Shown here: positions 1 through 64,000 of the stretch, one piece after another | Numbering within the stretch: the stretch's first letter is position 1 | Layout: the number at the start of each line of letters is the position of its first letter | Source: an uncultured Gammaproteobacteria bacterium | Lineage (GTDB): Bacteria; Patescibacteriota; Microgenomatia; Levybacterales; GWA1-39-11 | DNA: 64,000 nt | Assembly: GCA_964409875.1 (NCBI GenBank) | Contig: CAYPEN010000002.1 | Location: forward strand, 1,067-65,066 | Direction: 5' to 3' | Made by a program: the position numbers and the translations under genes | Notes under the pieces: model-generated | Seen by the model: only the letters and a program-made list of their open reading frames with translations | Told to the model about the DNA's origin: nothing | The model's database searches: none

Positions 1-215
1 TTGTGATGCTCCGCATCCTCTACGCGCCGCGCTTCAGCGATGACGCTGTCGCACTGCTCGCAGGGAAGGTGGATCTCGACCGTCGCACGAGCGCGCTCGT
101 TGATGATCCTACCCAAGGCGTAATCCTTGAGCAGAAGGTTGCTGGGGTGACCACTGTCTGGCATTTCTTTACCCCTCCTTGGGGCTTTGCGGATTCCACC
201 GCGGGACTAGTCTTC

Positions 216-590
216 TCAGGCAACAGCCCTTGAAGATGCACGCTTGGTCGGCCTCCTTCGGCGCGATTTCTCACGCCGCAATTGTTCCGACCGCTGCTTG
301 GCCTTGCAAAAGTCATCGAGATACATCCACTCAGTGGCTCGAAGACCTTTGCGACCTTCGGAAACCCGCAAGCGGATCTCCAAGCCTCGGGCCGCATCCC
401 GTTGACTTGCTGAACGGGAGTACGCAACTCCGTTTGGGGTGGGGTACGGCTGAACTCGCTGGTTCTCGTGGAGGAAAATCCGCTCCACGGTTCCGTCGCC
501 TCGGGCGAACCCGAAGACAGAATCGAACCAGACTATCTGACCCACGATGAATGCCATACCATTCTCCTCGAACAGTGTCTCTCCCGGCAT
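216..590 (-). CDS. hypothetical protein (about 124 aa)
   Basis: High-GC ORF. I chose the internal ATG at 588-590 (MPGETLFEENG...), which sits 13 nt after the stop of the upstream gene. The frame choice is uncertain in this high-GC region. Confidence 0.3.
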   Translation of the reverse strand: MPGETLFEENGMAFIVGQIVWFDSVFGFARGDGTVERIFLHENQRVQPYPTPNGVAYSRSASQRDAARGLEIRLRVSEGRKGLRATEWMYLDDFCKAKQRSEQLRREKSRRRRPTKRASSRAVA

Positions 591-603
591 AACCGGGCCG
601 ATG

Positions 604-1101
604 TTATCCCACCGATACACTGGTAGGGGTTTGCGCGAGCTGGACGGAAACCGTCCCAACTCTGCACTCCCCCTCAGGGTATCGAAGCGAGATAGTGTCG
701 TTAAGCACTCCGAGTGCAGCCTGGGCGTAATCCCCAACCGCCTCATTGAGCGCTTGTATGGTCGGAGGGTAATGGTCCGCAAAACGGAGCACTCCCTGCC
801 AGAACGTTGGGGAGACCACGGTGTCATAAAAGGCACCTATCTCCTTTGTGATAATGACTTCAAGCGAGACTTTGTAGAGTTCTCCTCCATGGAGGACATC
901 AACATCTACTTGTTCGCTTCTTGGGGAAGGCGCTAACTCGGCCGCTGATGCTATCGGTCCTACTGTTCTATTGGTAAAGCCTATCAGCAGAATACCGACC
1001 AAAGCGATGAAAGCTAGCACTCCCATGCCTGTATTTAGCTGATGAAGGAAAACAACACCAGCCATACCAAGTACGAAAAGAACGACTTGCCTACTGGGCA
1101 T
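604..1101 (-). CDS. hypothetical membrane protein (165 aa)
   Basis: N-terminal hydrophobic helices. A strong SD (caaaggagggtgcgATG) lies directly upstream, and an AT-rich promoter-like unit lies further upstream at 1130-1420. Confidence 0.5.
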   Translation of the reverse strand: MPSRQVVLFVLGMAGVVFLHQLNTGMGVLAFIALVGILLIGFTNRTVGPIASAAELAPSPRSEQVDVDVLHGGELYKVSLEVIITKEIGAFYDTVVSPTFWQGVLRFADHYPPTIQALNEAVGDYAQAALGVLNDTISLRYPEGECRVGTVSVQLAQTPTSVSVG

Positions 1102-1411
1102 CGCACCCTCCTTTGTTTTTGTTTCCGCAATGACGAAGACAACAGATATATCTTCACCATAGCGGAAACAATACTTAGGCTGCGCTCAGTCTATCAATTT
1201 ACTCACTTGTTCGTAAAATCTCTCACAGATTGTTAAAGTGCAAAGCACTTCAAGCTATGCTTAAAGTGCACTACTTCAAGCTATGCTTAATGTGCAAGAT
1301 AATGTACCGCAAACGTGCTTCAGTTTGCGCGAATTAATGCCAGAGCATTATATCATTTGGATAAATTGGAAACAATTATTATGGGTCTTTATTGCTGGAA
1401 GTGAATTTTTG

Positions 1412-1507
1412 TGGTTAGCCCCACCCCTTCTATTTGAAGAGGTAGGGCCGTTGGTGTCCTTGGTTTGCTTTTATCAAACCTTAGACGCTTGCGAAAGATT
1501 GGTCGCT
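1412..1507. repeat. Repeat A copy 1 (about 90 bp with internal hairpin ccccacccc...ggtagggc); likely terminator
   Basis: About 90% identical to 3075-3166. It sits downstream (3') of the minus-strand gene set 1978->1571. Confidence 0.6.
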
Positions 1508-1570
1508 AATGTTGGTTCATTGCTATCCAGGCAACGGCCACGAGTGTAACAACGGTGACAAACACCCGGC

Positions 1571-1756
1571 TCAAGAATTTGGAGCCTGGGGCTTTTCTTG
1601 TCCGTCATCTTCAACCCACTGGGCCTGGATTCGGGCGACGGCCTCATCCCCCCAGTCGGGGGAACATGACTCGTCGAAATTGTTGTACAGGATGTACTCC
1701 AGCTCGCTGGCTGAAGGTGGTTGAACGCTGGGAGTTGCTCTGGGTGCGCTCGCCAT
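1571..1756 (-). CDS. hypothetical small acidic protein (61 aa)
   Basis: ORF directly downstream of, and translationally coupled to, 1760..1978. Confidence 0.3.
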   Translation of the reverse strand: MASAPRATPSVQPPSASELEYILYNNFDESCSPDWGDEAVARIQAQWVEDDGQEKPQAPNS

Positions 1757-1759
1757 CTT

Positions 1760-1978
1760 CTAGCGGTTATCCCACCAGATCTTGGCAAGCACTGCTGTTG
1801 CAGGCAGATACACCAGTACCGCTGCCAACATGAACCAGACAGACCTCCAGAGCCGTTTTCGCTCGGCCTCCTCTGCTGCTATCATCTTCCTGGAATCTCG
1901 GAAGGCCAGCGCCGTGACGACAATGATCCCAAGACCCAAGAGGAGAATGGACACTCCCCGGTCATCGATATGTACCAT
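1760..1978 (-). CDS. hypothetical small membrane protein (72 aa, 2 predicted TM)
   Basis: Strong SD (aaggagg) 7 nt upstream of the ATG, and two hydrophobic segments. Confidence 0.5.
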   Translation of the reverse strand: MVHIDDRGVSILLLGLGIIVVTALAFRDSRKMIAAEEAERKRLWRSVWFMLAAVLVYLPATAVLAKIWWDNR

Positions 1979-2066
1979 GTGATACGCCCCTCCTTGAGGC
2001 GTTTTCGTATTGTGAGCTCAGTTCGAATTGACGAACCCGATGTTGCCAAAGCAGAGCTGAAAAGCT

Positions 2067-2303
2067 CTACTCGCCCTCTTCTTCTGAACCCTGGTGAGGG
2101 TTCCTTTTCCGCTCGATGAATTCGGTGACACGCTCGAAAGCGCGTAGAACATCCTGTGCGATACGCGCCAGGTCTGTAAGGTCTTTTCCTGCAGTGTGGG
2201 CCGTATCAACGATGATGTGAACACGACCAAAGCGCCGCGGAACGGCACTCTCACCGCGGGAACGGGCAACCTGGTCCCGAATTGAGTTGAGATCCATTTT
2301 CAC
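2067..2303 (-). CDS. hypothetical protein (78 aa)
   Basis: SD (gaggag) upstream. Coding-like composition. Confidence 0.45.
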   Translation of the reverse strand: MKMDLNSIRDQVARSRGESAVPRRFGRVHIIVDTAHTAGKDLTDLARIAQDVLRAFERVTEFIERKRNPHQGSEEEGE

Positions 2304-2307
2304 TCCT

Positions 2308-2709
2308 CTAGACTACAGGTGTGTCGGTAGTTGCCGACCGCGCTTGCCGTTGTTCGAACTTGAGGACGTATTTGTCCCAGAGGGACTTTATGGTCCAAGG
2401 CGAGGCTTTGTACTTGCCGTTTTGTTGAGCATGCAAGTCAAAGTGCAACACCAAATCGCACACGACACGGGGGAACCAAAATGTGGCCTCATCAATCGAG
2501 GCAACGCGATAGCTCACCCTACCTTTGAAGATGCAAACCATCTTAAAGGTGTCAAAGTGGAAAAAGATGTCTTGTCCATGAGTGAGCTCATAGAGCTCGG
2601 TGTTGTTGGGTGGCCGGATAAATCCGAACCTCCCGTAGTAGTGGACGGCTTCTACCGGTGCCTCCGCCCCTCTTAGAATTTTCATCCATACCTCTTGGCT
2701 CATGACCAA
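2308..2709 (-). CDS. cold-shock-domain-like (OB-fold) protein, paralog of 4371..4772
   Basis: The motif YGRFGFIRPP...GQDIFFHFDTF resembles the CSD consensus KGFGFI..G.DVFVHF. It is about 35% identical to the product of 4371..4772. Confidence 0.5.
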   Translation of the reverse strand: MVMSQEVWMKILRGAEAPVEAVHYYGRFGFIRPPNNTELYELTHGQDIFFHFDTFKMVCIFKGRVSYRVASIDEATFWFPRVVCDLVLHFDLHAQQNGKYKASPWTIKSLWDKYVLKFEQRQARSATTDTPVV

Positions 2710-2830
2710 TACTCACCCACAATCGCTTGCAGATGGCAACCAAACTACTAACCAATAACTTATAGCTACTAGCTAATAATGTTGTTGCCACCTGCAAAAC
2801 TTCGAAAAGTTTGAAACAAACTTTTCTCAA
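2708..2830. repeat. Repeat B copy 1 (about 120 bp, low GC) at the 5' end of a promoter-like unit
   Basis: Near-identical to 4801-4922 (aaccaaactactaaccaataacttatagctactagctaataatgttgttgccacctgcaa...). It sits immediately upstream of the CSD-like gene start. Confidence 0.65.
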
Positions 2831-3074
2831 AATGTGTTTTATGGCACTTACTTTAGCAAATGCCAGCGATTTTGCTACGCAAAATCTTTCGCAAGCTGTA
2901 AAAGAGCGTTTGCAGGGATTTGCACGCTAATTCGCAAATCTTTCAAACACAAGGGAAAATTATAACAGAACCGCAAATTCAAAGCAAATACTATAGGGCA
3001 AAAAATATGCAAGGCGAAAATTTTTACAAAAAAAGGATTGTTTGAGTGAAGATAACTGATGTATATGTAGGGAA

Positions 3075-3166
3075 TAGCCCCACCCCTTCTGTTTGAAGAG
3101 GTGGGGCCGTTGGTGTCCTTAGTTTTATTACAAAACCATGGACGCTTGCGAAAGATCTAGTCGTCA
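3075..3166. repeat. Repeat A copy 2 (hairpin-containing, terminator-like)
   Basis: Matches 1412-1507. It is immediately downstream of the minus-strand gene 3157..3447. Confidence 0.6.
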
Positions 3167-3447
3167 GACTGGGGATAGCGAGGCCGTTCTCCGGCGAGAA
3201 ACGCCTCGTAGGAGACAAACTCACCGACTGGCCCGATGTTGCTGAAGATGCGCGACGTTGCGTACACCTTCTCGATCCCAACAGCTGGTTTCCTGCCCGT
3301 AAAAGGCGTGTACTCGATGGTAGTCCTGCCTTCTCCAAGGCAATCGCGGCATACGACGCCGACACCTTTCGGTTCGGCGTAACCGCGATAGACCCCTGTA
3401 CCGCCACAAGGGCGGCACTCGACTTCGAGCTTGACTTTGTCTGTCAT
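3157..3447 (-). CDS. zinc-ribbon protein with two CxxCxGxG motifs (DnaJ-type zinc-finger-like)
   Basis: Contains CRPCGGTG and CRDCLGEG. An SD lies upstream. Confidence 0.5.
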   Translation of the reverse strand: MTDKVKLEVECRPCGGTGVYRGYAEPKGVGVVCRDCLGEGRTTIEYTPFTGRKPAVGIEKVYATSRIFSNIGPVGEFVSYEAFLAGERPRYPQSDD

Positions 3448-3477
3448 GCTTACCTTTCTGCTTTCTCCAGGACTGGA

Positions 3478-4038
3478 CTACGCCTTGGGGCCGATTTTAC
3501 CCGCCGACTGGCGGTACAGCGGAGCGACCTGCAGGATTTGACCTGATTGCGTTCCGTTAATCACAAGTGTCGCACTCGGTGCGGTGTAGCTTCCGAAATA
3601 ACTCTCAAGAAGCGCAATCGCCACCGAATAGAACTCGTCGTCTGTCTTGTAGCCGCTGGGCTTGCTGAACAAGGCGCCGGCAAGCTTCGTCCCCATAGTC
3701 TGTATCTGGTTGCTCGCGCCGGCAGGATCGGTGAAACATCCCATGACGCGGATGCCGATCACCGGATCGGGTGCCCCCTTCTCGTGGTACTCAGTCCCCG
3801 TGGGGAAGAGCGCGTCGAAAAGGACTATGACTGCCCCACCGGTGCAGCGGACACTCCGCTGTCCCGAAGGAACTGTTGAGCGTGGAATAACAGTTGGACT
3901 TTGCACAGGTTGGATAGGACCAACGGGTGCTGAGAGGGTTGGTACCGGCGTTACTGCTGGTGTCGGTTTTTCCGCTCTGTCACCGCATCCTACGGCAACA
4001 ACGGCCACCATCAAGGCGGCCACGATAACGACTTTCAT
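3478..4038 (-). CDS. putative lipoprotein (186 aa)
   Basis: Signal peptide MKVVIVAALMVAVVAVGC with a lipobox Cys. SD ggagagg upstream. Confidence 0.55.
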   Translation of the reverse strand: MKVVIVAALMVAVVAVGCGDRAEKPTPAVTPVPTLSAPVGPIQPVQSPTVIPRSTVPSGQRSVRCTGGAVIVLFDALFPTGTEYHEKGAPDPVIGIRVMGCFTDPAGASNQIQTMGTKLAGALFSKPSGYKTDDEFYSVAIALLESYFGSYTAPSATLVINGTQSGQILQVAPLYRQSAGKIGPKA

Positions 4039-4107
4039 GTGTATCCTCTCCAGTTGGGTTCGTGCCGAAAACCTCGGTCAGGTCCCCCGAGGGGGTCGTA
4101 GCCGAAG

Positions 4108-4375
4108 CTAAGCTGTTGCGAGCTGGCGAGCTGGCTCGCCCAGGAGACGCGCGTAGTAGCGCTCCTCGATCTTTTTGGCCACTGCCTCCATCGCCTTGAT
4201 GAGGTCGTGGCCGGACAGCACCTGCACGATGAGCCTGGTACCTTGCCAGAACTTGTGTTCGATGGAGACTTCTTGGCCCTCCGCCATCCTGGCGGTGTAG
4301 GTGAAGATGTCGTCCCGGATCTGAGCGGCCACCCGCAGTGCGAATGGAAGCTCGTCGTTGGTGTTGATGATCATC
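4108..4375 (-). CDS. hypothetical protein (89 aa)
   Basis: I chose the internal ATG (MIINTNDELPF...) because it has a strong SD (aaaggag) 7 nt upstream. Confidence 0.45.
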
Positions 4376-4772
4376 GTGAAGCTCCTTTGATTTCGGTGTG
4401 GGGTTGAGTTGATGGCTGGCTGTAGAGACGTGTCCATTCGAGGACCGCGTCATCCCAGAAGGGTTTGGGGCACCATTTCTGTGCCCTGAATCCCTTTGTT
4501 GTCCTTTGGAGTTCGAATGCGATTTCCTTCCCCCGCTTGAGGAAGGTTTCCGCCTTTTCGATCTCTTTGGGAGTTGGTGTTTCGGTTCCGAACTCTACTC
4601 CTCCGGCTGTTATAACCGGCAGAAAGAGAGCGTCCAAGTGCAGGAGGATGTCCTGCCCCTGGGTAAGCCTTGCGGCTTGGGAGCCCTTCGGAGGATGGAG
4701 AAATCCATACCTCCTTTCTTCCCGGCGGAAATATGTATCCACCGGAGCGCTTAGCGGAGTCGCTAAACTCAC
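4371..4772 (-). CDS. cold-shock-domain-like protein, paralog of 2308..2709
   Basis: RYGFLHPPKGS...GQDILLHLDALF. Homologous to the 2308..2709 product. Confidence 0.5.
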   Translation of the reverse strand: MSLATPLSAPVDTYFRREERRYGFLHPPKGSQAARLTQGQDILLHLDALFLPVITAGGVEFGTETPTPKEIEKAETFLKRGKEIAFELQRTTKGFRAQKWCPKPFWDDAVLEWTRLYSQPSTQPHTEIKGASR

Positions 4773-4800
4773 CTGCCTACCTACCTGATTGCCTTTCGGC

Positions 4801-4922
4801 GATACTCATCCACAATCACTTGCAGATGGCAACCAAACTACTAACCAATAACTTATAGCTACTAGCTAATAATGTTGTTGCCACCTGCAATACTTCGAAA
4901 AGTTTGAAATAAAATTCTCTCA
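4801..4922. repeat. Repeat B copy 2
   Basis: Near-identical to 2708-2830. It is followed by a promoter-like AT-rich unit homologous to 2830-3075 and 1130-1410. Confidence 0.65.
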
Positions 4923-5560
4923 TAAGGTATCTTGTGGTCTTCGCAATAAATTGTTCAGCCCAAAGATTTTCCTTGCATGCTCGTAAAAAATCTAGCATGC
5001 GACAGTTGTCGTATCGAAGATTTCTCACTTCGTTCAAAATCTTTCGCAAGTTGTTAAAGTGCAAAACAAAGCCAAAAGTATTTTTGTGCTTCAAGCTTTG
5101 TATAATTTTCTTTCTTTGCCCTTTCAAAACATGCAATACGTTTTTTCGAGGCAAAAACAGACAGAAAGTATACCAAAAAACAAGAGGAAATGCAAATACT
5201 ATGGGTTATATTTTATGTGTATTTTTGTGCTACAATCACAACTATGGAAAGAGTTGAATTGCCATCAATTGTCCAGGAGGCAAGCAAACAAATTATATTG
5301 TTTGCTGGTATAGCAGTACGACTTGCGGTATGTCCTGGAGATGATATAGCCCTCGTAAGTGGCACATTTGCAGCCGGTACCGGCCGTGACAATGGGGTCA
5401 TGAGGCAATGATGCCTACTCCACTTGAATTGGACTTAGCGGATAAAAGAAACAGGCGGTTGCCAAAAAGTCTTCGCTAGCCTCAGCCGAGATAGTCAGAC
5501 CTCGCTTAACGTCTCTATATCATAGAATTAATTGCAGCAAAGCTGTGATAACACGATGTA

Positions 5561-6550
5561 TCACGCGGCATTAAGACGGGAAAGGAAGGTGTTGTTTGCG
5601 TGTGCAACCACATTTGAAACAGCAGTCGGATACAATCCTCTATCAAGCATCCCATCCACCCATCGTTCAAAAACATCAACCGTAGCCTGGCGATAATGTG
5701 CCAGTATAATAGCACCCCTTGGAACATTCAAAGGCATGTCTTCAATATTTGCATACCAATTGAGTGGCAAAAAACCCATTTGCTCATTCCAGTCAGTTGT
5801 ATACTCACTAAAAGCTCCTCCGGGAGGCCTCACATACGGCTTGGTTGTCTGATTGAATTTTTCGACCAACCAATCCTCTGCTGCATATAAATCTTCTTTA
5901 AAAACATCCCATGTGGGAGGCACCCCTGGCACCGGTGAATTACGCTGGTCGCGGTGCGTTTCGGTATGATTACCGTATTCGACTATTTCAGAATCCGCCA
6001 ACATTTGCACCATATCGGGATACGCTTTACGCTGTTGACCTTTCATAAAATCAGTAAAGGTTATTCCCTTTTTTTGGGCAATCGCAAGTATGGTTTTTAT
6101 CGCCTGTTTGTCAAATCCATCATCAATGGTGAGGGCAACGAGCGGAGCATCCGTTTCTATCACTCGTAGTGGTTCATTAGTGCCTCGAGGGGTCTTTGTC
6201 AAATTTCTCATCTGCTCGTAGGTATATTCTGGCTTGCGAGCAATAAACTTAGTTTCTTTTCTAACCTCTTTTTTTGTCGGCTGTACAATTTCTTCTCCCC
6301 TGGCAATTCCGGGAATAACTAGTTGATGCTTTTGAGGCTGATCAACCACCGGAGTCGCTTCAGCACCCTGTTGCAAGGAATTCAATCCAGTTTTGATTTG
6401 AAACAACCGCTCTTCCGGGCTCAACGAATAGAGGCTTGCTCTTTGAGCTCTCTTACGAGCGGGTTCTTTGCTGGTTGCAATACCGATAGCAGCTGCAATG
6501 CCTCCTAGGGCAACTCTCCCAAATTTGCCTCTGTCTATTCGTCTTTCCAT
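5561..6550 (-). CDS. polysaccharide deacetylase (NodB-homology domain), N-terminally anchored
   Basis: Contains TIDDGFD, HTETHRD and an N-terminal hydrophobic segment. The start is set at ATG 6548-6550 (MERRIDRG) because the longer ORF-track frame runs through the tRNA gene. Confidence 0.8.
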   Translation of the reverse strand: MERRIDRGKFGRVALGGIAAAIGIATSKEPARKRAQRASLYSLSPEERLFQIKTGLNSLQQGAEATPVVDQPQKHQLVIPGIARGEEIVQPTKKEVRKETKFIARKPEYTYEQMRNLTKTPRGTNEPLRVIETDAPLVALTIDDGFDKQAIKTILAIAQKKGITFTDFMKGQQRKAYPDMVQMLADSEIVEYGNHTETHRDQRNSPVPGVPPTWDVFKEDLYAAEDWLVEKFNQTTKPYVRPPGGAFSEYTTDWNEQMGFLPLNWYANIEDMPLNVPRGAIILAHYRQATVDVFERWVDGMLDRGLYPTAVSNVVAHANNTFLSRLNAA

Positions 6551-6601
6551 ATGAGGTGAAATATACGCTTTTGAGTAGAAAATAGCAAGAAAAATTTTTT
6601 G

Positions 6602-6673
6602 AGCCGATGGGGAGAATCGAACTCCCGACCTATTCTTTACGAAAGAACCGCTCTGCCACTGAGCCACATCGGC
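6602..6673 (-). tRNA. tRNA-Thr (anticodon CGU)
   Basis: Cloverleaf read by eye: acceptor GCCGATG/CATCGGC, D-arm GCTC-AGTGGCA-GAGC, anticodon loop TTCGTAA, T-arm GGGAG-TTCGATT-CTCCC. CCA is not encoded. Confidence 0.85.
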
Positions 6674-6685
6674 ACAATTTAAATT

Positions 6686-6800
6686 ATAACTCAAATCTGG
6701 GGTGGCAAGCGGAGGGGGACCCCCGTCGAGCGCCCGCAACCTGAGCTTGCGAATGGTGAGGATGTCGGACGGGGAGGAGCGCAGACAGGACCCCATCGTC
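6686..6800. repeat. GC-rich element copy 1 (about 110 nt), immediately 5' of tRNA-Thr
   Basis: About 70% identical to 10612-10720 and 28697-28822. It shares the blocks ggggtggc..cgactggg/ggaggggg..ccc and gagga..gacaggacc. Confidence 0.6.
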
Positions 6801-7018
6801 AATCTTCCATACCATATTTTATATTTCCATGAGGCTACTTTTCAATCTTAAACGCCTTATTTTTCACGGAATCGCAATTTGTAACACTATTATAAACCAA
6901 AAACAAACACTTTTATGATTTTTAATTGCACAAACAGCGCTAAATACATCAATATATATCATTTGAAGCTGGGCAATATTTTCGTCTTTGATCACAATAA
7001 GTGCCCAAAGCCACAAAA

Positions 7019-7039
7019 AACCACGCATTTTGCGTGGTT
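7019..7039. terminator. Perfect palindrome aaccacgca-ttt-tgcgtggtt
   Basis: 9-bp stem in the AT-rich intergenic region. Confidence 0.4.
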
Positions 7040-7562
7040 AAAGGTGTAGATAAGCCTCGCACAAAATCTTGAGCTAGTTTAGTTTCTGCCGAAACGAAAC
7101 TTCGATGAAGCGAGGCTTTATTTCGAGGCTTAAAGAAACAAGCTCGCTTACGACGTACTGCGTTCACTTGTATAATTTCTGCTCTTAAGCAAAGCTTGAG
7201 AGCTAATAATTCCTGCTCTTAAGAGAATGAAAAATGGCGATTCCCCGAAACATAAGTTGGGAAAAGCTCACCCTCGGACCTAAATCTGAGCGTATCTGCT
7301 TTCTTTGTGCCGGAAAATCCGGTACATACCCTGTTTCGAAAGTTGTAGAGGAAAACACGACCATTTTCCATCTACTCAAGAGCATATCTAGTATATCGCG
7401 CGCCATTAACAAGTCAAGTCTTGACATCACATTTTCTTTGTGGAATTAGCAAGGGGGAGCTATCAAAACAACAAACAATATAATCATCTACTACTATACC
7501 GGTGCTATTCCTAACAATTTTTCCTCTTCTCATTCTGTGCTCCTTTCCTATATACTAATTTT

Positions 7563-8333
7563 ATGGACATTATACATGTAGTAATACTTGGGGTAATTGA
7601 AGGACTTACGGAATTTCTCCCCATCTCCTCTACTGCTCATCAAATTTTAGCCTCCCATGTCCTACAGATCCCTCAATCAGAATTTCTCACTACTTTTGAG
7701 ATTGCAATTCAAGTAGGTGCAATCGCTGCTGTTGTTGTCGTGTACTACAAAAAGATACTTTCAAACAAACCACTTTTCTATAAAGCGTGTGTCGCCTTCT
7801 TGCCGACGGGCGTATTGGGATTTCTTTTTTTCAAACATATCAAAAGCCTTCTTACCAGCTCTTTTGTACCTGTTGTTACACTTCTTGTTGGAGGAATTGT
7901 AATAATTGCTATTGAAATGTTTTTGAAAAATTCAAAACATAAAATGAAAACTACCAAGGATTTGACATACAAAGACGCGTTACTGGTAGGTTTGATACAG
8001 TCAATTTCAATGATTCCAGGGGTATCACGCTCTGCCGCTTCAATTTTTGGGGGCATGGCCATTCGCCTAAACCGGGAATCGGCCGTCGAATTTTCTTTTC
8101 TTTTAGCAATTCCGACAATGGTAGCAGCAACAGGTTTGGACCTCATCAAAGAATCAAAAACTATTACGTCAGGTCAGATATTTGAGCTAATTTTAGGTAC
8201 TCTGATAGCTTTTGTAGTAGCACTTCTTGTCATAAAGTGGCTACTTAAGTATGTTCAGAAGAATAATTTTGTGGGATTTGGTATATACCGAATTGCACTT
8301 GCTATCCTCTACTACTTAATATTTCTTAGATAG
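7563..8333 (+). CDS. uppP: undecaprenyl-diphosphate phosphatase
   Basis: Signature EGLTEFLPISSTAH and a polytopic membrane profile. Confidence 0.9.
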   Translation: MDIIHVVILGVIEGLTEFLPISSTAHQILASHVLQIPQSEFLTTFEIAIQVGAIAAVVVVYYKKILSNKPLFYKACVAFLPTGVLGFLFFKHIKSLLTSSFVPVVTLLVGGIVIIAIEMFLKNSKHKMKTTKDLTYKDALLVGLIQSISMIPGVSRSAASIFGGMAIRLNRESAVEFSFLLAIPTMVAATGLDLIKESKTITSGQIFELILGTLIAFVVALLVIKWLLKYVQKNNFVGFGIYRIALAILYYLIFLR

Positions 8334-8340
8334 GAACTGA

Positions 8341-8360
8341 GCCCGCCATGAAGGCGGGCC
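8341..8360. terminator. GC hairpin gcccgcc-atgaa-ggcgggc
   Basis: 7-bp GC stem directly after the uppP stop. It is also the left boundary of a high-GC island. Confidence 0.6.
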
Positions 8361-8377
8361 CGTAGTGTCGAACGTGC

Positions 8378-8905
8378 TCAGAATGTCCAGTTGAGCCGAC
8401 CGCCATGCTCCTGCAGGAGCTTGACGATGTTAGCCCGATTGGGGTTGGCTCGAGCTTGGACCTTGTTCACGACCCGGATAAGGAACTCCCGAACGACTTC
8501 TTCGTCCGAGGCCTCAGAAAGACCGGAGCCGCCAAGCGATATCCCGGCCATGAACACTCCGCCGAACCAGCCGACCGCACCGATGGGAAGTACGGCTGGA
8601 CGACGAGCCCAAACCTGCGAAAGGGTTTGCTGGAAACGGTGTGTCAGCTCCGCCTTCGCCCGGGCGTTGTTCCGGAATCGCGAAGCGAGGTCGCTGTTAC
8701 CGACCTGCTTCTCCCAGAGAAATGCGCTCTCCCATGCTTCCTGCATGAGCAAGGACGTTAAACGCTCGTATGTGAGCGTCGGATTGACGAGGGAGAGGTG
8801 GAAGCCGTCCCGCTCCTGCGCTTTCATCAGATCGCGCAGCATCGGTTCAACCTCCACGAAAGCTGCTTCGCAGTCCTCGGGTGTCAGGAAAAACGGTTTG
8901 TCCAA
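8378..8905 (-). CDS. hypothetical protein (175 aa) in a high-GC island
   Basis: TTG start with SD agaaaggata upstream. The overlapping plus-strand ORF is Arg/Ser-rich and looks like an off-frame artefact. Confidence 0.4.
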   Translation of the reverse strand: MDKPFFLTPEDCEAAFVEVEPMLRDLMKAQERDGFHLSLVNPTLTYERLTSLLMQEAWESAFLWEKQVGNSDLASRFRNNARAKAELTHRFQQTLSQVWARRPAVLPIGAVGWFGGVFMAGISLGGSGLSEASDEEVVREFLIRVVNKVQARANPNRANIVKLLQEHGGRLNWTF

Positions 8906-9016
8906 GATTTATCCTTTCTGTTAGTTGGGCTTGTCCGAAGGCTTCGGACACGAGCACGGCTTCCGCCGCCGGACAATTTGCCGTTGTTATCCCTCGCTAT
9001 CGCGAGGCTGGTCGAG

Positions 9017-9466
9017 TCACGCTCGTCGGCGAGCGTGGGTAGGAAGCGCGATTCTGGGATGGCGAATGTAGCATTCGCAACCCGTGTGCATATCGCGCAG
9101 CGCAAAAGCGACGTGGGCCGTATAGACGGGCCCGTCCGCCTCGGGAAGGATGATGACCGGCTCGACACTTCCGGTCTTTTCAACCTCACCGTCTCGCGGG
9201 TCGCTTTTGGCTGTCCAGGAGAGACTTACGACGAGCTCACGCCCATTAAAGCCTATCTCCCGGATTTCTCCCCACAGGTCACCGATGCGCTTTGGGCGCC
9301 GAACCTGCAGGAGCATGCCGGAAAGTTCCCGGCACGCAACGAAGTCTGCCCAGGGTATCGCAGTGAACACATGTCCTCCTGTTATACCCCGCCTCACAAT
9401 TTCCGTATAAGAAACTCTGAGGCAAGGTAAACAGAAAGTGTTTTTGCACGTTCTGTTAAAGAGCAA
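9017..9466 (-). CDS. hypothetical protein (high-GC island)
   Basis: The most protein-like frame in this stretch. The start is uncertain. Confidence 0.25.
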   Translation of the reverse strand: MLFNRTCKNTFCLPCLRVSYTEIVRRGITGGHVFTAIPWADFVACRELSGMLLQVRRPKRIGDLWGEIREIGFNGRELVVSLSWTAKSDPRDGEVEKTGSVEPVIILPEADGPVYTAHVAFALRDMHTGCECYIRHPRIALPTHARRRA

Positions 9467-9790
9467 ATCGTGAGTCCGGCATGCTGTTGCCAGACAACAA
9501 CTTACTCAGCAATTATATCAAGTGTGAAGCTAATTTCAATACTATAAGTTAAAAACCGTGAAGTTAATTGCCACGCTTCAGCCTGTGTATAATTTATTAC
9601 ATAATTTTCATTGCGTTTACATAGCAGTTTGGTAATTCTGTTACATGTCTAGTCTTGATGGAGTTTATTTAGCTGAAGAACACCCCGTAGATGAGGCGTT
9701 GGGATGCATGGTTCCGATTGCTCTGGCGATAGCCGGGCTTTTATTTTTTTTAACGAAACTCATTGCTTTTTAAGTATATTTGCCTCCTAT

Positions 9791-9827
9791 TTTCAGAAAG
9801 TTTTAAATTAAAACTTTCGCATACAAT
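9791..9827. repeat. Hairpin-GCATACAAT element copy 1
   Basis: Palindrome gaaagtttt-aaattaaaactttc followed by gcatacaat. Related to 9888-9920 and 11568-11610. Confidence 0.55.
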
Positions 9828-9842
9828 AAGTTAAGAAGATTA

Positions 9843-9950
9843 GTGAAGCGACTGAATAGGAGCGGAACAAAAACTCTTTACCATTTTTCAGGAACTTTTT
9901 AAAAAAGTTCCGCATACAATTTTGAAAAGAGGTTTACATCCCTTTTTGTT
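9843..9950. repeat. Hairpin-GCATACAAT element copy 2 (longer unit gtgaagcgactgaataggagcgg...ggaactttttaaaaaagttccgcatacaat)
   Basis: About 80% identical to 11526-11640. Contains a perfect palindrome. Confidence 0.6.
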
Positions 9951-10215
9951 GAATGCCTAAAAGATAAAGAACTGCTTCTTTCTTATATCTTCTATCCCCT
10001 CGGGAGTTTATGCGGATAGCGGGTAACTTACCTCTTTTCCCCCATCTTTTAATGGTTAAGGGACTGACCCGCAATAATTCGGCAACTTCACGGACTGTTA
10101 GAAGGTCTGGGAGAGATTCGATTGATATATTTTGATTAGCCATTTTCTGCCTTAAATTAACACTATCACTATCAAATGTATATTCAGAGTAGCAAAGAAT
10201 ATCATACCTTGTCAA
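9934..10215 (-). CDS. excisionase-family helix-turn-helix DNA-binding protein
   Basis: LLTVREVAELLRVSPLTIKRWGKRGKLPAIRI matches the Xis/MerR-type HTH pattern. Confidence 0.65.
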   Translation of the reverse strand: MTRYDILCYSEYTFDSDSVNLRQKMANQNISIESLPDLLTVREVAELLRVSPLTIKRWGKRGKLPAIRINSRGDRRYKKEAVLYLLGIQQKGM

Positions 10216-10343
10216 TACCCTAAATTGACTAATTTAGTTTTGTCAAAGACTCTCTACGATATTCATGCCCTACACTATGACACAACCTGTGACAAAAATA
10301 AGAAACGCAGGAAATTTTTGAAAGATTTGAAAATTCCGAAAGT

Positions 10344-11228
10344 CTAAGAAAAACGCTCTCTTAGAACTGCATATGCAAATCTTGGCAACGCAAGTTGTCT
10401 TTTAATTCTCCACGGCTGCATTGCAAGTCGGAATGCCCACTCCATCCCCATATCTCTCATAAACTTTGGTGCTCGTCTCACTTTCCCCGATACATAATCA
10501 AAAGCACCCCCTACTCCCATAGCAACTGTTACATCGATACTATCAAGATTTTTTGCAATCCACTCCTCCTGCTTTGGCGCACCGAAGGCAACAAAAAGGA
10601 TATCTATATGGGGTCTGGTAAGGGGTGGCTCGACTGGGGGACCCCCATTGTCCACCCGCAACCCAAACGAAGCGCGTGGTGAGGATGACGAATGGGGGTG
10701 AGGAGAGACAGGACCCCAAACTTCATTCTTCCACTTTTCACCTACAAAAACTACTCTAAGCCCCGGGTACTTTTCACGCAAGCACTCCGAAGCCTTCTCT
10801 GCTACACCCCTACTACCCCCTAAAAAGCCTATGTTAATAGGACGATTTGATGCTACAGCACATATTTTTTCCATTAGATCGGTACCAGTTATTCGTCCTA
10901 TAATTTTCTTTTTGAGTATCCTACCGGCTATGAGTACACCTATCCCATCGGGAAGGCTGAGGGTAGCACCATTTAGAACGTCTTGGAACCTCTTTGAGCG
11001 TGTGCCTAACATCAAAATTTCGGGATTTGGTGTTACTATATAGAATTTTTTTGAAGGGTTTTCCAGTCTTTTGAAGATATACTCTAAGACTTCACTTTCG
11101 GAAGCTGTCGTTATATCGGTTCCTAATATTTTTACGGAAGGTAAATTTTTTCCCATACTATACACTTTTTCGATTCTTTTCGTATGATTTTTCAAAGCTC
11201 TCTGTTGTTCATTTTTTTTACCCCTCAA
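10344..11228 (-). CDS. WecB/TagA/CpsF-family glycosyltransferase carrying an in-frame GC-rich insertion
   Basis: Contains ILGTDI...IVTPNPE...DGIGV...ILFVAFGAPKQEEWI. The true start may be the internal MGKNLPSVKILG. The insertion lies at 10612-10720. Confidence 0.75.
   Translation of the reverse strand: MRGKKNEQQRALKNHTKRIEKVYSMGKNLPSVKILGTDITTASESEVLEYIFKRLENPSKKFYIVTPNPEILMLGTRSKRFQDVLNGATLSLPDGIGVLIAGRILKKKIIGRITGTDLMEKICAVASNRPINIGFLGGSRGVAEKASECLREKYPGLRVVFVGEKWKNEVWGPVSPHPHSSSSPRASFGLRVDNGGPPVEPPLTRPHIDILFVAFGAPKQEEWIAKNLDSIDVTVAMGVGGAFDYVSGKVRRAPKFMRDMGMEWAFRLAMQPWRIKRQLALPRFAYAVLRERFS
10612..10720. repeat. GC-rich element copy 2, in frame inside the glycosyltransferase CDS
   Basis: Encodes VWGPVSPHPHSSSSPRASFGLRVDNGGPPVEPPLTRPH, placed where TagA homologs have a short acidic helix. 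Confidence 0.6.
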
Positions 11229-11525
11229 TTTAGCCTATGAATTCAGTCTAAGTTGCTTTTTGCACTCTCCGGTAAAGTAAAGAGCAGAACAACTCTATAA
11301 TTTATAATATATGATATATCAAAATAGTGTTTTTATCAAAAATCGTGAAAATATTTGACATATTGATAATTTTTCACATTCCTACAAGATAAAACTCACA
11401 GATTTTGAATGTCTAATATTTATTTATTAAAGGTCGCTTGCTTTCCTACTAATTTCTTACGTTTCACTCTCCTTTCTCTTATGCTTCGATTTATTTTTTT
11501 GCCATTCAACTAATACTCATTTTTA

Positions 11526-11640
11526 GTGAAACGACTGCATAGGAGCGGAGCCAAGACTCTTTTCCTATTCTCTGGAAGTTTTTGAAATAAAACTTCCGCA
11601 TACAATCAAAAAAAGAGGCTTATTTATATACTCCTCTTTA
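11526..11640. repeat. Hairpin-GCATACAAT element copy 3
   Basis: Homologous to 9843-9950. With copy 2 it brackets the excisionase-family gene and the glycosyltransferase. Confidence 0.6.
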
Positions 11641-11751
11641 ATTTCCTATTGATAGATTTCTTAGCGCAGCCCAGAAATCTTCCCCTGACCTAGTATTCAT
11701 TCCTATTGATAGATTTCTTAGCGCAGCCAAGAAAAGCATATCTTAATATTC
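11639..11751. repeat. Two degenerate tandem duplications (about 60-bp period) of the mreB 3' end
   Basis: attcctattgatagatttcttagcgcagcc occurs twice and matches the mreB terminal codons attcctgttgatgcttttcttatac. Confidence 0.6.
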
Positions 11752-12762
11752 ATTCCTGTTGATGCTTTTCTTATACAGTTCCAAATTTTCCAATGCTACT
11801 CCCGTTCCCCGTGCAACACAGTAGAGAGGGTCTTCTGCAATATAAGCGGGCACACCGGTTTCTCGCGTTATGTATTTATCCATATTTCGAAGAAGCGTTG
11901 TTCCTCCGGAAAGAACGATACCTTTATCTATAATGTCTGAAGCCAACTCAGGCGGTGTCATTTCGAAGGTTTCACGGATTGCACCAATCATTGCCTTCAA
12001 AACAGGCTGTATTGCTTCATTTATCTCAAATTCGTTGACCTCAACAGAACGTGGAAGACCTGACACACTATCCCTTCCCTTAACTTCCATCTTTTTTGTC
12101 GAAGTTGAAGCTGGGATAGCGTTTGCCATACTGACCTTTATTTCCTCTGCCGTCTGCTCCCCCACCATAAGATTGAACTTTTTCTTAATGTACGTGCCTA
12201 TCGACTCTTCCAATTTATCCCCTGCCACCCGGATAGACTTGTGGACCACAACTCCACCTAAGGAAATGACGGCAACATCGCTCGTCCCACCCCCCGAGTC
12301 CAAAATCATATGCCCGTTAGGTTGAGCGATTGGGATTTTTGCCCCGATTGCTGCAGCCAATGGCTCTTCAATGAGGTACACGGAACGCGCACCAGCAGCC
12401 ATCGTTGCGTCTAAAACCGCTCTTTTTTCTACTTGAGTAATACCAGACGGAATGCATACCATAACCTCCGGCTTCAAAAATCGGCTCTTTCCGGATACTT
12501 TTTCGATGAAATATGAAAGCATCGCCTCCGTTATGACATAATCGGCAATAACTCCGTCTTTTAAGGGCCGTGTTGCTACAATATTGCCGGGTGTGCGACC
12601 CAACATCTCTTTTGCTTCACTTCCAACTGCTACCACCTTGTTGTCATCTGCCCTTACGGCAACAACCGTTGGCTCATTGAGAACCACACCTTTCCCCCCT
12701 AAATATACCAGTGTATTTGCTGTTCCCAAATCGATACCGATGCGTTTGTTAAATATGCTCAT
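11743..12762 (-). CDS. mreB: rod-shape-determining protein MreB
   Basis: MSIFNKRIGIDLGTANTLVY... is actin-like ATPase sequence along its full length. Confidence 0.95.
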   Translation of the reverse strand: MSIFNKRIGIDLGTANTLVYLGGKGVVLNEPTVVAVRADDNKVVAVGSEAKEMLGRTPGNIVATRPLKDGVIADYVITEAMLSYFIEKVSGKSRFLKPEVMVCIPSGITQVEKRAVLDATMAAGARSVYLIEEPLAAAIGAKIPIAQPNGHMILDSGGGTSDVAVISLGGVVVHKSIRVAGDKLEESIGTYIKKKFNLMVGEQTAEEIKVSMANAIPASTSTKKMEVKGRDSVSGLPRSVEVNEFEINEAIQPVLKAMIGAIRETFEMTPPELASDIIDKGIVLSGGTTLLRNMDKYITRETGVPAYIAEDPLYCVARGTGVALENLELYKKSINRNEY

Positions 12763-12913
12763 TTTTTATATATCACACTATACAATTTCTGCATCATTTG
12801 CAGCTGCTATATCCAATATACCTTATTTCTCTTGAAATTAACAGTCATGCGTCACGCTTCTTCTTGCACTTGACCCAAAAAGTGTATAATGAGTAAGAAC
12901 GAAAGGAATTTCT

Positions 12914-14113
12914 ATGCCCAAAAAGACACTTTTTACTACAGTTATTGTACTTCTTCTCGTAAGTCTTGTTGCCTATGCTTTTATTCTATATGGCAAAGGC
13001 TATCGCCTCAATTTATCCGGTAAAGGAAGCAAGATACTTGCAGGTACCGGGCTTCTCGTTCTGACAAGTACGCCAAATGGGGCTCGCGTGTATCTTAATG
13101 ACAATTTCACAACCGCAACGGACGACACGATAAATTTACCGCCCGGTGACTATGACGTTCGAATAGAAAAAGACGGATATTATCCTTGGAAAAAGCATGT
13201 CGTACTCAAAAATGAGGCTGTTACAAAAACGGATGCGGTTCTTTTCCCCGTTGTTCCTAAGCTTGAAGGCGTTACTCTTCTTGGGGCAGAACAACCATTG
13301 GTAGATAAAACCGGAAGTTTTGTGGCCTATAAAGTAAGCTCTTCTTCTGCTGAGAACAACGGCATTTATATTCTTAACATCAATAGGCCTATCATTTCGT
13401 TTGGAAGCTCTTCAAAGCAGATTGCAAGTGATAAGGTTGATAATTTCTCAAAAGCAACAATGGAATTTTCCCCCGATGGACTTGCGCTTCTTGCAACAAT
13501 TCCTGCCCCTGCAGGAGACAGGATTTATCTCTTAAAAACAGATATGCTCAATACGGAACCTCAAAATGTAACATTTACTATCGAACAGGTTAAAAAACAA
13601 TGGGAACTTATGCAACAGCAGTTGGACAAGAAATTCATAACAAGCCTCCCGCAGGCAACACGTACATTCGTACAGGAAAACTTTTCAGAACCACAACTCT
13701 CTCCTGAGGGCGACAAAATTCTTTATATTGCTTCACAAAGCGCTACAATGCCCCACTTCATAAATCCTCCTCTTCCCTCAACAAACTCAACAGTTGAAAC
13801 AAGAAATCTAGTAAAAGGATATGCATACGTCTATCAAATAAAAGAAGACAAAAACTACCTTCTGTATGCTTTAAGTGATGGCGGACAATTACCTCATTTC
13901 ATATGGCACCCCTCTTCTGCGCACTTAGTGTTCATTGAGAACAAAAGGATAGTTTCGATGGAATATGACGGTGGTAATAAAACTACGCTGTATGCAGGTC
14001 CATTTGACCCCTCTTTTCTCTATACATGGCCTGATGGCTCAGGACTTATTATACTTACCAACTTTAACGATGAAACAGTACCTCCCAATTTGTACCGCGT
14101 AGGCCTCAGATAA
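12914..14113 (+). CDS. N-anchored PEGA-domain protein with beta-propeller-like C-terminal region
   Basis: N-terminal TM segment. PEGA-like NGARVYLNDNFTTATDDTINLPPGDYDVRIEKDGY. SD gaaagga upstream. Confidence 0.65.
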   Translation: MPKKTLFTTVIVLLLVSLVAYAFILYGKGYRLNLSGKGSKILAGTGLLVLTSTPNGARVYLNDNFTTATDDTINLPPGDYDVRIEKDGYYPWKKHVVLKNEAVTKTDAVLFPVVPKLEGVTLLGAEQPLVDKTGSFVAYKVSSSSAENNGIYILNINRPIISFGSSSKQIASDKVDNFSKATMEFSPDGLALLATIPAPAGDRIYLLKTDMLNTEPQNVTFTIEQVKKQWELMQQQLDKKFITSLPQATRTFVQENFSEPQLSPEGDKILYIASQSATMPHFINPPLPSTNSTVETRNLVKGYAYVYQIKEDKNYLLYALSDGGQLPHFIWHPSSAHLVFIENKRIVSMEYDGGNKTTLYAGPFDPSFLYTWPDGSGLIILTNFNDETVPPNLYRVGLR

Positions 14114-14234
14114 ATTATTGCTAATAGTCAATAGTCGATAGCTAATAGTCAAAACTATTATTTCAAATTATTCATTTAACTTAATGCTTCCCACTACTAG
14201 CTTTTTGCTCTTAACTATTAGTTTTTAAGTTAAT

Positions 14235-14266
14235 CCGGGGCGCTGAGTTGTGCTCAAACGCCCCGG
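14235..14266. terminator. GC hairpin ccggggcg...cgccccgg
   Basis: 8-bp GC stem downstream of the minus-strand operon. It is the left boundary of a high-GC island. Confidence 0.5.
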
Positions 14267-14282
14267 AAGGAACAGGTCAGTG

Positions 14283-14699
14283 CTAGCCGTGGCCCTGAAG
14301 GAGGACCTCGTTTTGCATAGCTGCGGCAAAGGCCGGAGTCAGCTGGTCAGGACGGATGTCCACGGGTTCACCCGGATGGTGAACCTCTCCATGCAGCTGA
14401 AGATCCGAACGAAGCCTTGCAAGATCAGCCACAGGCAAACCGAGTGCCGTGGCCGTTTTGGCGTCTTGCCTCTCTCGCGCCCTGCGCTCTCGGCCGTTCA
14501 CCCAGCGGTGAAGCTGGAAGAGCAAAACCTCCGCCTCCCTGAGCTTTTCAGGCTCAAATTGGAGAAGGATTTCGCCTTCCCCGCCGGCCTGCTTGAGCTC
14601 ATCGTTCTCGACTCGGGTCCGAAAACCCTCGTCGCTGTAGATGCGAGCCAGCTGTAGGGCCAGCTCAAGGACGTCTTTGTCAGGAATAATATCAGTCAC
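14283..14699 (-). CDS. hypothetical protein (138 aa, GTG start), high-GC island
   Basis: SD aaggaagagg upstream of the GTG. Confidence 0.45.
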   Translation of the reverse strand: MTDIIPDKDVLELALQLARIYSDEGFRTRVENDELKQAGGEGEILLQFEPEKLREAEVLLFQLHRWVNGRERRARERQDAKTATALGLPVADLARLRSDLQLHGEVHHPGEPVDIRPDQLTPAFAAAMQNEVLLQGHG

Positions 14700-14744
14700 T
14701 CTGCCTCTTCCTTACTGGTGGAAGAACCGGAAGCCGTAGTCGGC

Positions 14745-15065
14745 TTAGTGTTCTTCCATGAGCTGCCGGTCGAGCCGGATTTGCTGCGCCACCCTTCTCT
14801 CGTGCCGTCCTTTTTCAAGAGCACAAACAGCTCCCTCAATGAAGCTCACCACGAAATAAAGGAGAAGTGCCCAAAGGGCTCCTGCCGTAACCCAGAGGAT
14901 TGCGGACGGAAACACAGCCCCACCACTGATAAAAACGCCCGATGTGGCGAGTTGTGGCAGGGTCATCCACCTGATGGTTTTCTGGCCAAGCTTGTAAGCC
15001 TGCCATACTCCCACGAGTGGCAAGGAGAGCACGAAGAGCATCTCCCAGAACGCAAGTTCGCTCAT
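14745..15065 (-). CDS. hypothetical membrane protein (106 aa)
   Basis: Three hydrophobic helices. SD aaaaggaaac upstream. Confidence 0.45.
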   Translation of the reverse strand: MSELAFWEMLFVLSLPLVGVWQAYKLGQKTIRWMTLPQLATSGVFISGGAVFPSAILWVTAGALWALLLYFVVSFIEGAVCALEKGRHERRVAQQIRLDRQLMEEH

Positions 15066-15547
15066 CTTGTTGTTTCCTTTTCGAAGCTGAGGCGCTCAGC
15101 CGTTTCGGGCTGGGTGCCAACGTAGATGGTCATCTTTCCTTGGTAGGAAGGATATGTCTTGACGATGTCCTGAGCGATGGTTGCCGCTTCGGTTTTTACT
15201 TCGAGGGCGCTTTTGAAAGGCGTCACCTCATTGTGTTGATACAGAACTTCCTTGACTTGTTCATAGAACATGTCGAGGGTTTGTGGGGCCACGAACAAAG
15301 CGGGGTCTACACACGCGGTGAAAACCAACCCGGTAACGGTGACATTCTTCCCGTTCCCGCCTGTAACGGTAAAATGAGCATGTTGCAGCTCTTTTTTTAC
15401 CGGTGACAGTTTCTTGCACGACGTAAGTGGCGTGCCGACGGCGATGTACGAGGCCTTTGGAGAACTCGTACTGTGGTCTACGGAGTAGGCCAGGACGACG
15501 GCGCATAACGCCAAAATAATGATGCTGATTGAGATGCGGGGTCCCAT
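15062..15547 (-). CDS. hypothetical secreted protein (161 aa)
   Basis: Start at MGPRISISIIILALCAVVLAYS (signal peptide) with SD gggagaggaaga upstream. Confidence 0.45.
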   Translation of the reverse strand: MGPRISISIIILALCAVVLAYSVDHSTSSPKASYIAVGTPLTSCKKLSPVKKELQHAHFTVTGGNGKNVTVTGLVFTACVDPALFVAPQTLDMFYEQVKEVLYQHNEVTPFKSALEVKTEAATIAQDIVKTYPSYQGKMTIYVGTQPETAERLSFEKETTR

Positions 15548-15816
15548 GTCTTCCTCTCCCTGGAAGTGTCTGGTGCAGGGCATTTCTGTCCTGCGGGTTC
15601 GGATACTGACCTGTTGTTAATGTGCGTGAGCGCAAAACGCGCGCCCAGCATGCAAAAAAACACCAGGCGGCGCAATGCGCCAAACATCAAATTATATCAA
15701 AAAACACAATCCATTTCAAATACTACGGGATAGTATTTGAGGCTGACATATGCACTTGTAAGTTGAATAAAAATACTAAATACTAAAGGTACAACCGTTT
15801 TTAACGGCTTTATTCT

Positions 15817-16695
15817 ATGTGGGAAAAAAAGCACATTAAAAGAATTCAGGTAATTGCCATCTGCGTCATTTTTGCGTTAGTGTTATCGGTAAGACTTCAA
15901 GCAGTTACCCTTTACCCTAAATTCTCAAAAAGTGGTGACAGCGTTGTAACGGCTACTGTCGGTCAGTTTCATATTACTGTTTCAGGCTACCAGTCCCCCT
16001 ATGCCTCCATCATATTAAAAACACAAAACGGAACATTCCTCGCCTCCACAACTGCTGATGCAAAAGGGTATTTTTCTATATCAAACATACTTATTAATAG
16101 CTCAAATTTGCAGTATTGTTTTCAAGCAGTGGACTTTAAGAGGATTGGAGAATCTGATTCATGTATTACCATTACAGGAACTATTAATAAAGATTTAACG
16201 TATTCGGACATATTTCTGCCTCCGACCATAGGACTTTCCAAAAAACAAATTAATGCGGGTCAAGATGGGGTAATTTTCGGGTACTCAATGCCGGGGGCAA
16301 CTGTTTCACTCGATATTGAAGGAAAAATTGTGACGGTTACAGCCGACAGCACCGGGTATTATACCTATACATATAAAAATGTTCCTGAAGGAGTATTCCG
16401 GATTTCCGCTTCAGCAGAGCTTTCAAGCAAAAAGTCACTCGCGCCTACCAACGATGTTGTTCTTGAATCACTTTCAGTACCCCAACAGATAACGGAAACC
16501 GGCAAGAAAGTTGTTCAAAAAATTGAGAAGAAAGTTCCGTTTGATTTCTTTCCTTTCCTTCTTATCGCGCTTGCCTTCCTGGTTGCGATAGGAATTCTCC
16601 TCTATAAATTAAGGTTCAAAGTATGGGTTATATTTATTGATTTTATTAGGCGCAGAAAAAAGATGCATCATGACTGGTTCCTTGATAGATGGTAA
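15817..16695 (+). CDS. surface protein with signal peptide and C-terminal TM anchor
   Basis: Signal peptide, beta-rich middle region, C-terminal hydrophobic helix followed by basic residues. Confidence 0.6.
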   Translation: MWEKKHIKRIQVIAICVIFALVLSVRLQAVTLYPKFSKSGDSVVTATVGQFHITVSGYQSPYASIILKTQNGTFLASTTADAKGYFSISNILINSSNLQYCFQAVDFKRIGESDSCITITGTINKDLTYSDIFLPPTIGLSKKQINAGQDGVIFGYSMPGATVSLDIEGKIVTVTADSTGYYTYTYKNVPEGVFRISASAELSSKKSLAPTNDVVLESLSVPQQITETGKKVVQKIEKKVPFDFFPFLLIALAFLVAIGILLYKLRFKVWVIFIDFIRRRKKMHHDWFLDRW

Positions 16696-16784
16696 TATCC
16701 GTGAAAAATCGTGAAAAATGTGATGTAGGCTCTTGACATATACATACCTTTCTGTTTCTAATAGTAATAGCATTTAGATAAAAT

Positions 16785-18248
16785 ATGCACTTATTGTATT
16801 CAATTAGCCTCAAAAAGCTAGCACTTATTAGCGGTGTTTTTGTCGTATTGTGCATATTGTCAACTCGAATAACCCATGCAGCTTCTCTTTCTTCTGCTTC
16901 CGCAACACTTACTACTTCCCGTCCCTCTGCCTCCTCCCCGGTAAGCGCAGATGCAGCATCAGGCGTGGGCCAACTCTCAATTTTTAATAACGGCTCACGG
17001 TATTTGGCTTCCGATTCAGCCCAAATTGTGAGAGGTACGGGAATTATTAGCAATAACCCGCTAAGAATCGCTTCACAATCCGCAGCACTAACAACCGTCT
17101 ATATTTCAGGAACGCTAGGAACGGCTGCAGGAGCCGGCGCTGATGTATTGTATGTTCCTATTACTGCAATGCACACGGTAGGATTCACTGCAAATACTAC
17201 CATTCCAAGCAGCGGTAAAATTGTTATTACTTATCCCGGAACATTTACAAATAGCGCTTCGCCTTCTGCTTCTACATTTGCATTCAACGGACTTACGACA
17301 GGGAATGTAAAGTCATTCCCTGCTTCTGCCTGCAATTCTGTTTCGATTTCCTCAAGCGGCGCGCCTACAATTACCTGTACGACAAACGCAGTTCAAACTG
17401 CAGGAACCAACATACAAATTTATATCGGTTGTTCTGCTGTCGGTGGCTCTGGAGGCTGCACTACACAGGTTCCGACGTTAATCAATCCGACAAAGGCAGC
17501 AACTGCTGGTACTGCTGACATATGGAAAATCGGAGTCCAAACACAAGATGCATCTTCCGTCACCCTGGATAATTCAACGGTTGCAATAGGAACGGTCGAG
17601 TCGGTAACCGTACGTGCTACTATCGACCCGAGCCTTACATTCAGTATCGCTGGCATCAATTCGGGTGTCGCAGTAAACAACGGGAATGGAGGCTGTAGTG
17701 AGTCAGAACTCACTAATAGCGGCATCAACTCTTCAGCCACAGAGGTAGGTCTTGGCGTATTGTCAATTGCCCCCGCGGTTAATACAAAACTCAATAATAT
17801 AGCAGCCCAATTGTTAACAGTAACGACAAATGGAGCCAACGGATACTCAATCACCGCAACCTCCCCTGCTTCACTTATCAATCCAAGCACAGGATTCTTC
17901 CTCAACTCCAACACTACGCCACAGCTATTCCCTGCAACCGGACATTTCTTCGGCCTGCACGCATGTGGAGTTGACGCAGACTATTTGAGCACTAAATGGA
18001 CATCAACTACCAGTGACACTAACTGTAACTCGTATATAACAGGCTCTGCAGGAAATGTATGTAAGTATGGATGGCCGACTGCAACAACGCCCTTTGTTAT
18101 CGCACAAGACACCTCAGGTCCTATCGGGAACGGAGTACCTACAGGAAACGGGTTAACGTCAATATCATACGCCGCGACACAGGATGTGACGCTGCCACCT
18201 GGACAATATCAGACGGTTATAACGTACGTTGCGACACCGTCGTTCTAA
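16785..18248 (+). CDS. secreted Thr/Ser/Gly/Ala-rich surface protein (487 aa), paralog of 19411..20871
   Basis: Signal peptide. About 50% identical to the 19411..20871 product. Extreme C-terminus PGQYQTVITYVATPSF. Confidence 0.7.
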   Translation: MHLLYSISLKKLALISGVFVVLCILSTRITHAASLSSASATLTTSRPSASSPVSADAASGVGQLSIFNNGSRYLASDSAQIVRGTGIISNNPLRIASQSAALTTVYISGTLGTAAGAGADVLYVPITAMHTVGFTANTTIPSSGKIVITYPGTFTNSASPSASTFAFNGLTTGNVKSFPASACNSVSISSSGAPTITCTTNAVQTAGTNIQIYIGCSAVGGSGGCTTQVPTLINPTKAATAGTADIWKIGVQTQDASSVTLDNSTVAIGTVESVTVRATIDPSLTFSIAGINSGVAVNNGNGGCSESELTNSGINSSATEVGLGVLSIAPAVNTKLNNIAAQLLTVTTNGANGYSITATSPASLINPSTGFFLNSNTTPQLFPATGHFFGLHACGVDADYLSTKWTSTTSDTNCNSYITGSAGNVCKYGWPTATTPFVIAQDTSGPIGNGVPTGNGLTSISYAATQDVTLPPGQYQTVITYVATPSF

Positions 18249-18347
18249 TAGCTAATAGTCGATAGACAATAGGTAATAGAAAGAGCTAGTTTGAGTTATT
18301 GAACCAATTTAGCTATTAGCTATAAACTATTAACTATAAATTAAATT

Positions 18348-19346
18348 ATGTCTACTGCTCGGAAGTGCAAAACTAAATATTTGGCAAAAAGTGGCCTCAT
18401 TTATCTGGTCATATCTTTTGGCCTCATATTGAGCGCAAAAATGATTTTTGCGCAACAGCAGCAGACCATCCGCACTATCACCATTGTTCCCCCATCCGTT
18501 GACTCAAAGTCCGACCCGGGTGACAAAAAAGAAGGAATCTTAAAAGTTGTTAATTCAAGCGACCAACCACTTACTTTTAAGGCACAGGTCAAGGATTTTG
18601 TTGTGGAAGATACTGTCGGAACCCCTCATATTCTCCCCGACAACACTTTATCCAAAAAATACTCAGCTTCATCCTGGATTGCTGTCGTTCCTGACACTTT
18701 TACTATCCAACCTGGTAAAACACAACAGTTAAATTACTATCTTCAAGTTCCGGCTGATGCACGTCCAGGAGGCCACTATGCAGCAATTGTCTATGAGCCC
18801 CAGGAGTTAATAGGTGTTCAAGGAACAGGAACTGGCGTTGAAACGCACGTTGGTACCCTCTTCTATGTAAGGGTTAATGGCACTATTGTTGAGAATGCAA
18901 CTGTCAAAAAATTTGTGGCAGACCCATCGATAGCCGAATATGGTCCTGCTACAATCAAGACGCAAATCATAAACTATAGTGACTCACACATCCGACCTAT
19001 TGGAACAGTTTCAGTCAAAAATCTACTCGGCCAAATGGTTTACAGCGAAAAACTGGAAGAGCACAATATCTTTCCTGAGGCAACGCGTGACTTTACAACA
19101 ACTATCGGCAAAAAGCTGATGTTTGGGCCATATACAGCAGAACTTAAGGCAAATTACGGGACCAACAACAACCTCACACTTTTTGCAACGACTACATTCT
19201 TTATTTTCCCATGGAAGATTGTATCTGTTGCCCTCCTTGCAATAGTTGCTCTTATTCTCTTCTTCATCTTCTGGAGAAAGAACAAGAAAAAGAATACGCC
19301 TGTTGCTGCTCCTCAGCCTCAAATGCCTCAACAACCGGTTGCTTAA
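18348..19346 (+). CDS. surface protein with signal peptide and C-terminal TM anchor (DUF916/CscA-like architecture, by inference)
   Basis: Signal peptide, beta-rich domain, C-terminal TM followed by KNKKKN. Resembles 35906..36874. Confidence 0.65.
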   Translation: MSTARKCKTKYLAKSGLIYLVISFGLILSAKMIFAQQQQTIRTITIVPPSVDSKSDPGDKKEGILKVVNSSDQPLTFKAQVKDFVVEDTVGTPHILPDNTLSKKYSASSWIAVVPDTFTIQPGKTQQLNYYLQVPADARPGGHYAAIVYEPQELIGVQGTGTGVETHVGTLFYVRVNGTIVENATVKKFVADPSIAEYGPATIKTQIINYSDSHIRPIGTVSVKNLLGQMVYSEKLEEHNIFPEATRDFTTTIGKKLMFGPYTAELKANYGTNNNLTLFATTTFFIFPWKIVSVALLAIVALILFFIFWRKNKKKNTPVAAPQPQMPQQPVA

Positions 19347-19410
19347 CATAGGCGTGACACAAAACTCTTATTTGACAATTCTTGTTGAAATTGGCTTAAA
19401 TGGAAGATGT

Positions 19411-20871
19411 ATGAAATTTGTAGCGCAAGTTGTCTTTGTAGTGGTTTTTATTCTTTTGTTCATGTCTGTTGCCAAAACCGAGGCTGCTTCTTTAACCAGC
19501 GCAAACGATACACTCTCAACATCACGCCCTTCTCCTTCAAGCCCTCTGAATGCGAATGCATCCTCATCTGACGGTTCTTTGACTATCTTTGACAACGGCT
19601 CACGGTATTTGGCTTCCGATTCAGGAATACTGATACAAAAAGGGACAACCAATATTATAAAAACAGGCATTCCTATTGCATCTCAATCCTCAACGCTTAC
19701 TTCAGTGTACCTCAGCGGCACCGTGGGTGCCGGAGCCGGAGCGGGAGCAGATGTATTGATAGTTCCTATTACGGCGATGCATACAGTGCAATTTACGGCT
19801 GCAACCACAATTCCTATCGGAGGAACTATCGTCATTACCTTTCCCGGTTCGGCGAATAATACTGCTTCTCCTTCAGCATCCACCTTTGCTTTTAACAATC
19901 TTTCAACCGGAAATATAAAGGCAAATTTTTCGGCTGGGACAGGAGCCTGTACTTTCAGTGTAAATGCTCCTACCGTAACATGTACTGTCGGAACAGGTGC
20001 TGTCACTGCCGGAACAATTGTAACTATACTTATTGGATGCTCTTTAAATTCAGGTTCAAGCTGCACTACTCAAGTACCCACCCTCATCAATCCTACAAAA
20101 GGGAACCAAACAGCAGGTGCTGCTGATGTCTGGAAAATAAACATTAAGACAACAGATGGAGTCAGCGACCTTGATACTGCTACTGTATCGGTAGGAACAA
20201 TAGAATCAGTAACAGTACGTGCAAACATTGACCCTTCCCTCACTTTTACCATTACCGGGGTAAATAATGGAACGGCAGTCAACAACGGCAACACAACAGG
20301 CTGCCTTCAGACGGAAACGACCAATACAGGCATAAATGCTACTGCTACCGAGGTAAACCTAGGAACACTTTCCAATTCCCCTACAGCTACAGATACAAAA
20401 GTAGGAAATATTGCTGCCCAGCTTATCACTATTTCGACAAATGCTGCCAACGGATATGTTTTGACGGCTACCTCATCCGGCCACCTACGAAATCCGTCTA
20501 CTGGCTATTTCCTGACAGATAACACGACTCCTCAAGTCTTTCCGGCAAGTGGTGCAAACTTTTTTGGATTCCATGCCTGTGGGCTTGATACGTACAATTC
20601 AGATATTGGAACAACATTTTGGAATTCTACAGCTTCAAATACTGCGTGCAACAGTTATATCAACGGCTCAACCGGTAATATTTGCAAATACGGCTGGCCT
20701 ACCACTGTGTCTCAAATATTATTGGCATCAGACACAACAGGTCCAATAGGAAATTCGCTTGTGGCCGGAAATGGACTCACTTCGGTCTCTTACGCAGCCG
20801 GAGCTGATGCAGGAGTACCTCCAGGACAATATTCTACGGTTGTAACGTACGTTGCAACCCCAGCATTCTGA
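19411..20871 (+). CDS. secreted Thr/Ser/Gly-rich surface protein, paralog of 16785..18248
   Basis: Start set at MKFVAQVVFVVVFILLF, because the ORF-track extension overlaps the previous gene. C-terminus PGQYSTVVTYVATPAF. Confidence 0.7.
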   Translation: MKFVAQVVFVVVFILLFMSVAKTEAASLTSANDTLSTSRPSPSSPLNANASSSDGSLTIFDNGSRYLASDSGILIQKGTTNIIKTGIPIASQSSTLTSVYLSGTVGAGAGAGADVLIVPITAMHTVQFTAATTIPIGGTIVITFPGSANNTASPSASTFAFNNLSTGNIKANFSAGTGACTFSVNAPTVTCTVGTGAVTAGTIVTILIGCSLNSGSSCTTQVPTLINPTKGNQTAGAADVWKINIKTTDGVSDLDTATVSVGTIESVTVRANIDPSLTFTITGVNNGTAVNNGNTTGCLQTETTNTGINATATEVNLGTLSNSPTATDTKVGNIAAQLITISTNAANGYVLTATSSGHLRNPSTGYFLTDNTTPQVFPASGANFFGFHACGLDTYNSDIGTTFWNSTASNTACNSYINGSTGNICKYGWPTTVSQILLASDTTGPIGNSLVAGNGLTSVSYAAGADAGVPPGQYSTVVTYVATPAF

Positions 20872-20874
20872 TTG

Positions 20875-20918
20875 GTATTTAGTATCTGCCATATACAACA
20901 TACCAGATACTAAATACT
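20875..20918. terminator. Bidirectional hairpin ggtatttagtatctg...cagatactaaatac
   Basis: 14-15-bp inverted repeat between convergent genes. Confidence 0.55.
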
Positions 20919-20930
20919 AACCATTCTCTC

Positions 20931-22637
20931 CTAGTTCATCATTGTTTTTGGTTGAGAAACATATTGAGGTGAATGAAATGGCAATGTGACGAACACTGAT
21001 GTTCCTTCACCTACAGTTGAATTAAGCCATATCTTTCCATCGTGCTCACCTACAATCGCCTTTGAAATATAAAGTCCCAACCCGGTTCCTTTTGCCCGAT
21101 TGTGATAGTTAGCCTGTATAAAAGGCCTGAAAAGGCCCTCAATTTTCTCCCTTTCTATCCCACTTCCATGGTCTTTTACTTCAATTTCTACCGAACCTTC
21201 TTTTTTTCTACTATATACTTCGACTATCGTGTGCTCTTCTGAGAATTTGATTGCGTTGGACAACAAATTTACGATTACCTGCCCTATTCTAAGAGGATCA
21301 AAGGCAAAGACGGGTATCGTATCATCCAAGTGATTTTCCAGCAAAATTGCCCTACTGGAAGCGGCATAGGACAATTCTTCAGTGGCTTTTCTTATAACAT
21401 CATTAATATTTGCATCACTTTTTTGAATAGTAAGCTTTCCTGCCTCAATTTTGGCACTATCCAACATATCATCAATGTCTTCAAGAAGCCTTTCAGATGC
21501 GCTTTTAATGATAAGCCGCATTTTTACTTTATCCTCTTCATGTGTTTGTGAGTCCATGAGTAAATCCGCAGCACCTTTAATCGCGGTCAGTGGCGCCCTC
21601 AGTTCATGAATCATCATGTTGGTGAAAGCCTCCCTCATTTTCCTGACTTCAGCCTCACGCGTCACATCTTGCATTGTCAAGGCTACACCGATAATTCTAT
21701 CGCTCTTGTAAGAAAAGACAGGTGTAACATAAATATTGAATTTGAGGCCATGTATGTCAATATCGCGGTATATCGTACTCTTTTTCTGGAATATGACATC
21801 TTTCATTTCTGAAATAAGGTTAGGCTTGAGGTTAAAACTTGAGAGGACTTTTATGAGCTCAGGGTTGGCTTCGGAAATTTTCAAAAACCTCAGAGCTGCA
21901 TGATTGATAGTCGCAAGGGTTAATCCCTCACGCTCAAGCGTAAAGAATATTTCTCCTGATGTGAGACTTTTGACGAGCGATTCGACTTTGCCTTTTTCTG
22001 TCTCAATAACGTATTCCAGCCGGCCTATCGCAAGCTGTGCTTTATTTACGATTTTATACATCATACTCATATCCTCCTCCTGATATGCCCGGAGGTTTTT
22101 TGATGTAATATTGATGATTCCGGTAAAACGGTTGTTGAGAACCAGTGGAATGTTAAAATAACTAAGGGGAAGCGCATCATATTGTATCGAAGTGTCTACT
22201 AGTAACTCAGCTTGTGGGTCGATATGAGCCCCTTTTGCCTTTTCCACAATCGGCATATTTTTAAGGGTTTCGTCTATTCCATATACTCCTTGCAGGACCG
22301 ACTCTCTCACTCCGTGAATGTACTGGGGACCGACATTTTCGTGTGTCGTTGTCACCAATTCTAAATGGTCAGTCTCTATAATCGCATACGAAACCGAGGT
22401 GACTTGGAAGATTTTTTCGACCGTTGCAGCAATGGTAGATGCAATATCCCTAGAAGAAAGCGAATATCCTATCTTCTCGGACAATTCGCTCAAAATTGTG
22501 AGTTCAAACAATTCACGGGCTTTATCACGCTTCTCTTTGTGATATTTTTCTCGGGTATTTTTAAGCTCAAAATAGAAGTATACCGCTGTCAAAAACGCAA
22601 TCAAAAACCCGAACATAAAAAAACTTTCCCAGAACAT
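20931..22637 (-). CDS. sensor histidine kinase (TM, PAS, HisKA, HATPase)
   Basis: H-box HELRAPLTAIKGAADLL. G-boxes GSGIEREKIEGLF...GTGLGLYISK. Confidence 0.9.
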   Translation of the reverse strand: MFWESFFMFGFLIAFLTAVYFYFELKNTREKYHKEKRDKARELFELTILSELSEKIGYSLSSRDIASTIAATVEKIFQVTSVSYAIIETDHLELVTTTHENVGPQYIHGVRESVLQGVYGIDETLKNMPIVEKAKGAHIDPQAELLVDTSIQYDALPLSYFNIPLVLNNRFTGIINITSKNLRAYQEEDMSMMYKIVNKAQLAIGRLEYVIETEKGKVESLVKSLTSGEIFFTLEREGLTLATINHAALRFLKISEANPELIKVLSSFNLKPNLISEMKDVIFQKKSTIYRDIDIHGLKFNIYVTPVFSYKSDRIIGVALTMQDVTREAEVRKMREAFTNMMIHELRAPLTAIKGAADLLMDSQTHEEDKVKMRLIIKSASERLLEDIDDMLDSAKIEAGKLTIQKSDANINDVIRKATEELSYAASSRAILLENHLDDTIPVFAFDPLRIGQVIVNLLSNAIKFSEEHTIVEVYSRKKEGSVEIEVKDHGSGIEREKIEGLFRPFIQANYHNRAKGTGLGLYISKAIVGEHDGKIWLNSTVGEGTSVFVTLPFHSPQYVSQPKTMMN

Positions 22638-22700
22638 ATTTCTAGAATATAGAATTTTGAATTATGAAGCAAGAAGCTAGGAGGTATGGAAAGAGAAAAA

Positions 22701-23042
22701 CTACTTGGTTAAATTCTCAAGTTTGTCGATGGTTCTTTTGCTTCCGATAACGATAATGTACATTCCAATGACAAAACATGCGCCTTTTATAAGAAATACT
22801 CCTACCGAATACACACTACTGTAGCTTATTTGAAGATATGAATTGAGTGCATCAACAATTATTCCCATGGCCAAGAAAAGAACTCCTGTTCCAATAGTCT
22901 TAAAACCATGCGCCAGAATGCCTGAACCGAATTTCTTTGTGACTTGATACATAATGACCGCGGCCGCAATAGCCGCAAAAGCTGCTATGAATGAAATTCC
23001 ATTCACAACAATGGTTAAAAACTGTACGCTATTAAATTGCAT
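22701..23042 (-). CDS. hypothetical membrane protein (113 aa)
   Basis: Four hydrophobic helices. Lies within the HK/RR operon. Confidence 0.5.
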   Translation of the reverse strand: MQFNSVQFLTIVVNGISFIAAFAAIAAAVIMYQVTKKFGSGILAHGFKTIGTGVLFLAMGIIVDALNSYLQISYSSVYSVGVFLIKGACFVIGMYIIVIGSKRTIDKLENLTK

Positions 23043-23082
23043 ATATTAATAATATCTGAAAACTTTCTCAACTTGCAATCTC

Positions 23083-23709
23083 TTACACCTGTGCCTGTGT
23101 TGGTTGAGCAGTAGGTTGAGTCTCCGTTGATAATGGCGCATTCGCAAGTTCTTCGAGTGCTTTGTTCAAGTCCTGCATCTCTTGTGAGGTAAATGGTTGT
23201 GGACCACTCACTGATTTTTCGTTATTTTCTGATTTTGTATCCAATCCATCAAAATGAACAGCAGTCATGGGAGGAGGCTCATGAGGGACTGATGAAGATA
23301 CAACAGTATCATTTGGAGTAGAAGTTTGAGCGGTAGTTTGGGATGCTGGAATTGAGCTTGTCGTAGCTTGCACTGATATACTAGGGGTAGGTTGTTGTGT
23401 TGAGGATTGTAAACCTCCTCCAAAAGCAGTTGAGGTCGCCATGGCCATCATCCCCGGATAACTTGTCAAAATTGATTCCATCGTTTTTTTGACTATCATA
23501 CCTGAAAGCTCCACAAACTGGTTTATCAGCCCCTGAAGCATTTGCTGTGGGTCACCTTCAAGCTTGATTACATCCCCATTTACGTCCACTGTTAATCCGA
23601 TTACATTTTTTACTTTTGCAAGGGTAATATCAGGACCCAAAACGAGCATCTGCTTTTTAATCAACTCGGAGAAAAGTTTTTTGTAGTCTGTATCGCTATT
23701 GGGCATCAT
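23083..23709 (-). CDS. hypothetical protein (208 aa) with Ser/Thr/Gln-rich C-terminus
   Basis: ORF between the receiver and kinase genes, on the same strand. Confidence 0.45.
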   Translation of the reverse strand: MMPNSDTDYKKLFSELIKKQMLVLGPDITLAKVKNVIGLTVDVNGDVIKLEGDPQQMLQGLINQFVELSGMIVKKTMESILTSYPGMMAMATSTAFGGGLQSSTQQPTPSISVQATTSSIPASQTTAQTSTPNDTVVSSSVPHEPPPMTAVHFDGLDTKSENNEKSVSGPQPFTSQEMQDLNKALEELANAPLSTETQPTAQPTQAQV

Positions 23710-23821
23710 ATGGACAGGTAATGCAAATTTTTAAATTCAAATTTACAATTTTTAATTATAAGTGAAGTTCTAAAATTTAATCATTTGAATTTGATTAAAA
23801 ATTTAAAATTTCAAATTATTA

Positions 23822-24193
23822 TCATTCCCCAAGTATCCCTTTGACCTTTTTCAAAAGATCTTCATGGGAAATTTGGTATTTTAAAATGTAATCAATAGCT
23901 CCCCTATTTAATGACTCCTTTACTAGCTCGTCATGAGAAAAATTTGTAAGCATCGCAACCGGCACTTTTGCGGTAGCAGGGTCATCTTTTATCGCCTTCA
24001 GAGCATCCGTTCCACTCATATCAGGCATCATCTGATCCATGAGAATGAGATCAAAGTTGCCTGTTTTTGAGATAGATACTGCTGACGTGCCATTATTTGC
24101 GATTGTCACCTCAAAACCGCCTTGCTTGAGAACCGTTTCAAAAACTGTTGCTGTATCCTGCTCGTCGTCCACGAGAAGTATTTTCTTAGACAT
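23822..24193 (-). CDS. single-domain response regulator (CheY-like receiver)
   Basis: LLVDDE...DLILMDQMMPDMSG...K. Confidence 0.85.
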   Translation of the reverse strand: MSKKILLVDDEQDTATVFETVLKQGGFEVTIANNGTSAVSISKTGNFDLILMDQMMPDMSGTDALKAIKDDPATAKVPVAMLTNFSHDELVKESLNRGAIDYILKYQISHEDLLKKVKGILGE

Positions 24194-24322
24194 AACTTCA
24201 GGCTATCAAGTATTGTGTAAAAAATCAAGCCCTACTGAAAGGAAAAATCCGAAAGATACACAAGCAAACGTAACCTATACTATAAGCTTGCATTTTGAGG
24301 CTGAAAACTGTATAATATCTGT

Positions 24323-26638
24323 ATGTCACGTCCAGAAGTTGCATTAAATCTTCGTCCTGAATATGTTGAGCCTCAGCCTTCATTTGAAGCGGGATCTGTG
24401 AGAATTACGCATATATCCGATGCTCCACAGGGGATCCAGTTTGAAACTACTGGAAAGCTTAGGCGTGGCCAATTAAGAAACAAACCATTTCATGAACTTA
24501 TCCCTCTTGATTCAGAGCTCGGGCAAACTGTAAGTCAGAAAACGAGGGCTGACGTTGATTTTGCCCTCACTAAGGCTCTTGGCGAAATACCCACAACCCT
24601 CTCAACTGAAAATGAGAACTACGACAACGCACAACAAGCGCTACATTACCATGACACTGAAAAACTAAAAGCCCTCCTCTCCCCAGAGGAATTTGAGGCA
24701 CACATTTCTGAAAAGCGGGCACTTGAGGCTAGAAAAGCAAGGGTTAACAAAATTCATTCAATGACAGATGAGGAAAGAAGAAAGTTTATGGATATCTATG
24801 CCTCGATGCACAAACTTGGCATTCGGTTCCCTCAATATGATAAAGAAACAGATACATTCAAGGGTGAAATTGTAGGTATTCCTTATTGGTTCTATAAATT
24901 GCTTTCTGAGCCTCGGCTCGGGAATGAAATCGTAAATTTGGGCGCAATAGGAGCAGGAACTTTAAATCTTATTACCGCTGATGGAAAAGTAATCAAGCAA
25001 ACGAGAGCAAAAAGTAATGGAAAATTCCAAAGAGATTTAGGCAACAGCGCGTCAGGACTGCAAGACATAGCTTTCAATCATGGAGAAAAGGGACATGCGA
25101 TGGGAGAATCTGACACTACTCTTAAAAGAGGCAACTTGAAAGAATTGAGTGAAGAGATAGGAATTAAGCCTGACGTTGTTACTCATGGTATTGAATCAGT
25201 CGGCACGCAAGATATTCTTGAGTCTGCAAAAGACAAGCTGTTCGCCGAAACACTTGAACAAAATGATCTTGATAAAAAAATTGTACTTTCTGACTTTAAG
25301 ATCCTTGGTACCGCCGAGGATCCTTTGAGTCCGCATGATGAGTTTTTGATGTTTGCAAGAATCAACCTTACTGCACAGGAAGTTATTGATAGAGCGAGAC
25401 ACGCTAGACGCCATGCAAAGAAAAGTGACCGAGACTTTGCCGAACATTTTATTGTCATGGATGCCACTCCGGAAGCCTTTGAGAAAGTCCTTACCGATCC
25501 AAATTTCCAGGATTCCCCTCCAACACACGCTGCCTGCGATATTGTAACAGGCCGTTATCTTATGATGGAGCGTGAAGGTGTTGGAGCCGCTAACCAATGG
25601 CTTGAACAGTTGAAGCCAAAAATGGATGACGCATGGGCAACAAGCATAGCAAAAAGAAAAGAATTCTTTGCAAATCATCCCGAGGTTGTTGCTCAAAATC
25701 CGAATATTGACCTTGAGAAATACGACCCGAATTTTGATGATGTTACAAATGGGTTTAGACCCCTTGAAGAGCGTATCCTTGAAGCAGGAATTGAAGCAGA
25801 TATAGAACGTACTTATGAAAAAGCATACATGTTTGACTGTGATGGAGTTCTAACTGACCTTGATAGCCAGGAGCTGAGATATACCGAAATTTTGGATAGA
25901 ACTATTGCCCTTCTTGATAATAACGCAGTTTCTCTTTGTAGCGGACGCCCTTCAAAATGGATTATTGATGAACTACTTAACCCACTTATTCATCGCATTG
26001 ACGAAACACAAAAAAGCAGAGATTTACTCAAAAATTTGGTCGTAATTGCCGAATCTGGAGGAGTTATTGTTGAAATCGATAACCAAGGAGAACTTAAAAG
26101 TTACAAGGATACTGCCCACTCCGTACCGACAAATATGCAGGACATTATCCGCACCCTCATAGATGTGAAATATGGAAACGCGATTAAATTTGATGAGGAT
26201 AAAGAAAGCATGGCAACAGCCGTGAAGCGCCGGGAGGCAACAAAGGACGAGTTTGAAAAAGCTCGTGTATCTTTCATGAAAGACGCAGAATTACTGTTAA
26301 AACAGTATCTTGAATCTGGTGATTACACTATGGACCCTACTGCTATAGCTGTAGATTTCAAACATAAGGACGTTGACAAAAGGCGGGCTGCTGAATTTTT
26401 TGTCGACTCCCTAAGACGTAAAGGTATATCCGTAAAGAGATTTGAAGTCGTTGGAGATAGCTCCTCCGATATTCTAATGGCAGTTGGACTCGAGCAAGAA
26501 GGTAAAATTGTGTCCTATCAACACGTTGGCAAAGATCCAATTGAAAATCCGGAACAGTATACTTTCCCGGTTATCCACAGGTTAAGAACCAACGATCAAC
26601 TCATGCTTGATTACCTCCGTGAACAAACGTCCGCTTAA
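24323..26638 (+). CDS. large hypothetical protein (771 aa) with C-terminal HAD-like hydrolase domain
   Basis: C-terminal FDCDGVLTD (motif I) and VGDSSSD (motif III). N-terminal 500 aa unassigned. Confidence 0.65.
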   Translation: MSRPEVALNLRPEYVEPQPSFEAGSVRITHISDAPQGIQFETTGKLRRGQLRNKPFHELIPLDSELGQTVSQKTRADVDFALTKALGEIPTTLSTENENYDNAQQALHYHDTEKLKALLSPEEFEAHISEKRALEARKARVNKIHSMTDEERRKFMDIYASMHKLGIRFPQYDKETDTFKGEIVGIPYWFYKLLSEPRLGNEIVNLGAIGAGTLNLITADGKVIKQTRAKSNGKFQRDLGNSASGLQDIAFNHGEKGHAMGESDTTLKRGNLKELSEEIGIKPDVVTHGIESVGTQDILESAKDKLFAETLEQNDLDKKIVLSDFKILGTAEDPLSPHDEFLMFARINLTAQEVIDRARHARRHAKKSDRDFAEHFIVMDATPEAFEKVLTDPNFQDSPPTHAACDIVTGRYLMMEREGVGAANQWLEQLKPKMDDAWATSIAKRKEFFANHPEVVAQNPNIDLEKYDPNFDDVTNGFRPLEERILEAGIEADIERTYEKAYMFDCDGVLTDLDSQELRYTEILDRTIALLDNNAVSLCSGRPSKWIIDELLNPLIHRIDETQKSRDLLKNLVVIAESGGVIVEIDNQGELKSYKDTAHSVPTNMQDIIRTLIDVKYGNAIKFDEDKESMATAVKRREATKDEFEKARVSFMKDAELLLKQYLESGDYTMDPTAIAVDFKHKDVDKRRAAEFFVDSLRRKGISVKRFEVVGDSSSDILMAVGLEQEGKIVSYQHVGKDPIENPEQYTFPVIHRLRTNDQLMLDYLREQTSA

Positions 26639-27480
26639 TTTTTTACCCACCACTTTACTCCATCGGAAATAATTTCTACGTCGCCTTTGAGCGTATTTCT
26701 AGTGGGGATACCATGCTGTTGTAACAGCTTTATGACTTCAGGAGCAGGATGATGATACCGGTTGTGATAGCCGTAGGAAAGAACTGCCAACTTTGGAACC
26801 AAATGCTGAAATGTAAATTCATCCACTCCAGTTTTTGAACCATGATGAGGTGGTTTAAACACATCAAGACTATCTATCAGGGGCATAATTGAGTTCAAAT
26901 ATGTCGATGGTATATCACCATCTAATAAAGCCCTAAATTTGTTATACCGAACCATCTGTACCAATGAGTAATCATTTGTGTCTTTACTCTTCTGATTGAG
27001 AAATTCCTGCGTTGGCCAAAATGTATCAATAGTGATCCCATCAGGAGATTTCAAAACGTCACCCCTAAAAACATAATGCACGGGTATATTTTCTTTTTTT
27101 AATATTTTCATCAACTCCTCATAAACACCTGTGTCTTTTGGAGCTTTTGACGTTCCAAAAAATGATACATTATAGGATTTTATAACTCCGATAAGACCTG
27201 TTAAATGGTCGGCATCAGGATGAGTCATAAAAACCGCTTCAATTTTTCTATCCCAAAATGGCAGATGACGGGAAAGACACTTTGTCATTGAATTTTCTCG
27301 TGGTCCTCCATCAATAATGACATCAATTCCTTGAGGACTCCTTATCAATATGCCGTCCCCTTGACCGACGTTACAAAAAATTAGATGAAAATTGTTATCA
27401 GAGAACCTCACCAAGTGATAGCTACTAAAAAGTGCTAAAACGGCACATGATAACAGCAAAAACATCAAAATTCGCCTCAT
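26635..27480 (-). CDS. comEC: ComEC/Rec2 metallo-beta-lactamase domain protein (separate ORF)
   Basis: HPDADHLTGL in an MBL-fold. It has its own N-terminal hydrophobic segment. Overlaps the upstream ORF by ATGA. Confidence 0.75.
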   Translation of the reverse strand: MRRILMFLLLSCAVLALFSSYHLVRFSDNNFHLIFCNVGQGDGILIRSPQGIDVIIDGGPRENSMTKCLSRHLPFWDRKIEAVFMTHPDADHLTGLIGVIKSYNVSFFGTSKAPKDTGVYEELMKILKKENIPVHYVFRGDVLKSPDGITIDTFWPTQEFLNQKSKDTNDYSLVQMVRYNKFRALLDGDIPSTYLNSIMPLIDSLDVFKPPHHGSKTGVDEFTFQHLVPKLAVLSYGYHNRYHHPAPEVIKLLQQHGIPTRNTLKGDVEIISDGVKWWVKN

Positions 27481-28694
27481 TTTATTTTTACTCTGCTCTT
27501 ACTTACCTGAATTACTAATGCAAACAATATCAAATAGTAACCTCCAACAAGTGTTGCTGGGAGATTATCGACAGAAATCTGACTACCCAAGCCTGAGAAG
27601 AATACTATTATACCGGTAAAGTACGCCAAAAATGGATAACATAGGAGCATAAACGGCAATGCGAGCGTAGGAGAAATAATGGAGACAATTGCGCCTATCC
27701 CGCCAAAAATCATAATAACCGGTATGGTCCATAGAACCAAGATGTTGATAGGAAATGAAAGCAATGAATACGCTCCAAATGAGGCCAACATCACAGGAAA
27801 TGTTGCTATCTGAGCCGAAAGTGTAGTTGTTATATCATCTTTGATAAAAGCTACACGCCGCCACGTGCCTAGTCCATCCAATATTGGTTTTATTGTGAGT
27901 ATCCCCAACGTTGAAAGAAATGAAAGCTGGAATGAAATGTCGGCAATCTCACCCGGCTGGAAAAATACCATACCCCAAGCAGTAAGAAACAACGCATACA
28001 GACTGCTTGTTTGCCTCCCTGCAAGTTGCCCTGCAAATGCCATAATTGCCATGACCGCAGCTCTTACAATGGGCGGGTCAAATCCGGTCAGGGTGGCATA
28101 TCCCATAATCCCCAAAATCGTGAAAAGTAATGCAAGTTTTCTTTTCACAAGCCTCAAAAAAATTGCTAAAAGAAGTCCCGCGGCGATACTTACATTTTGT
28201 CCTGAGGCTGCGATGACGTGCAAAACTCCCGCCTTTTTAAGAAGCGCATAATACTCATTATCTATCTTGTCCCGCACTCCCAAAACAACACCTAACAATA
28301 GTCCCGCTTCCCTTTCCGGCAACACCTTAATCGCCGCCTCCTCGACCCTTTCTCTTATAAATTTTGATAGTAAAAGTACGACATCCGTTTTCTCGATTTT
28401 TGATATAACCGGATTTTGGACAACCAAAAGCTCTCCTTTGTCACTCTTCTTTTTGGAAATGATACCATCTATAGACACCGTATCCCCATACCGGTATGTC
28501 GGATACAAAGCCGTTGTTACCATTATCCCGTCGACAAAAAAGTACTGGGAGTGGTTATTCTTCTTCGGTTCGTGAGTTATGCTATAGGTTTTTTTGAATG
28601 GCTCGTTTTCTCTATAAATATGCCGCTCATTAAAATAGAAAAACTCCCGTGTTGTAAGCAACAAAAGAAGAATAAAAATAAATAAATACTTCAT
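27477..28694 (-). CDS. comEC: ComEC/Rec2 competence membrane-channel domain protein
   Basis: Polytopic membrane profile with VIAASGQNVSI (competence domain). Start set at MKYLFIF because the upstream extension is a GC-rich repeat element. Confidence 0.75.
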   Translation of the reverse strand: MKYLFIFILLLLLTTREFFYFNERHIYRENEPFKKTYSITHEPKKNNHSQYFFVDGIMVTTALYPTYRYGDTVSIDGIISKKKSDKGELLVVQNPVISKIEKTDVVLLLSKFIRERVEEAAIKVLPEREAGLLLGVVLGVRDKIDNEYYALLKKAGVLHVIAASGQNVSIAAGLLLAIFLRLVKRKLALLFTILGIMGYATLTGFDPPIVRAAVMAIMAFAGQLAGRQTSSLYALFLTAWGMVFFQPGEIADISFQLSFLSTLGILTIKPILDGLGTWRRVAFIKDDITTTLSAQIATFPVMLASFGAYSLLSFPINILVLWTIPVIMIFGGIGAIVSIISPTLALPFMLLCYPFLAYFTGIIVFFSGLGSQISVDNLPATLVGGYYLILFALVIQVSKSRVKIK

Positions 28695-28696
28695 AT

Positions 28697-28822
28697 AGAT
28701 GTGGGGTGGCGCGACTGGGCCCAGTTGAGAACCTAACGCAAGCGAACCCATAATCTTCTCATAAGTAGAGCGGGCGGCAAGGCTTGCAAACTGGGTGCAG
28801 GAGCGACAGGACCTCACCGATT
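28697..28822. repeat. GC-rich element copy 3, between comEA and comEC
   Basis: Homologous to 6686-6800 and 10612-10720. Confidence 0.55.
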
Positions 28823-29488
28823 TTACTCGACCGTTATCTTATCCTTTAGCCCGTCAAATGTCTTTTGACCAAGAATCTTCTTCGTAACCAAGTCTTCAAT
28901 CTTGCTGTACGGCCTACCTGATATGATCTTTTGAGCTGTCACCTGCCCCACTTTAGGAAGAGAATCAAGTTGATTAACAGTTGCAGAATTTATATTAATC
29001 AGGCCAGAGTTGTCACCAACTGTCAAATTAGCACCATCGTTTGAGTTCAAATTTTGCTCTACTGATGTAACTGTAGTTGTTTGCTCGCCTTTTTGCGGAA
29101 TGTACACCTTTGCTCCGTCTATAAGCTTTTGGGCTAAATTAAAATGTTTTGATACATAATCTCTATCTGCTGTAGAGCTCATTCCTCCCGAGGCTATAAG
29201 CGCGTCTTGAACCCTTGCCCCTTCCCTTAATTTGTAAACTCCGGGTTTTTGAACTGCACCTTCTATATCAATAGAAATTTCCTTTGTGCTTGCTGTGCCT
29301 GCAACTGCCTTTGTGTCCGAAGGTACAAAAACAGCTTCATCTTTTGTGCTTTTTGTACTCAAGTATTGGAAAACTCCTATCAACAAAAGAAGGACACCAA
29401 GGCAAATTAGGCCTACAAATAATGGGTTGTTGCGGACAAACTCTTCCCCTCTTTTTACAAAAGATTTCTTCTCAGTTTCCTCCTCCAT
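28823..29488 (-). CDS. comEA: competence protein ComEA (TM, SLBB, helix-hairpin-helix)
   Basis: C-terminal INSATVNQLDSLPKVGQVTAQKII HhH motif. Confidence 0.8.
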   Translation of the reverse strand: MEEETEKKSFVKRGEEFVRNNPLFVGLICLGVLLLLIGVFQYLSTKSTKDEAVFVPSDTKAVAGTASTKEISIDIEGAVQKPGVYKLREGARVQDALIASGGMSSTADRDYVSKHFNLAQKLIDGAKVYIPQKGEQTTTVTSVEQNLNSNDGANLTVGDNSGLININSATVNQLDSLPKVGQVTAQKIISGRPYSKIEDLVTKKILGQKTFDGLKDKITVE

Positions 29489-29529
29489 ACCTCATATTAG
29501 AGAAGTTTGAGAATAAGTTTCAAGGGGTA

Positions 29530-32500
29530 TTAAATTACAACATTCACAATCTTGCCGGGGATATATATGACTCTTTTGACCGTAACACCTTCTGTGTGTT
29601 TTGAAACTGCCTCAAGCGCTCTCTTTTCCGCTTCTTTTTGGTCTGTAATCTTAGAGCTTTCAAGCTCGAATTCTCCTCTTTTTTTGCCGTTCACCTGAAC
29701 GATAATAAGGACCGTATCTAAAACAAGCTGCTTTTGGTCGAACTTTGGCCACTCTTGCAGATGAATTGAGCTGTTATTTCCCAGCATATTCCATAATTCC
29801 TCAGTCATATGAGGCGCGAAAGGTGCCAAGAGCCTAAGGTAGGTATTGGCTTCTAATTTAGTTATGTCTTTCTCCTTATTAAGCGCGTTATACCATTCCA
29901 TAAGCTTTGCAATGGCTGTGTTATATCCAAATTCTTCTATATCTTTTGTTACTCCTTGTATAGTTTTGTGCATCAAACGAGCTCTTTCACTACTCAACTC
30001 TTCATTTTCTCCTACTCTTTCTGACAACAGCTTCCATACTTTGCGGATAAACCTTCCCATACCCTCAATACCACTATCCCGAAAGTCCCCTCCATCGCTA
30101 TATGGCCCTAAAAACATCAAATAAGTTCTTAATGTATCGGCGCCATACTTTGATATATATTCATCCGGAACGACCACATTTCCCTTACTTTTACTCATTT
30201 TTGCACCGTCTTTTATGATAAGTCCATGTGCGAAGAAGTTGGTAAATGGCTCCTCAAAATCTATAAATTTCAAATCACATAATACCATCGTGACAAAACG
30301 TGAATACAAGAGGTGTAGCACAGAATGCTCTGCTCCGCCAATATACTGGTTGACCGGTAACCACTTTTTAGTCCTTTCTGTATCAAAAGCTACATTTTCT
30401 ACATCAGTACTCGGGTATCTTAAAAAATACCAACTACTATCAAGAAAAGTGTCGCTTACGTCGGTCTCTCGGGTTGCATCCCCTCCACAGTGTGGGCATT
30501 TTGTTTTATAGAACTCAGGATGGTTGGCAAGAGGTGACTTGCCGGTCCCCATTGGCTTCCAATCTGCAACATCAGGAAGAAGAACAGGGAGTTCAGCCTC
30601 AGGAACCGAGAACCAACCACTCATTCCTTCTACCTCAAATTCGCCATTTTTTTGGCAAGTTGAGCAATAAACCATCGGTATTGGAGGCCCCCAATACCGC
30701 TGGCGGGAGATGAGCCAATCCCTGAGGTGATAATTGGCCTTACGTTTCCCTAGAGCTTTCTCTTCTAGCCAATTTAAAACCTTTCCCATTTCCTTTGGAA
30801 CCTCAAGACCGTTCCATTCTTTAGAATTAATAAGTACCCCTGCTCCTTCGTAGGGCTCTTCTGTATTCTGTCTTTTGTCTTCTGTCTTCTGAATTACCTC
30901 AATTATCGGCAAATTATATTTTTTGGCGAATGCAAAATCCCTACCATCATGCGCCGGAACGGCCATAATTGCACCCGTGCCATATCCTGAAAGCACGTAA
31001 TCGGCAACCCACACCGGAATGTTCTCTCCGTTTACCGGATTTATGGTATAAAGTCCTAAAAATACACCTGTTTTTTCCTTTCCTTCTCCCGTTCTTTCAA
31101 TTTCGTTTTTTGCCTTAGCCTTTTCAACATATGCTGCAACTTCACCTCTTATCTTTTCATCAACTCCAAAACTCCCCTCAACTATCTGAGAGACAAGCGC
31201 GTGCTCGGGAGCAACCACCATGAATGTCGCGCCAAACAATGTGTCAGGACGTGTAGTAAAGACCTTGAGGCTTTCAACAATCTCATTCAAGACGGCCGGT
31301 TCTGCCCCGTTTGTATTAAAATGAGGCGTATTGGCAGTAACTTCCACAAATTTTGCCCCAAGTCTTGCAGCAATTTCTTCCGGCTGAGAAGGAATAATTA
31401 CATCGTCGTGGAGATCTTTTAGCACGATAGCACTCCCCACTCTTTCTTTAACAGCCTCAAAATCAAATTTCCAATCACATGCTTTGGTTAATTCAGGCCT
31501 CTCAACTCCATCCAAAAACTCTGGCTTTAAAGGAGGCGCTATCATAATTAACTTATGAATATTCGTTTTCAGTTTTGGAAGTAATTTTAATGCAACATCT
31601 CCCCCCAAACTGTGGGTAACAACCACCGTCTTTGAGTCAAAGGTATGCTTTTCTAGGAGGAAATTAACTTGGGTGTCAATATCGGGGTTGCCGTTAGTTG
31701 GCAGATCATACATTTCAACTGTTGAACCCCTCTTCTCAAGTTCGGTTTTGAGCCATTGCCAAAAATCTTTTTTTTGTCCGCCATTGTGCCCATGAATAAA
31801 TATGTACTTATTCTTTGTAGCTACTTCAAATTCAACCTCTGCTCCCTCGCTTTTGCCTATCCAATTCCTCTGGGCAATTTTTACTTTCTCTGTCCAATTG
31901 AGTCCTTCGATGTTTTTAAGTAAACGATCTGCATAGTTTGTTATACGGAAAAACCATTGCTCCAGATTTTTCTTTTCAACTTTTGTTCCACAACGCTCAC
32001 AGCACCCATCTATCACTTGCTCATCAGATAAAACTGTCATGTCCTTTGGACACCAGTTGACTAATGCTGTATCGCGGTAGGCAAGTCCTGCTTTGAAAAG
32101 CTGAATAAAAAGCCATTGTGTCCATTTGTAATAATCAGGGTTATATGTCTCAACCGTCCTATTCCAATCGAATGAATTGCCGATTGAACGGAGTTGGCGG
32201 TAGAAATTCTTCTCTGCTATTTGGGCCTGAACTTTTGGGTGACGGCCCACTTTCAGTGCATAGTTTTCTGAATGGATTCCGAATCCATCAAGCCCAATCG
32301 GCTCCAAGACATCCTTCCCTTGCATCCTGTTAAACCGTGCGTATACATCAGCACCCGTAAAAGCGTACATATTGCCTACATGAAGTCCTTCTGCTGAAGG
32401 GTAAGGAAACATCATGAGGTTAAAATAGGGGTTCTTCGCTGCTGTTATATCAGGAGAAAAAGTGTTGTCACTCTCCCATTTTTCCTGCCATTTCGGTTCA

Positions 32501-32538
32501 ATTTCTGATGGATTATAGCGCGGCTCATTAACTTTCAT
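29530..32538 (-). CDS. leuS: leucyl-tRNA synthetase with inserted YdeN/RBBP9-family serine hydrolase domain
   Basis: HVGNMY (HIGH-like), KMSKSKGN and TTRPDT (editing) motifs. An extra domain of about 180 aa lies at 31258-31803. Confidence 0.9.
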   Translation of the reverse strand: MKVNEPRYNPSEIEPKWQEKWESDNTFSPDITAAKNPYFNLMMFPYPSAEGLHVGNMYAFTGADVYARFNRMQGKDVLEPIGLDGFGIHSENYALKVGRHPKVQAQIAEKNFYRQLRSIGNSFDWNRTVETYNPDYYKWTQWLFIQLFKAGLAYRDTALVNWCPKDMTVLSDEQVIDGCCERCGTKVEKKNLEQWFFRITNYADRLLKNIEGLNWTEKVKIAQRNWIGKSEGAEVEFEVATKNKYIFIHGHNGGQKKDFWQWLKTELEKRGSTVEMYDLPTNGNPDIDTQVNFLLEKHTFDSKTVVVTHSLGGDVALKLLPKLKTNIHKLIMIAPPLKPEFLDGVERPELTKACDWKFDFEAVKERVGSAIVLKDLHDDVIIPSQPEEIAARLGAKFVEVTANTPHFNTNGAEPAVLNEIVESLKVFTTRPDTLFGATFMVVAPEHALVSQIVEGSFGVDEKIRGEVAAYVEKAKAKNEIERTGEGKEKTGVFLGLYTINPVNGENIPVWVADYVLSGYGTGAIMAVPAHDGRDFAFAKKYNLPIIEVIQKTEDKRQNTEEPYEGAGVLINSKEWNGLEVPKEMGKVLNWLEEKALGKRKANYHLRDWLISRQRYWGPPIPMVYCSTCQKNGEFEVEGMSGWFSVPEAELPVLLPDVADWKPMGTGKSPLANHPEFYKTKCPHCGGDATRETDVSDTFLDSSWYFLRYPSTDVENVAFDTERTKKWLPVNQYIGGAEHSVLHLLYSRFVTMVLCDLKFIDFEEPFTNFFAHGLIIKDGAKMSKSKGNVVVPDEYISKYGADTLRTYLMFLGPYSDGGDFRDSGIEGMGRFIRKVWKLLSERVGENEELSSERARLMHKTIQGVTKDIEEFGYNTAIAKLMEWYNALNKEKDITKLEANTYLRLLAPFAPHMTEELWNMLGNNSSIHLQEWPKFDQKQLVLDTVLIIVQVNGKKRGEFELESSKITDQKEAEKRALEAVSKHTEGVTVKRVIYIPGKIVNVVI
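31258..31803 (-). other. Inserted alpha/beta serine hydrolase domain (YdeN/RBBP9-like) within leuS
   Basis: YIFIHGHNGG...FWQWLKTEL...VVVTHSLGGDVALKLL...LKDLHDDVIIP...TPHF aligns by eye with B. subtilis YdeN (IIHGY..HWFPWLKKRL..LVAHSLGC..SKDDQIVPF..HGGHF). Confidence 0.7.
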
Positions 32539-32725
32539 ATAGTAAAAGAATTGTACCAAACTTTTGCCTCAAATTATAGCCCATATGTACTTATGGTAAA
32601 ATGGCGCTGTCACTCATGCGGCCAATTCGCAAAAAGCTTGCGTTTTCGGGCTCTTGAGCAGACCGCCTAGGCTCGCCTCGGCGAGACTGGCACATTGAAA
32701 ACGCAGGAAAAGAAAGGATTAACCA

Positions 32726-32995
32726 TTGACTAAAAAGCATAAGGTTCAGCATCCGCAGCTCAACGACCTCATCAAGGCAGGGATAGTGATGGATGGCACC
32801 CTCATGATGGCCTACCACCACTACCAGGAACTCTTCGGCAGGAGAGACTCCACGGAGCACTTGTTGGAGAGGGAGAGATCTCCTCTCGAAAATCTCGTAA
32901 CCGAGATTGGCATCGCCATCGAAAAACAACAGGAGTTCCAAGCAGCCCTTACAGCATATCTCGCCTCAAACGAGTACAAAGCTGGGCAACACTAG
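32726..32995 (+). CDS. hypothetical small protein (89 aa, TTG start), high-GC island
   Basis: More protein-like than the overlapping minus-strand frame. Confidence 0.3.
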   Translation: MTKKHKVQHPQLNDLIKAGIVMDGTLMMAYHHYQELFGRRDSTEHLLERERSPLENLVTEIGIAIEKQQEFQAALTAYLASNEYKAGQH

Positions 32996-33263
32996 CCCGG
33001 GGCGGTATCCACCCCTAAGCCAACTACTCAAAAGGAGGCTGACCGAATCGACCGTCGTTTAACAACGACCCACACTCATTCCCTCTAAGGAGCAAGAACG
33101 TGGCCCACAAACCAAACGGCTTCGGACGCCTCAAAAAGCGTCCGGGTCTCCGACAAAACGGCCAGAATAGGGGGCCGGCGTGGATAGCTTCCACATCGAT
33201 GACCTCCTCAAGAGCCAACTGGAAGCTCAAACTTCAGGAACTCGGCCTGAGAAAGGTTAACAA

Positions 33264-33677
33264 GTGACACCCAACGACGAACGTACGCTTGTTCTGGTGA
33301 AGCCGGACGCGTACGCGAAGGCTCAAGAAATCGAAGAGCGGTACCGCAGGGCAGGTCTTACCATCTGCTCGCATAAGACCGTCAAGCCCACACGCCCACT
33401 CATCGAGGAGCACTATCGTGAGCACGTCGGCAAACCCTACTACAGAGGGACCGTCGAGTTCATGCTTTCAGGTGATATCTTCGCCATTGTACTCGTCGGC
33501 CCCAACGTCATTGAGCGCGTGCGGGAGCTGCATGGCCCTACTGACCCCACGAAGGCAAAACCCGGAAACATCCGGCATGACTTCGGAGGGAGGCAAATGC
33601 CGGCCAATGCTGTCCACGCGAGCGACAGCGTCGAGTCTGCAAAGCGTGAACTCGCGCTGTGGTTCCCTGGCATATAA
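33264..33677 (+). CDS. ndk: nucleoside diphosphate kinase (GTG start)
   Basis: LVLVKPDA...NAVHASDSVESAKRELALWF. The gene lies in a high-GC patch. Confidence 0.9.
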   Translation: MTPNDERTLVLVKPDAYAKAQEIEERYRRAGLTICSHKTVKPTRPLIEEHYREHVGKPYYRGTVEFMLSGDIFAIVLVGPNVIERVRELHGPTDPTKAKPGNIRHDFGGRQMPANAVHASDSVESAKRELALWFPGI

Positions 33678-33689
33678 TGCCACCTGCGT

Positions 33690-33740
33690 TCTCCCGAATT
33701 CTCGGGAGAAAAACTTGGCGGCCCGGTTCTCCGGGCCGTC
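33690..33740. terminator. Two GC hairpins (ctcccgaattctcgggag; ggcccggttctccgggcc) after ndk
   Basis: Perfect inverted repeats immediately 3' of the ndk stop. Confidence 0.55.
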
Positions 33741-33786
33741 TCAAGCCTCACTAGAATTCCCCTTTTATATCTGCTACCATGAGATT

Positions 33787-34407
33787 ATGAAGCAGCGGCA
33801 AATTATCGAAAGCTTTTCCATCATTTTGAGTGTAGCTTTTGTTTTTTTTGTGGTTCAAGCAGGTTTTAGCAATTATTCCACTTACCTGCTAGCACTTCTT
33901 ATTATCTTCTTTGCTATATATATAAGTATAAAAAAAAGGTCGAAATCTGCATCAGGTTTTTTCTCGGCAAGCCCGCTGGAATTATTTGGCATTATTACAA
34001 TAGTACTGCTAATAGTCTCGTTGACTAATGGGCTTTTCTCTCCTCTGTTCTTTTTTCTCTACTTCATTTTATTCTTACTCGCATTTATGAACGAACCGCT
34101 TACAATTTGGATTTTTGCTTTATCAGTGCTGCTCTTTTTTGTTCCGCAAGCTTCAAATAACCTCACCCCTGACACGTTTATCAAACTCGGCTCTCTTTTG
34201 CTAATTTCACCTATCGCATTTTTTGTAGGCAACGAATTGGAGCGACGTCAAATTCTGAACAGAAAAATAGAGAGCAAAACCGACGAGATTCTTCAGGAGG
34301 CTACAATTCTGAAAGAGGAAGAGGGAACAAAAAATCCTGATGAGGCCGAGGCGATTGATGAAATAATTGAAGAAGCACAATCACTTCAAGATGACATAAA
34401 GGAATAA
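33787..34407 (+). CDS. hypothetical polytopic membrane protein with acidic C-terminal tail
   Basis: Start at ATG 33787 (MKQRQIIESF). The longer track ORF overlaps ndk. Confidence 0.55.
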   Translation: MKQRQIIESFSIILSVAFVFFVVQAGFSNYSTYLLALLIIFFAIYISIKKRSKSASGFFSASPLELFGIITIVLLIVSLTNGLFSPLFFFLYFILFLLAFMNEPLTIWIFALSVLLFFVPQASNNLTPDTFIKLGSLLLISPIAFFVGNELERRQILNRKIESKTDEILQEATILKEEEGTKNPDEAEAIDEIIEEAQSLQDDIKE

Positions 34408-34412
34408 CCCCC

Positions 34413-35183
34413 ATGAAAGCGTTCACAAAAAAACTATTTTCACCTGCTGGCTCTATTGCTTTTATAAGTGTCAATCTTCTGTTTTTTGTCCTATTCTACT
34501 CTTTTGAGGTTAATGCCCAGACCAGCATGTCCAATGGGTCCTACATTATCAAATTTCCCAATCTTAATTCTTTTGCCGGCAAACCGTCTAATGCACAGTA
34601 TAAATTAGGTATAACGGGAGGCCAAACTGCTCCCGGGCTTTACTCAGGCTCCAATTACAAAGTACGGGCAGGATTTCAATATCTACTCTCAAGTATCCCA
34701 TTTTCTTTTTCGATTTCTTCTCTATTCATCGATTTTGGCCCCATAACCCCCGGTGCTCCGGTAACACGCACCAATAACCTGACAGTTTCAAATGGTTCTG
34801 CTTATGGATATACAGTGTTAGTGAGAGAAAACCACCCTCTGAGGGTCAATCCTTCTGGTTTTTCAATTCCCGATACAACATGCGATTCGGGAACATGCAA
34901 CGAACAAACGTCAGGCACGTGGAACAACCTTACCACTTTCGGCTTCGGATACAGATGCGACAATATCACCGGAGCTGATTGCCAATCCGGTTTTTCAGGC
35001 GCAAATGACTACAGACAGTTTCCTTCCAGTGAATCGGCTGAGTTGGCATTCCCCATAATGCGTGGCGTCAACAGAGGCCGTAATATTCAGTCACAAGTAA
35101 CATATAAAGTAAATGTATCAACAACACAAGCGGCTGGATTATATGAAAACGCAATTACCTTCATCGCCGTTCCTTCCATTTAA
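34413..35183 (+). CDS. secreted hypothetical protein sharing its C-terminal motif with 16785/19411 products
   Basis: Signal peptide. C-terminus AGLYENAITFIAVPSI. Confidence 0.6.
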   Translation: MKAFTKKLFSPAGSIAFISVNLLFFVLFYSFEVNAQTSMSNGSYIIKFPNLNSFAGKPSNAQYKLGITGGQTAPGLYSGSNYKVRAGFQYLLSSIPFSFSISSLFIDFGPITPGAPVTRTNNLTVSNGSAYGYTVLVRENHPLRVNPSGFSIPDTTCDSGTCNEQTSGTWNNLTTFGFGYRCDNITGADCQSGFSGANDYRQFPSSESAELAFPIMRGVNRGRNIQSQVTYKVNVSTTQAAGLYENAITFIAVPSI

Positions 35184-35905
35184 TAATTGATCCAGACTTT
35201 GTTTATTTAATCGCATTGAGGCTGTGAAAAGATATACATTCAAGATACTACCCTTGGTAGCTTAATTTTAAAAATACCGCAATATCTTCATATTATAACC
35301 GCATTAGCCTCATGAAATGCTCTTTTTACAGCGTAAAAAGAGCAGAAAATATTTTCACAGTGAATAAACAGGGGCCTACACTTTTAAGGAGTTATCTCGC
35401 ATCTATCTTTTTCCAACGTACCGTGAAAAAGATAGTTTTTTTTAATATTAAATTATATGTTAATCGTGAAATCAAAATTACTATAGGAAAATAAGAGGTA
35501 TAATGTAATTATACCGATATATCAAATTAAAAACCGATTCCTCTAATTTATATTGAATTATCAATCCAAAATACCATTTTTAGCTTCAGTCACTCAGCTC
35601 TTTTAATTGCTATTACGCAAGTGTTTTGCAAAAGAAATTACCTGATATAGATTGATATAGATACGTATTTTCACGGCTTTTTCTCTTTTGCTTCATTATA
35701 GATCTGCCTCGTCTTCTATAACTATTACCGCACTATTCGAAAAATACTTGCAATTTGAACTGATTTTATATTACCGCACATACTAATTTGGCATGAAAAT
35801 AGGTATACTTCACATAAGCAATTTGCCTACGAATATATATCTATTTCCAGTTAGTTTTATACGCCCTAACTTTCATTTTTTGGGTAGGTACGGTAGTATT
35901 AGTGT

Positions 35906-36874
35906 ATGAGAAGATACTCTGTTCTATTCACAGTTCTTTTTATCATACTATTGGCCGTCGTTCCACGGGTTGATGCCCAGGGCCAATCGGTTAGTATTTA
36001 TCCTCCTGTTATTGAGGTGCAAACGAGCCCCCCATCCTCTCCCACAGTCCCAATTGTAATTCAAAACAACAATAGCGAAGATGTAACATTAAAGATACAA
36101 CTTATACCGTTTAAGACAAATGATACCTCAGGCGAGGTCATACTTATGCCTGATGAGATTAACAAAGGGTTTTACCCCTATTACCGGGATCGAATCCAAT
36201 TTCTTATTGATTCAAAAAAAACCGACACTATTGTATTGCAAGCCTTAGAGTCAAAGCAAATTGAACTCAACATAAATCTTTCAAAAGGTGACCCTCCGGG
36301 TGATTTCTATTATTCGATAGTCTTTATTTCAGAAGGTCAAAAAACAGGTGAAAGCAGTGTTTCTAGCCTACCGACAGGTATCGCAACCAATCTACTGTTA
36401 TCAATTGGGCCCAAGGATCAATCCTCCGGCGGAATTAGCCAATTTTCTACCTCGTCATTTAAGTCGAAAGGCCCTGTAGAATTCACTTTGAAGCTACATA
36501 ATGCAAGCAAACATCTGATAAATCCAACAGGAAATATCGAAATAACAAACACTTTTGGCAAACCTGTAGGTTCGGTCAAACTTTTATCACAATATGTATT
36601 ATCCCGCTCCGACCGATACCTCATCGATACAAGCCAAAGCACCGCTTCTGCTCAAACAACTACTATTTTAGACTCTATTCCAAAGGTAATTTGGCCTGAA
36701 AAATTTCTTTTTGGATGGTACAAAGCAAAAGTCTCAGTTCAACTTGATGAAAATGGACCCATTTACTACGCTTACACCTATTTCTTCGCCTTCCCCCTCT
36801 ACCTCTTTTTCCCACTTGTTATAGTGCTATTTATCATTTTTAGCGTTTACCTTCGCATAAGGCGCAAGATTTAG
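35906..36874 (+). CDS. surface protein with signal peptide and C-terminal TM anchor (paralogous architecture to 18348..19346)
   Basis: Signal peptide. QSVSIYPPVIEV...TLKIQL resembles TITIVPPSVDS...ILKVVN. C-terminal TM followed by RIRRKI. Confidence 0.65.
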   Translation: MRRYSVLFTVLFIILLAVVPRVDAQGQSVSIYPPVIEVQTSPPSSPTVPIVIQNNNSEDVTLKIQLIPFKTNDTSGEVILMPDEINKGFYPYYRDRIQFLIDSKKTDTIVLQALESKQIELNINLSKGDPPGDFYYSIVFISEGQKTGESSVSSLPTGIATNLLLSIGPKDQSSGGISQFSTSSFKSKGPVEFTLKLHNASKHLINPTGNIEITNTFGKPVGSVKLLSQYVLSRSDRYLIDTSQSTASAQTTTILDSIPKVIWPEKFLFGWYKAKVSVQLDENGPIYYAYTYFFAFPLYLFFPLVIVLFIIFSVYLRIRRKI

Positions 36875-37582
36875 TTACTAATTTTATATAAAGACTCGTA
36901 GTAAATTAAATTAGTAAAAAATTGGCCGCCACTCTACTTTCATAACGGCTATCCTTTTTAATGTACTATTCTGATAACGTATAAAGCTTATTAATTTCAA
37001 ATTGTAACGGTTTAGATTATATTAATAGGATTTTTTTAGATAACAATTCTTATCACACTGAACATATCTTTGCTTATCAACGTCGTATAGTGATTAATTT
37101 ATGTAAGATACTTTTAATAATTATACGCGATTTATATATCCTAATAGTAATTTCTTTTCATGCTATAGTTTTTCACGGACCTCATTTTTAATGGAATTCA
37201 TTTGCACTAATTTGATACGAAATGCTAGCACTACATTGTCTTAAGTGCAGATTTTGAGGCTATTTGAGGCTTAATGTTTGTAAATTCTTGTCAATTTTAT
37301 CAAGTTTTAAAAACTTCATTTTGTCCGTGAAAATGGTCGCAGCAATAACTATATCATAAGGTTATAAAATATATCATAGCCTCGGTACTCCTCTTGACAG
37401 CATGATGTATATTTATTTAATCTGTTTATAGGCCTTATGAAACACCCGTGTAAACAGTATAATCGGTATAATTTTGAACTTGATATATTCCTTTGCGGTA
37501 ATATTTTTTACAACAGAAATCGCGTAAAAAATCTTTGTAAAAACTCTTGCTCATTCTTTTCACGCTAATTTAAATTCTGCCC

Positions 37583-40500
37583 ATGGATATTCTTGAATTA
37601 TTTAAAGAACAACTACTCAAAGACCGCTCTACATCTTCAAAAAGCACATTGAAGAACTATCTCTCTGACGTGCGGCATTTCATCTCCTGGTTTGAAAAAT
37701 CTACACATTCAACTTTTGAGGTGAAAGATATAACACCTGACGTTATTGTTTTGTATGAGCAGTCTTTAGGTGGCCTCATTGAGGATGCAAAACTTAATGT
37801 CGCAACCCAACTCTCCGCTGCCTCCATGAAACGCCATCTTTCTTCCCTCCGCAAATTTTTTGCTCTTCTTGAAAGAGAAGGACACATTTCACACAATCCC
37901 TTTACACAAATTCAACCGGAAGCAAGCGAGGTTCCAACCGACCTTTGGCATCTTAAATCTTTTAAAGACGCACTTCTTCTCCAGAAAGCCTCAAAGATTA
38001 CCGTGAAAAATTATCTCTCGGATATTTCAGGCTTCGCAAAATGGTATGAAGAAACGATATTGCCCGGCCTTGAGAAGCCACTGAGTGCTACGGGTGGTTT
38101 TTATCTTTTGACCCAGGAGATTATTGAAGATTACCGCAAGAGGCTCCTTGAAGTTCAGAATGCCGCCCCAAGAACTGTTAACCGAAAACTATCGGCCCTT
38201 AGGCGCTACCTTAACTTTGTAACGGAGAAAGGGTTTGTAAGTTTAAACGAGCTTAGCATTGATCCGGTAAGAGTCTTTGAAGAGAGAATGACCTCAGTTG
38301 AGAGTCCAAGCGTTGAACTTACTGAACTCCCTGTCGTAACAAAAAAAGAAAAAACCCATTCCAAATTTCCACCCGTACGGTTACTTCAAAAACTTGTTAT
38401 TTTCCCTTATCTTGCTCTTGAGGAGAAGGCCGCAACGTCAATTGCAACTTTCATTTCAGGAAAACCTTTGAATGGTCTTGATAAGCTTCCCCCAAAACTG
38501 GCATCTATTGTTGAAGCAAAGAACGTGCTTCGCGGTAAAACAAATTCAATCAGCAACATTCTAGGTGTACGAAATGTTTCAAAAGAGTTTTATGCGCCGG
38601 ATAAAGTTTCACTTCTGGGAACCCCCCTCTACAAAAGGCTTATTTATCACGCCAAATTTACAAGGCCTAACTGGTACAAAAGATATCACAACTACTCTTT
38701 TGTACACTACGTACACTTTGCCCTCCTTGTGATATTTGCATCGGGCGTCGGTGTTGCCCTCTATCAAAACTTGGTTGCCAAAAAACAAGCGCCAACTTTT
38801 GCTGCAGCGACCGCTCCTCCCAGGATAATTTCCTTTCAAGGAAGGCTTACCGATAACCTCGATAACCCCATAACCTCAACCTCAGCGTTGAGGTTTGCCA
38901 TTTATAATGACGCCTCGGCGTCAGGCGGCGCACTACTCTGGCAGGAGGCTATAACCAATATCACTCCAGACCAAGACGGGATATTTTCAATCCTTCTGGG
39001 GGGTGGTACGCAAATTCCATCTACTGTCTTTACCGATAATTCTCAAATATACCTCGGTGTTACTGTCGGCACTACCTCAGAGCTTTCTCCACGGCAAAGA
39101 ATTGCGAGTGTAGGATATGCAACAAATTCCGAATTTTTGCAGGGTCAGCCTCCGACGACCCAGGCGGGCATTACTTCATTCACAAATGTTATACTTGCTC
39201 TTGACTCTTCAGGGAACCTTACTCTTGCCGATAGTGCAACGACAAATCACACCTTCCAGGTCTCAAACGGCGCATTTAATCTCAAAGGACAAACACTCTA
39301 TCTTACGACCAACTCAGGCTCTGGAGGGAACGTTATTCTTTCTCCTGACGGGTTGGGCAAGATTGATATCCAACGTCCTATTATCAACACTACTACTATG
39401 GGAAACATTGTCCCAGGAGGCGTTGAAGTAAATGATAAGTTTGGTGTTCTTGCTACCGAATCAGCAGTAGCCGCTTTTACCGTTAACAACAACACCTCGG
39501 GTGGAGACATCCTAGCCGCTTCCTCATCTGGCACTACACGCTTTAAGATTGCTAACGACGGGACCCTAACCGATGGCGTGTATAACACCGCCGGCGGAAT
39601 ATTTTACGGTTCAAATACAAACGGAACTTTTGCTCAAACTACTGCCGGCTCCCTAGGACAATGTCTTCAGTCAACCGCAGGTGGGGCTCCTACGTGGAGC
39701 ACGTGCGGAGGCTCTGATTGGAGAACAAATCTTGGAACCCTCTCCCCCAACAACGATACTCTTGACCTTCTCGTTGGCGGAAACACCACAGCGTCTGCTA
39801 AATTTAGATTTGTAAATGTAAATACGGGAACTCCAGTTGCCTCAGTGTCTGCAAATAGCGGCAATAATTCTACTTTTATATCAGGAGATGGAACACTTGG
39901 CACTACTAATCGTGCTACGCTAACTATTGGTAACTCATCAACCTACAATACAACAGGCAACCTCCTCTTTAACCCGAATGGGATTGGAAGAATTGGCATA
40001 GGTACAACTTCTCCGCTAATAGGATTTGATCTTCGTGGAAATTCAGGCACTACTGCAGCAGCCTCAATATCTGCAAATACTTCATTTGCTACGCTTTTGG
40101 TTGACAACTCAGGCTCAGGAGATCTCATTGCGGCAAGCGCTTCAGGTGTACCGAATTTTGTTGTAAAAAATAATGGTGATGTGATTATTGGTCAAGGTGG
40201 CGCAGGAAAATTAACCGCAAGTGTCATCGACCCTTACCTTGTCCAAAATCAGAAAACAACAGGCACTCAAAGTCTTACATTTCAGACAATGGGGGCTACG
40301 AACGCTGACTTTATATTTAAAAACACTTCCACAACCCTATCAACTCTCACTCAAGCAGGACAATTGCAATTGCCGGTTACGGGTTCTACGGGCGGTATAG
40401 TTATCGGCGGAGATACGCAAATATTCAGGGGCGCTGCTGATAGACTGGATGTTGCATCAGGAGACTCATTTAATGTCGTGAATGGAAATCTTCAAATTGG

Positions 40501-43500
40501 TGGCACGACAGTTATTGATTCATCCCGAAACGGTACCTTCCAAACACTTAATATTACAGGTGGCTGTACCGGATGTACTGTTGGCGCACCATCGCCTTTC
40601 CAAGCTCTTAGCGGTGCAATTGTTCCACTCAATGGAACCCTTGATTTATTAGTGGGTTCACAAGCAACAACCAGTGCTAAATTCTCTGTTCTTAATATAT
40701 CAAATGGTACTCCTACTGCATCAGTTTCGGCGACATCAACCGGAGCTGGACTTTCAATTGCAGGAGATGGAACACTTCAAGGAACACTGAATAACAATAT
40801 TGTTATCGGAGGAAATACAACCGGAGCTATTCAGTTCAAACCAAACAACAGTTCTGTCAGTATGTTCTTAAGCGGAGCAAATGTTGCGATAGGCAATCAA
40901 ACCCCACAGGCCTCTCTTGATGTTTCTCAAAATTCTCACTTGTCAGCAGCGGTTGATAAAATAATTTTCGGCTCAATAGGCAATACCATTGGCGTCCTTG
41001 GATATGACGGCGCTGCAAATGATGAAATACGAATAGGCGCCCAAAGCAACAAGGGACTTGAGCTCTTGACCAACAACACAACACAAGCATACATTACAAA
41101 TACCGGCAACTTTGGCATTGGTTCCACTTCCCCCACGGCAAAACTTGATGTAAATGGAACTGCTTCGGTTTCCGGTGCATTTAAGATATATGGCACCCCT
41201 ACCATCCAGTCTACTTCGAATCAAACACTAACCCTTGGGGGCGACACAACGGGAGATATTCAGTTAAAACCTGGAAATGCGACGAACCCAACTGTGTATT
41301 TTGCAACAGGAGGAAATGTTGGAATAAATATATCAACTCCAACCAACCTACTTACCATTAACCAAGGCTCTAATACGACAACCAATACTATTGCATCTTA
41401 TGGCTTTAATCTATTTAATCAAGGAGTTACTAATTTCACGATTGGTTCTGATGCAAGTTATGCGTACCTTCAAAGCTGGGCAAGCAAGCCACTCCAAATT
41501 AACAACCAAGGAAATAATGTGTTACTTAATATAAATACAGGGTTGGTAGGAATAGGTACTACCGCACCGGTAGCAAAATTACAAATAAATGGCGGAAATG
41601 AGGGTGGCAATTCTGCATTCATTGTAAATCAAACCGGAGTATCCACAAACGACATTTTTGCAGCTTCTGCCTCCGGCACCACTAAATTTACAATCAAAAA
41701 CGATGGGACTGCTTCTTCATCAGCAGGCTTTACAATTAATGGAACCGGTGCACTTCAGAGCACAAAGAATCAAACACTAACCATTGGCGGCAATAGTACC
41801 GGTGCAATAGTACTCTCCCCTAACAATGGTGCTGGGACGCTACAGTTTACCAATTTCACAACAAATGGGGGTATTTTGTATACAAATACTGCTGGTGTAT
41901 TATCACAGACTGCAGGCGGCACAGGAACTCAGTGCTTATTGGGCAATTTGAGCTGGGGTTCCTGCGGAACGGGTACAACAAGCACACCCTTTTATGAATC
42001 ATTAGGCGCTATTGTTCCATTCCAAGGGAGTGAGGATTTTCTTATCGGTGCACAGGCAACAACAAGCGCAAAATTTGCAGTTCTTAATGTAAATAACGGC
42101 ACTCCTACCGCTTCTGTTTCATCAGGCCTTAATGGAACGAGTGCATATTTTGACGCCAATGGCAACTTCAGAACGGCAAATAAGATGTCTCTTACGCTGG
42201 GGGGCGGAAATACAGGAAATATTACTATCCAAGGTAACAACACGCTCTATCTTATTGACCAGGCAATAAACTTGAGCGCTATCAACCCGACGCTTAGTGC
42301 TAACGGCTCTAGCACTTTAACGCTTAACAATAATTCAACTGGGAACATTCAGTTCTTCTCATCCTCAAACACCCTGACGAATGCCGGAGCTCTTACTATT
42401 GCTGGAAGCGCGACAATTAACGGTGGGACTGTTCAGCTTGCAAACGGTGCCCAGGGAACAATTCAAACCGCTTCAAACGCCGATATAGTAATAACAGCCG
42501 GCTCGGGAACCATCAATTTGAACACAGTCAGTAACGGACCTGTTTTGACCGGCTCCGGGCTCACTACTCTGGGAGGCGGACTAACGGTAAATGGTGCTAC
42601 AACCACCTTTGGGAATGCTGCCCCACTCATAACAACTGGCACCAACACCGATTTGACCATTACCCCCAACGGAACCGGCAACCTTATTATTACTTCTGAC
42701 TTCAATACCGGGGTAAGAATTGGCTCATCATCAAACACCCCTGCACTTCTTAGTGTGAGCGGTGGCATTGGCTCAAATGCCGGGTTTATTTTGAACCGTG
42801 TCGGTGCAACTGATGATATCTTCGCTGCTTCATCATCCGGCACTACAAAATTTGTTATCAAAAATGACGGGACAGCATCGACTTCAGGAAACCTAGTACT
42901 TGACGGCACTGGCAGCCTACAAACAACCAAAAACCAGACGCTTACTATCGGCGGAACTAGCACAGGAAATATTGTTCTTTCACCAAATAACGGGTCTGGA
43001 AACATACGGTTCTCAAACTTCAGCACTAATAATGGTCTACTCTACACTAACGGAAGCGGAGTTCTCTCTCAGACAGGAGCCGGTGGTGCACTTCAATGTC
43101 TTTTAGGGGACCTTACGTGGGGTTCCTGCGGCACCGGAACCAGTCGTACCCCCTTTCAGGAGTTGTTAGGCGCAGTAGTTCAAAACAATACTACGGAAGA
43201 CTTCCTTGCAGGAGGACAGGCATCAACATCCGCAGTACTCAAAGTCACTGGACAAGGCAATCCCTTTGCCGGAACCTTAGTAGGTGCATCTATATCAGCA
43301 AATACCTCGTTTGCCGGATTTCTTGCAGATAACAAAGGCGTTGGTGATTTATTTACTGCCTCCTCCTCCGGAGTTACACAATTTGTTATCCGAAACAATG
43401 GAGCTGTCGGGATTGGAACAAATGTTCCAGGAGCAATGCTTGATGTTAACGGGAATCTTCTGTTGGGTGCAAATTCCACAATTGATGCACGCGCATCAGG

Positions 43501-46500
43501 AACGATAACTATTGGAAATGGAACAAATACGACAGGTTTAACGCTTGGGAAAGCAGGTACAACGACGACTTTTAATGCTACGTCATGGACGGCTACTCCA
43601 ACTATCTCAGGTTTAGTTACCGGCACTCTCGGTTTTTCTGTTGCAGCTGGCCAATCGTATACTGGAGCAGGAGCTGTTACACTTTCTTCTGCTTCAAATA
43701 ATGACCTTACTGTTACCGCTCAAGGGTCCGGAAACACTATTATCACAAGCGATTTTGACACAGGAGTTCGGATTGGGGCATCCACAAATACACCGGCTGC
43801 TCTTTCGGTATCAGGAGGCATCGGATCTAACGCTGGATTTATCCTAAATAGAGTTGGGACAACTGATGATATTTTTGCGGCTAGTTCAGCAGGCACAACA
43901 AAATTTGTTATCAAAAACGATGGGACTGCTTCTTCATCAGCAGGATTTACTATAAATGGAGCCGGTAACATCCAGTCAACCAGAAATCAAACCCTTACCC
44001 TTGGCGGGAACTCAACAGGCACAATTCTGCTTCAACCCAACAATGGCTCGGGAAATGTTGGGATAAATAATTCAAATCCTTTCTCAGCGTTATCTGTTGA
44101 TGGTAATATTGAACTTGGCACAGGAGTTACAACAAGACAACTTACCGCATATAATTCTACTCGCACCAACCACGGCACCCTCGAATTATATAATTTAGCA
44201 ACCGGCAGCCTCACCCTCTCAACTGATTTTTCAACAGGAAATATAGTGCTCACACCGGGAGCATCGGGAAGCATTCAAATGACCAATTTCACCTCAAACG
44301 GTGGGCTACTCTACACAAATGGCTCGGGAGTCCTTTCCCAAGTGACAGCAGGTTCTACCTCCCAGTGTCTTTTTGGAGGCACAACACCTTCATTTAATAA
44401 CTGCGCGGCCGGATTTGGCTCTCCGTTCCGTGAATTCAGCGGAGCAATTGTACAACTTAACACAACCGAGGATTTTCTAGCCGGTGGCCAAGCATCAACC
44501 TCAGCAACATTCAAAGTTACCGGCCAGGGAAATCCTTTTGCAGGAACATTGGTTGGTGCCTCAATATCGGCAAACACTTCATTTGCAGGATTTGTGGTAG
44601 ACAACAAAGGCGTGGGTGATATATTTACTGCTTCCTCATCCGGAGTTCCACAGTTTGTGATAAAAAATAATGGAAATGTCGGAATCGGACTTGGAACGGG
44701 TACGGCAGGCATTCCTACTGCCAAGCTTGACGTGAACGGTACAGCTTCTATTTCTTCTGCACTTACATTCAGAACAGGAACTGGAAGTATCCAGACAACG
44801 GCAAACAACACGCTGACACTAGGTGGAGGGACAACTGGAAACCTAATCGTGGGCCGTACATCTCAAGTAATTACACTCCCCGGCTTTGACTGTTCAGCCC
44901 AGACAAATGGAGGGAAATTAACAACAACTACAGGAGGAATTCTGGCTTGTTCTGCTGATACATCAGGGGTATCCGGATTCGCCTCTCCATTCAGAGAATC
45001 AAGCAACCCAGCAGGTTCAATTTTTGCTCTCAACTCAACCGAGGATATCCTTCTCGGCGGGCCGTCATCAACTTCGGCGGCACTCCGAATAATCGGCCAG
45101 GAAAATCCCTTTAAAGGAACTCTTGCTGCTGCAACAATAAGCGCCAATACCTCGTTTGCAGGATTTGTGGTAGATAACAAAGGCGTTGGAGACCTATTCA
45201 CAGCTTCTTCTTCGGGTGTGACTCAGTTCCAAATTAAAAATGGCGGGGCTGTTGGAATTGGCGCCATTGCCGCAAATAGGCCAACTGCCATGCTTGATGT
45301 AGTAGGCACTGCTTCTATATCGTCGCAACTAGCTTTTAGGACAGGTGCTGGCAGTATCCAGACAACCGCTATGAACCCACTTACCATTGGGGGCTCAACA
45401 ACCGGAAATGTATCTATAAAATCCTCTAATACTACTGTCTTTCAAGCTCCGGGTACTGCAAACATATTCGTTGGAGCAGATGCAGGCCGCATAAATTCAA
45501 GCGGATCTCATAATTCTTTCTTTGGATATCAAACCGGATATAATAACACTACCGGAAGCTTCAATTTCTTCTTAGGAGATTCTGCAGGATTTGCTAACAT
45601 AGGGGGATCCAATAATTCATTTATTGGCCTTCAGGCAGGAGTTGCAAACCAATCTGGCGGCAATAACTTGTTTTTAGGAAATTCGTCAGGAGCAACAAAT
45701 ATTTCTGGTAGCTCTAATACATTTGTCGGAGAAAGTTCAGGGTTTTCTAATACCGCAAGCTTCAATACATTTATAGGTAACAGTGCAGGCTATTCTAACG
45801 GAGCCGGTACAGGAAATGTATTTATTGGCTATCTAGCAGGAGATACTTCAAATAATGCTAACGCTAACCTTACAGGAAATAATAATACATTTATTGGTTA
45901 CCAGTCAGGCCCGGCTACTACAACGCAACTTACAAATGCGACAGCGTTAGGCTATCAAGCACTTGTTTCCTCCTCTAATTCTCTCATTTTGGGTGGCACA
46001 GGTGCAAATGCAGTTAAGGCAGGAATTGGAACACAATCACCCACAGGTGTTCTTGATATTCAGGGGGGATTTATGGGTGGGAATGCTGCTCTAATTATCA
46101 ATCAAACAGGTTCATCAAATAATAATATCCTTACAGCATCATCGTCTGGCATCACAAAATTTGTAGTTGGCAATGATGGTCAAGTACTATTCGGCAACGC
46201 AGCAGCAGACCCGAGTACGGCGCTTGGAGCCGGCTCAGTCTACTATAACTCAGGGAGCCAGGCCTTGAAATTCTACAACGGCTCAACTTGGTCAACTATC
46301 GGTTCAGGCAACTCATCGAGCCCCTTCAAAGAAGCGTTGGGAGCAATACTGCAAAATCAACCGACCGAAGACTTTTTGCTGGGCGGAAATGCAACCTCAT
46401 CCGCAGACTTTGCGGTACTTAACCTTAATTCAGGCACACCCACCGCATCGGTCTCAGCTACCGCTACGGGCAAAGGACTTTCGCTCGCCGGGGACGGAAC

Positions 46501-48760
46501 TATTCAGGCCCTGCGGTACAACACCCTTACTATCGGAGGAAATACCACCGGCGATATTGCATTTACACCTGGCAATATTACTGCCAAAAACGGTCTTTAT
46601 CTCTCCTCAAACGGAAATGTCAGCATCGGTAACATTAATGCACCACAGAATACGCTATTACCTAATCCTAAATTCCAAATATTTGGTTCCATTGGCCACG
46701 CACCCGTTGCTTCAATTTCTGCTCAACCAACTGCAGTTGCGCCTACTTTGCTTCTAACAGTAGACGGAACCAACGACGTTTTTGTAGCAAGTAAATCCGG
46801 TCAACCTATATTTAGAATTGATAGTTCCGGTGCAGTTCATGCTGGAGGAAATTACTCCAATGATTATGGGGCTGACGTTGCCGAGTATTACCGAAAAGCT
46901 AACCCTAACGAACAATTCCAACCTGGCCAATTAGTGTGTCTTACCGGTACAGACGTAACTAAATGTTCCAGTAACAACCCGCAGCAAAAAATCGTAGGGG
47001 TAATTTCTGACCGGGCAATGCTTGTCGGATTTGGAAAATACAGCAACGACCCTAATTATGTGCTTGTAGGTATGGTTGGTCAACTTGGGGTATGGACCAC
47101 CGGTGACATAAAAGCAGGTGACCCCCTAACACTCTCCACGACACCGGGCGTTGCCACCATTGCAAAAGGCGAAGGGAACATAATTGGTTATGCCCGCGAG
47201 GATAACAACAACCAGTTGAAGAGAATAGAATCTGTAATTCAACCCAACTATTTCAATCCGAATACTGCTCTTCAAACTGACAACGTATTCAATTCATTGA
47301 CGCTTAGTATACAAAATGGCGTTTATAATGTTTTTGATGCATTTGGGAATAGTATAAATCACATTGATGCATTCTCAAAAGCACTCATCGGCAACCTGAC
47401 TGCAGGATTTGCCAGCATTCAAACCCTAGTTGTAAATACATTTACTGCCACTACTTCGTCTCTTGGGAATGCAACTGCTTCTACATTCGCCGTTGCTGCC
47501 AACACTATAACGATAGGAGGACAGGATATCCGGCAATTTATAATTGATACCGTCAGAAATGCCGGGTTTGGACAAAATACACTTACCACCCCGTTGGCCA
47601 CTGGAGCTATAGAAACCAACGTTATTTCCCCCCTTGCTGACAACAGCACGGTTCAATTGAATGTGAACAAGGATAATGTTGAGGTTAAAAATACAGATAC
47701 CGGTAAAACAGTAGCCTGGTTCAATAATCAAGGAAATGCAACCCTTAGCGGACAGTTAACATCAGAAGGCGTACAAACAACCAATGCCACAGTTTCTGGA
47801 ACGCTCGCAGCCAACTCCATAACTACTACAGATGCATCAGTATCAGGTACGATAACAGCCAATACGATAGTAGCCACTAACATTTCAGGGCTTGACCAAA
47901 AACTTGCTACTCTTGCAGCTGCCCTTCAAAACAACAATTCAGCCTCGAATTCAAGTCAAGTTAACAACAATTATCTTGCATCTGACACTATACATGCCAA
48001 CTTCGGCATTTTTGAGCAAGGAATAACCTCAATGGGTCCTGTCACCTCAAATATCATAACAGCGACAGACCAACTTGCCGTAGGCAATAGCTTTACAATC
48101 ACCAACAACTCTATCAATACGGTAGGAGCGGATTTGCAAATCCAGTCTTTGAGGCAAGGCAATATCGCATTTGAGGGAGGGCTCATTAAAATGGATACTG
48201 ACGGAAATATGTTGGTGAGCGGCAATTTGAATCTGCTGGGAGAGATCGACGCCGTCCATGGCGTATTCTCAGGAACGCTCACCGCACCAGCTTTAGCAAC
48301 CGGCCTTATTTCTCCTCTTCCCGGAGATGATTTGGACATAAAGCTATCAGATTCGGCATCAACCTCAGGACGGCTTAAAATTGTAAATCAGCAAAATCAA
48401 GAGGTTCTCTCAATTAATAGCCATGGGGATCTTAATGCCTCAGGAAGCGGAACTTTTGCAAAGCTGAATTTCAATCTGGTCGGCAAAGCCGAAGCAACTT
48501 CCTTGACCGAGGCGGTTGCAACGGGAAGTGCCGGATTTGCAACGTTAAGACAAGGACAAGTGGAGCTTACTATCAAAAACCCAATCATCACCTCAAAATC
48601 GCTCATTTATATAACGCCATATGGCGATACCAACAACAAAGTCATCTATCTTTTGAGACAGGTTCCTCAATCTGAGGTTGATGACGGCTCATTCACTGTC
48701 GGCATTTCAGGTACTCCCGCCCCTGCCGACATCCAGTTCAACTGGCTCATCGTTAATTAG
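37583..48760 (+). CDS. giant membrane protein (3725 aa): two N-terminal integrase-type SAM-like domains, one TM, long beta-helix/tail-fibre-like repeat ectodomain
   Basis: Single uninterrupted ORF. TM segment near aa 375 (YSFVHYVHFALLVIFASGVGVALY). Repeat units of about 350 aa (…NGSGVLSQT…QCLLG…WGSCG…). C-terminal tail-fibre-like F-x-G repeats. Confidence 0.85.
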   Translation: MDILELFKEQLLKDRSTSSKSTLKNYLSDVRHFISWFEKSTHSTFEVKDITPDVIVLYEQSLGGLIEDAKLNVATQLSAASMKRHLSSLRKFFALLEREGHISHNPFTQIQPEASEVPTDLWHLKSFKDALLLQKASKITVKNYLSDISGFAKWYEETILPGLEKPLSATGGFYLLTQEIIEDYRKRLLEVQNAAPRTVNRKLSALRRYLNFVTEKGFVSLNELSIDPVRVFEERMTSVESPSVELTELPVVTKKEKTHSKFPPVRLLQKLVIFPYLALEEKAATSIATFISGKPLNGLDKLPPKLASIVEAKNVLRGKTNSISNILGVRNVSKEFYAPDKVSLLGTPLYKRLIYHAKFTRPNWYKRYHNYSFVHYVHFALLVIFASGVGVALYQNLVAKKQAPTFAAATAPPRIISFQGRLTDNLDNPITSTSALRFAIYNDASASGGALLWQEAITNITPDQDGIFSILLGGGTQIPSTVFTDNSQIYLGVTVGTTSELSPRQRIASVGYATNSEFLQGQPPTTQAGITSFTNVILALDSSGNLTLADSATTNHTFQVSNGAFNLKGQTLYLTTNSGSGGNVILSPDGLGKIDIQRPIINTTTMGNIVPGGVEVNDKFGVLATESAVAAFTVNNNTSGGDILAASSSGTTRFKIANDGTLTDGVYNTAGGIFYGSNTNGTFAQTTAGSLGQCLQSTAGGAPTWSTCGGSDWRTNLGTLSPNNDTLDLLVGGNTTASAKFRFVNVNTGTPVASVSANSGNNSTFISGDGTLGTTNRATLTIGNSSTYNTTGNLLFNPNGIGRIGIGTTSPLIGFDLRGNSGTTAAASISANTSFATLLVDNSGSGDLIAASASGVPNFVVKNNGDVIIGQGGAGKLTASVIDPYLVQNQKTTGTQSLTFQTMGATNADFIFKNTSTTLSTLTQAGQLQLPVTGSTGGIVIGGDTQIFRGAADRLDVASGDSFNVVNGNLQIGGTTVIDSSRNGTFQTLNITGGCTGCTVGAPSPFQALSGAIVPLNGTLDLLVGSQATTSAKFSVLNISNGTPTASVSATSTGAGLSIAGDGTLQGTLNNNIVIGGNTTGAIQFKPNNSSVSMFLSGANVAIGNQTPQASLDVSQNSHLSAAVDKIIFGSIGNTIGVLGYDGAANDEIRIGAQSNKGLELLTNNTTQAYITNTGNFGIGSTSPTAKLDVNGTASVSGAFKIYGTPTIQSTSNQTLTLGGDTTGDIQLKPGNATNPTVYFATGGNVGINISTPTNLLTINQGSNTTTNTIASYGFNLFNQGVTNFTIGSDASYAYLQSWASKPLQINNQGNNVLLNINTGLVGIGTTAPVAKLQINGGNEGGNSAFIVNQTGVSTNDIFAASASGTTKFTIKNDGTASSSAGFTINGTGALQSTKNQTLTIGGNSTGAIVLSPNNGAGTLQFTNFTTNGGILYTNTAGVLSQTAGGTGTQCLLGNLSWGSCGTGTTSTPFYESLGAIVPFQGSEDFLIGAQATTSAKFAVLNVNNGTPTASVSSGLNGTSAYFDANGNFRTANKMSLTLGGGNTGNITIQGNNTLYLIDQAINLSAINPTLSANGSSTLTLNNNSTGNIQFFSSSNTLTNAGALTIAGSATINGGTVQLANGAQGTIQTASNADIVITAGSGTINLNTVSNGPVLTGSGLTTLGGGLTVNGATTTFGNAAPLITTGTNTDLTITPNGTGNLIITSDFNTGVRIGSSSNTPALLSVSGGIGSNAGFILNRVGATDDIFAASSSGTTKFVIKNDGTASTSGNLVLDGTGSLQTTKNQTLTIGGTSTGNIVLSPNNGSGNIRFSNFSTNNGLLYTNGSGVLSQTGAGGALQCLLGDLTWGSCGTGTSRTPFQELLGAVVQNNTTEDFLAGGQASTSAVLKVTGQGNPFAGTLVGASISANTSFAGFLADNKGVGDLFTASSSGVTQFVIRNNGAVGIGTNVPGAMLDVNGNLLLGANSTIDARASGTITIGNGTNTTGLTLGKAGTTTTFNATSWTATPTISGLVTGTLGFSVAAGQSYTGAGAVTLSSASNNDLTVTAQGSGNTIITSDFDTGVRIGASTNTPAALSVSGGIGSNAGFILNRVGTTDDIFAASSAGTTKFVIKNDGTASSSAGFTINGAGNIQSTRNQTLTLGGNSTGTILLQPNNGSGNVGINNSNPFSALSVDGNIELGTGVTTRQLTAYNSTRTNHGTLELYNLATGSLTLSTDFSTGNIVLTPGASGSIQMTNFTSNGGLLYTNGSGVLSQVTAGSTSQCLFGGTTPSFNNCAAGFGSPFREFSGAIVQLNTTEDFLAGGQASTSATFKVTGQGNPFAGTLVGASISANTSFAGFVVDNKGVGDIFTASSSGVPQFVIKNNGNVGIGLGTGTAGIPTAKLDVNGTASISSALTFRTGTGSIQTTANNTLTLGGGTTGNLIVGRTSQVITLPGFDCSAQTNGGKLTTTTGGILACSADTSGVSGFASPFRESSNPAGSIFALNSTEDILLGGPSSTSAALRIIGQENPFKGTLAAATISANTSFAGFVVDNKGVGDLFTASSSGVTQFQIKNGGAVGIGAIAANRPTAMLDVVGTASISSQLAFRTGAGSIQTTAMNPLTIGGSTTGNVSIKSSNTTVFQAPGTANIFVGADAGRINSSGSHNSFFGYQTGYNNTTGSFNFFLGDSAGFANIGGSNNSFIGLQAGVANQSGGNNLFLGNSSGATNISGSSNTFVGESSGFSNTASFNTFIGNSAGYSNGAGTGNVFIGYLAGDTSNNANANLTGNNNTFIGYQSGPATTTQLTNATALGYQALVSSSNSLILGGTGANAVKAGIGTQSPTGVLDIQGGFMGGNAALIINQTGSSNNNILTASSSGITKFVVGNDGQVLFGNAAADPSTALGAGSVYYNSGSQALKFYNGSTWSTIGSGNSSSPFKEALGAILQNQPTEDFLLGGNATSSADFAVLNLNSGTPTASVSATATGKGLSLAGDGTIQALRYNTLTIGGNTTGDIAFTPGNITAKNGLYLSSNGNVSIGNINAPQNTLLPNPKFQIFGSIGHAPVASISAQPTAVAPTLLLTVDGTNDVFVASKSGQPIFRIDSSGAVHAGGNYSNDYGADVAEYYRKANPNEQFQPGQLVCLTGTDVTKCSSNNPQQKIVGVISDRAMLVGFGKYSNDPNYVLVGMVGQLGVWTTGDIKAGDPLTLSTTPGVATIAKGEGNIIGYAREDNNNQLKRIESVIQPNYFNPNTALQTDNVFNSLTLSIQNGVYNVFDAFGNSINHIDAFSKALIGNLTAGFASIQTLVVNTFTATTSSLGNATASTFAVAANTITIGGQDIRQFIIDTVRNAGFGQNTLTTPLATGAIETNVISPLADNSTVQLNVNKDNVEVKNTDTGKTVAWFNNQGNATLSGQLTSEGVQTTNATVSGTLAANSITTTDASVSGTITANTIVATNISGLDQKLATLAAALQNNNSASNSSQVNNNYLASDTIHANFGIFEQGITSMGPVTSNIITATDQLAVGNSFTITNNSINTVGADLQIQSLRQGNIAFEGGLIKMDTDGNMLVSGNLNLLGEIDAVHGVFSGTLTAPALATGLISPLPGDDLDIKLSDSASTSGRLKIVNQQNQEVLSINSHGDLNASGSGTFAKLNFNLVGKAEATSLTEAVATGSAGFATLRQGQVELTIKNPIITSKSLIYITPYGDTNNKVIYLLRQVPQSEVDDGSFTVGISGTPAPADIQFNWLIVN

Positions 48761-48767
48761 TTCCAAA

Positions 48768-48845
48768 CTAATTAACGATATAGGTAGATTCATTAAAGTT
48801 TGGTTTTTATAAAAAACCAAACTGATTCTTAATTAGATGCTAGCT
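48768..48845. repeat. Terminator-containing 3' module copy 1 (hairpin aagtttggttttt-ataaaaaaccaaact)
   Basis: Direct repeat of 48957-49033. Contains a rho-independent terminator-like hairpin followed by a T-tract. Confidence 0.6.
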
Positions 48846-48956
48846 ATATTGTGAATAGAATGAAATCAATGGGCTATATGACTTCTTACCTTAAAGTTAA
48901 TTTTCTTAAGAAAGTTAACTGCTACTAATGAAGGAAGTCATATTGTGAACCTGGAA

Positions 48957-49033
48957 CTAATTAATGATATAGGTAGCTTCATTAAAGTTTGGTTTTCATA
49001 AAAACCAAACTGATTCTTAATTAGATGCTACCT
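48957..49033. repeat. Terminator-containing 3' module copy 2
   Basis: About 93% identical to copy 1. Sits between convergent genes. Confidence 0.6.
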
Positions 49034-49064
49034 CTATAGTTAACTAGCATACTATATTCATTTC

Positions 49065-49985
49065 TTAATTCTTCTCTCTTTCCTCAAATTTTATCAGAGA
49101 GTAGCGAGCCAGACGCTCAATGCTAGGATTCTTATCTTTCATTACATCAAAATACCTCATAACGATTCCTAATGCATCTTTCCACTCTCCAAGGTAAACT
49201 TCTGACAAAGGCTTGACACTATGCTTACCGGTTGCGACACGGCGGATAAATTCAATAACTTCACCGACATTTCTATTAGGCCACTCTTCTCCCCAAACGA
49301 CCATTGATGAAAATTCTTTTTTTAAATTCTTTTTTATGAGCTCATCTATTTTTTTGTATTCGCGCTCCACCCACTCGCCGTCAATGTTATTCAGCTTTTG
49401 TGCTAATTCCTCAGAAATATGAGGCTTAGGAAGTATTTTTTGCTCAATACCAGCTTTAAGAGGGGTTTCCTTCTTTTCTCTTGAGAATTTTCCCTGTTTT
49501 CTTTTTATATGCATCGACTCGATTGAACCTCTTATATACTCTGACATGGGATGCTCTCCCCAAAGAGCCGATGCCTCCTTGAGACTATCCTCAAGCGTCA
49601 TTTTATTACGAGGAGCTGGCATTGAGCTTTGTCTATGATTGACATATAAATAGGAAAAAGCGGTAAGAAGATTGTCCCGGTCACAAACAGAAACACTTGA
49701 ATAGTTATTTCCTCTCTGTTCTGTTGTTATACAATCAAACCTTTTAAGAACCGCGAGACGGTTGTTAAGCCTGTTATAATTTTCCTCCTGATTTAGTCTA
49801 TATATAGGAAGCATTGAAGGAGACATGTTGTGAAGTGTTGCATTCAAGTTATAGGCGCTTTCATCAAACCTTACGGCATTTTCACTCAGCGTATTTAAGA
49901 ATTTCTGAAAGTCTGGATTTCCTATTTTGTCGAGTTCCTCATATGTAATAAGCGGCAGGGATTGAGAATGAGGCTGTTTTTCCAT
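49065..49985 (-). CDS. hypothetical protein (306 aa)
   Basis: Clean ORF with no recognisable motif. Confidence 0.5.
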   Translation of the reverse strand: MEKQPHSQSLPLITYEELDKIGNPDFQKFLNTLSENAVRFDESAYNLNATLHNMSPSMLPIYRLNQEENYNRLNNRLAVLKRFDCITTEQRGNNYSSVSVCDRDNLLTAFSYLYVNHRQSSMPAPRNKMTLEDSLKEASALWGEHPMSEYIRGSIESMHIKRKQGKFSREKKETPLKAGIEQKILPKPHISEELAQKLNNIDGEWVEREYKKIDELIKKNLKKEFSSMVVWGEEWPNRNVGEVIEFIRRVATGKHSVKPLSEVYLGEWKDALGIVMRYFDVMKDKNPSIERLARYSLIKFEEREKN

Positions 49986-50106
49986 AAGATATAAAGTTTT
50001 GAAATCCTCCAGGAATTAGTATATGCCGAATTTATATTTTTTCAACCTCAACCGCTGCATTCCCCCAAACCCACCAACACATTCCGTGATATACAATATT
50101 CTTTAT

Positions 50107-50165
50107 ACTCCCGTCCCTCTTCTCTATCCTTGACATTCCCATTTGAACGTAGCAAAAATTAAATT
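50107..50165. promoter_or_regulatory. Conserved upstream element E copy 1 (ccctcttctct..cttgacattccc.tttgaacgtagcaa)
   Basis: About 85% identical to 51298-51352. Contains a TTGACA -35-like hexamer. Confidence 0.45.
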
Positions 50166-50188
50166 ACCCAAGAACTATATAGAATATA

Positions 50189-50518
50189 ATGACAAGAATT
50201 ATCTACTACACAGATGCCTCATCAAATCCGGTAAAAGACTTTATCGATTCACTCGATAACAAGCAAAAAGCTAAAATATTTAGGATATTTCAATACATAG
50301 AAGTCTATGGATTATTATCTGTTTTGCCTCATGTTAAGAAGCTTTCGGGAACAGACCTTTGGGAAATTCGAATTCTTGGCAAAGACAACCTACGGATAAT
50401 TTATGTAACTATTACTCCAGAATCAATTGTAGTGCTTCATGGATTTATCAAGAAAACTCAAAAAACATCTTCCAAAGATCTTAGTATCGCACTAAAAAGG
50501 CGAGCTAATTTGAAGTAA
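50189..50518 (+). CDS. type II toxin, RelE/ParE superfamily (HigB-like)
   Basis: Toxin-first gene order. LWEIRI...RIIY...LHGFIKKTQKT. Confidence 0.6.
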   Translation: MTRIIYYTDASSNPVKDFIDSLDNKQKAKIFRIFQYIEVYGLLSVLPHVKKLSGTDLWEIRILGKDNLRIIYVTITPESIVVLHGFIKKTQKTSSKDLSIALKRRANLK

Positions 50519-50557
50519 AATATTGAATTTTGATATCATTTATGATATCATCACTCT

Positions 50558-50848
50558 ATGAGAACGAAAAATAAGATTTATACATTTAAAGAACACCTTA
50601 AAGAAAGCCTTAATGATTCGGATTTTAAAAAAGAGTGGGAGGCATCTGAAGCTGACTATCTTCTTGCTTGTCATATAATTGAGGCTAGACTCAAAAAAAA
50701 TCTTTCACAAAGAGAGCTTGCAAAAAAAATAGGCACTTCCCAGGCAGCTATTTCCCGCATCGAAAGCATGAATGGAAATCCTTCCCTTTCACTACTCAAA
50801 AGGATTGCCAACTCCCTCAGTATGAAGCTCAAAATCTCTTTCTCTTAA
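50558..50848 (+). CDS. XRE-family HTH antitoxin (HigA-like)
   Basis: LSQRELAKKIGTSQAAISRIE HTH. Immediately downstream of the toxin. Confidence 0.65.
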   Translation: MRTKNKIYTFKEHLKESLNDSDFKKEWEASEADYLLACHIIEARLKKNLSQRELAKKIGTSQAAISRIESMNGNPSLSLLKRIANSLSMKLKISFS

Positions 50849-50959
50849 TATAATTTGCTATCATTCATTTCAATTCACTGACCTACATGCGCGCCGATTA
50901 ATGGAAATAATTGATCTACTTCATTGACTTTGAAAAAAAATGGTCCTAAGATAAATAAT

Positions 50960-51256
50960 ATGGACACTCCTGCCCAACAGAATCAAAACCCACAAACAGT
51001 ACCACCTTGGAAACAACCACACATTCCCGTGACTCAAAAGGATATGACAGGGTTGAACCCTGTCAACTTGGAGGAATATGCATATTCAAGTTTGTCTACC
51101 TATAATAATCCTCCACAGAGACCTTGGATTGAAACAAAAACTATTCTTCAATATTTTGAATCAAGTAAAAACCCTGCCACTTCATATATGGAATTTGTCC
51201 GGATGATTGATGAAGATGAACCGGAATTATCCCTACTCACCATCGAAGATGAATAA
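50960..51256 (+). CDS. small hypothetical protein sharing its N-terminus with the 51395 gene product
   Basis: MDTPAQQNQNPQTVPP...HIPVTQKDM resembles MDPTAQQNQNPPPQTV...HLPVTPQEM, and the similarity extends to the DNA level. Confidence 0.35.
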   Translation: MDTPAQQNQNPQTVPPWKQPHIPVTQKDMTGLNPVNLEEYAYSSLSTYNNPPQRPWIETKTILQYFESSKNPATSYMEFVRMIDEDEPELSLLTIEDE

Positions 51257-51264
51257 ATAATCAG

Positions 51265-51289
51265 TTGACAGGGTTCAACCCTGTCAACT
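51265..51289. terminator. REP-like perfect palindrome gttgacaggg-ttcaa-ccctgtcaac
   Basis: 10-bp stem. Related copies at 51045-51066 and 57297-57319. Confidence 0.55.
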
Positions 51290-51297
51290 GTATTTCA

Positions 51298-51352
51298 CAT
51301 ACTTTCCCTCTTCTCTCTTGACTTTCCCTTTTGAACGTAGCAATATTAAAAT
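51298..51352. promoter_or_regulatory. Conserved upstream element E copy 2
   Basis: Matches 50107-50165. Lies upstream of the sulfatase-like gene. Confidence 0.45.
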
Positions 51353-51394
51353 AAGGTATATTTTTTAGAAATTAGTAATTAGAAATTATCTAAT

Positions 51395-52987
51395 ATGGAT
51401 CCAACTGCCCAACAAAACCAAAACCCACCTCCTCAGACAGTGGCTGAACAAATGCGCGCATCGCACTTGCCTGTAACTCCACAGGAAATGCAAATAGCAC
51501 CACCCCCAACTCGTAGTTCTTTCAATTTGAAAAGCCCTTTAATTTTTGTACTGATGATTATATTTATTTTTACCGCCGGACTAACCTATCGATATTTATC
51601 TTCTAAAAGCACGCTAATTTCAAAAAAAGAAACAGCTCTTACTACTAGCGAGCAAAAAAATAAAAAGAATATAATTGTTATTGATATCTGCAGCGCCCGT
51701 GCCGACCACTTCTCGTACAATGGATATTTTAGACAGACAACTCCAAATATCGACAAGTTGGCTGCAAAATCAACCGTCTTTACCAATGGCTGGACTCAGT
51801 CTGGCTGGTGCCTCCCAAATTTTGCAACAATGCTTACGGGAACCCGGCCCCATGTTAATAAAATAATTACTCCAAATAGCGACTTGTCCCATTTAGATAA
51901 GAATCTTTTAACAATCCAACAAATTCTTCAAAAAGCTGGATATAGTACCGCAGGCTTTTCAGGCACACGCTGGCTTACAAAAGACACGTTTGGTCTTGTT
52001 GATAAAGGATTTGATATATTTGAAAATCCTTATGATGTTAAAAACGCTCATCCAATGGTAGGGATGTCATTTGCAAATAATCTTCCGCTGGTAAATGACT
52101 TCTTAAAGTCACAAAAGACATCTTCCCAGCCTTTTTTCCTTTATATAACTGTTGATGACCTACATTCACCCTATGCGTCACCAAATCCTAATAAATATGA
52201 CCCTAGCTATAAAGGCATACTCGATAATATACCAAATGACATGGATCAAATGTCAGATTACAGCATAGCAGGAGGCGTTTTTGACAAAATTTACAATAAC
52301 AGCGCTGATTTAAATCAAAACGATAAAGTTACAAACCAGTTAAAAAATGCTGTAGAGGAATTTAAAAAAGATCCTAAAAACATGGAACATCTTATTGCAA
52401 GATATGATGCTTCATTAAATTACGTTGACAGCATGGTTGGAAAAGTTTTAGATGAATTAGATAATGACCAATTAATGAAAAATTCAATTGTTATAATAAC
52501 GGGTCATCAAGGAGAACAATTCGGAGAGCATAATTTACTGGGACATACTGAAAGCCTTTATGAGCCGATTTTACGGGTTCCCTTCATAATCTATGATCCT
52601 GAAACCTCAAATGGATCAAGAAGAGATCAACTTGTTGAACGTATTGATATTCCCGCCACTATCCTCGATGCAACAAATCAATTACAAAGTCATCAAAATC
52701 AATTTACAGGCACAAGCCTCCTGCCCTTGCTTAAAGATAACAATATAAATTGGAAAACCACAATTTTTGCAGAGTCAAAACCTCCCCGTACACAGAAGGT
52801 AACAAATAGGGATATTGAGGAAAAAGCAGTACGAAACAAACAGTATAAATTAATCTGGGATTCAAATAAGAAAGATCAATATCAGCTTTATGATTTGACA
52901 GCAGATCCTAAGGAAACTAAAAACTTAGCATTATCTTTACCCAATGTAGTATCTGAATTAAAATTAGAGTTGGATAAAAATAATTAG
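51395..52987 (+). CDS. N-anchored sulfatase-like hydrolase/transferase (alkaline-phosphatase superfamily)
   Basis: NIIVIDICSARADHF...GW...PNFATMLTG. The canonical C-x-P-x-R sulfatase motif is not intact (CSARA). Confidence 0.65.
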   Translation: MDPTAQQNQNPPPQTVAEQMRASHLPVTPQEMQIAPPPTRSSFNLKSPLIFVLMIIFIFTAGLTYRYLSSKSTLISKKETALTTSEQKNKKNIIVIDICSARADHFSYNGYFRQTTPNIDKLAAKSTVFTNGWTQSGWCLPNFATMLTGTRPHVNKIITPNSDLSHLDKNLLTIQQILQKAGYSTAGFSGTRWLTKDTFGLVDKGFDIFENPYDVKNAHPMVGMSFANNLPLVNDFLKSQKTSSQPFFLYITVDDLHSPYASPNPNKYDPSYKGILDNIPNDMDQMSDYSIAGGVFDKIYNNSADLNQNDKVTNQLKNAVEEFKKDPKNMEHLIARYDASLNYVDSMVGKVLDELDNDQLMKNSIVIITGHQGEQFGEHNLLGHTESLYEPILRVPFIIYDPETSNGSRRDQLVERIDIPATILDATNQLQSHQNQFTGTSLLPLLKDNNINWKTTIFAESKPPRTQKVTNRDIEEKAVRNKQYKLIWDSNKKDQYQLYDLTADPKETKNLALSLPNVVSELKLELDKNN

Positions 52988-52992
52988 AAAAA

Positions 52993-53772
52993 ATGAGCAC
53001 AAAATTTTTGACGGCTGTAGCTTTACTTGTATTAATCGGTGTAATCGGTGTAACAGTGTATTTATATATACTCAATCATTCAAGTTCAAAACAAACAGAA
53101 AATAATACTGTTCAAACACAGATCACTGACAAAGTACGTGATACGGCTATTCATATATGCGACAAAAAAGTATATACCTCACTTAATGAAGCTCTCAAAA
53201 ATCCGGAAAAAGTCTGTACACTCGACCTCTCAGGCCAAAAGCTGGCAACGCTTCCTTCAGGAATTTCAAAACTAACAAATTTAGAGTCACTTTATATAGG
53301 AAATAACCAGCTGAAAGAATTACCTGGTGAAATATTTCAGCTTAAGCTTTTAGTAAGACTAGATGCACCAGGCAATCAAGTTCAATTTATTCCAAGTGAA
53401 ATTGAAAATCTTACCAATCTTCAAATCCTTAACCTTAATAATAACCAAATTTTGATTGTACCAAAGCAGATTGGGAATCTTAAAAATTTAACAGACCTTC
53501 TCCTGGGAAATAATTCCCGTCAATTATCAGCAAATGTAAATTCTAAAGATGATGTTCCGCATCAAAAATTAAGTCAACTGCCTGATGAGATTAAAAACCT
53601 TACCAGTCTTTCAAATTTGGTCCTAATTAACGATGGGTTTGATAATGCTGAAAAAATGAGAATAAAGCAGCTAATGGGAAGGCCGGGTGTTGTTCATTTT
53701 GATACCCTTACTACAATTGAGTCAGAAATTATTCCCTCTGCATCACCTACGGCGGGTCCGACAAATAAGTAA
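52993..53772 (+). CDS. N-anchored leucine-rich-repeat protein
   Basis: Repeated LxxLxxLxLxxNxL units (LTNLESLYIGNNQLKELP...). Confidence 0.7.
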   Translation: MSTKFLTAVALLVLIGVIGVTVYLYILNHSSSKQTENNTVQTQITDKVRDTAIHICDKKVYTSLNEALKNPEKVCTLDLSGQKLATLPSGISKLTNLESLYIGNNQLKELPGEIFQLKLLVRLDAPGNQVQFIPSEIENLTNLQILNLNNNQILIVPKQIGNLKNLTDLLLGNNSRQLSANVNSKDDVPHQKLSQLPDEIKNLTSLSNLVLINDGFDNAEKMRIKQLMGRPGVVHFDTLTTIESEIIPSASPTAGPTNK

Positions 53773-53953
53773 TACTCGAGGCATTTCTTAGTAAGCCATA
53801 GAGACAATATTATTGCTTAAAGGTAAGTTAAATTTATTAAGTCTATGCCAATACTAAAAAGCGTTTCTGTGATATTCTGCTGTAGAATAGTAAAAACAGC
53901 ATCCGCGCTATAGAAAGATAATTACAAACTACAATAAACAGCTTAAAAACTTT

Positions 53954-56900
53954 TTAATAGCACCCTAGTGGACCTTGCGGCGACAGGCACACAACACCTG
54001 AACCCATACACATATCTCCGCTCAAAGCACACGATGCATTTCCATTTATTGCAGTTTGTCCACAGGACACTGTTGTCGCAGTCGTCGATGAACAACTAGT
54101 GTTACCAGCTGACGAACAGAACGCTGAACCACAACAACCTACGTAATTCGGGGGAGGGCCGCAATCGTAACCTACACATTGGCTGGTCTGAACAATTGCA
54201 GCACAAACATATCCAGAAAATTGACCATTTGCGCTCGTACCTAAGTAACTTGTCATAGAATTACTGCAATTGTAGTCAAAGCTCCCATCTCCTCTGTTTG
54301 TAGTCTGGTAGCTTCCACTGTATCCTGGGTTGGCAGTTGCATTGCCATCGTAACAATCAAGGCCAGATGAAGTTGCTCGATACCCTGAAGGAAGTGAAGC
54401 ACCTGAGCATACATTTGAAGGTGTTGTGCTCGTTGTGTACCCATCACCGTCAGAATCCTGATACCCACTCAAATTCTGCCATTTTGTCGCGTCGCTATCA
54501 TTACAATCGGTACCCGGACTTGAATTAAATCCCGCAGGCAAAGCGCCTCCAGAACAAACAGGCGTAGCGGAATTTCCAACTACCCCGTCCTTGTCCCCAT
54601 CAACATAGGCATTTAAATTTTGGTATAAATTTATATTATTGTCATTACAATCGTTAGCATTCATAGACCATGGACCTGTGGGAGTATTATTGGCTACGCA
54701 AAGTGTTGTCGTTGCATAATTTGACCTAAGTCCGAATATAATTACACCTCCATATCCGGAAGACGACAAAGTTGCGCTTTTTACGCCTGTTGGACCTGCA
54801 CTATTCTGCATAACATCTGATATTGATACCATTCTTCCTCCTGTATTATTTGTATCCGCCCTCTCTGTCATGCCTGCAGGTGGCGTCCAAGAAGCTAACC
54901 CTGAACTTCTATATGCACCCGCAACCACAACAATCAATTCATAAGGGTATGATGTAGTTATTCCGGAAGAAGTTTGAAAAGCTGTTTGGAGAGAGTTATT
55001 ATTCCCAATTACAGTCACCTGAGAAGTATCAACTGGACTTGAGGAATTCACATTATCATATGCAACAATGTTACCTGCAAATGCCGTTACATTAGGACTT
55101 GCACTCCATGTATATGATGCAGGTTCTCCTCCTACTGCTACTTTATAGTAAACCGCAGTAGAAGACACTGTGGGCGAATTGTTGTCTACACGGTTTATCA
55201 AATTCCAACCTGCTGGAGGGGTTAATACTATGCTCGAACCACCAAAGGTAATGGATGCGATCAAAACAACTCCACTATCTACTCCTGCTGCAGGATTGTT
55301 AATAGTGACACTTGCCGTGGAGCCTGTATTATATCCTGTGCCTGCTGCACTTCCCTTAAATTGTATTGTTGAACTTGCTCCATTATGATCACCGTCGTTG
55401 TCGGCATACACAGTCGTATTTACGCAGCTTGAGGGGGTTGTGACATACGATGTTGCGGATGCTGTACCTGCACCTGCTGCATTTTTGGCCTTAACTGCAT
55501 ATCCATAAGTAGTGGTTTGCGAGACGGTGTTGTCAGTATAAGAAGTCAAAGCAGTGCTTGTTAATGTTGCAGAAGGTGAACATGATCCGTTTGTGCAGCG
55601 CAATAAATCATATCCATTGGTTATCGACGGCACTGCACCGCCTGTCTGAGTTCCACTCCAACTAATTGAGGTCTGGTTATAGGCAGGAGCCGAAACATTC
55701 ACTGTCGTTGGTGCGCAAGGCGTGCCATTAGAATCGTCCTGACAGTCGGTTGCCCCGCTTCCTAATGCGCTTCCCGCATCCATATATGTATATGCGCCTG
55801 GAGTAGCGCTCGTGGTAAAAGGCAAAACCGCCGTGTCGTACCGTGTACCATTTGCATTTGTTGCCATAACACAGAAGTAATAGGTTTGATTTGCCGAAAG
55901 GCTAGGCAATGTTGCTTGTGTCGTGGCACCGGATAAATTTGATGTCCCAGTTAGCCCTGTTGGCCCGGCAAGCGTATTCGGCTGGAGGTTACATGCAACG
56001 CCGGGCGTAGTTCCCCACAGATAGCTGATGCTGGTGCTTGCACCATTTGGATTTACTGTTGAGTTAAGTATTGCCGAATTCGTCGTAAGACTGCTCGCCG
56101 CACTTGTTGTAACAGTTGGCGCTGCAGGGGGCGTACTCCATACCATTGCATAAAGGCCGGTACATCGTTCAGTCGATGAGGTACTACCATTTAAAACACC
56201 TATTTCGATTGCATCAAGAGTCGCTGTTGTCCAACCAGACCCATTATTTGGATTTGTGTCATTGAGTTTAGCTAAAGATGCATAGGCTCCTATACCAGGA
56301 TCACTAGAAGTTGTATCACTATTAGTGATACCTGGAGAATTTGTCCGTAAACGGACTATAGTACCAGGAGAACTACCAGCTTCTGTTTTGCATATAGTTA
56401 ATGTTTTAACTGTTCCAATTCCATTAGATACTCCAGCAGTCGAACTGCTGTCGACAGTAAATGTAGATACATTTCCAGCTGTGTTTGCATCGCGGATATA
56501 GGTAGTATCTCCATTTGGCGGCACTTCATTAACCTGATTATACGCTGTTCCTGTTCCAGTTCCCCATAATTGAGCAAAACCAGCTCCTTTCGGCTTTAAA
56601 ATATTTACCTGCCCCGCCCCGGGATAAGCAGAATCGCTTATTGCAACATCGTCATAGTACCAATTGGCTGTATATGAATTTATCGGATCACCTAGAACAA
56701 GTTGATCCTGTGTGTAATTATAAGATGTCCATGTTTGAGGAGTCCCACCATCCACTTTGGCTTCACTTAGTCCGTTAGAAACGATTTTTGCCTCAATTCT
56801 ATACCATGTACCAGCGTTAAGAGTGGCTATATTTGCAGAGAAGCCGCTAGCACCAAATCCTGTTAGTACACCGGAAGAATTCACATAGAGACTTGCTATA

Positions 56901-57280
56901 TTGTTACTACCAGAATCTCTCCATGCAGAAATAAGCAAATTGCTTCCAGGCAAACTTCCCATATAGAAATAAAAGGTATAATACGTGGCAGCTGTGCGCC
57001 CTAAGAATGCACCATTACCATTGGTTGCTAAACCACGAATGGTAACGCCTCCATTTGTTCCACTAGGATTTATGCGAAGTGCATAATTTCCAGTACGCTT
57101 AGTTAATGACTGAATAGAATAAGTTCCATTTGTACTATATAATTCGGAAGAATCACCTGTCTCAAATCCAGTTATATTTAAATAAGCAGCTTCGGATTTT
57201 TGAACGAAGGCGAAACCACTGAAAATAACCAACAGCAAGCTAGCAAGTACTATTTTGTTAATAAATCCTATTTTTTTCAT
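53954..57280 (-). CDS. large secreted adhesin-like protein (1108 aa) with MopE-type metal-binding motifs and Cys-rich C-terminus
   Basis: Signal peptide MKKIGFINKIVLASLLLVIFSGFAFVQKSEA. D-x-D-x-D-G motifs. Shares a domain with the 978-aa protein. Confidence 0.7.
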   Translation of the reverse strand: MKKIGFINKIVLASLLLVIFSGFAFVQKSEAAYLNITGFETGDSSELYSTNGTYSIQSLTKRTGNYALRINPSGTNGGVTIRGLATNGNGAFLGRTAATYYTFYFYMGSLPGSNLLISAWRDSGSNNIASLYVNSSGVLTGFGASGFSANIATLNAGTWYRIEAKIVSNGLSEAKVDGGTPQTWTSYNYTQDQLVLGDPINSYTANWYYDDVAISDSAYPGAGQVNILKPKGAGFAQLWGTGTGTAYNQVNEVPPNGDTTYIRDANTAGNVSTFTVDSSSTAGVSNGIGTVKTLTICKTEAGSSPGTIVRLRTNSPGITNSDTTSSDPGIGAYASLAKLNDTNPNNGSGWTTATLDAIEIGVLNGSTSSTERCTGLYAMVWSTPPAAPTVTTSAASSLTTNSAILNSTVNPNGASTSISYLWGTTPGVACNLQPNTLAGPTGLTGTSNLSGATTQATLPSLSANQTYYFCVMATNANGTRYDTAVLPFTTSATPGAYTYMDAGSALGSGATDCQDDSNGTPCAPTTVNVSAPAYNQTSISWSGTQTGGAVPSITNGYDLLRCTNGSCSPSATLTSTALTSYTDNTVSQTTTYGYAVKAKNAAGAGTASATSYVTTPSSCVNTTVYADNDGDHNGASSTIQFKGSAAGTGYNTGSTASVTINNPAAGVDSGVVLIASITFGGSSIVLTPPAGWNLINRVDNNSPTVSSTAVYYKVAVGGEPASYTWSASPNVTAFAGNIVAYDNVNSSSPVDTSQVTVIGNNNSLQTAFQTSSGITTSYPYELIVVVAGAYRSSGLASWTPPAGMTERADTNNTGGRMVSISDVMQNSAGPTGVKSATLSSSGYGGVIIFGLRSNYATTTLCVANNTPTGPWSMNANDCNDNNINLYQNLNAYVDGDKDGVVGNSATPVCSGGALPAGFNSSPGTDCNDSDATKWQNLSGYQDSDGDGYTTSTTPSNVCSGASLPSGYRATSSGLDCYDGNATANPGYSGSYQTTNRGDGSFDYNCSNSMTSYLGTSANGQFSGYVCAAIVQTSQCVGYDCGPPPNYVGCCGSAFCSSAGNTSCSSTTATTVSCGQTAINGNASCALSGDMCMGSGVVCLSPQGPLGCY

Positions 57281-57296
57281 TGTTTCGTTTCACTCC

Positions 57297-57319
57297 GTGA
57301 CAGGGTTGGACCCTGTCAC
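57297..57319. repeat. REP-like palindrome gtgacagggttggaccctgtcac overlapping a stop codon
   Basis: Same core as 51265-51289. Sits between the small anchored gene and the 1108-aa gene. Confidence 0.5.
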
Positions 57320-57711
57320 TTCACTACCACCTTTCCTTTATGGCCTGCTTCATCTACATATGTATATGTACCATCCTTTTCAAACAGGCTTGTTGCAATA
57401 TCATGCCCATTGAAGACAAACTCCTTGGAGTATTGCACCTCACCCTCCCACTTCAAAAGCACTTTTTTATCCAGTGGGTTGGTGAAGCGCACTAACATTC
57501 CTTTTGAAATGACGATTTCTTTTGGCGAAAAACCTGACGGCAACACCCGCACAACTGCAAAGCTCGGCTCTTTGGTGGGAGTTGGCCCTGTCATAGAAGT
57601 ACTGGTGCTTTTTCCACCCTTTTTAGGCGAGAGAAAACCAAATCCCAGCGCAACAAGACCGATAAGTACGGCGACTCCTATAAGTAATAATGCTACTCGT
57701 TTTGTTTCCAT
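57316..57711 (-). CDS. small N-anchored beta-rich protein (family member 1 of 4; cupredoxin-like fold suspected, no Cu ligand set)
   Basis: N-terminal TM followed by a beta-rich domain of about 100 aa ending GKVVVK. Confidence 0.6.
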   Translation of the reverse strand: METKRVALLLIGVAVLIGLVALGFGFLSPKKGGKSTSTSMTGPTPTKEPSFAVVRVLPSGFSPKEIVISKGMLVRFTNPLDKKVLLKWEGEVQYSKEFVFNGHDIATSLFEKDGTYTYVDEAGHKGKVVVK

Positions 57712-57751
57712 ATTCTCTTAACTTTCCCTTTAAACTTCCAACTTCTATCAC

Positions 57752-60580
57752 CTAATTCGGCCCGCTTCCATCGTTATAGTACGTTCGTCCATTAAAGACT
57801 GCTGAGGCTCCGACGCATTGAGGTCCGGCGGCTGTCGCAGTTTTATATCCATCATTATCAGCGTCTCTAACCATATTGGGCAATGTTCTATATGCATAAG
57901 CAGAATTATTATTACAGTCATATGTAGCGCTGGCTGAAGCTATCTTCCACGAGTAATTAAATACGCTGCTTATTGTGTTCCTCCTGATAAATTCAGTAGC
58001 GGCCGAAGGAGTTGAGCCCACATATTGAATTGTGTCATCAAGATAATTATCACGGTCTTTGTCATGAACAAATACTCCACCCGCAGCAAGAGTACCTCCC
58101 CGAGCAACAGCAAGTATCGCTCCTCTTCCTAGCGAAACGGAACCAAACGCAACTTTTTGACCCGCAGTAATAGAAAGTCTTGCTCCGGCGGGAATGGTAA
58201 GCTGTGCGGTATTTCTTGTTCCTGTGCCTGAATCTACTCCACCGATTGTTCCTGTGAAATTACAAACAGCGCCTGCCGGAATAGTCATGTTACCAGCTGA
58301 GGGCGCATCACATGGACCTGAAGGGCCGTCAGGAGTTGTAAATGAAATTACACCGCTGGTTCCTCCACTCGTAGCCCCTGTTGTGTAGTTAACCGAGCTA
58401 ACCGTGTTCACTGCATATGCACAGTAATAATATGTGGTGTTAGGATATAACCAGGTGCTTGCATTAAAAGGAATCTGATAGTTAAAGTTCACCGGCGAAC
58501 TTCCACTCCCCAAATCTATATCAGGGAAGTTACCGGACCCTTCCGGATACCGAATACCACCCGTATCGGATGTTGCAGCACAGCTAGCAGGTGCGCTGGT
58601 AAATACCCTAAAATGACCGTTGGTTGGGTAACCATTCGGGTTAGCTGACCCTTTCAAATTCACATAATACGATTGGGGGGCATCATTGCTAACGGTGGTT
58701 ACAGATGTCGGCGCAGGATTTAGCGTTGAAAATGTGCCAAGCGTATAAGCTGTACCATAAGAATTGGTTGCATACGCATTAAATGAATAGGCAGTATTGG
58801 GTTGTAAATTACTAATATTTACTGTAAATACTCCGGTTGTCGTCGCCCCTTGTGGAGTACAGGTTACACCCGAACCAACCAATTGTGGGTTATTGTTAGT
58901 AGATGTAACTGCATAGCAAATACCTCTTGCTGTTAACGATGAGCCTCCAATTGATGTAACGTTGCCACCAAGTGTAGCCGATGAAACCGTGACTGAGGCA
59001 CTAGTAGGCGAAGTTATTGTTGCAACACCTGCAGTCGTTGAAAAGGTATCATCTGTGGAATATGTAGTCCCAAATGCATTTGTAGCATAAGACCTGAAGT
59101 GGTAAAGAGTACTTGGACTTAAATTGTTGAATGTAACTGTGTAGCCCCCAGTAGTTCCAGTAGCTGTTAAGCAATTTCCACCTATAGAAGGGTTAGCGCC
59201 AGTGCCAACACAAACTCCACGACTAGTTATTGTTGAACCCCCATCATTATTTACATAACCGACCAAAGTTGCGCCTGTAGCCGAAATACCACTAACACTT
59301 TGTATTGTTACAGTAATACGATAATGGTCAATGCTATATGTATAAGAACCACTACCAACAATATTTGACTCCTGTACTCTCATTCCGAACGTGGCACTAT
59401 TGATATCGGTTGGTGTGAAAGTTGTTCCCCAGAGATCTGAAGATGATCCGGCAGACCCATATTGCATAGTTGTGTTGATGCTAATATATCTTCCATTACT
59501 GTTAGTACATCCATAACTACCACCTGAGGTTTGATTCGCACAAGTGGAAAGGAATGTATACCAGCTGTCAGTTCCCGACGAAACAGAGCTTTTAGCTTCA
59601 GCCTTTATCCCCAGAATTGAAGCGCTTACTGGTATATTAAATCCAAAACCATAACCCCACAAAAGACTCGTATATCTACCATAAAGAGAACCGTCCAAAA
59701 CTGAAGTTGCATATTGACCGTCTGCTGTATTTGCATATGAAGGATTGGTCCAGGGTTTTGAATATGCATCATAATTATCAGACCAAACAGTTGTTGGATT
59801 CATTGGACCAACATCAATTGTCCCGTTTGTTCCACTTGTGTTACTCATTGTCGGCGCTAAGGGTTGGGTTCGAAGAGCAATTGTAACAACACCTGCTGTT
59901 GCAGTTTCAGATACAGTGGAAGTAAATGATCCTGTCGTTCCAATAGAAGCCTGAGCAATATCAAACATTGCAGTACTTCTACACGATGCGTTATTTGTTG
60001 AAGCTCGTGAGGAAGTACCCGTTGGCGTTGTCCACGTATCACCCAGACAACCCGAAGAATAACCATTATAGAAAAGCAGAACCATATCATTTGCAACAGT
60101 TGTTGTTAGAGCAGTTGTTGCGTGAGTGGTGGAAGTTGCTTGACCTGCAATCGTATGCACATCAATTGGAGTGGAGTTGTTAACTCCCGAATAGGCAACA
60201 ACTCCGGCAGACCAACAGAGACCGCTTCCATAGCTATTAGTCCACGTATAGCTTGCAGGTTCAGATGATACAACTCTGTAATATGTATAAACATTTAGGC
60301 CGTTTGTTGCATCATTTAAATTATCGATAAGAGTCCATCCTGTAGGCGTAGTCCAAGTACCTGAAGTGCCTGAATAGATGTTGGCTATCATAACATCCCC
60401 GTTTTGCACTCCTGCAGGCACATTAATAACAGCATTGGTGGGAGAACAAGCACTACCACTATTAGCAGTTGATGCTGCTCTAAACGTTATTGCAGCCTCA
60501 ACTCTTGTTGGCTTACTTAATAATAACGCAAATATTACCAAACTAAATCCAGACAATAATAATAATTTTTTAAATTTCAT
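57752..60580 (-). CDS. large secreted adhesin-like protein (about 942 aa) with Fn3-like repeats and MopE-type motifs
   Basis: Start at MKFKKLLLLSGFSLVIFALLL (signal peptide). Shares the domain P.GW.LI...YY.V...EPASYTW with the 1108-aa protein. Confidence 0.7.
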   Translation of the reverse strand: MKFKKLLLLSGFSLVIFALLLSKPTRVEAAITFRAASTANSGSACSPTNAVINVPAGVQNGDVMIANIYSGTSGTWTTPTGWTLIDNLNDATNGLNVYTYYRVVSSEPASYTWTNSYGSGLCWSAGVVAYSGVNNSTPIDVHTIAGQATSTTHATTALTTTVANDMVLLFYNGYSSGCLGDTWTTPTGTSSRASTNNASCRSTAMFDIAQASIGTTGSFTSTVSETATAGVVTIALRTQPLAPTMSNTSGTNGTIDVGPMNPTTVWSDNYDAYSKPWTNPSYANTADGQYATSVLDGSLYGRYTSLLWGYGFGFNIPVSASILGIKAEAKSSVSSGTDSWYTFLSTCANQTSGGSYGCTNSNGRYISINTTMQYGSAGSSSDLWGTTFTPTDINSATFGMRVQESNIVGSGSYTYSIDHYRITVTIQSVSGISATGATLVGYVNNDGGSTITSRGVCVGTGANPSIGGNCLTATGTTGGYTVTFNNLSPSTLYHFRSYATNAFGTTYSTDDTFSTTAGVATITSPTSASVTVSSATLGGNVTSIGGSSLTARGICYAVTSTNNNPQLVGSGVTCTPQGATTTGVFTVNISNLQPNTAYSFNAYATNSYGTAYTLGTFSTLNPAPTSVTTVSNDAPQSYYVNLKGSANPNGYPTNGHFRVFTSAPASCAATSDTGGIRYPEGSGNFPDIDLGSGSSPVNFNYQIPFNASTWLYPNTTYYYCAYAVNTVSSVNYTTGATSGGTSGVISFTTPDGPSGPCDAPSAGNMTIPAGAVCNFTGTIGGVDSGTGTRNTAQLTIPAGARLSITAGQKVAFGSVSLGRGAILAVARGGTLAAGGVFVHDKDRDNYLDDTIQYVGSTPSAATEFIRRNTISSVFNYSWKIASASATYDCNNNSAYAYRTLPNMVRDADNDGYKTATAAGPQCVGASAVFNGRTYYNDGSGPN

Positions 60581-60581
60581 T

Positions 60582-60998
60582 TTATTTAATAGTAATTGAA
60601 ACCTTATTATTCGTATCGTTAGATAACCAAGAAGTAAATTCGCCTGATTTACCAAACACTTGCGTATTAGTGGTTTTTCCGGGCCCAACTGTTATATCAG
60701 AACTCATAAGCCCACTTGTTTTTATCGTAACCTCTTTTGCAGTATTATTTTTGACTATTAATGCATTACCTACCTTCACCTCTATCGTATGTGGAGATAG
60801 ACCATCTGATGTCACAAAAAGTGTTCCAGATGGTACTGGTATGGCTGTTGGATTTATTGCTGTATTTTTCATAGATGTAGTTGGCTTTTGAGTTAGAACT
60901 TCGATTTTTGTTTGAGATTTCGACTTAAAGAGAATAATAATACCAAAAAGAACAATTAATCCCATACCTAATATAATTACTATCACTTTTCTATTCAT
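60582..60998 (-). CDS. small N-anchored beta-rich protein (family member 2 of 4)
   Basis: N-terminal TM, beta-rich domain, C-terminus VSITIK. Confidence 0.6.
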   Translation of the reverse strand: MNRKVIVIILGMGLIVLFGIIILFKSKSQTKIEVLTQKPTTSMKNTAINPTAIPVPSGTLFVTSDGLSPHTIEVKVGNALIVKNNTAKEVTIKTSGLMSSDITVGPGKTTNTQVFGKSGEFTSWLSNDTNNKVSITIK

Positions 60999-60999
60999 A

Positions 61000-62028
61000 T
61001 TACCTATTTATTCTAATGGACGATGTTGATGTATTTCCCAGACTATCTGTTCCTATCAAATCATACCCATACGTTCTGTTATAGGTATCCGTAACCTGCC
61101 AAGTTCCCGACCACGTTCCGCTCTGAGCAGTCCCTCCGCTTCGGGACAACGTAAATTCTCTCGCGTCGCCATCCGAGTATAATACTGCTTTAATTGAAGT
61201 AATATTTCCAACAGAATCATCTGCTTGCACTCTAATCGATTGCGCCTGGCCAATCGACTGGTATAACGGCATAATTGTTGCACTATATATATCAGGATTG
61301 GTACTTGCAGGATTCCCAAAGTCATAGGTAACAGAGCCTACAGGAGGAGTCGGGGTTGGAGTTGGGGTTGAGGACGGCAATGGAGTCGGTGTTGCGGTAG
61401 GATTGATGGTTTCTATTCCTCCGCCGCCAATTGAAGGCCCTGCAGCAAGTGCGTCACAATTGACAGCTCCTGACAATGTACATGCCCATGTGGCACCTGA
61501 GTAACCGGCAGGAACACAATTTGAAAGGGATGAAAGCGGACAAATATTGGTAAGCGCAGAGGACTTACTTACCTGCGCAAATACCACATTCCATTGAGGA
61601 CAGGCAGCTGATGTATCGGTACGATACTTATAACACGTCCCGCTGCCTCCATTACATTTCGGGTCCTGAGGAACCTTCTTCATATATACAGTGTTATTCA
61701 CCCTCCACTCGTTACCGAAAGGAATTTGCTGTGGGTAACATTTTTTATCACCATAGTAAAGATCCAAAGCGGTCTTAACCTGCTTCAAATCGGCAACTCT
61801 TTGAGCGTCTTGGCTTTTATTCAGCTGTCCTACGGGGTTGATGGTCAAAAGAATGCCGCCGATAAGTGTCGCAAGAATTGTTGCGGCAACAAGCACTTCA
61901 ATAAGAGTAAAACCTTCTTTAGAAGACAATAGACAATAGACACTAGACACTAGATTTTTTTTATTCAATCTTCTGTCTTCTCTCTTCTGTCTTTTGACTA
62001 ATATATTCTGTTGGGCAGATAATTTCAT
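61000..62028 (-). CDS. large type IV pilin/pseudopilin (class III signal peptide)
   Basis: KEGFTLIEVLVAATIL prepilin motif. The true start may be an internal GTG near 61950. About 290-aa C-terminal globular part. Confidence 0.75.
   Translation of the reverse strand: MKLSAQQNILVKRQKREDRRLNKKNLVSSVYCLLSSKEGFTLIEVLVAATILATLIGGILLTINPVGQLNKSQDAQRVADLKQVKTALDLYYGDKKCYPQQIPFGNEWRVNNTVYMKKVPQDPKCNGGSGTCYKYRTDTSAACPQWNVVFAQVSKSSALTNICPLSSLSNCVPAGYSGATWACTLSGAVNCDALAAGPSIGGGGIETINPTATPTPLPSSTPTPTPTPPVGSVTYDFGNPASTNPDIYSATIMPLYQSIGQAQSIRVQADDSVGNITSIKAVLYSDGDAREFTLSRSGGTAQSGTWSGTWQVTDTYNRTYGYDLIGTDSLGNTSTSSIRINR
61925..61992. repeat. Heptanucleotide tandem repeats (ACAATAG x2, ACACTAG x2; TCTTCTG/TCTTCTC x3) in the 5' end or leader of the pilin gene
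   Basis: Read directly from the sequence. The unit length is not a multiple of 3. Confidence 0.55.
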
Positions 62029-62532
62029 TTATTTAATAACTACAATTCCCGTCATTGACGGTTTTTCTTTACTTTTGTAGGTGAATGTGCCTGATGTATT
62101 AAAGGTTACTTGCTTGTATTCCCCGGGTGCAATTGCTCCTAAATTAAGTACAGCGCTGTTTGCATCATTTGCCTCGATAGTAATAGGGTCTGCGTCGATA
62201 TTAAGGAATTGAATGTAACCGCCTTTTGGAATGGTAACTGGAGAAGGATTAAACCTTCTCGAATTTAACATGACCGTTGAATTTTCTATTGGTGGAATTG
62301 TCGGATACGGGGTGAGGTTGACCTTTTTTGTAGGCTCGTTGGATGTGGAAGGGATATTGTTGTCAACGACGTTTTCTTTCCCTTTCCCAAAAAGCAAAAT
62401 TATTGAGAGCACCAGGAAAATAACAATTCCCCCCACTAAAATGCCCATGATTATTTTTTCGTTTTTGTTCATGGCGCGAGTAAGCTCATTTGAGATATAT
62501 CCTGCTTCTTTTGACTTGACTCTTTTTGGCAT
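62029..62532 (-). CDS. small N-anchored beta-rich protein (family member 3 of 4)
   Basis: N-terminal TM. C-terminus GTFTYKSKEKPSMTGIVVIK. Confidence 0.6.
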   Translation of the reverse strand: MPKRVKSKEAGYISNELTRAMNKNEKIIMGILVGGIVIFLVLSIILLFGKGKENVVDNNIPSTSNEPTKKVNLTPYPTIPPIENSTVMLNSRRFNPSPVTIPKGGYIQFLNIDADPITIEANDANSAVLNLGAIAPGEYKQVTFNTSGTFTYKSKEKPSMTGIVVIK

Positions 62533-62835
62533 ATCAATTTGTATAACTTTTTTATCTGTCGCAAATTGTAAGAAAAGGCCGACCTGCCAAAACTAAGCCA
62601 ACCGGAAGCTGCAACACTCCCTACCCAACGCACTACTGCATTGTGTAGTTTTAGTATATGTACCTTTTTTTTCCGTTGTCAAGAGAAGAAAACACTCAAA
62701 ATATATTAAATATATTAATTTCTCTATTTAGAAACGAGCTATTTCTCATTTCTTTGTATAATTTACTATAAATATAGATATCAAAATATAAAACAAACTA
62801 TCAATTATTCTTGATATTTATATGATATCTATTTG

Positions 62836-63726
62836 TCATTTATACGGTATTTCAGTTGTAACAGTTATCCCCATGCTATCGGTCGCTTGAATCCGTAAAA
62901 AATATTGCTTATTTATCGTATCAGTTATATTCCATATGCCATACCACGTTCCATTTGTGTTTTCACCATCTACAAGATGCAACGGATACGTATTTACCTG
63001 TGTATCAGTTCTTACTGTTACATTGACAGAATTGATTGGATTTGTTGAACGCGCTTCGATTGAGAATCTTTGCAAGCCGCGTGCTGCAGGATATGGACTA
63101 ATATTACCTGCTGTAAAATAGGGGTCAGTATTCATTGCAACGGTAAAATTCCCACCGGTAGCTGGCGTAGGGATGGGAGTCGAGGAAATTGACGGAACTG
63201 TAGTTGGCGTCACTTTATCACCATACTTTAATGCGGACGCTTGCAGTGACTGACAATCTACATCTCCTGATAGTTGGCAGGCCCATGAAGAGTTGTAGCC
63301 TGATGGCGCACATTTGGATAAGCTTGATAATACACATGCATCTCCATTGCTTGGCTGCTTATCGAGCTTTGCAAATACGATTCCCCATTGAGGACATGCT
63401 TTTGTATCTGTATAATAACTAAAGGGTACGTTGTTAGGATCTTGGGGAACCTTTTTCATATAAACGGTATTATTTTCTTTCCACTCTCCCCCATTTGTAA
63501 GCACATCGGAAAAAGAAGAATTTTTTGAAGGAAAACACTTTTTATCAGAATAATAAAGATTGAGTGCCTTTTTTATTTCCCGGATACTCTCCTGTCTCAC
63601 CACATCCTTTGCTTTTGTTGTCTGCCTGAAAGGGTTGATGCCTATCAAAACTCCAGCCCCAAGCGTTGCAAGAATCGTAAGTGCTACCAAAATTTCAACA
63701 AGAGTAAAACCTTTGTTCTCTAGCAT
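62836..63726 (-). CDS. large type IV pilin (paralog of 61000..62028)
   Basis: MLENK|GFTLVEILVALTIL canonical prepilin leader and hydrophobic stalk. Shares NTVYMKKVPQDP...CPQW with the other pilin. Confidence 0.8.
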   Translation of the reverse strand: MLENKGFTLVEILVALTILATLGAGVLIGINPFRQTTKAKDVVRQESIREIKKALNLYYSDKKCFPSKNSSFSDVLTNGGEWKENNTVYMKKVPQDPNNVPFSYYTDTKACPQWGIVFAKLDKQPSNGDACVLSSLSKCAPSGYNSSWACQLSGDVDCQSLQASALKYGDKVTPTTVPSISSTPIPTPATGGNFTVAMNTDPYFTAGNISPYPAARGLQRFSIEARSTNPINSVNVTVRTDTQVNTYPLHLVDGENTNGTWYGIWNITDTINKQYFLRIQATDSMGITVTTEIPYK

Positions 63727-63780
63727 ATCTTCTTTCGATGCTACTCTTTTATGCATAGTATTGAAATGTTAGGCTAAGTA

Positions 63781-64000
63781 TTTGCCAATTACTGAATTAC
63801 TATCGTTCCTTTTTGCTCCGGTATTAATTTATTGTAGTAACTAAATTGTCCGGGGGTTGAAAACTTTATAGGACTGGATGTACTTCCCACCTCAATTTTC
63901 CCAATTTTTAGATCATTATTCGCTGGAGCTGATAATATATTTGGCTCTATATCTATCACCTTCTCTGAAAAATTAGCAAAATTGATATATGTACCTTTTT
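63781..64000 (-). CDS. small beta-rich protein (family member 4 of 4), C-terminal part only; truncated by window edge
   Basis: Translation ...GQFSYYNKLIPEQKGTIVIQ* aligns with the C-termini of the other three members. Confidence 0.5.

Follow-up and report, generated by a model that had tools for sequence, protein, structure and literature searches.

Hairpin units re-encoding the last nine MreB residues in other codons are piled up at the 3' end of mreB in a Levybacteria genome

What has accumulated behind the mreB gene of a 64-kb stretch of DNA (the window, meaning the whole stretch analysed) that is assigned to a Levybacteria (CPR/Microgenomates) genome? An earlier note had read positions 9780-11760 as a small integrative cassette, or its remnant, at the mreB 3' end, in which hairpin repeats bracket an excisionase-family gene and a glycosyltransferase gene beside duplicated pieces of mreB. 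The repeats, the genes and the mreB echoes are all in the sequence, close to where they had been placed. With roughly even confidence, we interpret the region as a composite of three unrelated layers: core genes, stacked mreB tails, and an insertion carrying a structured repeat, R. The unusual part is the stack, made of hairpin units that re-encode the last nine MreB residues in other codons and are piled up at the gene end. All sequences compared are metagenome-derived assemblies. The genes mreB, WecG/TagA-family and HTH all lie on the minus strand:

11743..12762, minus strand: mreB coding sequence, 339 aa (Pfam MreB_Mbl, E = 4.9e-138)
11311..11377, minus strand: control region 5' of WecG, with a conserved inverted repeat and a sigma-70-like promoter
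10344..11228, minus strand: WecG/TagA/CpsF-family glycosyltransferase gene (Pfam PF03808, E = 7e-49; TIGR00696; gene call in L001)
10617..10718, minus strand: in-frame GC-rich insertion of ~100 nt within WecG (repeat family D6), outside the finding proper
9934..10215, minus strand: HTH_17/MerR gene (ORF 10215..9934) with an excisionase-family domain, encoding a 69-aa BldC-like protein at 9934..10143

The mreB-WecG-HTH segment is an old, conserved core neighbourhood of Microgenomates, not the cargo of a mobile element. It is seen across Levybacteria and Daviesbacteria as part of the conserved order PEGA–mreB–WecG/TagA–HTH, and MreB itself is 91-98% identical to its relatives in Levybacteria MAGs. 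When the DNA 3' of mreB was compared among relatives for empty and occupied sites, the supposed cargo did not prove to be variably present: WecG lies there in 56/82 related mreB loci (10/10 of the nearest Levybacteria loci) and HTH in 46/82. WecG probably starts at ATG 11156 and would then encode 270 aa, and its Pfam match falls into two pieces because of the GC-rich in-frame insertion. Upstream of it, an operator-like inverted repeat, GTGAAAA-N19-TTTTCAC (11345-11377), is kept in the Levybacteria loci displayed, next to a sigma-70-like promoter, TTGATA-17-TATCAT (11339..11311; promoter scan, consensus match only). The window also holds comEC, comEA and pilin genes.

The HTH gene, which had been taken for an excisionase or recombination directionality factor, is better described as a BldC-like chromosomal neighbour of mreB with no linked integrase. 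No protein of the locus is better conserved than its product (88-100% identical in L004, L005, L009, L010 and L040, against 53-92% for WecG among the nearest relatives). It matches HTH_17 (PF12728, E = 8e-11) and TIGR01764 (37 bits, cut-off 28.8), and its likeness to excisionases is confined to this wHTH domain level (PF12728/TIGR01764), a trait common to BldC and MerR proteins. The best NCBIfam match is HTH_BldC, at 46 bits under a family cut-off of 77, and the best solved structures, 6AMK and 6AMA, are both BldC. BldC is a 68-residue MerR-like, Xis-like developmental regulator of Streptomyces, whose orthologues often carry a mistaken excisionase- or integrase-like annotation (PMC5859096). 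The 69-aa protein aligns with 6AMK and 6AMA over nearly its full length (residues 10-66 on 6AMK, E = 2e-9), whereas its score stays below the family cut-off and its host belongs to the CPR. Consistent with the earlier note's report that the window holds no integrase, a profile search of 35/36 window ORFs of at least 150 aa (all but a 3725-aa one) gave no match to Phage_integrase, Resolvase or Recombinase Pfam profiles, and no phage or plasmid similarity was found for the region.

The hairpin repeats reported at the left and right of these genes are indeed there, as two R copies and a partial one:

9791..9827, minus strand: truncated third R copy, the first ~45 nt of R: ATTGTATGCG plus hairpin GAAAGTTTTAA/TTAAAACTTTC
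9840..9936, minus strand: R_left, beginning right after the HTH stop codon, 100% identical in L004
11523-11622, minus strand: R_right, ~82% identical to R_left
11522..11642, minus strand: 121-nt insertion splitting the displaced mreB tail e1 (below), with a terminator-like hairpin and then R_right; absent from L003 and L004

The repeat R, ~100 nt long and structured, reads in R_right as ATTGTATGC, hairpin GGAAGTTTT/AAAACTTCC, a second hairpin and ...TTCACTAA. Its stems covary, with compensated changes among the three hairpin stems (GGAAC/GTTCC, GGAAG/CTTCC, GAAAG/CTTTC), and the predicted folds are stable both for the hairpin of the truncated copy (z = -3.3) and for the 121-nt insertion (z = -3.6). 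The string GCATACAAT occurs three times in the 64-kb window, always at an R copy (0.65 expected), and the 25-nt 5' block of R only at R_left and R_right (0 expected). As the 64 kb hold 2.5 copies, confined to 2 kb, the structure of R and any function rest on very little covariation. Outside the window, R is found in L004 only (R_left and the truncated copy); it is absent from the other ~160 related loci, its signature pattern has no match in JGI metagenomes or IMG/VR, and Rfam covariance models give no match at E <= 1 within 9000-13000. Among the genomes and collections searched, R occurs only in this species. The insertion opens with an intrinsic-terminator-like hairpin, AAAGAGG-N14-CCTCTTT plus TTTT (11608-11639), and once 11522-11642 is taken out in silico, the displaced tail is whole again and runs colinear with L003, L004 and L083.

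Could R and the two genes nevertheless form an island or its remnant, with R as att or terminal repeats and the HTH protein as excisionase? Direct-orientation R copies do flank WecG and HTH, and the excisionase-family domain is real. However, the supposed cargo is conserved at the same position across a phylum-level group, and it does not travel with R: the closest relative, L004 (MreB 97% identical), has WecG, HTH and R_left and lacks both R_right and tail copies; and R is missing altogether from L005, L008-L010 and L040, which have both genes, and from L006, which has WecG on a contig that stops short of the HTH position. Moreover, R_right sits inside a displaced mreB tail rather than at a gene boundary, the HTH protein is the conserved BldC-like one described above, and the ORFs scanned yielded no integrase. 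As far as the loci compared go, the island is already contradicted by the comparative data, and we regard it as extremely improbable.

The tail copies are of a different nature. The echoes reported earlier were found at 11690-11719 and 11643-11662, and the distal one can now be completed, as it is whole but split by the insertion that carries R_right. The window thereby holds three complete KKSINRNEY* tails, one functional and two displaced:

11743..11772, minus strand: functional tail (tail0), AAG AAA AGC ATC AAC AGG AAT GAA TAT TAA, KKSINRNEY*
11720..11742, minus strand: rest of cassette A: 3-nt spacer GAT, 3' arm ATGCTTTTCTT (11729-11739), linker GGCTGCGCT (11720-11728)
11690..11719, minus strand: displaced tail e2, AAG AAA TCT ATC AAT AGG AAT GAA TAC TAG, KKSINRNEY*
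11663..11689, minus strand: rest of cassette B: spacer, 3' arm AGATTTCT (complement of the e2 start), linker GGGCTGCGCT
11643..11662, minus strand: displaced tail e1, 5' part AAGAAATCTATCAATAGGAA, the ancestral tail, now interrupted
11510..11521, minus strand: displaced tail e1, 3' part, AAT GAG TAT TAG (NEY*), 11-12 nt AATGAGTATTAG, beyond R_right

Hairpin A takes its 5' arm from the first 11 nt of tail0, and ATGCTTTTCTT complements them perfectly in an 11-bp stem, so that the mreB stop codon lies in the hairpin loop. The GGCTKCGCT linker of this cassette also occurs in L003. Tail e2 differs from tail0 at 6/30 nt, every change being synonymous, and stands in the -1 frame relative to mreB. The window's tail copies share AGGAATGAATA; cassette B belongs to repeat families D4 and D13 with 97% identity to the next unit, and TRF made no call on the echoes because their period is 57 nt with about 2 copies. 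The flank after the 3' part of e1 corresponds to the flank after the functional tail in L004 and L083, and the terminal copy of the window and the copy of L003 align, flanks included, to the functional tails of these two loci. Judged by these alignments, the window's terminal copy is positionally orthologous to the relatives' functional tail.

An assembler that joins strain variants of the mreB end might produce such a stack, and the metagenomic origin of every sequence invites this suspicion. The window and L004 also share 100%-identical tracts within otherwise ~80%-identical DNA, a pattern that chimeric assembly might explain in part; in our interpretation of the alignments these tracts point to recent exchange. 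Yet two independent public Logan assemblies from different runs (SRR11845619 and SRR11845634) match the window at 100% identity throughout the region, tail array and R_right included, which makes an artefact peculiar to this one assembly unlikely; identity to the window extends over 9372-17018 in L001 and over 10106-17018 in L002. Against the artefact there is further the occurrence of tail arrays in MAGs from many projects and assemblers, with cassette-specific 3' arms and linkers that no single-tail genome contains. We therefore consider it very unlikely.

Displaced tails recur well beyond this window. Among ~150 Microgenomates mreB loci, 14 distinct loci (about a tenth) carry 16 of them, independently of WecG and HTH, and further decayed or partial copies are found in L007, L083, L045, L056 and L129, the window having one interrupted copy. 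Over the 16 units, 139 of the 151 differing nucleotides fall in synonymous codon pairs and 12 in non-synonymous ones, including Ser AGY<->TCN and Arg AGR<->CGN switches (P(all synonymous) <= 5e-5 for each unit). A displaced tail matches the functional tails of other genomes at 20-22/24 nt in 13/15 compared, against 11-18/24 nt for the tail of its own genome; at the same time it follows its own lineage's peptide variants (T, I, K, NEN, ND). Cassettes are altogether more alike between genomes than the genes are, as in L028 and L129, where the tails agree at 29/30 nt and the genes at only ~65%. In every such array, the functional tail forms a perfect hairpin around its stop codon, and stems and codon choice covary. 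Long perfect stems starting at the tail's first Lys codon were seen only at mreB ends with a displaced tail, intact or decayed, and stems of at least 9 bp at 10/155 mreB ends against 16/1965 other ORF ends. Strings coding for the tail were found 137 times at mreB ends and once elsewhere in the 1.4 Mb of DNA sampled. In the five array-bearing loci scanned, Rfam recognised tRNAs only.

The copies lie in frames 0, +1 and +2 relative to mreB in 5, 6 and 5 units. This lack of a constant relation speaks against a programmed readthrough or frameshift extension of MreB, and neither process can hold the displaced copies under selection. Diversity-generating retroelements of the VR/TR type were also rejected, as the differences hit all four bases and are synonymous instead of being confined to adenines; the window ORFs scanned contain no RT domain.

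The tail copies mark an insertion into the 3' end of mreB that keeps the reading frame by means of a replacement tail, which is the logic of an att site in a gene end. In our preferred reading, two cassettes of ~55 nt would have been inserted before the original mreB tail, at the Tyr|Lys codon junction. Each would bring the last nine codons and stop in different coding, to serve from then on as the functional end of MreB; a 3' arm exactly complementary to the copy's first 8-11 nt, so that the stop codon falls in a hairpin loop; and a short G+C linker (GGCTKCGCT). Every insertion would displace the previous tail into the 3' UTR, where decay begins. The cassettes may have passed from one related genome to another when DNA was taken up and recombined, with conserved mreB as the probable anchor on the left and the tail itself on the right; the comEC, comEA and pilin genes and the tracts identical with L004 support this idea. 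On the mRNA, the hairpin probably works at the 3' end, where it would stabilise the transcript or form a barrier. Later, the 121-nt segment (the intrinsic-terminator hairpin and one R) would have entered the oldest displaced tail, where it now provides the first terminator-like hairpin after mreB. Against this scheme, the 24-30 nt of homology on the right are few for homologous recombination to work on, and several pairs (L054, L035) have no common run of at least 6 nt. No bare tail seen is followed by DNA from which the 3' arm and linker derive, so that the scheme does not explain the first cassette, and the fit of displaced tails to their own lineage's variants implies either that donors are close relatives or that selection on displaced copies is ongoing.

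Two other histories compete for the same observations. In one, slippage duplicated the tail locally, selection for RNA structure followed, and the codon differences arose in situ; the near-identity of e1 and e2 and the 100% identity of the two A units of L035 would fit, as would the exact, ordinary tail duplication at another gene in L008. The array could then be a functional 3' UTR device, e.g. an mRNA stabiliser or a translation-coupled attenuator, the latter working through alternative pairings among tail start, 3' arm and next tail start; hairpin stems do covary with codon choice, several linkers contain UUCG-type loops (an RNA-specific stability motif), and the 3' arm is able to pair with the upstream or the downstream tail start. 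But an untranslated copy should gather non-synonymous changes, displaced tails are closer to the functional tails of other genomes than to their own, and the copy frames are evenly spread; this history, the array as such a device included, is accordingly unlikely. In the other history, integrative elements with attP over the mreB 3' end integrated repeatedly, each with a replacement tail, and were then lost by deletion, leaving tandem attL/attR-like tails. A recoded duplicated gene end is the classic signature of such elements (icd/e14), all lineages have the junction exactly at the first Lys codon, the units are stacked, and divergent genomes have cassettes in common. On the other hand, copies are spaced 42-135 nt apart with no gene-sized element between them in 14/14 array-bearing loci and no further tail copy within their 4-6 kb downstream flanks, the scan of window ORFs turned up no integrase, and no IMG/VR viral contig contains a KKSINRNEY*-coding string. 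The tail pairs without a shared run of at least 6 nt lack the identical core that tyrosine recombinases need, although a serine recombinase would need only 2 nt. Whole-element loss with both att sites intact, a dozen independent times, is improbable, and we judge both the repeated integration and the subsequent loss quite unlikely. Of the att signature that the earlier note had seen here, the in-frame insertion with a replacement tail stands, while the units of ~55 nt with no element between copies do not agree with it.

A further reading, less likely than not, can be put forward tentatively: the ~55-nt units may belong to an undescribed kind of miniature genetic element. This would be a hairpin cassette whose target is an essential, strongly conserved gene, which it enters in frame just a few codons ahead of the stop, and it would spread among Microgenomates either with the gene and the displaced tail as homology arms or by a putative hairpin-specific enzyme. 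As such a cassette would bring its own recoded tail and stop, the host protein would remain unchanged. If this is true, mreB is its main target so far, with one similar instance at rplL.

Both layers resemble known systems in part. Small structured intergenic repeats and MITE-like elements include REP/BIME, Correia and RPE. Like these, R is short, non-coding and hairpin-rich, and substitutions in its stems are compensated; one copy is polymorphic as an insertion when close relatives are compared, and its empty site can be reconstructed. Unlike them, it has just 2.5 copies within 2 kb and none in the other collections searched, and it shows no clear terminal inverted repeats or target duplication. 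We rejected R as a MITE/REP-like dispersed repeat on its copy number. Translational bypassing elements, such as T4 gene 60 and the mitochondrial 'byps', have several features in common with the mreB arrays: the stop codon lies in a stable hairpin, small hairpins of the UUCG type are present, and after a gap of ~50 nt comes sequence that could extend the protein. In contrast, mreB needs no bypass, as the first tail already has all its codons and a stop; no matched take-off and landing codons flank its gap, and the downstream copies fall in random frames. In the CIME/ICESt1-type model (Streptococcus thermophilus) and in arrays of tmRNA/tRNA gene 3' fragments, integrative elements accrete in tandem and decay into att arrays. 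There, as in mreB, gene 3' ends are stacked and the oldest, most distal ones are decaying; those arrays, however, keep element remnants and identical att cores, whereas the intervening DNA at mreB is just a 3' arm and linker of 9-60 nt. A further parallel in logic is icd of E. coli, where phage 21 and e14 replace the 3' end of the gene on integration and a prophage or element of 15-40 kb with its integrase lies between the two copies of the gene end. Both systems have a duplicated gene end with the same or nearly the same peptide and mostly synonymous differences, a precise junction, and an incoming copy that becomes the functional end while the old one is displaced downstream. The mreB locus has the recoded duplicate end without an integrated element between the copies: in place of 15-40 kb, its unit measures ~55 nt and holds no genes, its copies lie 42-135 nt apart, many of its tail pairs have no shared core, and each incoming tail carries a perfect hairpin around its stop codon.

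The region at 9780-11760 had been read in an earlier note as a small integrative island, in which a Xis-family HTH gene and a glycosyltransferase gene sat between hairpin repeats at the 3′ end of mreB. The observation itself is confirmed, the claimed hairpin repeats and the claimed echoes of the mreB 3′ end both being present; the island interpretation is not supported. The genes and the site that bear on it are:

12762..11743, minus strand, mreB (MreB_Mbl, E = 5e-138)
11228..10344, minus strand, WecG/TagA/CpsF-family glycosyltransferase (WecG), probable start at 11156
10215..9934 as called, minus strand, small HTH_17/MerR-type protein (HTH), probably 69 aa from 10143
11345-11377, inverted repeat upstream of WecG

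We compared the window with related loci and MAG contigs (L-numbers), drawn from an MreB scan with one genome per species plus 80 further loci from a second scan (JGI metagenomes). The closest MreB matches in the one-genome-per-species scan are Candidatus Levybacteria/Levyibacteriota MAGs (91-98% identity; L003-L010 and L040), followed by more distant Levybacteria (~79%) and then by Daviesbacteria and other Microgenomates (60-69%). A tblastn search of the window proteins against the loci found the order PEGA-mreB-WecG-HTH kept in nearly all nearest relatives, two of whose contigs stop short of the HTH position. Of 82 loci, 56 have WecG downstream of mreB and 46 contain HTH; in Daviesbacteria, one extra gene separates mreB from WecG and HTH is inverted. 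Judging by the gene order and presence kept across relatives, mreB, WecG and HTH form an old neighbourhood and are not cargo.

Comparison with relatives thus overturns the island reading at once. The supposed cargo consists of conserved mreB neighbours, and L004 (MreB 97%) has WecG, HTH and the left-hand copy of the repeat, with the right-hand copy and the tail copies absent. L003 (MreB 98%) has one tail copy and no right-hand repeat. A scan of 35 of the 36 window ORFs of at least 150 aa detected neither an integrase domain nor a recombinase domain. No phage or plasmid record is similar to segment 9780-11760, and a tRNA or tmRNA was rejected as integration target, the sole tRNA of the window being a tRNA-Thr at 6601-6673. 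Across this region, the window sequence is matched exactly by two independent public assemblies.

The HTH protein is the most conserved of the locus (88-100% identity in the nearest relatives versus 53-92% for WecG), and its Xis label proved misleading. Its best family match is the BldC family, the “excisionase family” match being at the domain level only, and its best solved relatives, 6AMK and 6AMA, are BldC-DNA complexes (PMC5859096). BldC is close to Xis in structure, and its orthologues are often labelled integrase-like or excisionase-like (PMC5859096). By these matches, the small HTH would be a conserved BldC-like regulator adjoining cell-wall genes. For annotation, a small HTH gene that is labelled “excisionase-family”, even with flanking repeats, does not amount to an island. 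Upstream of WecG, every Levybacteria locus examined (L003-L010, L040) carries the inverted repeat GTGAAAA-N(14-19)-TTTTCAC, and a promoter scan places a sigma-70-like match just past it, following the direction of transcription. Together these fit a regulated wall-polymer operon; the inverted repeat is a candidate operator, to which the BldC-like product of the downstream gene might bind.

Several other features were seen. At 10617-10718, the WecG coding sequence holds a GC-rich, partly palindromic element of ~100 nt as an in-frame insertion; the ~30 residues that it adds (…GPVSPHPHSSSSPRASFGLRVDNGGPPVEPPLTR…) are present in both the window and L004 and absent in L003, L005 and L040; similar copies lie at 6700-6800, adjoining the tRNA-Thr, and at ~28770-28816, at the comEC 5′ end, and the element looks like a small one for which in-frame insertion is tolerable or preferred. 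The genome has ~40% G+C, but patches of 52-57% occur at 8378-9466 (minus strand), 14250-15600, 1-1100 and 3000-4800. Their proteins have no Pfam or NCBIfam match, among them two of 149 aa and 175 aa between HTH and uppP, which have homologues 40-45% identical at the same position in L005 and none in L010. Two paralogous 133-aa ORFs of high GC are each preceded by a copy of a direct repeat of 136 nt (2709-2844 and 4802-4937, 92% identical; in L004, 11872-11964); a 51-nt GC hairpin repeat occurs at 1416-1466 and 3075-3125. The leucyl-tRNA synthetase (29530-32559, minus strand) has an extra Ser_hydrolase-like match (residues 253-416), located between the catalytic part and the editing part, and a single 3725-aa ORF (37583-48760, plus strand) contains internal repeats, 120-240 nt long, at 40-45 kb.

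The hairpin repeat, R, is a direct repeat of ~100 nt with two copies ~82% identical (R_left, 9840-9936; R_right, 11523-11622) and a truncated third (9791-9827). Within the 64-kb window, GCATACAAT occurs three times, all in this region, and the R 5′ block only twice. In a BLAST search of R against 162 fetched loci, it was found only in the window and L004; there is no R-like sequence after HTH in L005, L008-L010, L040 or L013, no match to the signature ATAGGAGCGGA-N35-65-TCCGCATACAAT in JGI metagenomes or IMG/VR, and no Rfam match for R or for the tail hairpins. The three R hairpins differ by compensated changes (GGAAC/GTTCC, GGAAG/CTTCC, GAAAG/CTTTC), which favours a folded strand over a protein operator. 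A promoter was also rejected: the sigma-70 scan puts no site in R, and with its TACAAT as a -10 box transcription would run antisense into HTH or mreB. Open reading frames of ~30 codons do begin at an ATG within ATTGTATGC in both R copies, with a sole indel of 3 nt. We nevertheless take R to be non-coding because nearly all of their codon differences (11 of ~13) are non-synonymous, a Shine-Dalgarno sequence is lacking and the ORF of the third copy ends after 4 codons. R would at most be a structured module of 3′ UTRs or intergenic DNA, specific to this species and copied at least once. The end of HTH (9945-9968) and 11490-11513 show an inverted similarity of 24 nt, which was treated as chance because its orientation does not fit co-duplication with R.

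Alignment of the mreB-WecG spacers of the window, L003 and L004 places R_right within a 121-nt insertion (11522-11642). Removing the 121 nt gives GGGCTGCGCT AAG AAA TCT ATC AAT AGG AAT GAG TAT TAG TTGAATGGC..., an uninterrupted KKSINRNEY* whose downstream flank is that of the tail in L003, L004 and L083. The insertion opens with a terminator-like hairpin (AAAGAGG-N14-CCTCTTT plus TTTT, 11608-11639), after which comes R, made up of ATTGTATGC, the covarying hairpin, another hairpin that is weaker, and ...TTCACTAA; as gene-strand RNA, the whole insertion folds with z = -3.6. R_right now provides the first terminator-like hairpin after mreB. R_left begins immediately 3′ of the HTH stop codon, and the last codons of HTH form the weak 5′ half of the equivalent terminator stem.

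Downstream of the functional mreB tail (tail0), two displaced tails follow (e2 and, most distal, e1), arranged on the gene strand as:

tail0, after ...LELY: AAG AAA AGC ATC AAC AGG AAT GAA TAT TAA
after tail0: GAT, then 3′ arm ATGCTTTTCTT, then linker GGCTGCGCT
e2: AAG AAA TCT ATC AAT AGG AAT GAA TAC TAG
after e2: GTCAGGGGA, then 3′ arm AGATTTCT, then linker GGGCTGCGCT
e1: AAG AAA TCT ATC AAT AGG AA / R insertion / T GAG TAT TAG

All three tails encode KKSINRNEY*, and all their differences are synonymous, including a three-base switch of Ser codon; the single displaced tail of L003 likewise has 10 differences, all synonymous. The functional tail of the window shares 27 of 30 nt with the displaced tail of L003, and that of L003 shares 24 of 30 with e1. 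The flank that follows the functional tail in L004 and L083 follows, in the window and L003, the terminal displaced copy (e1 and the only copy, respectively). The insertion of new material therefore took place 5′ of the old tail, at the precise junction of the Tyr and Lys codons. In each inserted unit, or cassette, the tail is accompanied by a spacer (3-9 nt), by a 3′ arm perfectly complementary to the first 8-12 nt of that tail, and by a short G+C linker; this reads GGCTKCGCT in both the window and L003, and elsewhere is GCG and a small hairpin, with a UUCG loop in L012, L129 and L142. Long perfect stems from the first Lys codon were seen only at mreB ends with a displaced tail, intact or decayed, and stems of at least 9 bp occur at 10 of 155 mreB ends versus 16 of 1965 other ORF ends. 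The 3′ arms covary with the choice of Ser and Arg codons, and the hairpin is therefore either selected or young. Fold-back (snap-back) synthesis was rejected as origin of the arm, since it cannot account for stems ending exactly at the first Lys codon, a position that holds across lineages with MreB only 63% identical.

In all, 16 displaced tails were found in 14 distinct loci of ~150. In distant relatives, each matches the tail variant of its own genome (KRSINRNEN*, KRSINRND*, KRSVSKR*, KRSVTKR*, KRSISKR* or KRSVSKK*). Across the 16, 139 differing nucleotides fall in synonymous codon pairs versus 12 in non-synonymous ones, and the probability of an all-synonymous outcome under random substitution is at most 5e-5 per unit. 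Tail-coding strings numbered 137 at mreB ends versus one elsewhere in 1.4 Mb of sampled DNA. The displaced tails lie in all three frames relative to mreB (5, 6 and 5 units), none of the 16 has its own start codon, and some are decaying: L007 (KKSLEHKM), L083 (RNEY* only), the third copy in L011 and e1, split by R; those of L045, L056 and L129 carry one replacement each. Because of the even frames, missing starts and decay, we read them as former functional tails and not as coding sequence in current use. DGR, readthrough, frameshift and bypassing were all rejected as explanations. A literature search for mreB-end repeats in Microgenomates found nothing relevant; as far as we found, the tail stack is a case of a recurrent phenomenon without a published description.

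Other genes rarely show such echoes (2 of 2097 ORF ends tested). The one in L008 is an exact duplicate; the other, in L033, is a recoded 20-codon tail of rplL (ribosomal protein L7/L12), the mreB-tail phenomenon at a second essential gene. There (minus strand, 2890-3700 in reverse-complement locus coordinates), the echo of the rplL tail, TAEEAKTKLTAAGATVELQ*, lies 84 nt downstream; its first 31 nt are identical, 9 nt differences follow, all synonymous, and a hairpin with a TCGTTG loop stands between the two copies. A dispersed motif, CTTGCGAA-N3-TTCGC followed by a hairpin of variable stem and conserved TCGYTG loop, occurs in L020, L028 (two sites), L033, L035, L045, L054, L056 and the window (minus strand, ~2854-2910). 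Four sites adjoin mreB tail stacks (L028, L045, L054, L056) and one the rplL echo (L033); the family has no Rfam match.

Hairpin-bounded units with a replacement tail were thus inserted repeatedly at a fixed mreB codon junction, former tails were displaced and then decayed, and the units are common to divergent genomes. In 13 of 15 comparisons, displaced tails share 20-22 of 24 nt with functional tails of other genomes, versus 11-18 of 24 with that of their own. L028 and L129 have 29 of 30 nt in common across the tail and the start of the 3′ arm, with the gene at ~65%, and the L054 echo shares 25 of 30 nt with L129 e1. On these alignments, the cassettes differ less from genome to genome than do the genes in which they sit. 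Such units may spread by recombination after DNA uptake, with the conserved mreB as left anchor and the tail itself as right anchor, and the hairpin may have a role at the RNA level. Spread of this kind is suggested because genes for ComEC, ComEA and type IV pilins lie in the window, which also has 100%-identical tracts in common with L004 (10815->8400 and 8100->7000; flanking DNA, including mreB, ~80%); the tracts reflect either very recent recombination between lineages or a chimeric MAG assembly. A long BLAST segment had suggested a breakpoint against L004 at the mreB stop; a 100-nt profile ruled this out, the identical tract beginning inside WecG (~10815) and not at the tail. Recombination would leave unexplained those tail pairs almost without nucleotide identity, and it does not account for the first cassette or for the exact stem start at the first Lys codon.

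Were the tails instead remnants of integration at an att site in the mreB end, recoding and the precise junction would be accounted for. However, no array-bearing locus has an element between the copies, no integrase was found in the window, and no viral attP was seen, the back-translated KKSINRNEY* pattern having no match in viral contigs. Local duplication alone accounts for near-identical neighbours such as e1/e2 and the A units of L035, but not for divergence that is synonymous only. At L035 (7008-7150), two 45-nt A units (tail, 3′ arm and GCAAC), 100% identical, enclose a differently coded B, an A-B-A stack that resembles a long target duplication with the inserted unit inside it.

Taken together, the region combines a conserved mreB-tagA-bldC-like cluster, a species-specific structured repeat of which one insertion is recent, and a displaced mreB tail stack. 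The last 7-9 MreB codons in Microgenomates have been replaced repeatedly by recoded copies with a stop-codon hairpin, and the old ends stay as dated relics. If mobile, the cassettes would be among the smallest elements known that preserve a host reading frame, and would also mark recombination in CPR bacteria, which to our knowledge are not yet open to genetic study. If they are instead a 3′ UTR device, control coupled to translation would be indicated for mreB and for the wall-polymer genes downstream of it. We regard the tail stack as a variant of the known theme of “gene-end replacement”.

Follow-up and report, generated by a model that had tools for sequence, protein, structure and literature searches.

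The Pam pilus was described in Candidatus Mycosynbacter amalyticus (Saccharimonadia) by Troman et al. (bioRxiv 10.64898/2026.03.03.709456), and its filaments, which have been solved by cryo-EM (PDB 25PZ, 25QA), assemble by donor-strand exchange, with the inter-domain linker of PamA and PamB as the donated strand. The parts list of that preprint comprises PamA/B/E, PamT, which is described as having no donor strand, PamC/D and PamR, with the same mechanism as is proposed below; the chaperone roles rest on AlphaFold models rather than experiments, a tail-fibre-like protein is central in the pam neighbourhood network, and homologues are reported in Microgenomatia (bioRxiv 10.64898/2026.03.03.709456). 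The WxL clusters of Firmicutes (Csc) contain a small WxL protein, a large WxL protein and a WxLIP, the last consisting of DUF916, DUF3324 and a TM segment (PMC10599100, PMC9772566). In an AlphaFold model of WxLIP with WxL, a disordered hairpin becomes a parallel strand that completes the WxL sandwich.

The sequence under study is a 64,000-nt window from Levybacteria (Microgenomatia, CPR), and all coordinates refer to this whole window. Its pilus genes fall in two blocks, at 15.8–20.9 kb and 33.8–48.8 kb, which are halves of one system; the locus very probably encodes a Pam-type pilus of a Levybacteria bacterium, split between these two sites. The earlier note supposed an undescribed complex, but the matches to the PamT and Pam_pilin_C profiles identify a divergent Levybacteria/Microgenomatia relative of the described Pam pilus, that is, a system already known. 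The identities of the components listed here come from homology, structure prediction and synteny.

A1: 15817..16695, + strand, 292 aa, PamR-like anchor/terminator candidate
A1 donor-like strand: 15940..15987, + strand, residues 42–57, SVVTATVGQFHITVSG
S1: 16785..18248, + strand, 487 aa, predicted two-domain major pilin
S1 linker: 17595..17642, + strand, residues 271–286, VESVTVRATIDPSLTF, candidate donated strand
S1 C-terminal motif: 18198..18245, + strand, residues 472–487, PGQYQTVITYVATPSF, last strand of the pilin domain
A2: 18348..19346, + strand, 332 aa, predicted membrane-anchored chaperone, PamC/PamD-like and WxLIP/DUF916-like
A2 inter-Ig loop: 18795..18848, + strand, residues 150–167, candidate complementing strand
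S2: 19411..20871, + strand, 486 aa, second predicted two-domain major pilin, motif at 20821–20868
M: 33763..34407, + strand, conserved polytopic membrane protein, syntenic with S3
S3: 34413..35183, + strand, 256 aa, PamT-like small pilin, motif at 35133–35180
A3: 35906..36874, + strand, 322 aa, second predicted membrane-anchored chaperone, distant A2 paralogue
Giant surface protein: 37583..48760, + strand, 3725 aa, syntenic with the pilus genes

Reading frames for all six proteins of the earlier note (A1, S1, A2, S2, S3 and A3) lie where it placed them; S2 is counted from its ATG, its mechanical reading frame opening at a TTG at 19246. All six carry an N-terminal hydrophobic, signal-like segment, and only A1, A2 and A3 also have, at the C-terminus, a hydrophobic helix with basic residues after it, in agreement with the signal peptides and anchors that had been claimed. 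The alternation of anchored and secreted proteins holds for gene order; however, the anchored proteins form two unrelated classes rather than one. The idea that membrane-anchored and secreted proteins work together in a dedicated system at the cell surface was sound, as both are strongly co-conserved in synteny across related loci.

The link to the Pam pilus is drawn from the secreted proteins, which were compared with the NCBIfam models NF058579 (CPR_pilus_PamT) and NF058581 (CPR_Pam_pilin_C). S3 gives a full-length match to the PamT model (E 7.8e-8, residues 18–254 on positions 7–239 of 241), scoring 32 bits against an equivalog cutoff of 240, and the same model matches 46/46 members of the S3 family (best E 2.1e-15), for which 1620 representative clusters are listed at E<=1e-3. 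The Pam_pilin_C model matches S3 (E 7.5e-5) and 23 of the 62 S1-family members (best E 2.3e-8), and the C-terminal domain (CTD) of S1 is homologous to S3 (hhalign probability 95.7%, E 9.5e-9). These sequences are divergent: no protein of this locus reaches the curated NCBIfam cutoffs, S1 and S2 themselves match no NCBIfam Pam model, and distant relatives score at most 39.8 bits, where the cutoff is 55.

S1 and S2 are paralogues, as had been proposed, with 61% identity and a Ser+Thr content of 27%, and S3, which consists of a short N-terminal region and a Pam-type pilin domain, has only the CTD in common with them, at about 25% identity. The AF2 model of S1 (pLDDT 81.6) contains two beta domains and predicts an N-terminal beta-sandwich domain, a linker and a C-terminal Pam-type pilin domain, which Foldseek places near the chaperone-usher pilin domains of PapGII, FimF/G and CfaB. 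Six Cys are invariant in the S1-family alignment, and such paired cysteines fit an extracellular pilin. Few parts of the S1 family are as conserved as the linker (consensus VtVRAtvDPsLtFtI), yet pLDDT in the monomer model falls below 50 at its residues 271–281, a combination that suits a donated strand; the linker is likely the donor strand.

The C-terminal ends of S1, S2 and S3 (PGQYQTVITYVATPSF, PGQYSTVVTYVATPAF and AGLYENAITFIAVPSI) read as the earlier note gave them. An HMM built from the last 40 residues was searched against all ORFs of the window, where it matches only S1, S2 and S3 (E 1e-20 versus >1 elsewhere), and against related loci, where this search for further members, which had been called for, returned 72 ORFs in 47 loci, all of the S1, S2 and S3 families. 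The motif lies at the exact C-terminus of all 72 complete proteins, with a constant offset, and G-15 (72/72), Y-13 (71/72) and Y-7 (72/72) are its conserved positions; in S1, P471, G473, Y475, T480, Y481, T484 and F487 are invariant among 62 sequences. The motif is thus far above chance and extends beyond the paralogues of the window. The adjacency and identity of S1 and S2 would suit recent local duplication with no functional coupling to the anchored proteins, to which we assign virtually no probability: S3 shares the CTD alone, and S1-type and S2-type orthologues are distinct in several genomes (L006, L007, L009, L011 and L012), which makes the duplication old. The occurrence of the motif in all complete members of three families across the 47 loci, together with the synteny of the anchored genes with the pilins in essentially all loci having enough flank, rules this explanation out.

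The motif had been read as a terminal beta-strand used for sorting, donor-strand exchange or partner docking. Its assignment to the terminal strand of a donor-strand-exchange pilin domain is upheld by the S1 model, with a strand at 480–485 (block pLDDT 93–94 for 461–480 and 82 for 481–487), and by the Pam_pilin_C profile, which aligns to its final position on the motif, e.g., 115–148 of 148. Its invariant position at the exact C-terminus is also what a sorting or processing signal for a dedicated peptidase, sortase-like enzyme or secretion system would show; this is nevertheless very improbable, since no hydrophobic helix or basic tail follows the motif, the strand belongs to a confidently folded beta domain reached by the profile to its end, mature PamA/PamB filament pilins use this domain intact, and the genes conserved across about 40 loci include no recurrent peptidase or sortase. 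Donation of the motif itself is less likely as well, because Pam pili donate the inter-domain linker and not the C-terminus; hence, the motif most likely forms the strand at the groove edge in the acceptor domain.

Both A2 and A3 have a chaperone fold of two Ig domains and are predicted to be held in the membrane by a TM helix at the C-terminus. In its AF2 model (pLDDT 88.6), A2 has Ig domains at 44–151 and 168–286 and a TM helix at 289–314. Its best Foldseek matches in the PDB are the E. faecium WxLIP structures 9i1y and 9i25 (E 2.6e-12), followed by CfaA, Caf1M, FimC, EcpB and CsuC (1e-9 to 1e-7). A tblastn search with A2 finds a Clavibacter DUF916 protein (E 1e-5), and the Pfam WxLIP_PGBD model matches A2 (E 6e-4), A3 (E 1.5e-3) and 20 of the 63 A2-family members at sub-threshold level, so the WxL/DUF916 comparison drawn previously goes beyond analogy for these anchored proteins; the WxLIP_HBD model gives no match. 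A3 resembles A2, as had been noted, with 22% identity over 299 residues (E 9e-15) and a C-terminal hydrophobic segment at 290–319; it always adjoins the small pilin, S3–A3 adjacency being found in 21 loci. The long A2 loop 150–167, at a block pLDDT of 69–71 versus >90 in its flanks, is a candidate complementing strand comparable to the G1 strand of chaperone-usher chaperones and the WxLIP hairpin, a role suggested by the WxLIP–WxL AlphaFold model and the preprint of Troman et al.

These matches also bear on a WxL-type surface complex, in which A2 and A3 would permanently hold S3 and S1/S2 at the cell surface by strand complementation, an arrangement proposed for the WxL clusters of Firmicutes, and no fibre would form. 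The best structural match of A2 includes the WxLIP–WxL complex 9i25, DUF916 proteins are found by tblastn, the composition of small, large and WxLIP-like proteins is that of a canonical WxL cluster, proteins encoded beside DUF916 genes in Paenibacillus, Clavibacter and Deinococcus end in the same motif, and a WxLIP strand completes the WxL sandwich in the AlphaFold model. We nonetheless regard such an arrangement as unlikely: cryo-EM structures show filaments of the nearer sequence relatives (PamT, Pam_pilin_C), strong conservation of the linker together with its lack of structure in the monomer model is what a donated strand should show, the linker-like N-terminal strand of A1 makes sense in a terminator, and the Pfam WxL model matches 0 of 108 family members. 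Were WxL and Pam proteins one superfamily, this static arrangement would be compatible with a pilus.

A1 is the anchored protein that departs from the others: it had been grouped with A2 and A3 as a paralogue, but it has no BLAST similarity to either and is a different two-Ig-domain anchored protein, with Pfam matches to Big_6 (29.9 bits, cutoff 27.6) and CarboxypepD_reg (32.6 bits, cutoff 32.3) and a hydrophobic segment at 239–274. Its orthologues number 40 among the related-locus ORFs, always beside pilin or chaperone genes, and 35 of 39 match the N-terminal strand consensus xVxAxVGxxxLxxSGyxSPyAS. By analogy with PamR in the preprint of Troman et al., the strand at 42–57, which resembles the pilin linker, is a candidate for filling the last pilin groove, and this architecture with its conserved donor-like strand makes A1 a candidate PamR-like anchor/terminator.

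Within the Pam-type reading, the steps of assembly are modelled on the Pam cryo-EM structures, the AlphaFold models of the preprint and chaperone-usher biology. After Sec export, an anchored chaperone would hold the incomplete Ig-like CTD of a pilin by lending it a strand, with A3 serving S3 and A2 serving S1 and S2. The linker of the next pilin (VtVRAtvDPsLtF) would then displace the chaperone strand by donor-strand exchange, yielding a linear fibre in which S3 would sit at the tip or close to it and stretches of S1 and S2 would make up the shaft, and the linker-like strand of A1 would fill the final groove and so anchor the fibre in the membrane. Within the acceptor domain, the final strand would be the motif G-x-Y-x-x-[VA]-[IV]-T-Y-[VI]-A-T-P-x-F, which, with the GY-x-[IL] strand (S1 353–360), probably lines the groove that accepts the strand of the chaperone or of the donor. 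In PapD and FimC, the terminal carboxylate of the pilin is docked by the chaperone, and the fixed position of the C-terminus suggests the same here. We infer the pairing of linker with groove, the chaperone pairing, the subunit order and the position of the C-terminal strand by analogy; S3 as the tip is uncertain because it contains a linker-like strand, YKVRAGFQY, while PamT is described without one. Long-range adhesion to a host cell is the likely function.

Relatives of the system occur in Levybacteria and other Patescibacteria. About 20 genomes carry all six gene types side by side, adjoining a giant surface protein, and about 20 further genomes conserve the A1–pilin–A2 block; division of the cluster between two loci is seen in the source genome and about 20 relatives. 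M, directly upstream of S3 and syntenic with it in 17 ORFs of the related loci, has a weak Pfam match to DUF6057 (E 2.9e-4); from its synteny, it may be an accessory component. Homologues of the giant protein lie downstream of the pilus genes in about 19 loci, one of them (L001) carrying Phage_int_SAM_1 at its N-terminus; it may be the 'tail fibre-like protein' of the Pam neighbourhood, its membership being uncertain. The pilin locus at 54–64 kb, invoked earlier as a parallel, encodes type IV pilin-like proteins (N_methyl, T2SSG), which are unrelated and follow a different logic.

The locus shares with chaperone-usher pili (Pap/Fim, Caf1, CFA/I, Csu) the two-Ig-domain chaperone fold, and the incomplete Ig fold of the pilin domain (cf. 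PapGII, FimF/G, CfaB), and it would also share assembly by donor-strand exchange, as shown for Pam. Chaperone-usher pilins have a conserved C-terminal motif of alternating hydrophobic residues with an aromatic near the end, which the present motif resembles. However, an outer membrane and an usher gene are both absent, the chaperone is tethered to the membrane, strand donation would fall to a linker within the pilin instead of an extension at its N-terminus, the pilins carry one more domain on the N-terminal side, and a linear fibre is predicted.

Analogous to WxL clusters, small and large secreted proteins with a shared CTD accompany a two-Ig TM protein, for which WxLIP (9i1y, 9i25) is the best fold match, with pairwise and sub-threshold profile similarity to DUF916. 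The statement that the locus has no WxL motif is literally true, the pilins having no Trp in either motif; however, the C-terminal motif matches the second WxL motif in position and sequence, at the ends of Pfam-positive Paenibacillus WxL proteins (GTYKSVFTYTATSGI), and the GY-x-[IL] strand matches the first in position (RGSDAGYTLS, P. lautus). The motif is a hallmark of the Pam pilin domain that occurs too in WxL surface proteins of other bacteria; profile–profile alignment of the CTD with WxL is significant only over the last ~26 residues, and whole-domain homology is unproven. Unlike pilins, WxL proteins have no known tendency to polymerise, and the view is that they form a static complex bound to peptidoglycan.

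From the Pam pilus, the locus differs in its very divergent sequences, all under the curated cutoffs, its division into two loci, the conserved polytopic protein M 5' of the small pilin, and the linker-like strand kept in that pilin. The ATP-synthase neighbourhood stressed in the preprint was not seen within 10 kb in loci L001 or L003. The likeness to PamA/PamB is drawn by description and NCBIfam profiles. As in Pam, there are two major pilins, each of two domains joined by a linker and with a CTD of the truncated-Ig type, one small PamT-like pilin, two chaperone-fold proteins with a C-terminal TM helix, and a TM-anchored two-Ig-domain protein with an extra N-terminal strand, in a CPR host, with no usher and with a giant fibre-like protein adjoining.

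The six open reading frames (ORFs) described in the earlier note, four at 15817-20871 and two at 34413-36874, are present as claimed. They encode three proteins with a C-terminal membrane anchor (A1 to A3) and three secreted proteins that share a C-terminal motif (S1 to S3).

Anchored and secreted proteins of the two clusters, with window coordinates and strand
15817-16695, + strand: A1, N-terminal hydrophobic signal-like segment; C-terminal hydrophobic helix, then basic residues
16785-18248, + strand: S1, signal-like N-terminus; C-terminal end PGQYQTVITYVATPSF
18348-19346, + strand: A2, N-terminal hydrophobic signal-like segment; C-terminal hydrophobic helix, then basic residues
19411-20871, + strand: S2, signal-like N-terminus; C-terminal end PGQYSTVVTYVATPAF
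34413-35183, + strand: S3, signal-like N-terminus; C-terminal end AGLYENAITFIAVPSI
35906-36874, + strand: A3, N-terminal hydrophobic signal-like segment; C-terminal hydrophobic helix, then basic residues

Among the six, only A1, A2 and A3 carry the hydrophobic helix with basic residues at the C-terminus. S1 and S2 are 61% identical, with a Ser + Thr content of 27%, and A3 and A2 are distantly paralogous (22% identity, E 9e-15); no relationship of A1 to A2 or A3 was found. The proposed alternation of anchored and secreted genes is thus correct as a gene order; however, it does not repeat one anchored class, since the unrelated A1 means that two kinds of anchored protein are mixed in it.

Related loci were collected from a scan with a single genome for each species, in which 43 loci encode S1 relatives; their hosts, where sensibly named, are Candidatus Levybacteria/Levyibacteriota or "Patescibacteria group" MAGs. 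Two layouts are observed. In the unified layout (~20 loci), a polytopic membrane protein (M), an S3-like protein, an A3-like protein, a pilin, an A2-like protein, an A1-like protein (on the opposite strand) and a giant protein are encoded contiguously; in locus L001 this block adjoins leuS, like the S3 half in the window. In the split layout (~20 other loci and the window), a PEGA protein, A1, a pilin, A2 and sometimes a second pilin stand alone. The regions 15.8-20.9 kb and 33.8-48.8 kb of the window are therefore the two halves of a single system. By synteny, the anchored and secreted genes are co-inherited throughout the related loci, in line with the pairing suggested earlier. S1-type and S2-type orthologues can be told apart in several genomes, and the pilin duplication is therefore old. 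Rfam and promoter/terminator scans added nothing. The cluster is real and biologically coherent.

A hidden Markov model (HMM) of the last 40 residues matches S1, S2 and S3 only among all ORFs of the window. Applied to 47 related loci, a check suggested by the earlier note, it recovered further members, matching 72 ORFs, all of the S1, S2 and S3 families. The motif is present in every complete member of these families at a constant offset from the stop codon, with G-15 and Y-7 in 72/72 and Y-13 in 71/72, and an alignment of 62 S1 relatives (49-86% identity) shows P471, G473, Y475, T480, Y481, T484 and F487 to be invariant. A similarity owed to mere recent duplication of the window paralogues is effectively excluded, because the motif is kept across the 47 loci and is invariant in the S1-family alignment. 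The same applies to its reading as a sorting signal: the beta-strand motif closes S1, S2 and S3 with no hydrophobic tail behind it, and the co-occurring peptidase or sortase for which a search had been suggested was not found as a conserved gene in the syntenic gene lists of the related loci.

Conservation along S1 peaks at residues 41-50, 71-80, 155-165 and 229-237, at the inter-domain linker (272-286, ESVTVRATIDPSLTF) and at the putative groove-side strands GYSITATS (353-360) and ITYVATPSF (479-487). The AlphaFold2 model of S1 places the motif in the last strand of the C-terminal domain (CTD), residues 480-485. In the pilins of chaperone-usher (CU) systems such as those of PapD and FimC, the C-terminal F strand runs along the edge of the groove, and the chaperone cleft grips the terminal carboxylate. 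By analogy, we infer that the motif provides both the groove-edge strand of an acceptor domain and the end at which a chaperone docks, a role which would explain the invariant distance to the stop codon. The motif would accordingly be part of the acceptor domain rather than a donated strand.

S3 matches NCBIfam NF058579 (CPR-type pilus protein PamT) with an E-value of 7.8e-8, residues 18-254 aligning to positions 7-239 of 241, as well as NF058581 (Pam pilus system pilin subunit, C-terminal domain; Pam_pilin_C), although its scores of 32 and 22.9 bits lie below the curated cutoffs of 240 bits (PamT equivalog) and 55 bits (Pam_pilin_C), respectively. In the S3 family, PamT is matched by 46/46 aligned relatives (best E 2.1e-15) and Pam_pilin_C by 45. 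S1 and S2 themselves do not match these two NCBIfam profiles; 23 of the 62 S1 relatives match Pam_pilin_C, with a best E of 2.3e-8. Since the E-values are significant (down to 2.1e-15) but the scores remain below the cutoffs, the family represents a distant branch and not an equivalog. A profile search with S3 returned 1620 matches at E<=1e-3; ten distant relatives sampled from the lower part of the best 150 of these 1620 reach at most 39.8 bits against NCBIfam, and with all ten under the cutoffs they do not close the chain from the S3 family to bona fide PamT. S1 and S3 are related to each other through their C-terminal parts, with the S1-family profile (residues 318-487) aligned to S3 103-256 by hhalign at a probability of 95.7% (E 9.5e-9), and also pairwise by tblastn (E 5e-5).

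The S1 model (pLDDT 81.6) comprises two beta domains, one N-terminal (~32-268) and one C-terminal (284-487), separated by a segment, 271-281, with a pLDDT below 50 in the monomer. A linker that is conserved yet unstructured in the monomer is expected of a strand that folds only in the groove of a neighbour. Its core, V-x-A-x-[V/F]-[D/G/Q], recurs near the mature N-terminus of A1 and in S3 (NYkVRAGFQYI); for S3, either a self-capped tip or a strand donor is conceivable. Foldseek matches of S1 include CU pilin domains (PapGII pilin domain, FimF/G, CfaB and Saf), and the whole-chain search carries much noise (integrins and MSCRAMMs at low TM-scores). No match to Pfam N_methyl, a type IV pilin feature, was obtained for S1, S2 or S3. 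Sequence searches with S1, S3 and the S3-family and A2-family profiles gave nothing meaningful in a PDB set that does not contain 25PZ and 25QA (PamA/PamB).

The model of A2 (pLDDT 88.6) displays two Ig-like domains followed by a transmembrane (TM) helix at 289-314. Its top PDB folds by Foldseek are the Enterococcus faecium WxLIP structures 9i1y and 9i25 (the latter bound to a long WxL protein), at E 2.6e-12, followed by the CU chaperones CfaA, Caf1M, FimC, EcpB, CsuC and DraB at 1e-9 to 1e-7. No NCBIfam chaperone model was found for the A2 family, and its matches to STEVOR and RIFIN were dismissed as TM or low-complexity artefacts. A1 contains Big_6 and CarboxypepD_reg Ig-like domains, each slightly over the Pfam cutoff, ahead of its C-terminal anchor, and the N-terminal consensus xVxAxVGxxxLxxSGyxSPyAS is matched in 35/39 orthologues. 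Because the pilin-linker core recurs near its mature N-terminus, A1 looks like a candidate for a PamR-type terminator and anchor. Against PDB, A1 had no matches other than spurious ones to the coronavirus spike RBD (E about 0.01).

According to a 2026 preprint (10.64898/2026.03.03.709456), cryo-EM resolved two filaments of Ca. Mycosynbacter amalyticus, a parasitic member of the CPR, and the system was named Pam. PamA and PamB are described there as two-domain pilins, in which a single linking beta-strand is donated to the open, truncated Ig-like CTD of the neighbour, the linker and its binding site being the most conserved regions; PamT, encoded in the same operon, is a single-domain tip candidate (10.64898/2026.03.03.709456). 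PamC and PamD, from that operon too, have FimC/PapD-like folds with a C-terminal TM helix; PamR, likewise encoded there, combines two FnIII-like (RbmA-like tandem) domains and a TM helix with an additional strand at the N-terminus, for which plugging of the last pilin is predicted, and the system as presented in that text has no usher (10.64898/2026.03.03.709456). Homologues are reported in that text for CPR only, chiefly Saccharimonadia and Microgenomatia, those of Microgenomatia having been found by language-model search only, at ~21% identity (10.64898/2026.03.03.709456).

S1 resembles these pilins in its two beta domains, its conserved low-confidence linker and its Pam_pilin_C-type CTD; A2, with a chaperone fold and TM helix, and its paralogue A3, with a C-terminal hydrophobic segment, correspond to PamC/PamD. 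A1, a candidate counterpart of PamR, has two Ig-like domains (Pfam), a C-terminal hydrophobic segment and a linker-like N-terminal strand. The relatives of the window proteins likewise come from CPR (Levybacteria and Patescibacteria MAGs), with the components contiguous in ~20 loci. We file the locus as a divergent member of the Pam kind, with all of its proteins under the NCBIfam cutoffs and PamA/PamB compared by description, because each listed Pam part has its match here and Levybacteria are a lineage of Microgenomatia. The surface complex, regarded as undescribed in the earlier note, would thus belong to a system described in 2026. As in Pam, the filament would grow by donor-strand exchange of the linker, to which the conservation peaks at the linker and the groove-side strands lend indirect support; the order of subunits, the specificity of the chaperones and the structural role of the motif we infer. 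Because these Levybacteria proteins carry no annotation beyond "hypothetical" and score under the NCBIfam cutoffs, the locus is useful for annotation. Moreover, the small pilin alone accounts for 1620 clusters at 50% identity, which shows the Pam-type system to be widespread in Microgenomatia, where it exists in a unified and a split form.

Several neighbouring genes accompany the two halves. M (33763-34407, + strand), with an acidic C-terminal tail, lies directly upstream of the PamT-like gene; M is also upstream of the S3-like gene in 17 loci ORFs, its only Pfam match is a weak one to DUF6057, and it has no counterpart among the Pam components described in the available text of 10.64898/2026.03.03.709456. 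An accessory role, or one in assembly, is possible for M. S3 and A3 are separated by a non-coding, AT-rich spacer of 722 nt (35184-35905, GC 0.34), in which no repeat or RNA family was found; the corresponding gap is usually <150 nt in related genomes and ~1.1 kb in L046. The giant ORF (37583-48760, + strand, 3725 aa) has a long repetitive body rich in Gly/Thr/Ser/Asn. Its homologue in L001 matches a phage-integrase SAM-like domain at the N-terminus, homologues follow the pilus genes in ~19 related loci, and the protein is a candidate for the "tail fibre-like protein" reported near the Pam genes. The pilin half is preceded by a PEGA-domain membrane protein (12914-14113, + strand) and followed, convergently, by a GAF/HisKA sensor kinase and response regulator (20931-24193, - strand). 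Both flanks recur in L003, and the PEGA gene flanks the pilus genes in ~20 loci; these genes may have a regulatory or envelope link to them. The interval 14113-15817 is GC-rich (0.48-0.52 vs ~0.41 around) with overlapping ORFs on both strands, of which only 15062-15583 (- strand) is conserved, encoding a small protein whose N-terminus is hydrophobic; in relatives this ORF likewise lies between the PEGA gene and A1. A similar GC-rich patch surrounds ndk at 32.6-33.9 kb. Beyond the pilus genes, the leucyl-tRNA synthetase at 29530-32559 (- strand, 1009 aa; the L001 orthologue has 920 aa) contains a ~190-aa insertion (residues ~243-430) just before the CP1 editing domain, bordered by "...GKSEGAEVEF" and "FTTRPDTLFGATF". 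The insertion matches YdeN/RBBP9 alpha/beta serine hydrolases (PDB 1uxo, E 4.5e-7), with HSLGG as its GxSxG motif; a hydrolase domain within an aminoacyl-tRNA synthetase is unusual.

Other pilus types differ from this system. Unlike CU pili, the conserved gene set of ~40 loci includes no usher-sized beta-barrel gene, and an internal linker, not an N-terminal extension, is conserved as the candidate donor. Sortase-dependent pili are distinguished by the LPXTG-type signal tail, which S1, S2 and S3 lack, and by the sortase, which is absent from the syntenic gene lists. The parallel once drawn with the pilin locus at 54-64 kb fails, since the products of that locus are type IV pilin-like proteins. 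These are specified within 53954-63756 (- strand) by the genes at 61000-62028 (N_methyl) and 62836-63756 (N_methyl and T2SSG), together with a cupredoxin-like small ORF and two ~1000-aa proteins with FN3-like segments; the last-40-residue HMM, run on the window ORFs, revealed no relation of the locus to the C-terminal motif family.

The comparison with the WxL/DUF916 (Csc) clusters, drawn in the earlier note, finds partial support. The fold of A2, sub-threshold Pfam matches, tblastn matches and the endings of neighbouring proteins favour it, whereas homology of the CTD with the whole WxL domain was not established. A2 and A3 match Pfam WxLIP_PGBD below threshold (20.2 and 19 bits vs the cutoff of 27.3), as do 20 of 63 A2-family relatives; neither matches the Pfam HBD (DUF3324) model. 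Against plasmids, tblastn with A2 found a "DUF916 domain-containing protein" of Clavibacter phaseoli (E 1e-5), which passes the WxLIP_PGBD cutoff, and Deinococcus homologues (2e-6 to 7e-5). The adjoining genes end in AGDYSSTITLSLFE in Clavibacter and GGGYLFDMTFTALALP in Deinococcus, and small and large proteins beside DUF916 on Paenibacillus plasmids end in AGTYKSVFTYTATSGI, AGTYRSVFTFTLTSGI, QGSYKALFTYKATSGI and VGVYRSLFTFSLAKGI; of the two small proteins, both with the annotation WxL domain protein, one scores above the PF13731 cutoff (30.1 vs 25 bits). A regular expression for the terminal motif matched 6/413 ORFs in DUF916 loci, all beside the DUF916 gene, vs 0/934 in unrelated control loci. 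In Deinococcus sp. NW-56 (plasmid NZ_CP026517.1, 4902-10475), the A2 homologue (E 7e-5) is without a C-terminal TM helix and neighbours proteins of 190 aa (ending in GGGYLFDMTFTALALP), 292 aa (with ...ATLTYTLTS near its end) and 1013 aa; the locus may represent a diderm counterpart of such a system, served by a soluble chaperone.

At the level of the secreted domain, the first WxL motif (D-x-R-G-x-x-A-G-W-x-L) has positional counterparts in TNGANGYSI (S1) and SNGSAYGYTV (S3), with GRGSDAGYTLS in P. lautus, and relaxed hhalign brings both WxL motifs into register with their pilin equivalents, GY-x-[IL] and TY-x-A. No Trp occupies either position in family members, and PF13731 has no match at E<=10 in 108 sequences (62 S1-family and 46 S3-family members). 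The hhalign comparison of the CTD with WxL is significant for the last ~26 residues only (E 8e-4, probability 25%), hhalign and HMM comparisons with 4-7 WxL-type sequences being non-significant beyond them, and CTD-WxL HMM scores are 3-6 bits (shuffle p ~0.006-0.014). Searching with a degenerate DNA pattern of the first WxL motif returned chance matches in viral contigs only, and a metagenome scan for further WxL relatives yielded 4 loci only.

In composition, S3 (small), S1/S2 (large) and A2/A3 (WxLIP-like) fit the canonical WxL cluster; however, the secreted proteins are without PF13731 and its two Trp-x-Leu motifs. A static WxL-like complex that does not polymerise is an improbable reading, because the window pilins are closer kin to the filament-forming Pam pilins and their linker is conserved. 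Donor-strand exchange of the Pam kind is the preferred reading. In a published AlphaFold model of WxLIP-WxL, a disordered WxLIP hairpin turns into a parallel strand completing the WxL sandwich, just as a pilus chaperone does; in the literature search, "WxL" and "donor strand" were not found together. We propose, at slightly less than even confidence, that Pam pili and the WxL/DUF916 clusters of Firmicutes, Actinobacteria and Deinococcus form one ancient superfamily, usher-less and relying on chaperone-assisted strand complementation, in monoderm envelopes. On this reading, the motif generalises the second "WxL" motif and ends the protein exactly, as G-x-Y-x3-h-T-[W/Y/F/L]-x-[L/A]; WxL would then be a pilin domain of the incomplete-Ig kind, WxLIP would act as a pilus chaperone tethered to the membrane, and many WxL clusters might build fibres or oligomers by donor-strand exchange, beyond peptidoglycan binding. 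The claim that Pam-type assembly is confined to CPR would then need revision, and the WxL family, whose Gram-positive surface proteins have been known for 20 years and are linked to adhesion and virulence, would gain a testable mechanism, i.e., chaperone strand complementation and possibly donor-strand exchange. This possible unification with the WxL clusters is the part worth pursuing.

Follow-up and report, generated by a model that had tools for sequence, protein, structure and literature searches.

The 64,000-nucleotide stretch of DNA analyzed here (the window) contains a locus for surface proteins of an uncultured, ultra-small CPR bacterium resembling Levybacteria. Two of its products are bimodular type IV pilins, and two are multidomain, adhesin-like proteins secreted via Sec, here called class A and class B. 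Directly ahead of each of these four genes, the locus encodes a small bitopic membrane protein. The domain of these small proteins is homologous to plastocyanin and amicyanin and, because the copper ligands are missing, is predicted not to be a redox protein. We tentatively propose, as their most likely role, that the small proteins are partner-specific, membrane-tethered docking or escort proteins for the product of the next gene. The recurrence of the pairing in related genomes points to a helper or anchor of surface proteins that has not been described before.

Organization of the locus

Eight tightly packed genes on the minus strand form four pairs, each consisting of a small gene followed by a larger one (Table 1). 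The preliminary description had placed four tandem two-gene modules between 53954 and 64000, and all eight open reading frames were recovered on that strand with ends shifted by a few codons at most. Its pilin1 (62836-63726) is present but starts at 63756, as 63726 is an internal Met, and its partial small1 gene (63781-64000) spans instead 63789 to beyond 64000. The latter is readable only in the frame ending at 63998, and its full gene (L001 8319-8744) encodes a 141-aa protein (P0042). In the longer copy of the same contig (L001), the cluster comprises exactly eight genes, with LRR genes on the opposite strand at both ends. The junctions between small2, pilin2, small3, and large1 are 0 to 1 nt long (the small2 stop codon abuts the pilin2 ATG, and small3 has 1-nt gaps on both sides), and the others are 32 to 40 nt long, apart from a 303-nt gap ahead of small2.

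Table 1. Features of the locus, in window coordinates
Feature	Position	Strand	Details
LRR protein	52993..53772	+	259 aa, membrane-anchored, convergent; downstream boundary
large2	53954..57280	-	class B, 1108 aa; Sec signal peptide (..SEA/AYLN)
Shared beta-sandwich domain, copy 2	54719..55366	-	internal to large2, aa 639-854
Hairpin	57298..57318	-	TGACAGGG-TCCAA-CCCTGTCA, from small4 stop codon, 17 nt 5′ of large2 ATG; read from sequence
small4	57316..57711	-	s4 subfamily, 131 aa; membrane helix + cupredoxin-like domain; family HMM E 1e-37
large1	57752..60580	-	class A, 942 aa; Sec signal peptide (..VEA/AITF)
Shared beta-sandwich domain, copy 1	59864..60490	-	TPxGW...EPASYTW; large1 aa 31-239
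small3	60582..60998	-	s3 subfamily, 138 aa; membrane helix + cupredoxin-like domain; family HMM E 1.6e-28
pilin2	61000..62028	-	342-aa prepilin (...SSKEG/FTLIE); architecture as pilin1
small2	62029..62532	-	s2 subfamily, 167 aa
small2 operon 5′ leader	62533..62652	-	~120 nt, relatively GC-rich; hairpin, then UUUUCUU
Sigma-70-type promoter (predicted)	62653..62682	-	TTGACA-N18-TATACT ahead of small2; 11/12 matches, best promoter-like site in region
pilin1	62836..63756	-	306-aa prepilin; leader MHKRVASKEDMLENKG/FTLVE
small1	63789..64000	-	s1 subfamily; last 69 codons + stop, by frame check; full gene past window end
LRR gene	outside window	opposite	236 aa; bounds other end of cluster

Cupredoxin fold and loss of the copper site

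The small proteins share a common plan: an N-terminal membrane helix, a flexible Pro/Thr-rich linker (stalk), and a cupredoxin domain, with an N-in/C-out orientation predicted from the positive-inside rule only. In small2, a basic N-terminal tail is followed by the membrane helix (aa 23 to 49), a linker with TPYPTIPP (aa 50 to 84), and a ligand-less cupredoxin domain (aa 85 to 166). The earlier view that they form a single family whose members combine a membrane helix with a beta-rich domain is borne out by a family profile (E = 1e-31 for small1) and by the fold. As also held earlier, the proteins lack the prepilin motif and are not minor pilins. They are, however, distant relatives rather than the clear paralogs that had been claimed, with 22 to 27% identity and pairwise BLAST E values from 1e-5 to 0.55; small2 is the sole detectable paralog of small1 (E = 1e-5).

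A novel fold had been considered for these proteins, but the fold is that of a plastocyanin-related cupredoxin. In the AlphaFold model of small2, the cupredoxin domain has a pLDDT of 96 to 99, and Foldseek matched it to plastocyanin and cupredoxins (E = 1e-8 to 1e-6; TM score, 0.7 to 0.79, normalized to the target), the best PDB matches being plastocyanin, amicyanin, purple cupredoxin, and the Bacillus anthracis Cupredoxin_1 protein (4hcf). The family profile matched plastocyanin 1bxu with an E value of 1.9e-8. Like plastocyanin/amicyanin (PF00127) and Cupredoxin_1 (PF13473), the small proteins are Greek-key beta-sandwiches that keep the F-x-P motif, an invariant Asn, G-T-Y-x-Y, and the final G-x-[IV]-V-V strand. 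The homology is at the profile level: individually, the window proteins score under the Pfam cupredoxin cutoff (12 to 22 bits versus 27), including small3 against Cupredoxin_1 (E = 1.5e-4; 22.2 bits), and orthologs of small4 have a precomputed PF13473 match. Unlike these two groups, the small proteins all lack the Cys and the upstream His ligand, are attached to the membrane through an N-terminal helix with a Pro/Thr-rich stalk, and are encoded with pilin and adhesin genes, not with redox partners.

All 96 family members are devoid of Cys within their last 95 aa and lack the copper-binding Cys. His is conserved at neither His-ligand position, the downstream one being His in 23 of the 96 and mostly Gln or Met otherwise, and the Met-ligand position is also not conserved. 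The best library matches are actinobacterial multi-cupredoxins, which retain C..H..M. The small proteins might still be working metal or electron transfer proteins whose position beside pilin and adhesin genes is incidental, as their relationship to plastocyanin and amicyanin in sequence and fold, the name "plastocyanin" given to several of them by JGI, and precomputed PF13473 matches would allow. The missing Cys and unconserved His positions make this highly improbable, as do the s2 and s4 domains, neither of which has an invariant His, Cys, or Met, and the lack of respiratory or redox genes near the locus.

Pairing of small genes and their partners in related loci

In 16 related loci, each of the 35 small genes was followed by a gene for a prepilin or large protein, with one inserted gene in between in two cases, so the adjacency seen in the window is kept in related genomes. 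Genes of the s1 (3/3) and s2 (13/13) subfamilies lie directly ahead of a prepilin (16/16), whereas s3 (6/6) and s4 (11/13) genes lie directly ahead of a large protein (17/19); in the two s4 exceptions, one inserted gene of 185 to 187 aa comes first. The subfamilies track the partner type: s1 and s2 go with pilins, and s3 and s4 go with large signal-peptide proteins. Eleven further loci of the clade (L020 to L030) follow the same rule wherever they are readable. As the loci with the pairing all belong to one candidate phylum and are largely orthologous, the 35/35 count should not be read as 35 independent events, and inherited synteny could account for part of it.

The strict one-to-one pairing proposed earlier holds in the window, but among genomes a partner may have none, one, or two small genes. 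Some large proteins have none, so the reverse rule is not strict: no small gene was found in L006, L008, or L010 or for the 925-aa protein of L009. The s3 gene is dispensable, class A genes occurring without it in L009, L013, and three of the four loci with fused large proteins (see below). One small protein of 221 aa has two domains.

These features leave room for a reading in which the small proteins are coregulated with their neighbors but do not interact with them, having an envelope role of their own (a wall or S-layer spacer or stalk, or a binder of host-surface ligands), with the pairing being inherited synteny in one clade. The single lineage of all supporting loci, the variable number of small genes per partner, and the dispensability of s3 favor it, as does P0151 (L019), a distant member of the family from a different Patescibacteria lineage, which is followed by RecG and not by a pilin or adhesin gene. 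We nevertheless consider it unlikely. The subfamilies are specific for partner type, and in most loci the stop codon of the small gene either abuts the start codon of its partner or shares a 4-nt overlap with it. Pairing also persists despite insertions of NYN-like and Bro-N genes, and the presence of s4 coincides exactly with class B being a polypeptide of its own. Finally, the s1-pilin pair moves together, being found upstream (window), downstream (L018), or alone (L014). The closest paralogs of small1 and pilin1 are small2 and pilin2, which are themselves partners, a relation that fits duplication of the whole pair.

Bimodular pilins

In pilin1, a Pro/Thr linker joins a GspG-like pilin domain to a C-terminal beta module of ∼110 aa. 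It matches Pfam N_methyl (28.4 bits) and T2SSG (33.8 bits), both over the cutoff, as well as NCBIfam IV_pilin_GFxxxE; pilin2 scores 26.1 bits against N_methyl (cutoff, 21.2 bits). With G/FTL[IV]E in both and 41% identity (E = 2e-72), their description as paralogous pilins with class III leaders is confirmed. Pilin2 is the most conserved gene of the locus, its mature part being 92% identical to the L003 and L011 orthologs, compared with 77 to 79% for s2 and 73 to 74% for the class A C-terminal part. Modular (bimodular) type IV pilins are known in monoderm bacteria, e.g., PilB and PilC of Streptococcus sanguinis (PMC8179133, PMC9934059). Like these, the window pilins combine a class III signal peptide, a pilin module, and an extra C-terminal globular module in an organism without an outer membrane. 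In the window, however, the extra module is not a vWA or lectin module but the beta domain after the Pro/Thr linker, which has only weak Ig-like Pfam matches. No upstream cupredoxin-like partner of S. sanguinis-type modular pilins was found in the literature searched.

In the s2 subfamily, the membrane helix is strongly conserved, with GxxxG, and 11 of 22 invariant positions fall inside the 30-aa membrane segment. Ahead of it, a motif after the basic leader, [EQ]-G-[FY]-[IL]-S-x-[ED], might be a cryptic prepilin-like or PilM-binding signal, in which case the small proteins would be noncanonical filament subunits or pilus-base components (compare pseudopilins and PilN/PilO-type bitopic proteins), not escorts. 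The small2 start, MPKRVKSKEAG/YISNE, resembles G/FxxxE, the motif is conserved in longer s2 orthologs, and the bitopic build parallels that of PilN and PilO. Yet the motif lies ∼10 polar residues away from the membrane helix. In L003, L004, L011, and L018, where the protein starts at MSKNEK, it is lost or out of frame, and it is missing from s1, s3, and s4. The ∼35-aa linker between helix and domain, disordered in the AlphaFold model, leaves no pilin-like alpha1C packing, and four paralogs each tied to a structural gene do not resemble a single alignment complex. This assignment is thus very doubtful.

Large secreted proteins

Large1 combines a jelly-roll-like domain at the N terminus with Fn3-like repeats and, as its conserved C-terminal part, ∼430 aa (ending ...QCVGASAVFNGRTYYNDGSGPN) that are 41 to 71% identical to the first large protein of eight loci. 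Large2 has an Fn3-like region (aa 388 to 620; 50 to 61% identity among class B proteins) and carries the shared domain internally. It also has two DxDxDG motifs and 28 Cys overall, and its Cys-rich tail ends in ...GCY. Neither has a hydrophobic segment at its C-terminal end. The domain of ∼210 aa reported as N-terminal in both is indeed shared (35% identity; E = 5e-23) but is N-terminal only in the 942-aa protein. Likewise, the reported Fn3-like repeats reach Pfam Fn3 only at threshold (24.8 and 25.7 bits versus 25), and the reported DxDxDG motif is present in both (once in large1), but a clear Cys-rich tail is confined to the 1108-aa protein. The domains present in orthologs of the large proteins include Laminin_G_3, F5/8 type C, TLDc, DUF2341, and fn3.

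In four genomes (L006, L007, L008, and L010), all without s4, class A and class B form one fused protein, whereas stand-alone class B has an s4 gene ahead in 9/9 cases. Because of this fused polypeptide and the restriction of s4 to separate class B proteins, the two classes probably function together in a single complex. The N-terminal domains of the large proteins vary greatly among loci; therefore, any putative site for a small protein would lie within the conserved Fn3 or C-terminal parts.

As in minor-pilin/PilY1 (PilC) tip-adhesin operons (fimU-pilVWXY1E), large Sec-secreted DxDxDG proteins are encoded beside pilins, and by analogy the large proteins could be pilus-presented. There is no Pfam match to a PilY1/PilC domain. 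The layout differs from fimU-pilVWXY1, as had been noted: a set of four minor pilins is missing, and each pilin module has one pilin with a nonpilin small partner. A joint attachment and DNA uptake machinery with comEA/comEC had also been suggested, but this link is unsupported, amounting only to co-residence in the window. The com genes (26635 to 29488) lie ∼25 kb away, with LeuRS, a 3,725-aa open reading frame, a sulfatase, and other genes between. No type IV pilus motor, platform, or prepilin peptidase genes were found in the window.

Proposed docking or escort role

If the small proteins are docking or escort proteins, the cupredoxin domain of each would bind the product of the downstream gene at the outer face of the membrane, and in s2 the conserved GxxxG helix may also contribute to partner binding. 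The s1 and s2 proteins would hold or present a bulky pilin ahead of its entry into the pilus machinery, and s3 and s4 would act on secreted proteins without an anchor, tethering them or aiding their assembly. Points against this role are the great N-terminal variation of the large proteins, the lack of pilus assembly genes in the window, the differing numbers of small genes, the dispensability of s3, and the unrelated neighbor of P0151. The archaellum proteins FlaF/FlaG (ArlF/ArlG) are small monotopic beta-sandwich membrane proteins linking a type IV filament to the cell envelope; compared by description only, they occur once per machine, whereas the window proteins occur once per structural gene. 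PapD-type chaperones and SipA/LepA of sortase pili are noncatalytic beta-sandwich proteins or degenerate enzyme homologs encoded beside the subunit that they assist; any analogy to the small proteins would be functional only, as folds, secretion routes, and assembly chemistry differ.

Promoter and leader of the small2 operon

The small2-pilin2-small3-large1 run sits behind a predicted promoter conserved in the clade, the motif CTTGACA..(A)n..GTAC(A/C)TATACTAAA being kept 5′ of the s2 gene in 10 loci. The hairpin between small4 and large2 is not followed by a U-tract. The small2 leader is 86% identical to that of L003 over 103 nt and is predicted to fold with a minimum free energy of -32.1 kcal/mol (z = -1.86).

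Gene order and transcription signals

All ORFs named in the preliminary description are present on the minus strand, in the order small1-pilin1-small2-pilin2-small3-large1-small4-large2. In a longer assembly of the contig (L001; Logan SRR11845619), the cluster consists of exactly these eight genes and is flanked at both ends by opposite-strand genes for LRR proteins. The small1 gene is partial in the window, where its only open frame ends at 63998 and reads ...GTIVIQ*, with the stop at 63789; the full-length protein in L001 has 141 aa. The junctions of small2/pilin2/small3/large1 measure 0, 1, and 1 nt and those of small1/pilin1, large1/small4, and small4/large2 measure 32 to 40 nt, leaving a single 303-nt gap 5′ of small2. 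The top promoter-like site of the region (TTGACA-N18-TATACT; 62682-62653, minus strand) is kept 5′ of the s2 gene, the small2 ortholog, in ten loci. The ∼120-nt leader 5′ of small2 (62533-62652, minus strand) is 86% identical to the leader of the related locus L003, and its folding shows a modest gain over shuffled sequence (z = -1.86). A hairpin in this leader, with UUUUCUU after it, could serve as an attenuator. A second hairpin (57298-57318, minus strand) starts at or overlaps the small4 stop codon, just 5′ of large2.

Pairing of small genes with pilin and large-protein genes

Related loci came from three sources: the s2 alignment, run against one genome of each species, gave eight loci; the s4 alignment, run against metagenomes, gave nine more; and others came from look-ups of single family members. 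We called the ORFs of 16 non-redundant loci ourselves and counted pairings with the family HMM and a regular expression for prepilins. The next gene on the same strand after a small gene encoded a prepilin or a large protein in 35/35 cases, two of them across one insert. A prepilin followed the s1-like (3/3) and s2-like (13/13) genes, and a large protein followed the s3-like (6/6) and s4-like (11/13) genes; in the two s4-like exceptions, one inserted gene of 185-187 aa (NYN-like or Bro-N) precedes the large protein. The rule was kept wherever the neighbor was readable in L020 to L030, loci from the same clade, with two variants: NYN-like inserts recur, and two small genes may stand in tandem before a pilin or large protein. 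L009 (14952-15509), L023, L024, and L025 have a NYN/LabA-like gene (181-188 aa) exactly between s4 and its large partner, and a Bro-N gene occupies the same slot in L016 (10136-10699).

The window itself contains only four small genes detectable with the family HMM. At least four modules are also present in L018 (S-P-S-L-S-L-S-P; small, pilin, and large genes). The s1-pilin pair is found upstream in the window and downstream in L018, and in L014 it stands alone; these three different positions indicate that the pair moves as a unit. The sole detectable paralog of small1 is small2 and that of pilin1 is pilin2, a pattern consistent with duplication of the pair.

Pairing was initially described as strictly 1:1. 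It holds from small gene to partner but not in reverse: in L006, L008, and L010, the large gene directly follows the pilin without any small gene, and a 925-aa large protein in L009 also lacks one. A search for a cupredoxin domain fused to the large proteins of loci without the small gene returned no match at E ≤ 1. The conserved, subfamily-specific adjacency is solid within this one clade (one uncultured phylum). The main alternative to a functional partnership is that the products are co-regulated but independent envelope proteins whose synteny was inherited in one lineage; the restriction to a single clade is in keeping with this, as is a remote family member from another Patescibacteria lineage whose next gene is RecG, while the mobility of the s1-pilin pair and the match of subfamily to partner type speak for partnership.

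Predicted fold of the small proteins

The small proteins, first taken for clear paralogs, do form one family, but their pairwise similarity is weak (22-27% identity; BLAST E values of 1e-5, 3e-4, and 0.55). Three of those in the window match Pfam Cupredoxin_1 (PF13473) below threshold (22.2, 18.4, and 12.4 bits versus a cutoff of 27). A profile search retrieved 98 relatives (107 after iteration); by window paralog, orthologs were 62 s2-like, 30 s4-like, 4 s3-like, and 2 s1-like, and several relatives carry a precomputed PF13473 assignment or the JGI name "plastocyanin." We modelled small2 with AlphaFold2 from a 96-sequence alignment. The model combines a membrane helix (aa 23-49) and, beyond a disordered linker (aa 50-84), a domain of eight strands (aa 85-166; pLDDT, 96-99) with the Greek-key beta sandwich of cupredoxins. 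Its top 50 Foldseek matches in the PDB are all cupredoxins (best E, 1.6e-8), including the Nitrosopumilus purple cupredoxin, plastocyanins, amicyanins, and B. anthracis Cupredoxin_1 (E, 1.6e-8 to 1e-6; target-normalised TM, 0.65-0.79). The 96-sequence family profile also matches plastocyanin 1bxu by sequence alone (E = 1.9e-8), and the terminal motif noted in the preliminary description, G-x-[IV]-V-[IV]-[KQ], corresponds to the last cupredoxin strand.

The small proteins lack the type 1 copper ligands (His...Cys-x(n)-His-x(n)-Met). Where the HMMER alignment sets the family against plastocyanin, other residues stand in place of the upstream His and of the Cys from the C-x2-H-x4-M loop; among the 96 members, the positions of the downstream His and of the Met vary, and no member has a Cys in its last 95 residues. 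An exhaustive library search with the family yielded 15,290 proteins at E ≤ 1e-3, the best matches being proteins of actinobacteria whose 3-10 cupredoxin domains, arranged in tandem, keep C..H..M. As the ligands are gone from the family and kept in its closest actinobacterial matches, the window family is a ligand-less offshoot of true cupredoxins. The cupredoxin fold without a copper site is a solid finding. A redox role, which the fold and its relatives might suggest, is unlikely with these ligands missing, and the name "plastocyanin," given to these genes automatically, is wrong as to function.

The membrane anchor of the small proteins is well established. The membrane segment of s2 shows unusual conservation: 11 of the 22 positions invariant in s2 fall within it, G30xxxG34 among them. 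Conservation of this kind could reflect a contact between helices, for instance, with the pilin N-terminal helix. L004, L011, and L018 encode a small protein of 221 aa with two cupredoxin-like domains.

The small proteins had been set apart from minor pilins, and rightly so: they have no N_methyl match, and G/F-x-x-x-E (slash, cleavage) does not stand directly before the helix. A pilin-like role is hence unlikely, even though small2 contains a cryptic prepilin-like signal (MPKRVKSKEAG/YISNE). We rejected this signal as a general feature; the motif lies 10 polar residues from the helix, its form G-[FY]-I-S-x-[ED] occurs in s2 only and not in s1, s3, or s4, and it is out of frame or lost in L003, L004, L011, and L018.

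Modular pilins

Pilin1 and pilin2 have a class III signal peptide consisting of a basic leader, G/FTL[IV]E with Glu5, and a hydrophobic helix of ∼20 aa (cleavage regions, KG/FTLVEILVALTILATL in pilin1 and EG/FTLIEVLVAATILATL in pilin2). Pfam N_methyl scores 28.4 and 26.1 bits, respectively (cutoff, 21.2), TIGR02532 (NCBIfam) is above its cutoff for the pilins, and pilin1 passes Pfam T2SSG as well. The two are 41% identical over their full length (E = 2e-72) and are built of a GspG-like pilin module, a Cys-containing region, and, beyond a linker rich in Pro and Thr, a ∼110-aa beta module. With this extra module after the linker, they fit the "modular pilin" concept from Streptococcus sanguinis (PMC8179133). 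Pilin2 is the best-conserved gene of the locus, with 92% identity to its L003 and L011 orthologs; in the same comparison, small2 has 77-79% identity and the C-terminal part of large1 (class A; see below) has 73-74%. No prepilin peptidase, extension ATPase, or platform protein was found among the window ORFs scanned.

Two classes of large secreted proteins

Both large proteins have Sec signal peptides, and their C-terminal ends (last 25-60 aa) contain no hydrophobic segment. A domain of ∼210 aa is indeed shared by the two, as had been described, but it is N-terminal only in large1 (942 aa; aa 31-239) and internal in large2 (1108 aa; aa 639-854). It is modelled as a 12-strand beta sandwich (pLDDT, 94.5), and its sequence relatives are stand-alone unannotated proteins.

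Comparison of 22 large proteins gave two classes. Class A, including large1, has a conserved C-terminal part of ∼430 aa with the end ...QCVGASAVFNGRTYYNDGSGPN; in class B, including large2, an Fn3-like region is conserved and the Cys-rich tail ends in C[YRH]. In L006, L007, L008, and L010, a class A part and then a class B part occur in a single protein; s4 is absent from these four fusion loci and precedes 9/9 stand-alone class B genes. This fusion and split is solid, and because the classes are fused in some genomes and split in others, class A and class B proteins probably work together (the Rosetta-stone argument). ORFs of 124-128 aa before class A genes in L013 and L021 were considered as a second small family and rejected, since they are truncated large-protein N termini consisting of the signal peptide and half the shared domain.

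Pfam fn3 scores 24.8 bits in large1 and 25.7 bits in large2 (cutoff, 25) and up to 74 bits in orthologous proteins. D-x-D-x-D-G motifs are found in large1 (DADNDG, aa 906) and large2 (DGDKDG, aa 894; DSDGDG, aa 942); Pfam Cu-binding_MopE has no match in either at E ≤ 1. The MopE-type metal-binding motif is a repeated D-x-D-x-D-G-[YV] flanked by Cys. The N-terminal domains vary among genomes (Laminin_G_3, DUF2341, F5/8 type C, TLDc, and fn3), as is expected for adhesins. Genes of the 23S_rRNA_IVP/bAvd type adjoin several related adhesin loci (L011, 597-965 and 13757-13900; L018, 299-667; L020, 4730-5098); proteins of this type are accessory proteins of diversity-generating retroelements.

The mismatch with the minor-pilin operon layout pointed out earlier is borne out. 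A minor-pilin/PilY1 operon has four minor pilins and a protein with the PilY1/PilC C-terminal domain, whereas the window locus has one pilin per module, and no PilY1/PilC match was found in large1 or large2 (Pfam, E ≤ 1; NCBIfam, E ≤ 0.01).

A possible role as dedicated partners

CPR bacteria (Patescibacteria) are thought to live attached to hosts, with type IV pili as the best-supported attachment device. On the outer side of the membrane, each small protein may bind the protein encoded by the next gene; there, the pilin-type proteins would act as escorts for pilins and the adhesin-type proteins as tethers or assembly aids for adhesins. We put forward, tentatively and with more doubt than confidence, that in CPR, copper-less, membrane-anchored cupredoxin-fold proteins make up a hitherto unrecognised class of proteins dedicated as partners to type IV pilins and pilus-associated adhesins. 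One would be made per exported subunit, with pilin- and adhesin-specific subfamilies binding the cognate subunit at the membrane surface and replacing the covalent link where a fused adhesin has split. If true, type IV filaments would have a new accessory principle, and there would be a clue as to how large adhesins are retained by cells that have neither an outer membrane nor a sortase. The cupredoxin fold, modular pilins, and multidomain adhesins are known kinds; their systematic pairing is undescribed. Among the papers searched, none linked cupredoxins with pilins or CPR surface structures, and the source databases give the window proteins no names. With a conserved small family, a recycled redox fold, and a gene coupled to each surface subunit, the locus is a testable candidate for the surface handling of bulky pilins and anchor-less adhesins in CPR.

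Neighboring and other window genes

Nearly all related loci encode, divergently from the s2-pilin operon, a ∼720-aa membrane protein whose C terminus carries TPR repeats (L003, 4769-6931; L006 to L011; L013; L016; L018). The same divergent position in the window genome holds an LRR gene and a PMT_2 glycosyltransferase (L001, 5866-8231). Both might modify the Pro/Thr-rich linkers.

The suggested link to DNA uptake is not supported: comEA and comEC are present but lie 25 kb away, behind unrelated genes, and no pilus motor genes were found among the window ORFs scanned.

Other genes of the window
Feature	Position	Strand	Remarks
comEA	28823-29488	-	Directly upstream of split comEC
comEC, split in two ORFs	26635-28817	-	Competence domain, 27477-28817; metallo-beta-lactamase domain, 26635-27480
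Leucyl-tRNA synthetase (LeuRS), 1009 aa	29530-32559	-	Inserted Ser_hydrolase/alpha-beta-hydrolase domain
3725-aa ORF	37583-48760	+	Phage-integrase SAM-like domains at start; no further Pfam match

The LeuRS insert is at ∼aa 253-416, N-terminal to the editing domain. A 116-aa ORF before this gene was considered as the start of a fifth module and rejected because the large ORF is LeuRS.

The first part of the window (1-5600) and two like stretches (∼8380-9470 and 14250-15700) have a GC content of 0.48-0.53, versus ∼0.40 elsewhere, and a longest ORF of at most 206 aa in all frames. Neither an Rfam match (E ≤ 0.01) nor a 16S motif was found in the GC-rich stretch, and seven of its ORFs gave no Pfam match; stop-codon reassignment was rejected for 1-5600, as it did not restore long ORFs. 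Untranslated RNA genes or decayed genes could account for it. Its repeats measure 136 nt (2709/4802; 92%), 84 nt (1416/3075; 88%), and 28-33 nt (1214/2880/5035); the 136-nt repeat was rejected as a template/variable pair of a diversity-generating retroelement because its mismatches are not adenine-specific. The related locus L011 (14063-18429) encodes a 4445-aa protein with the same N-terminal domains as the 3725-aa ORF, together with Kelch propellers.
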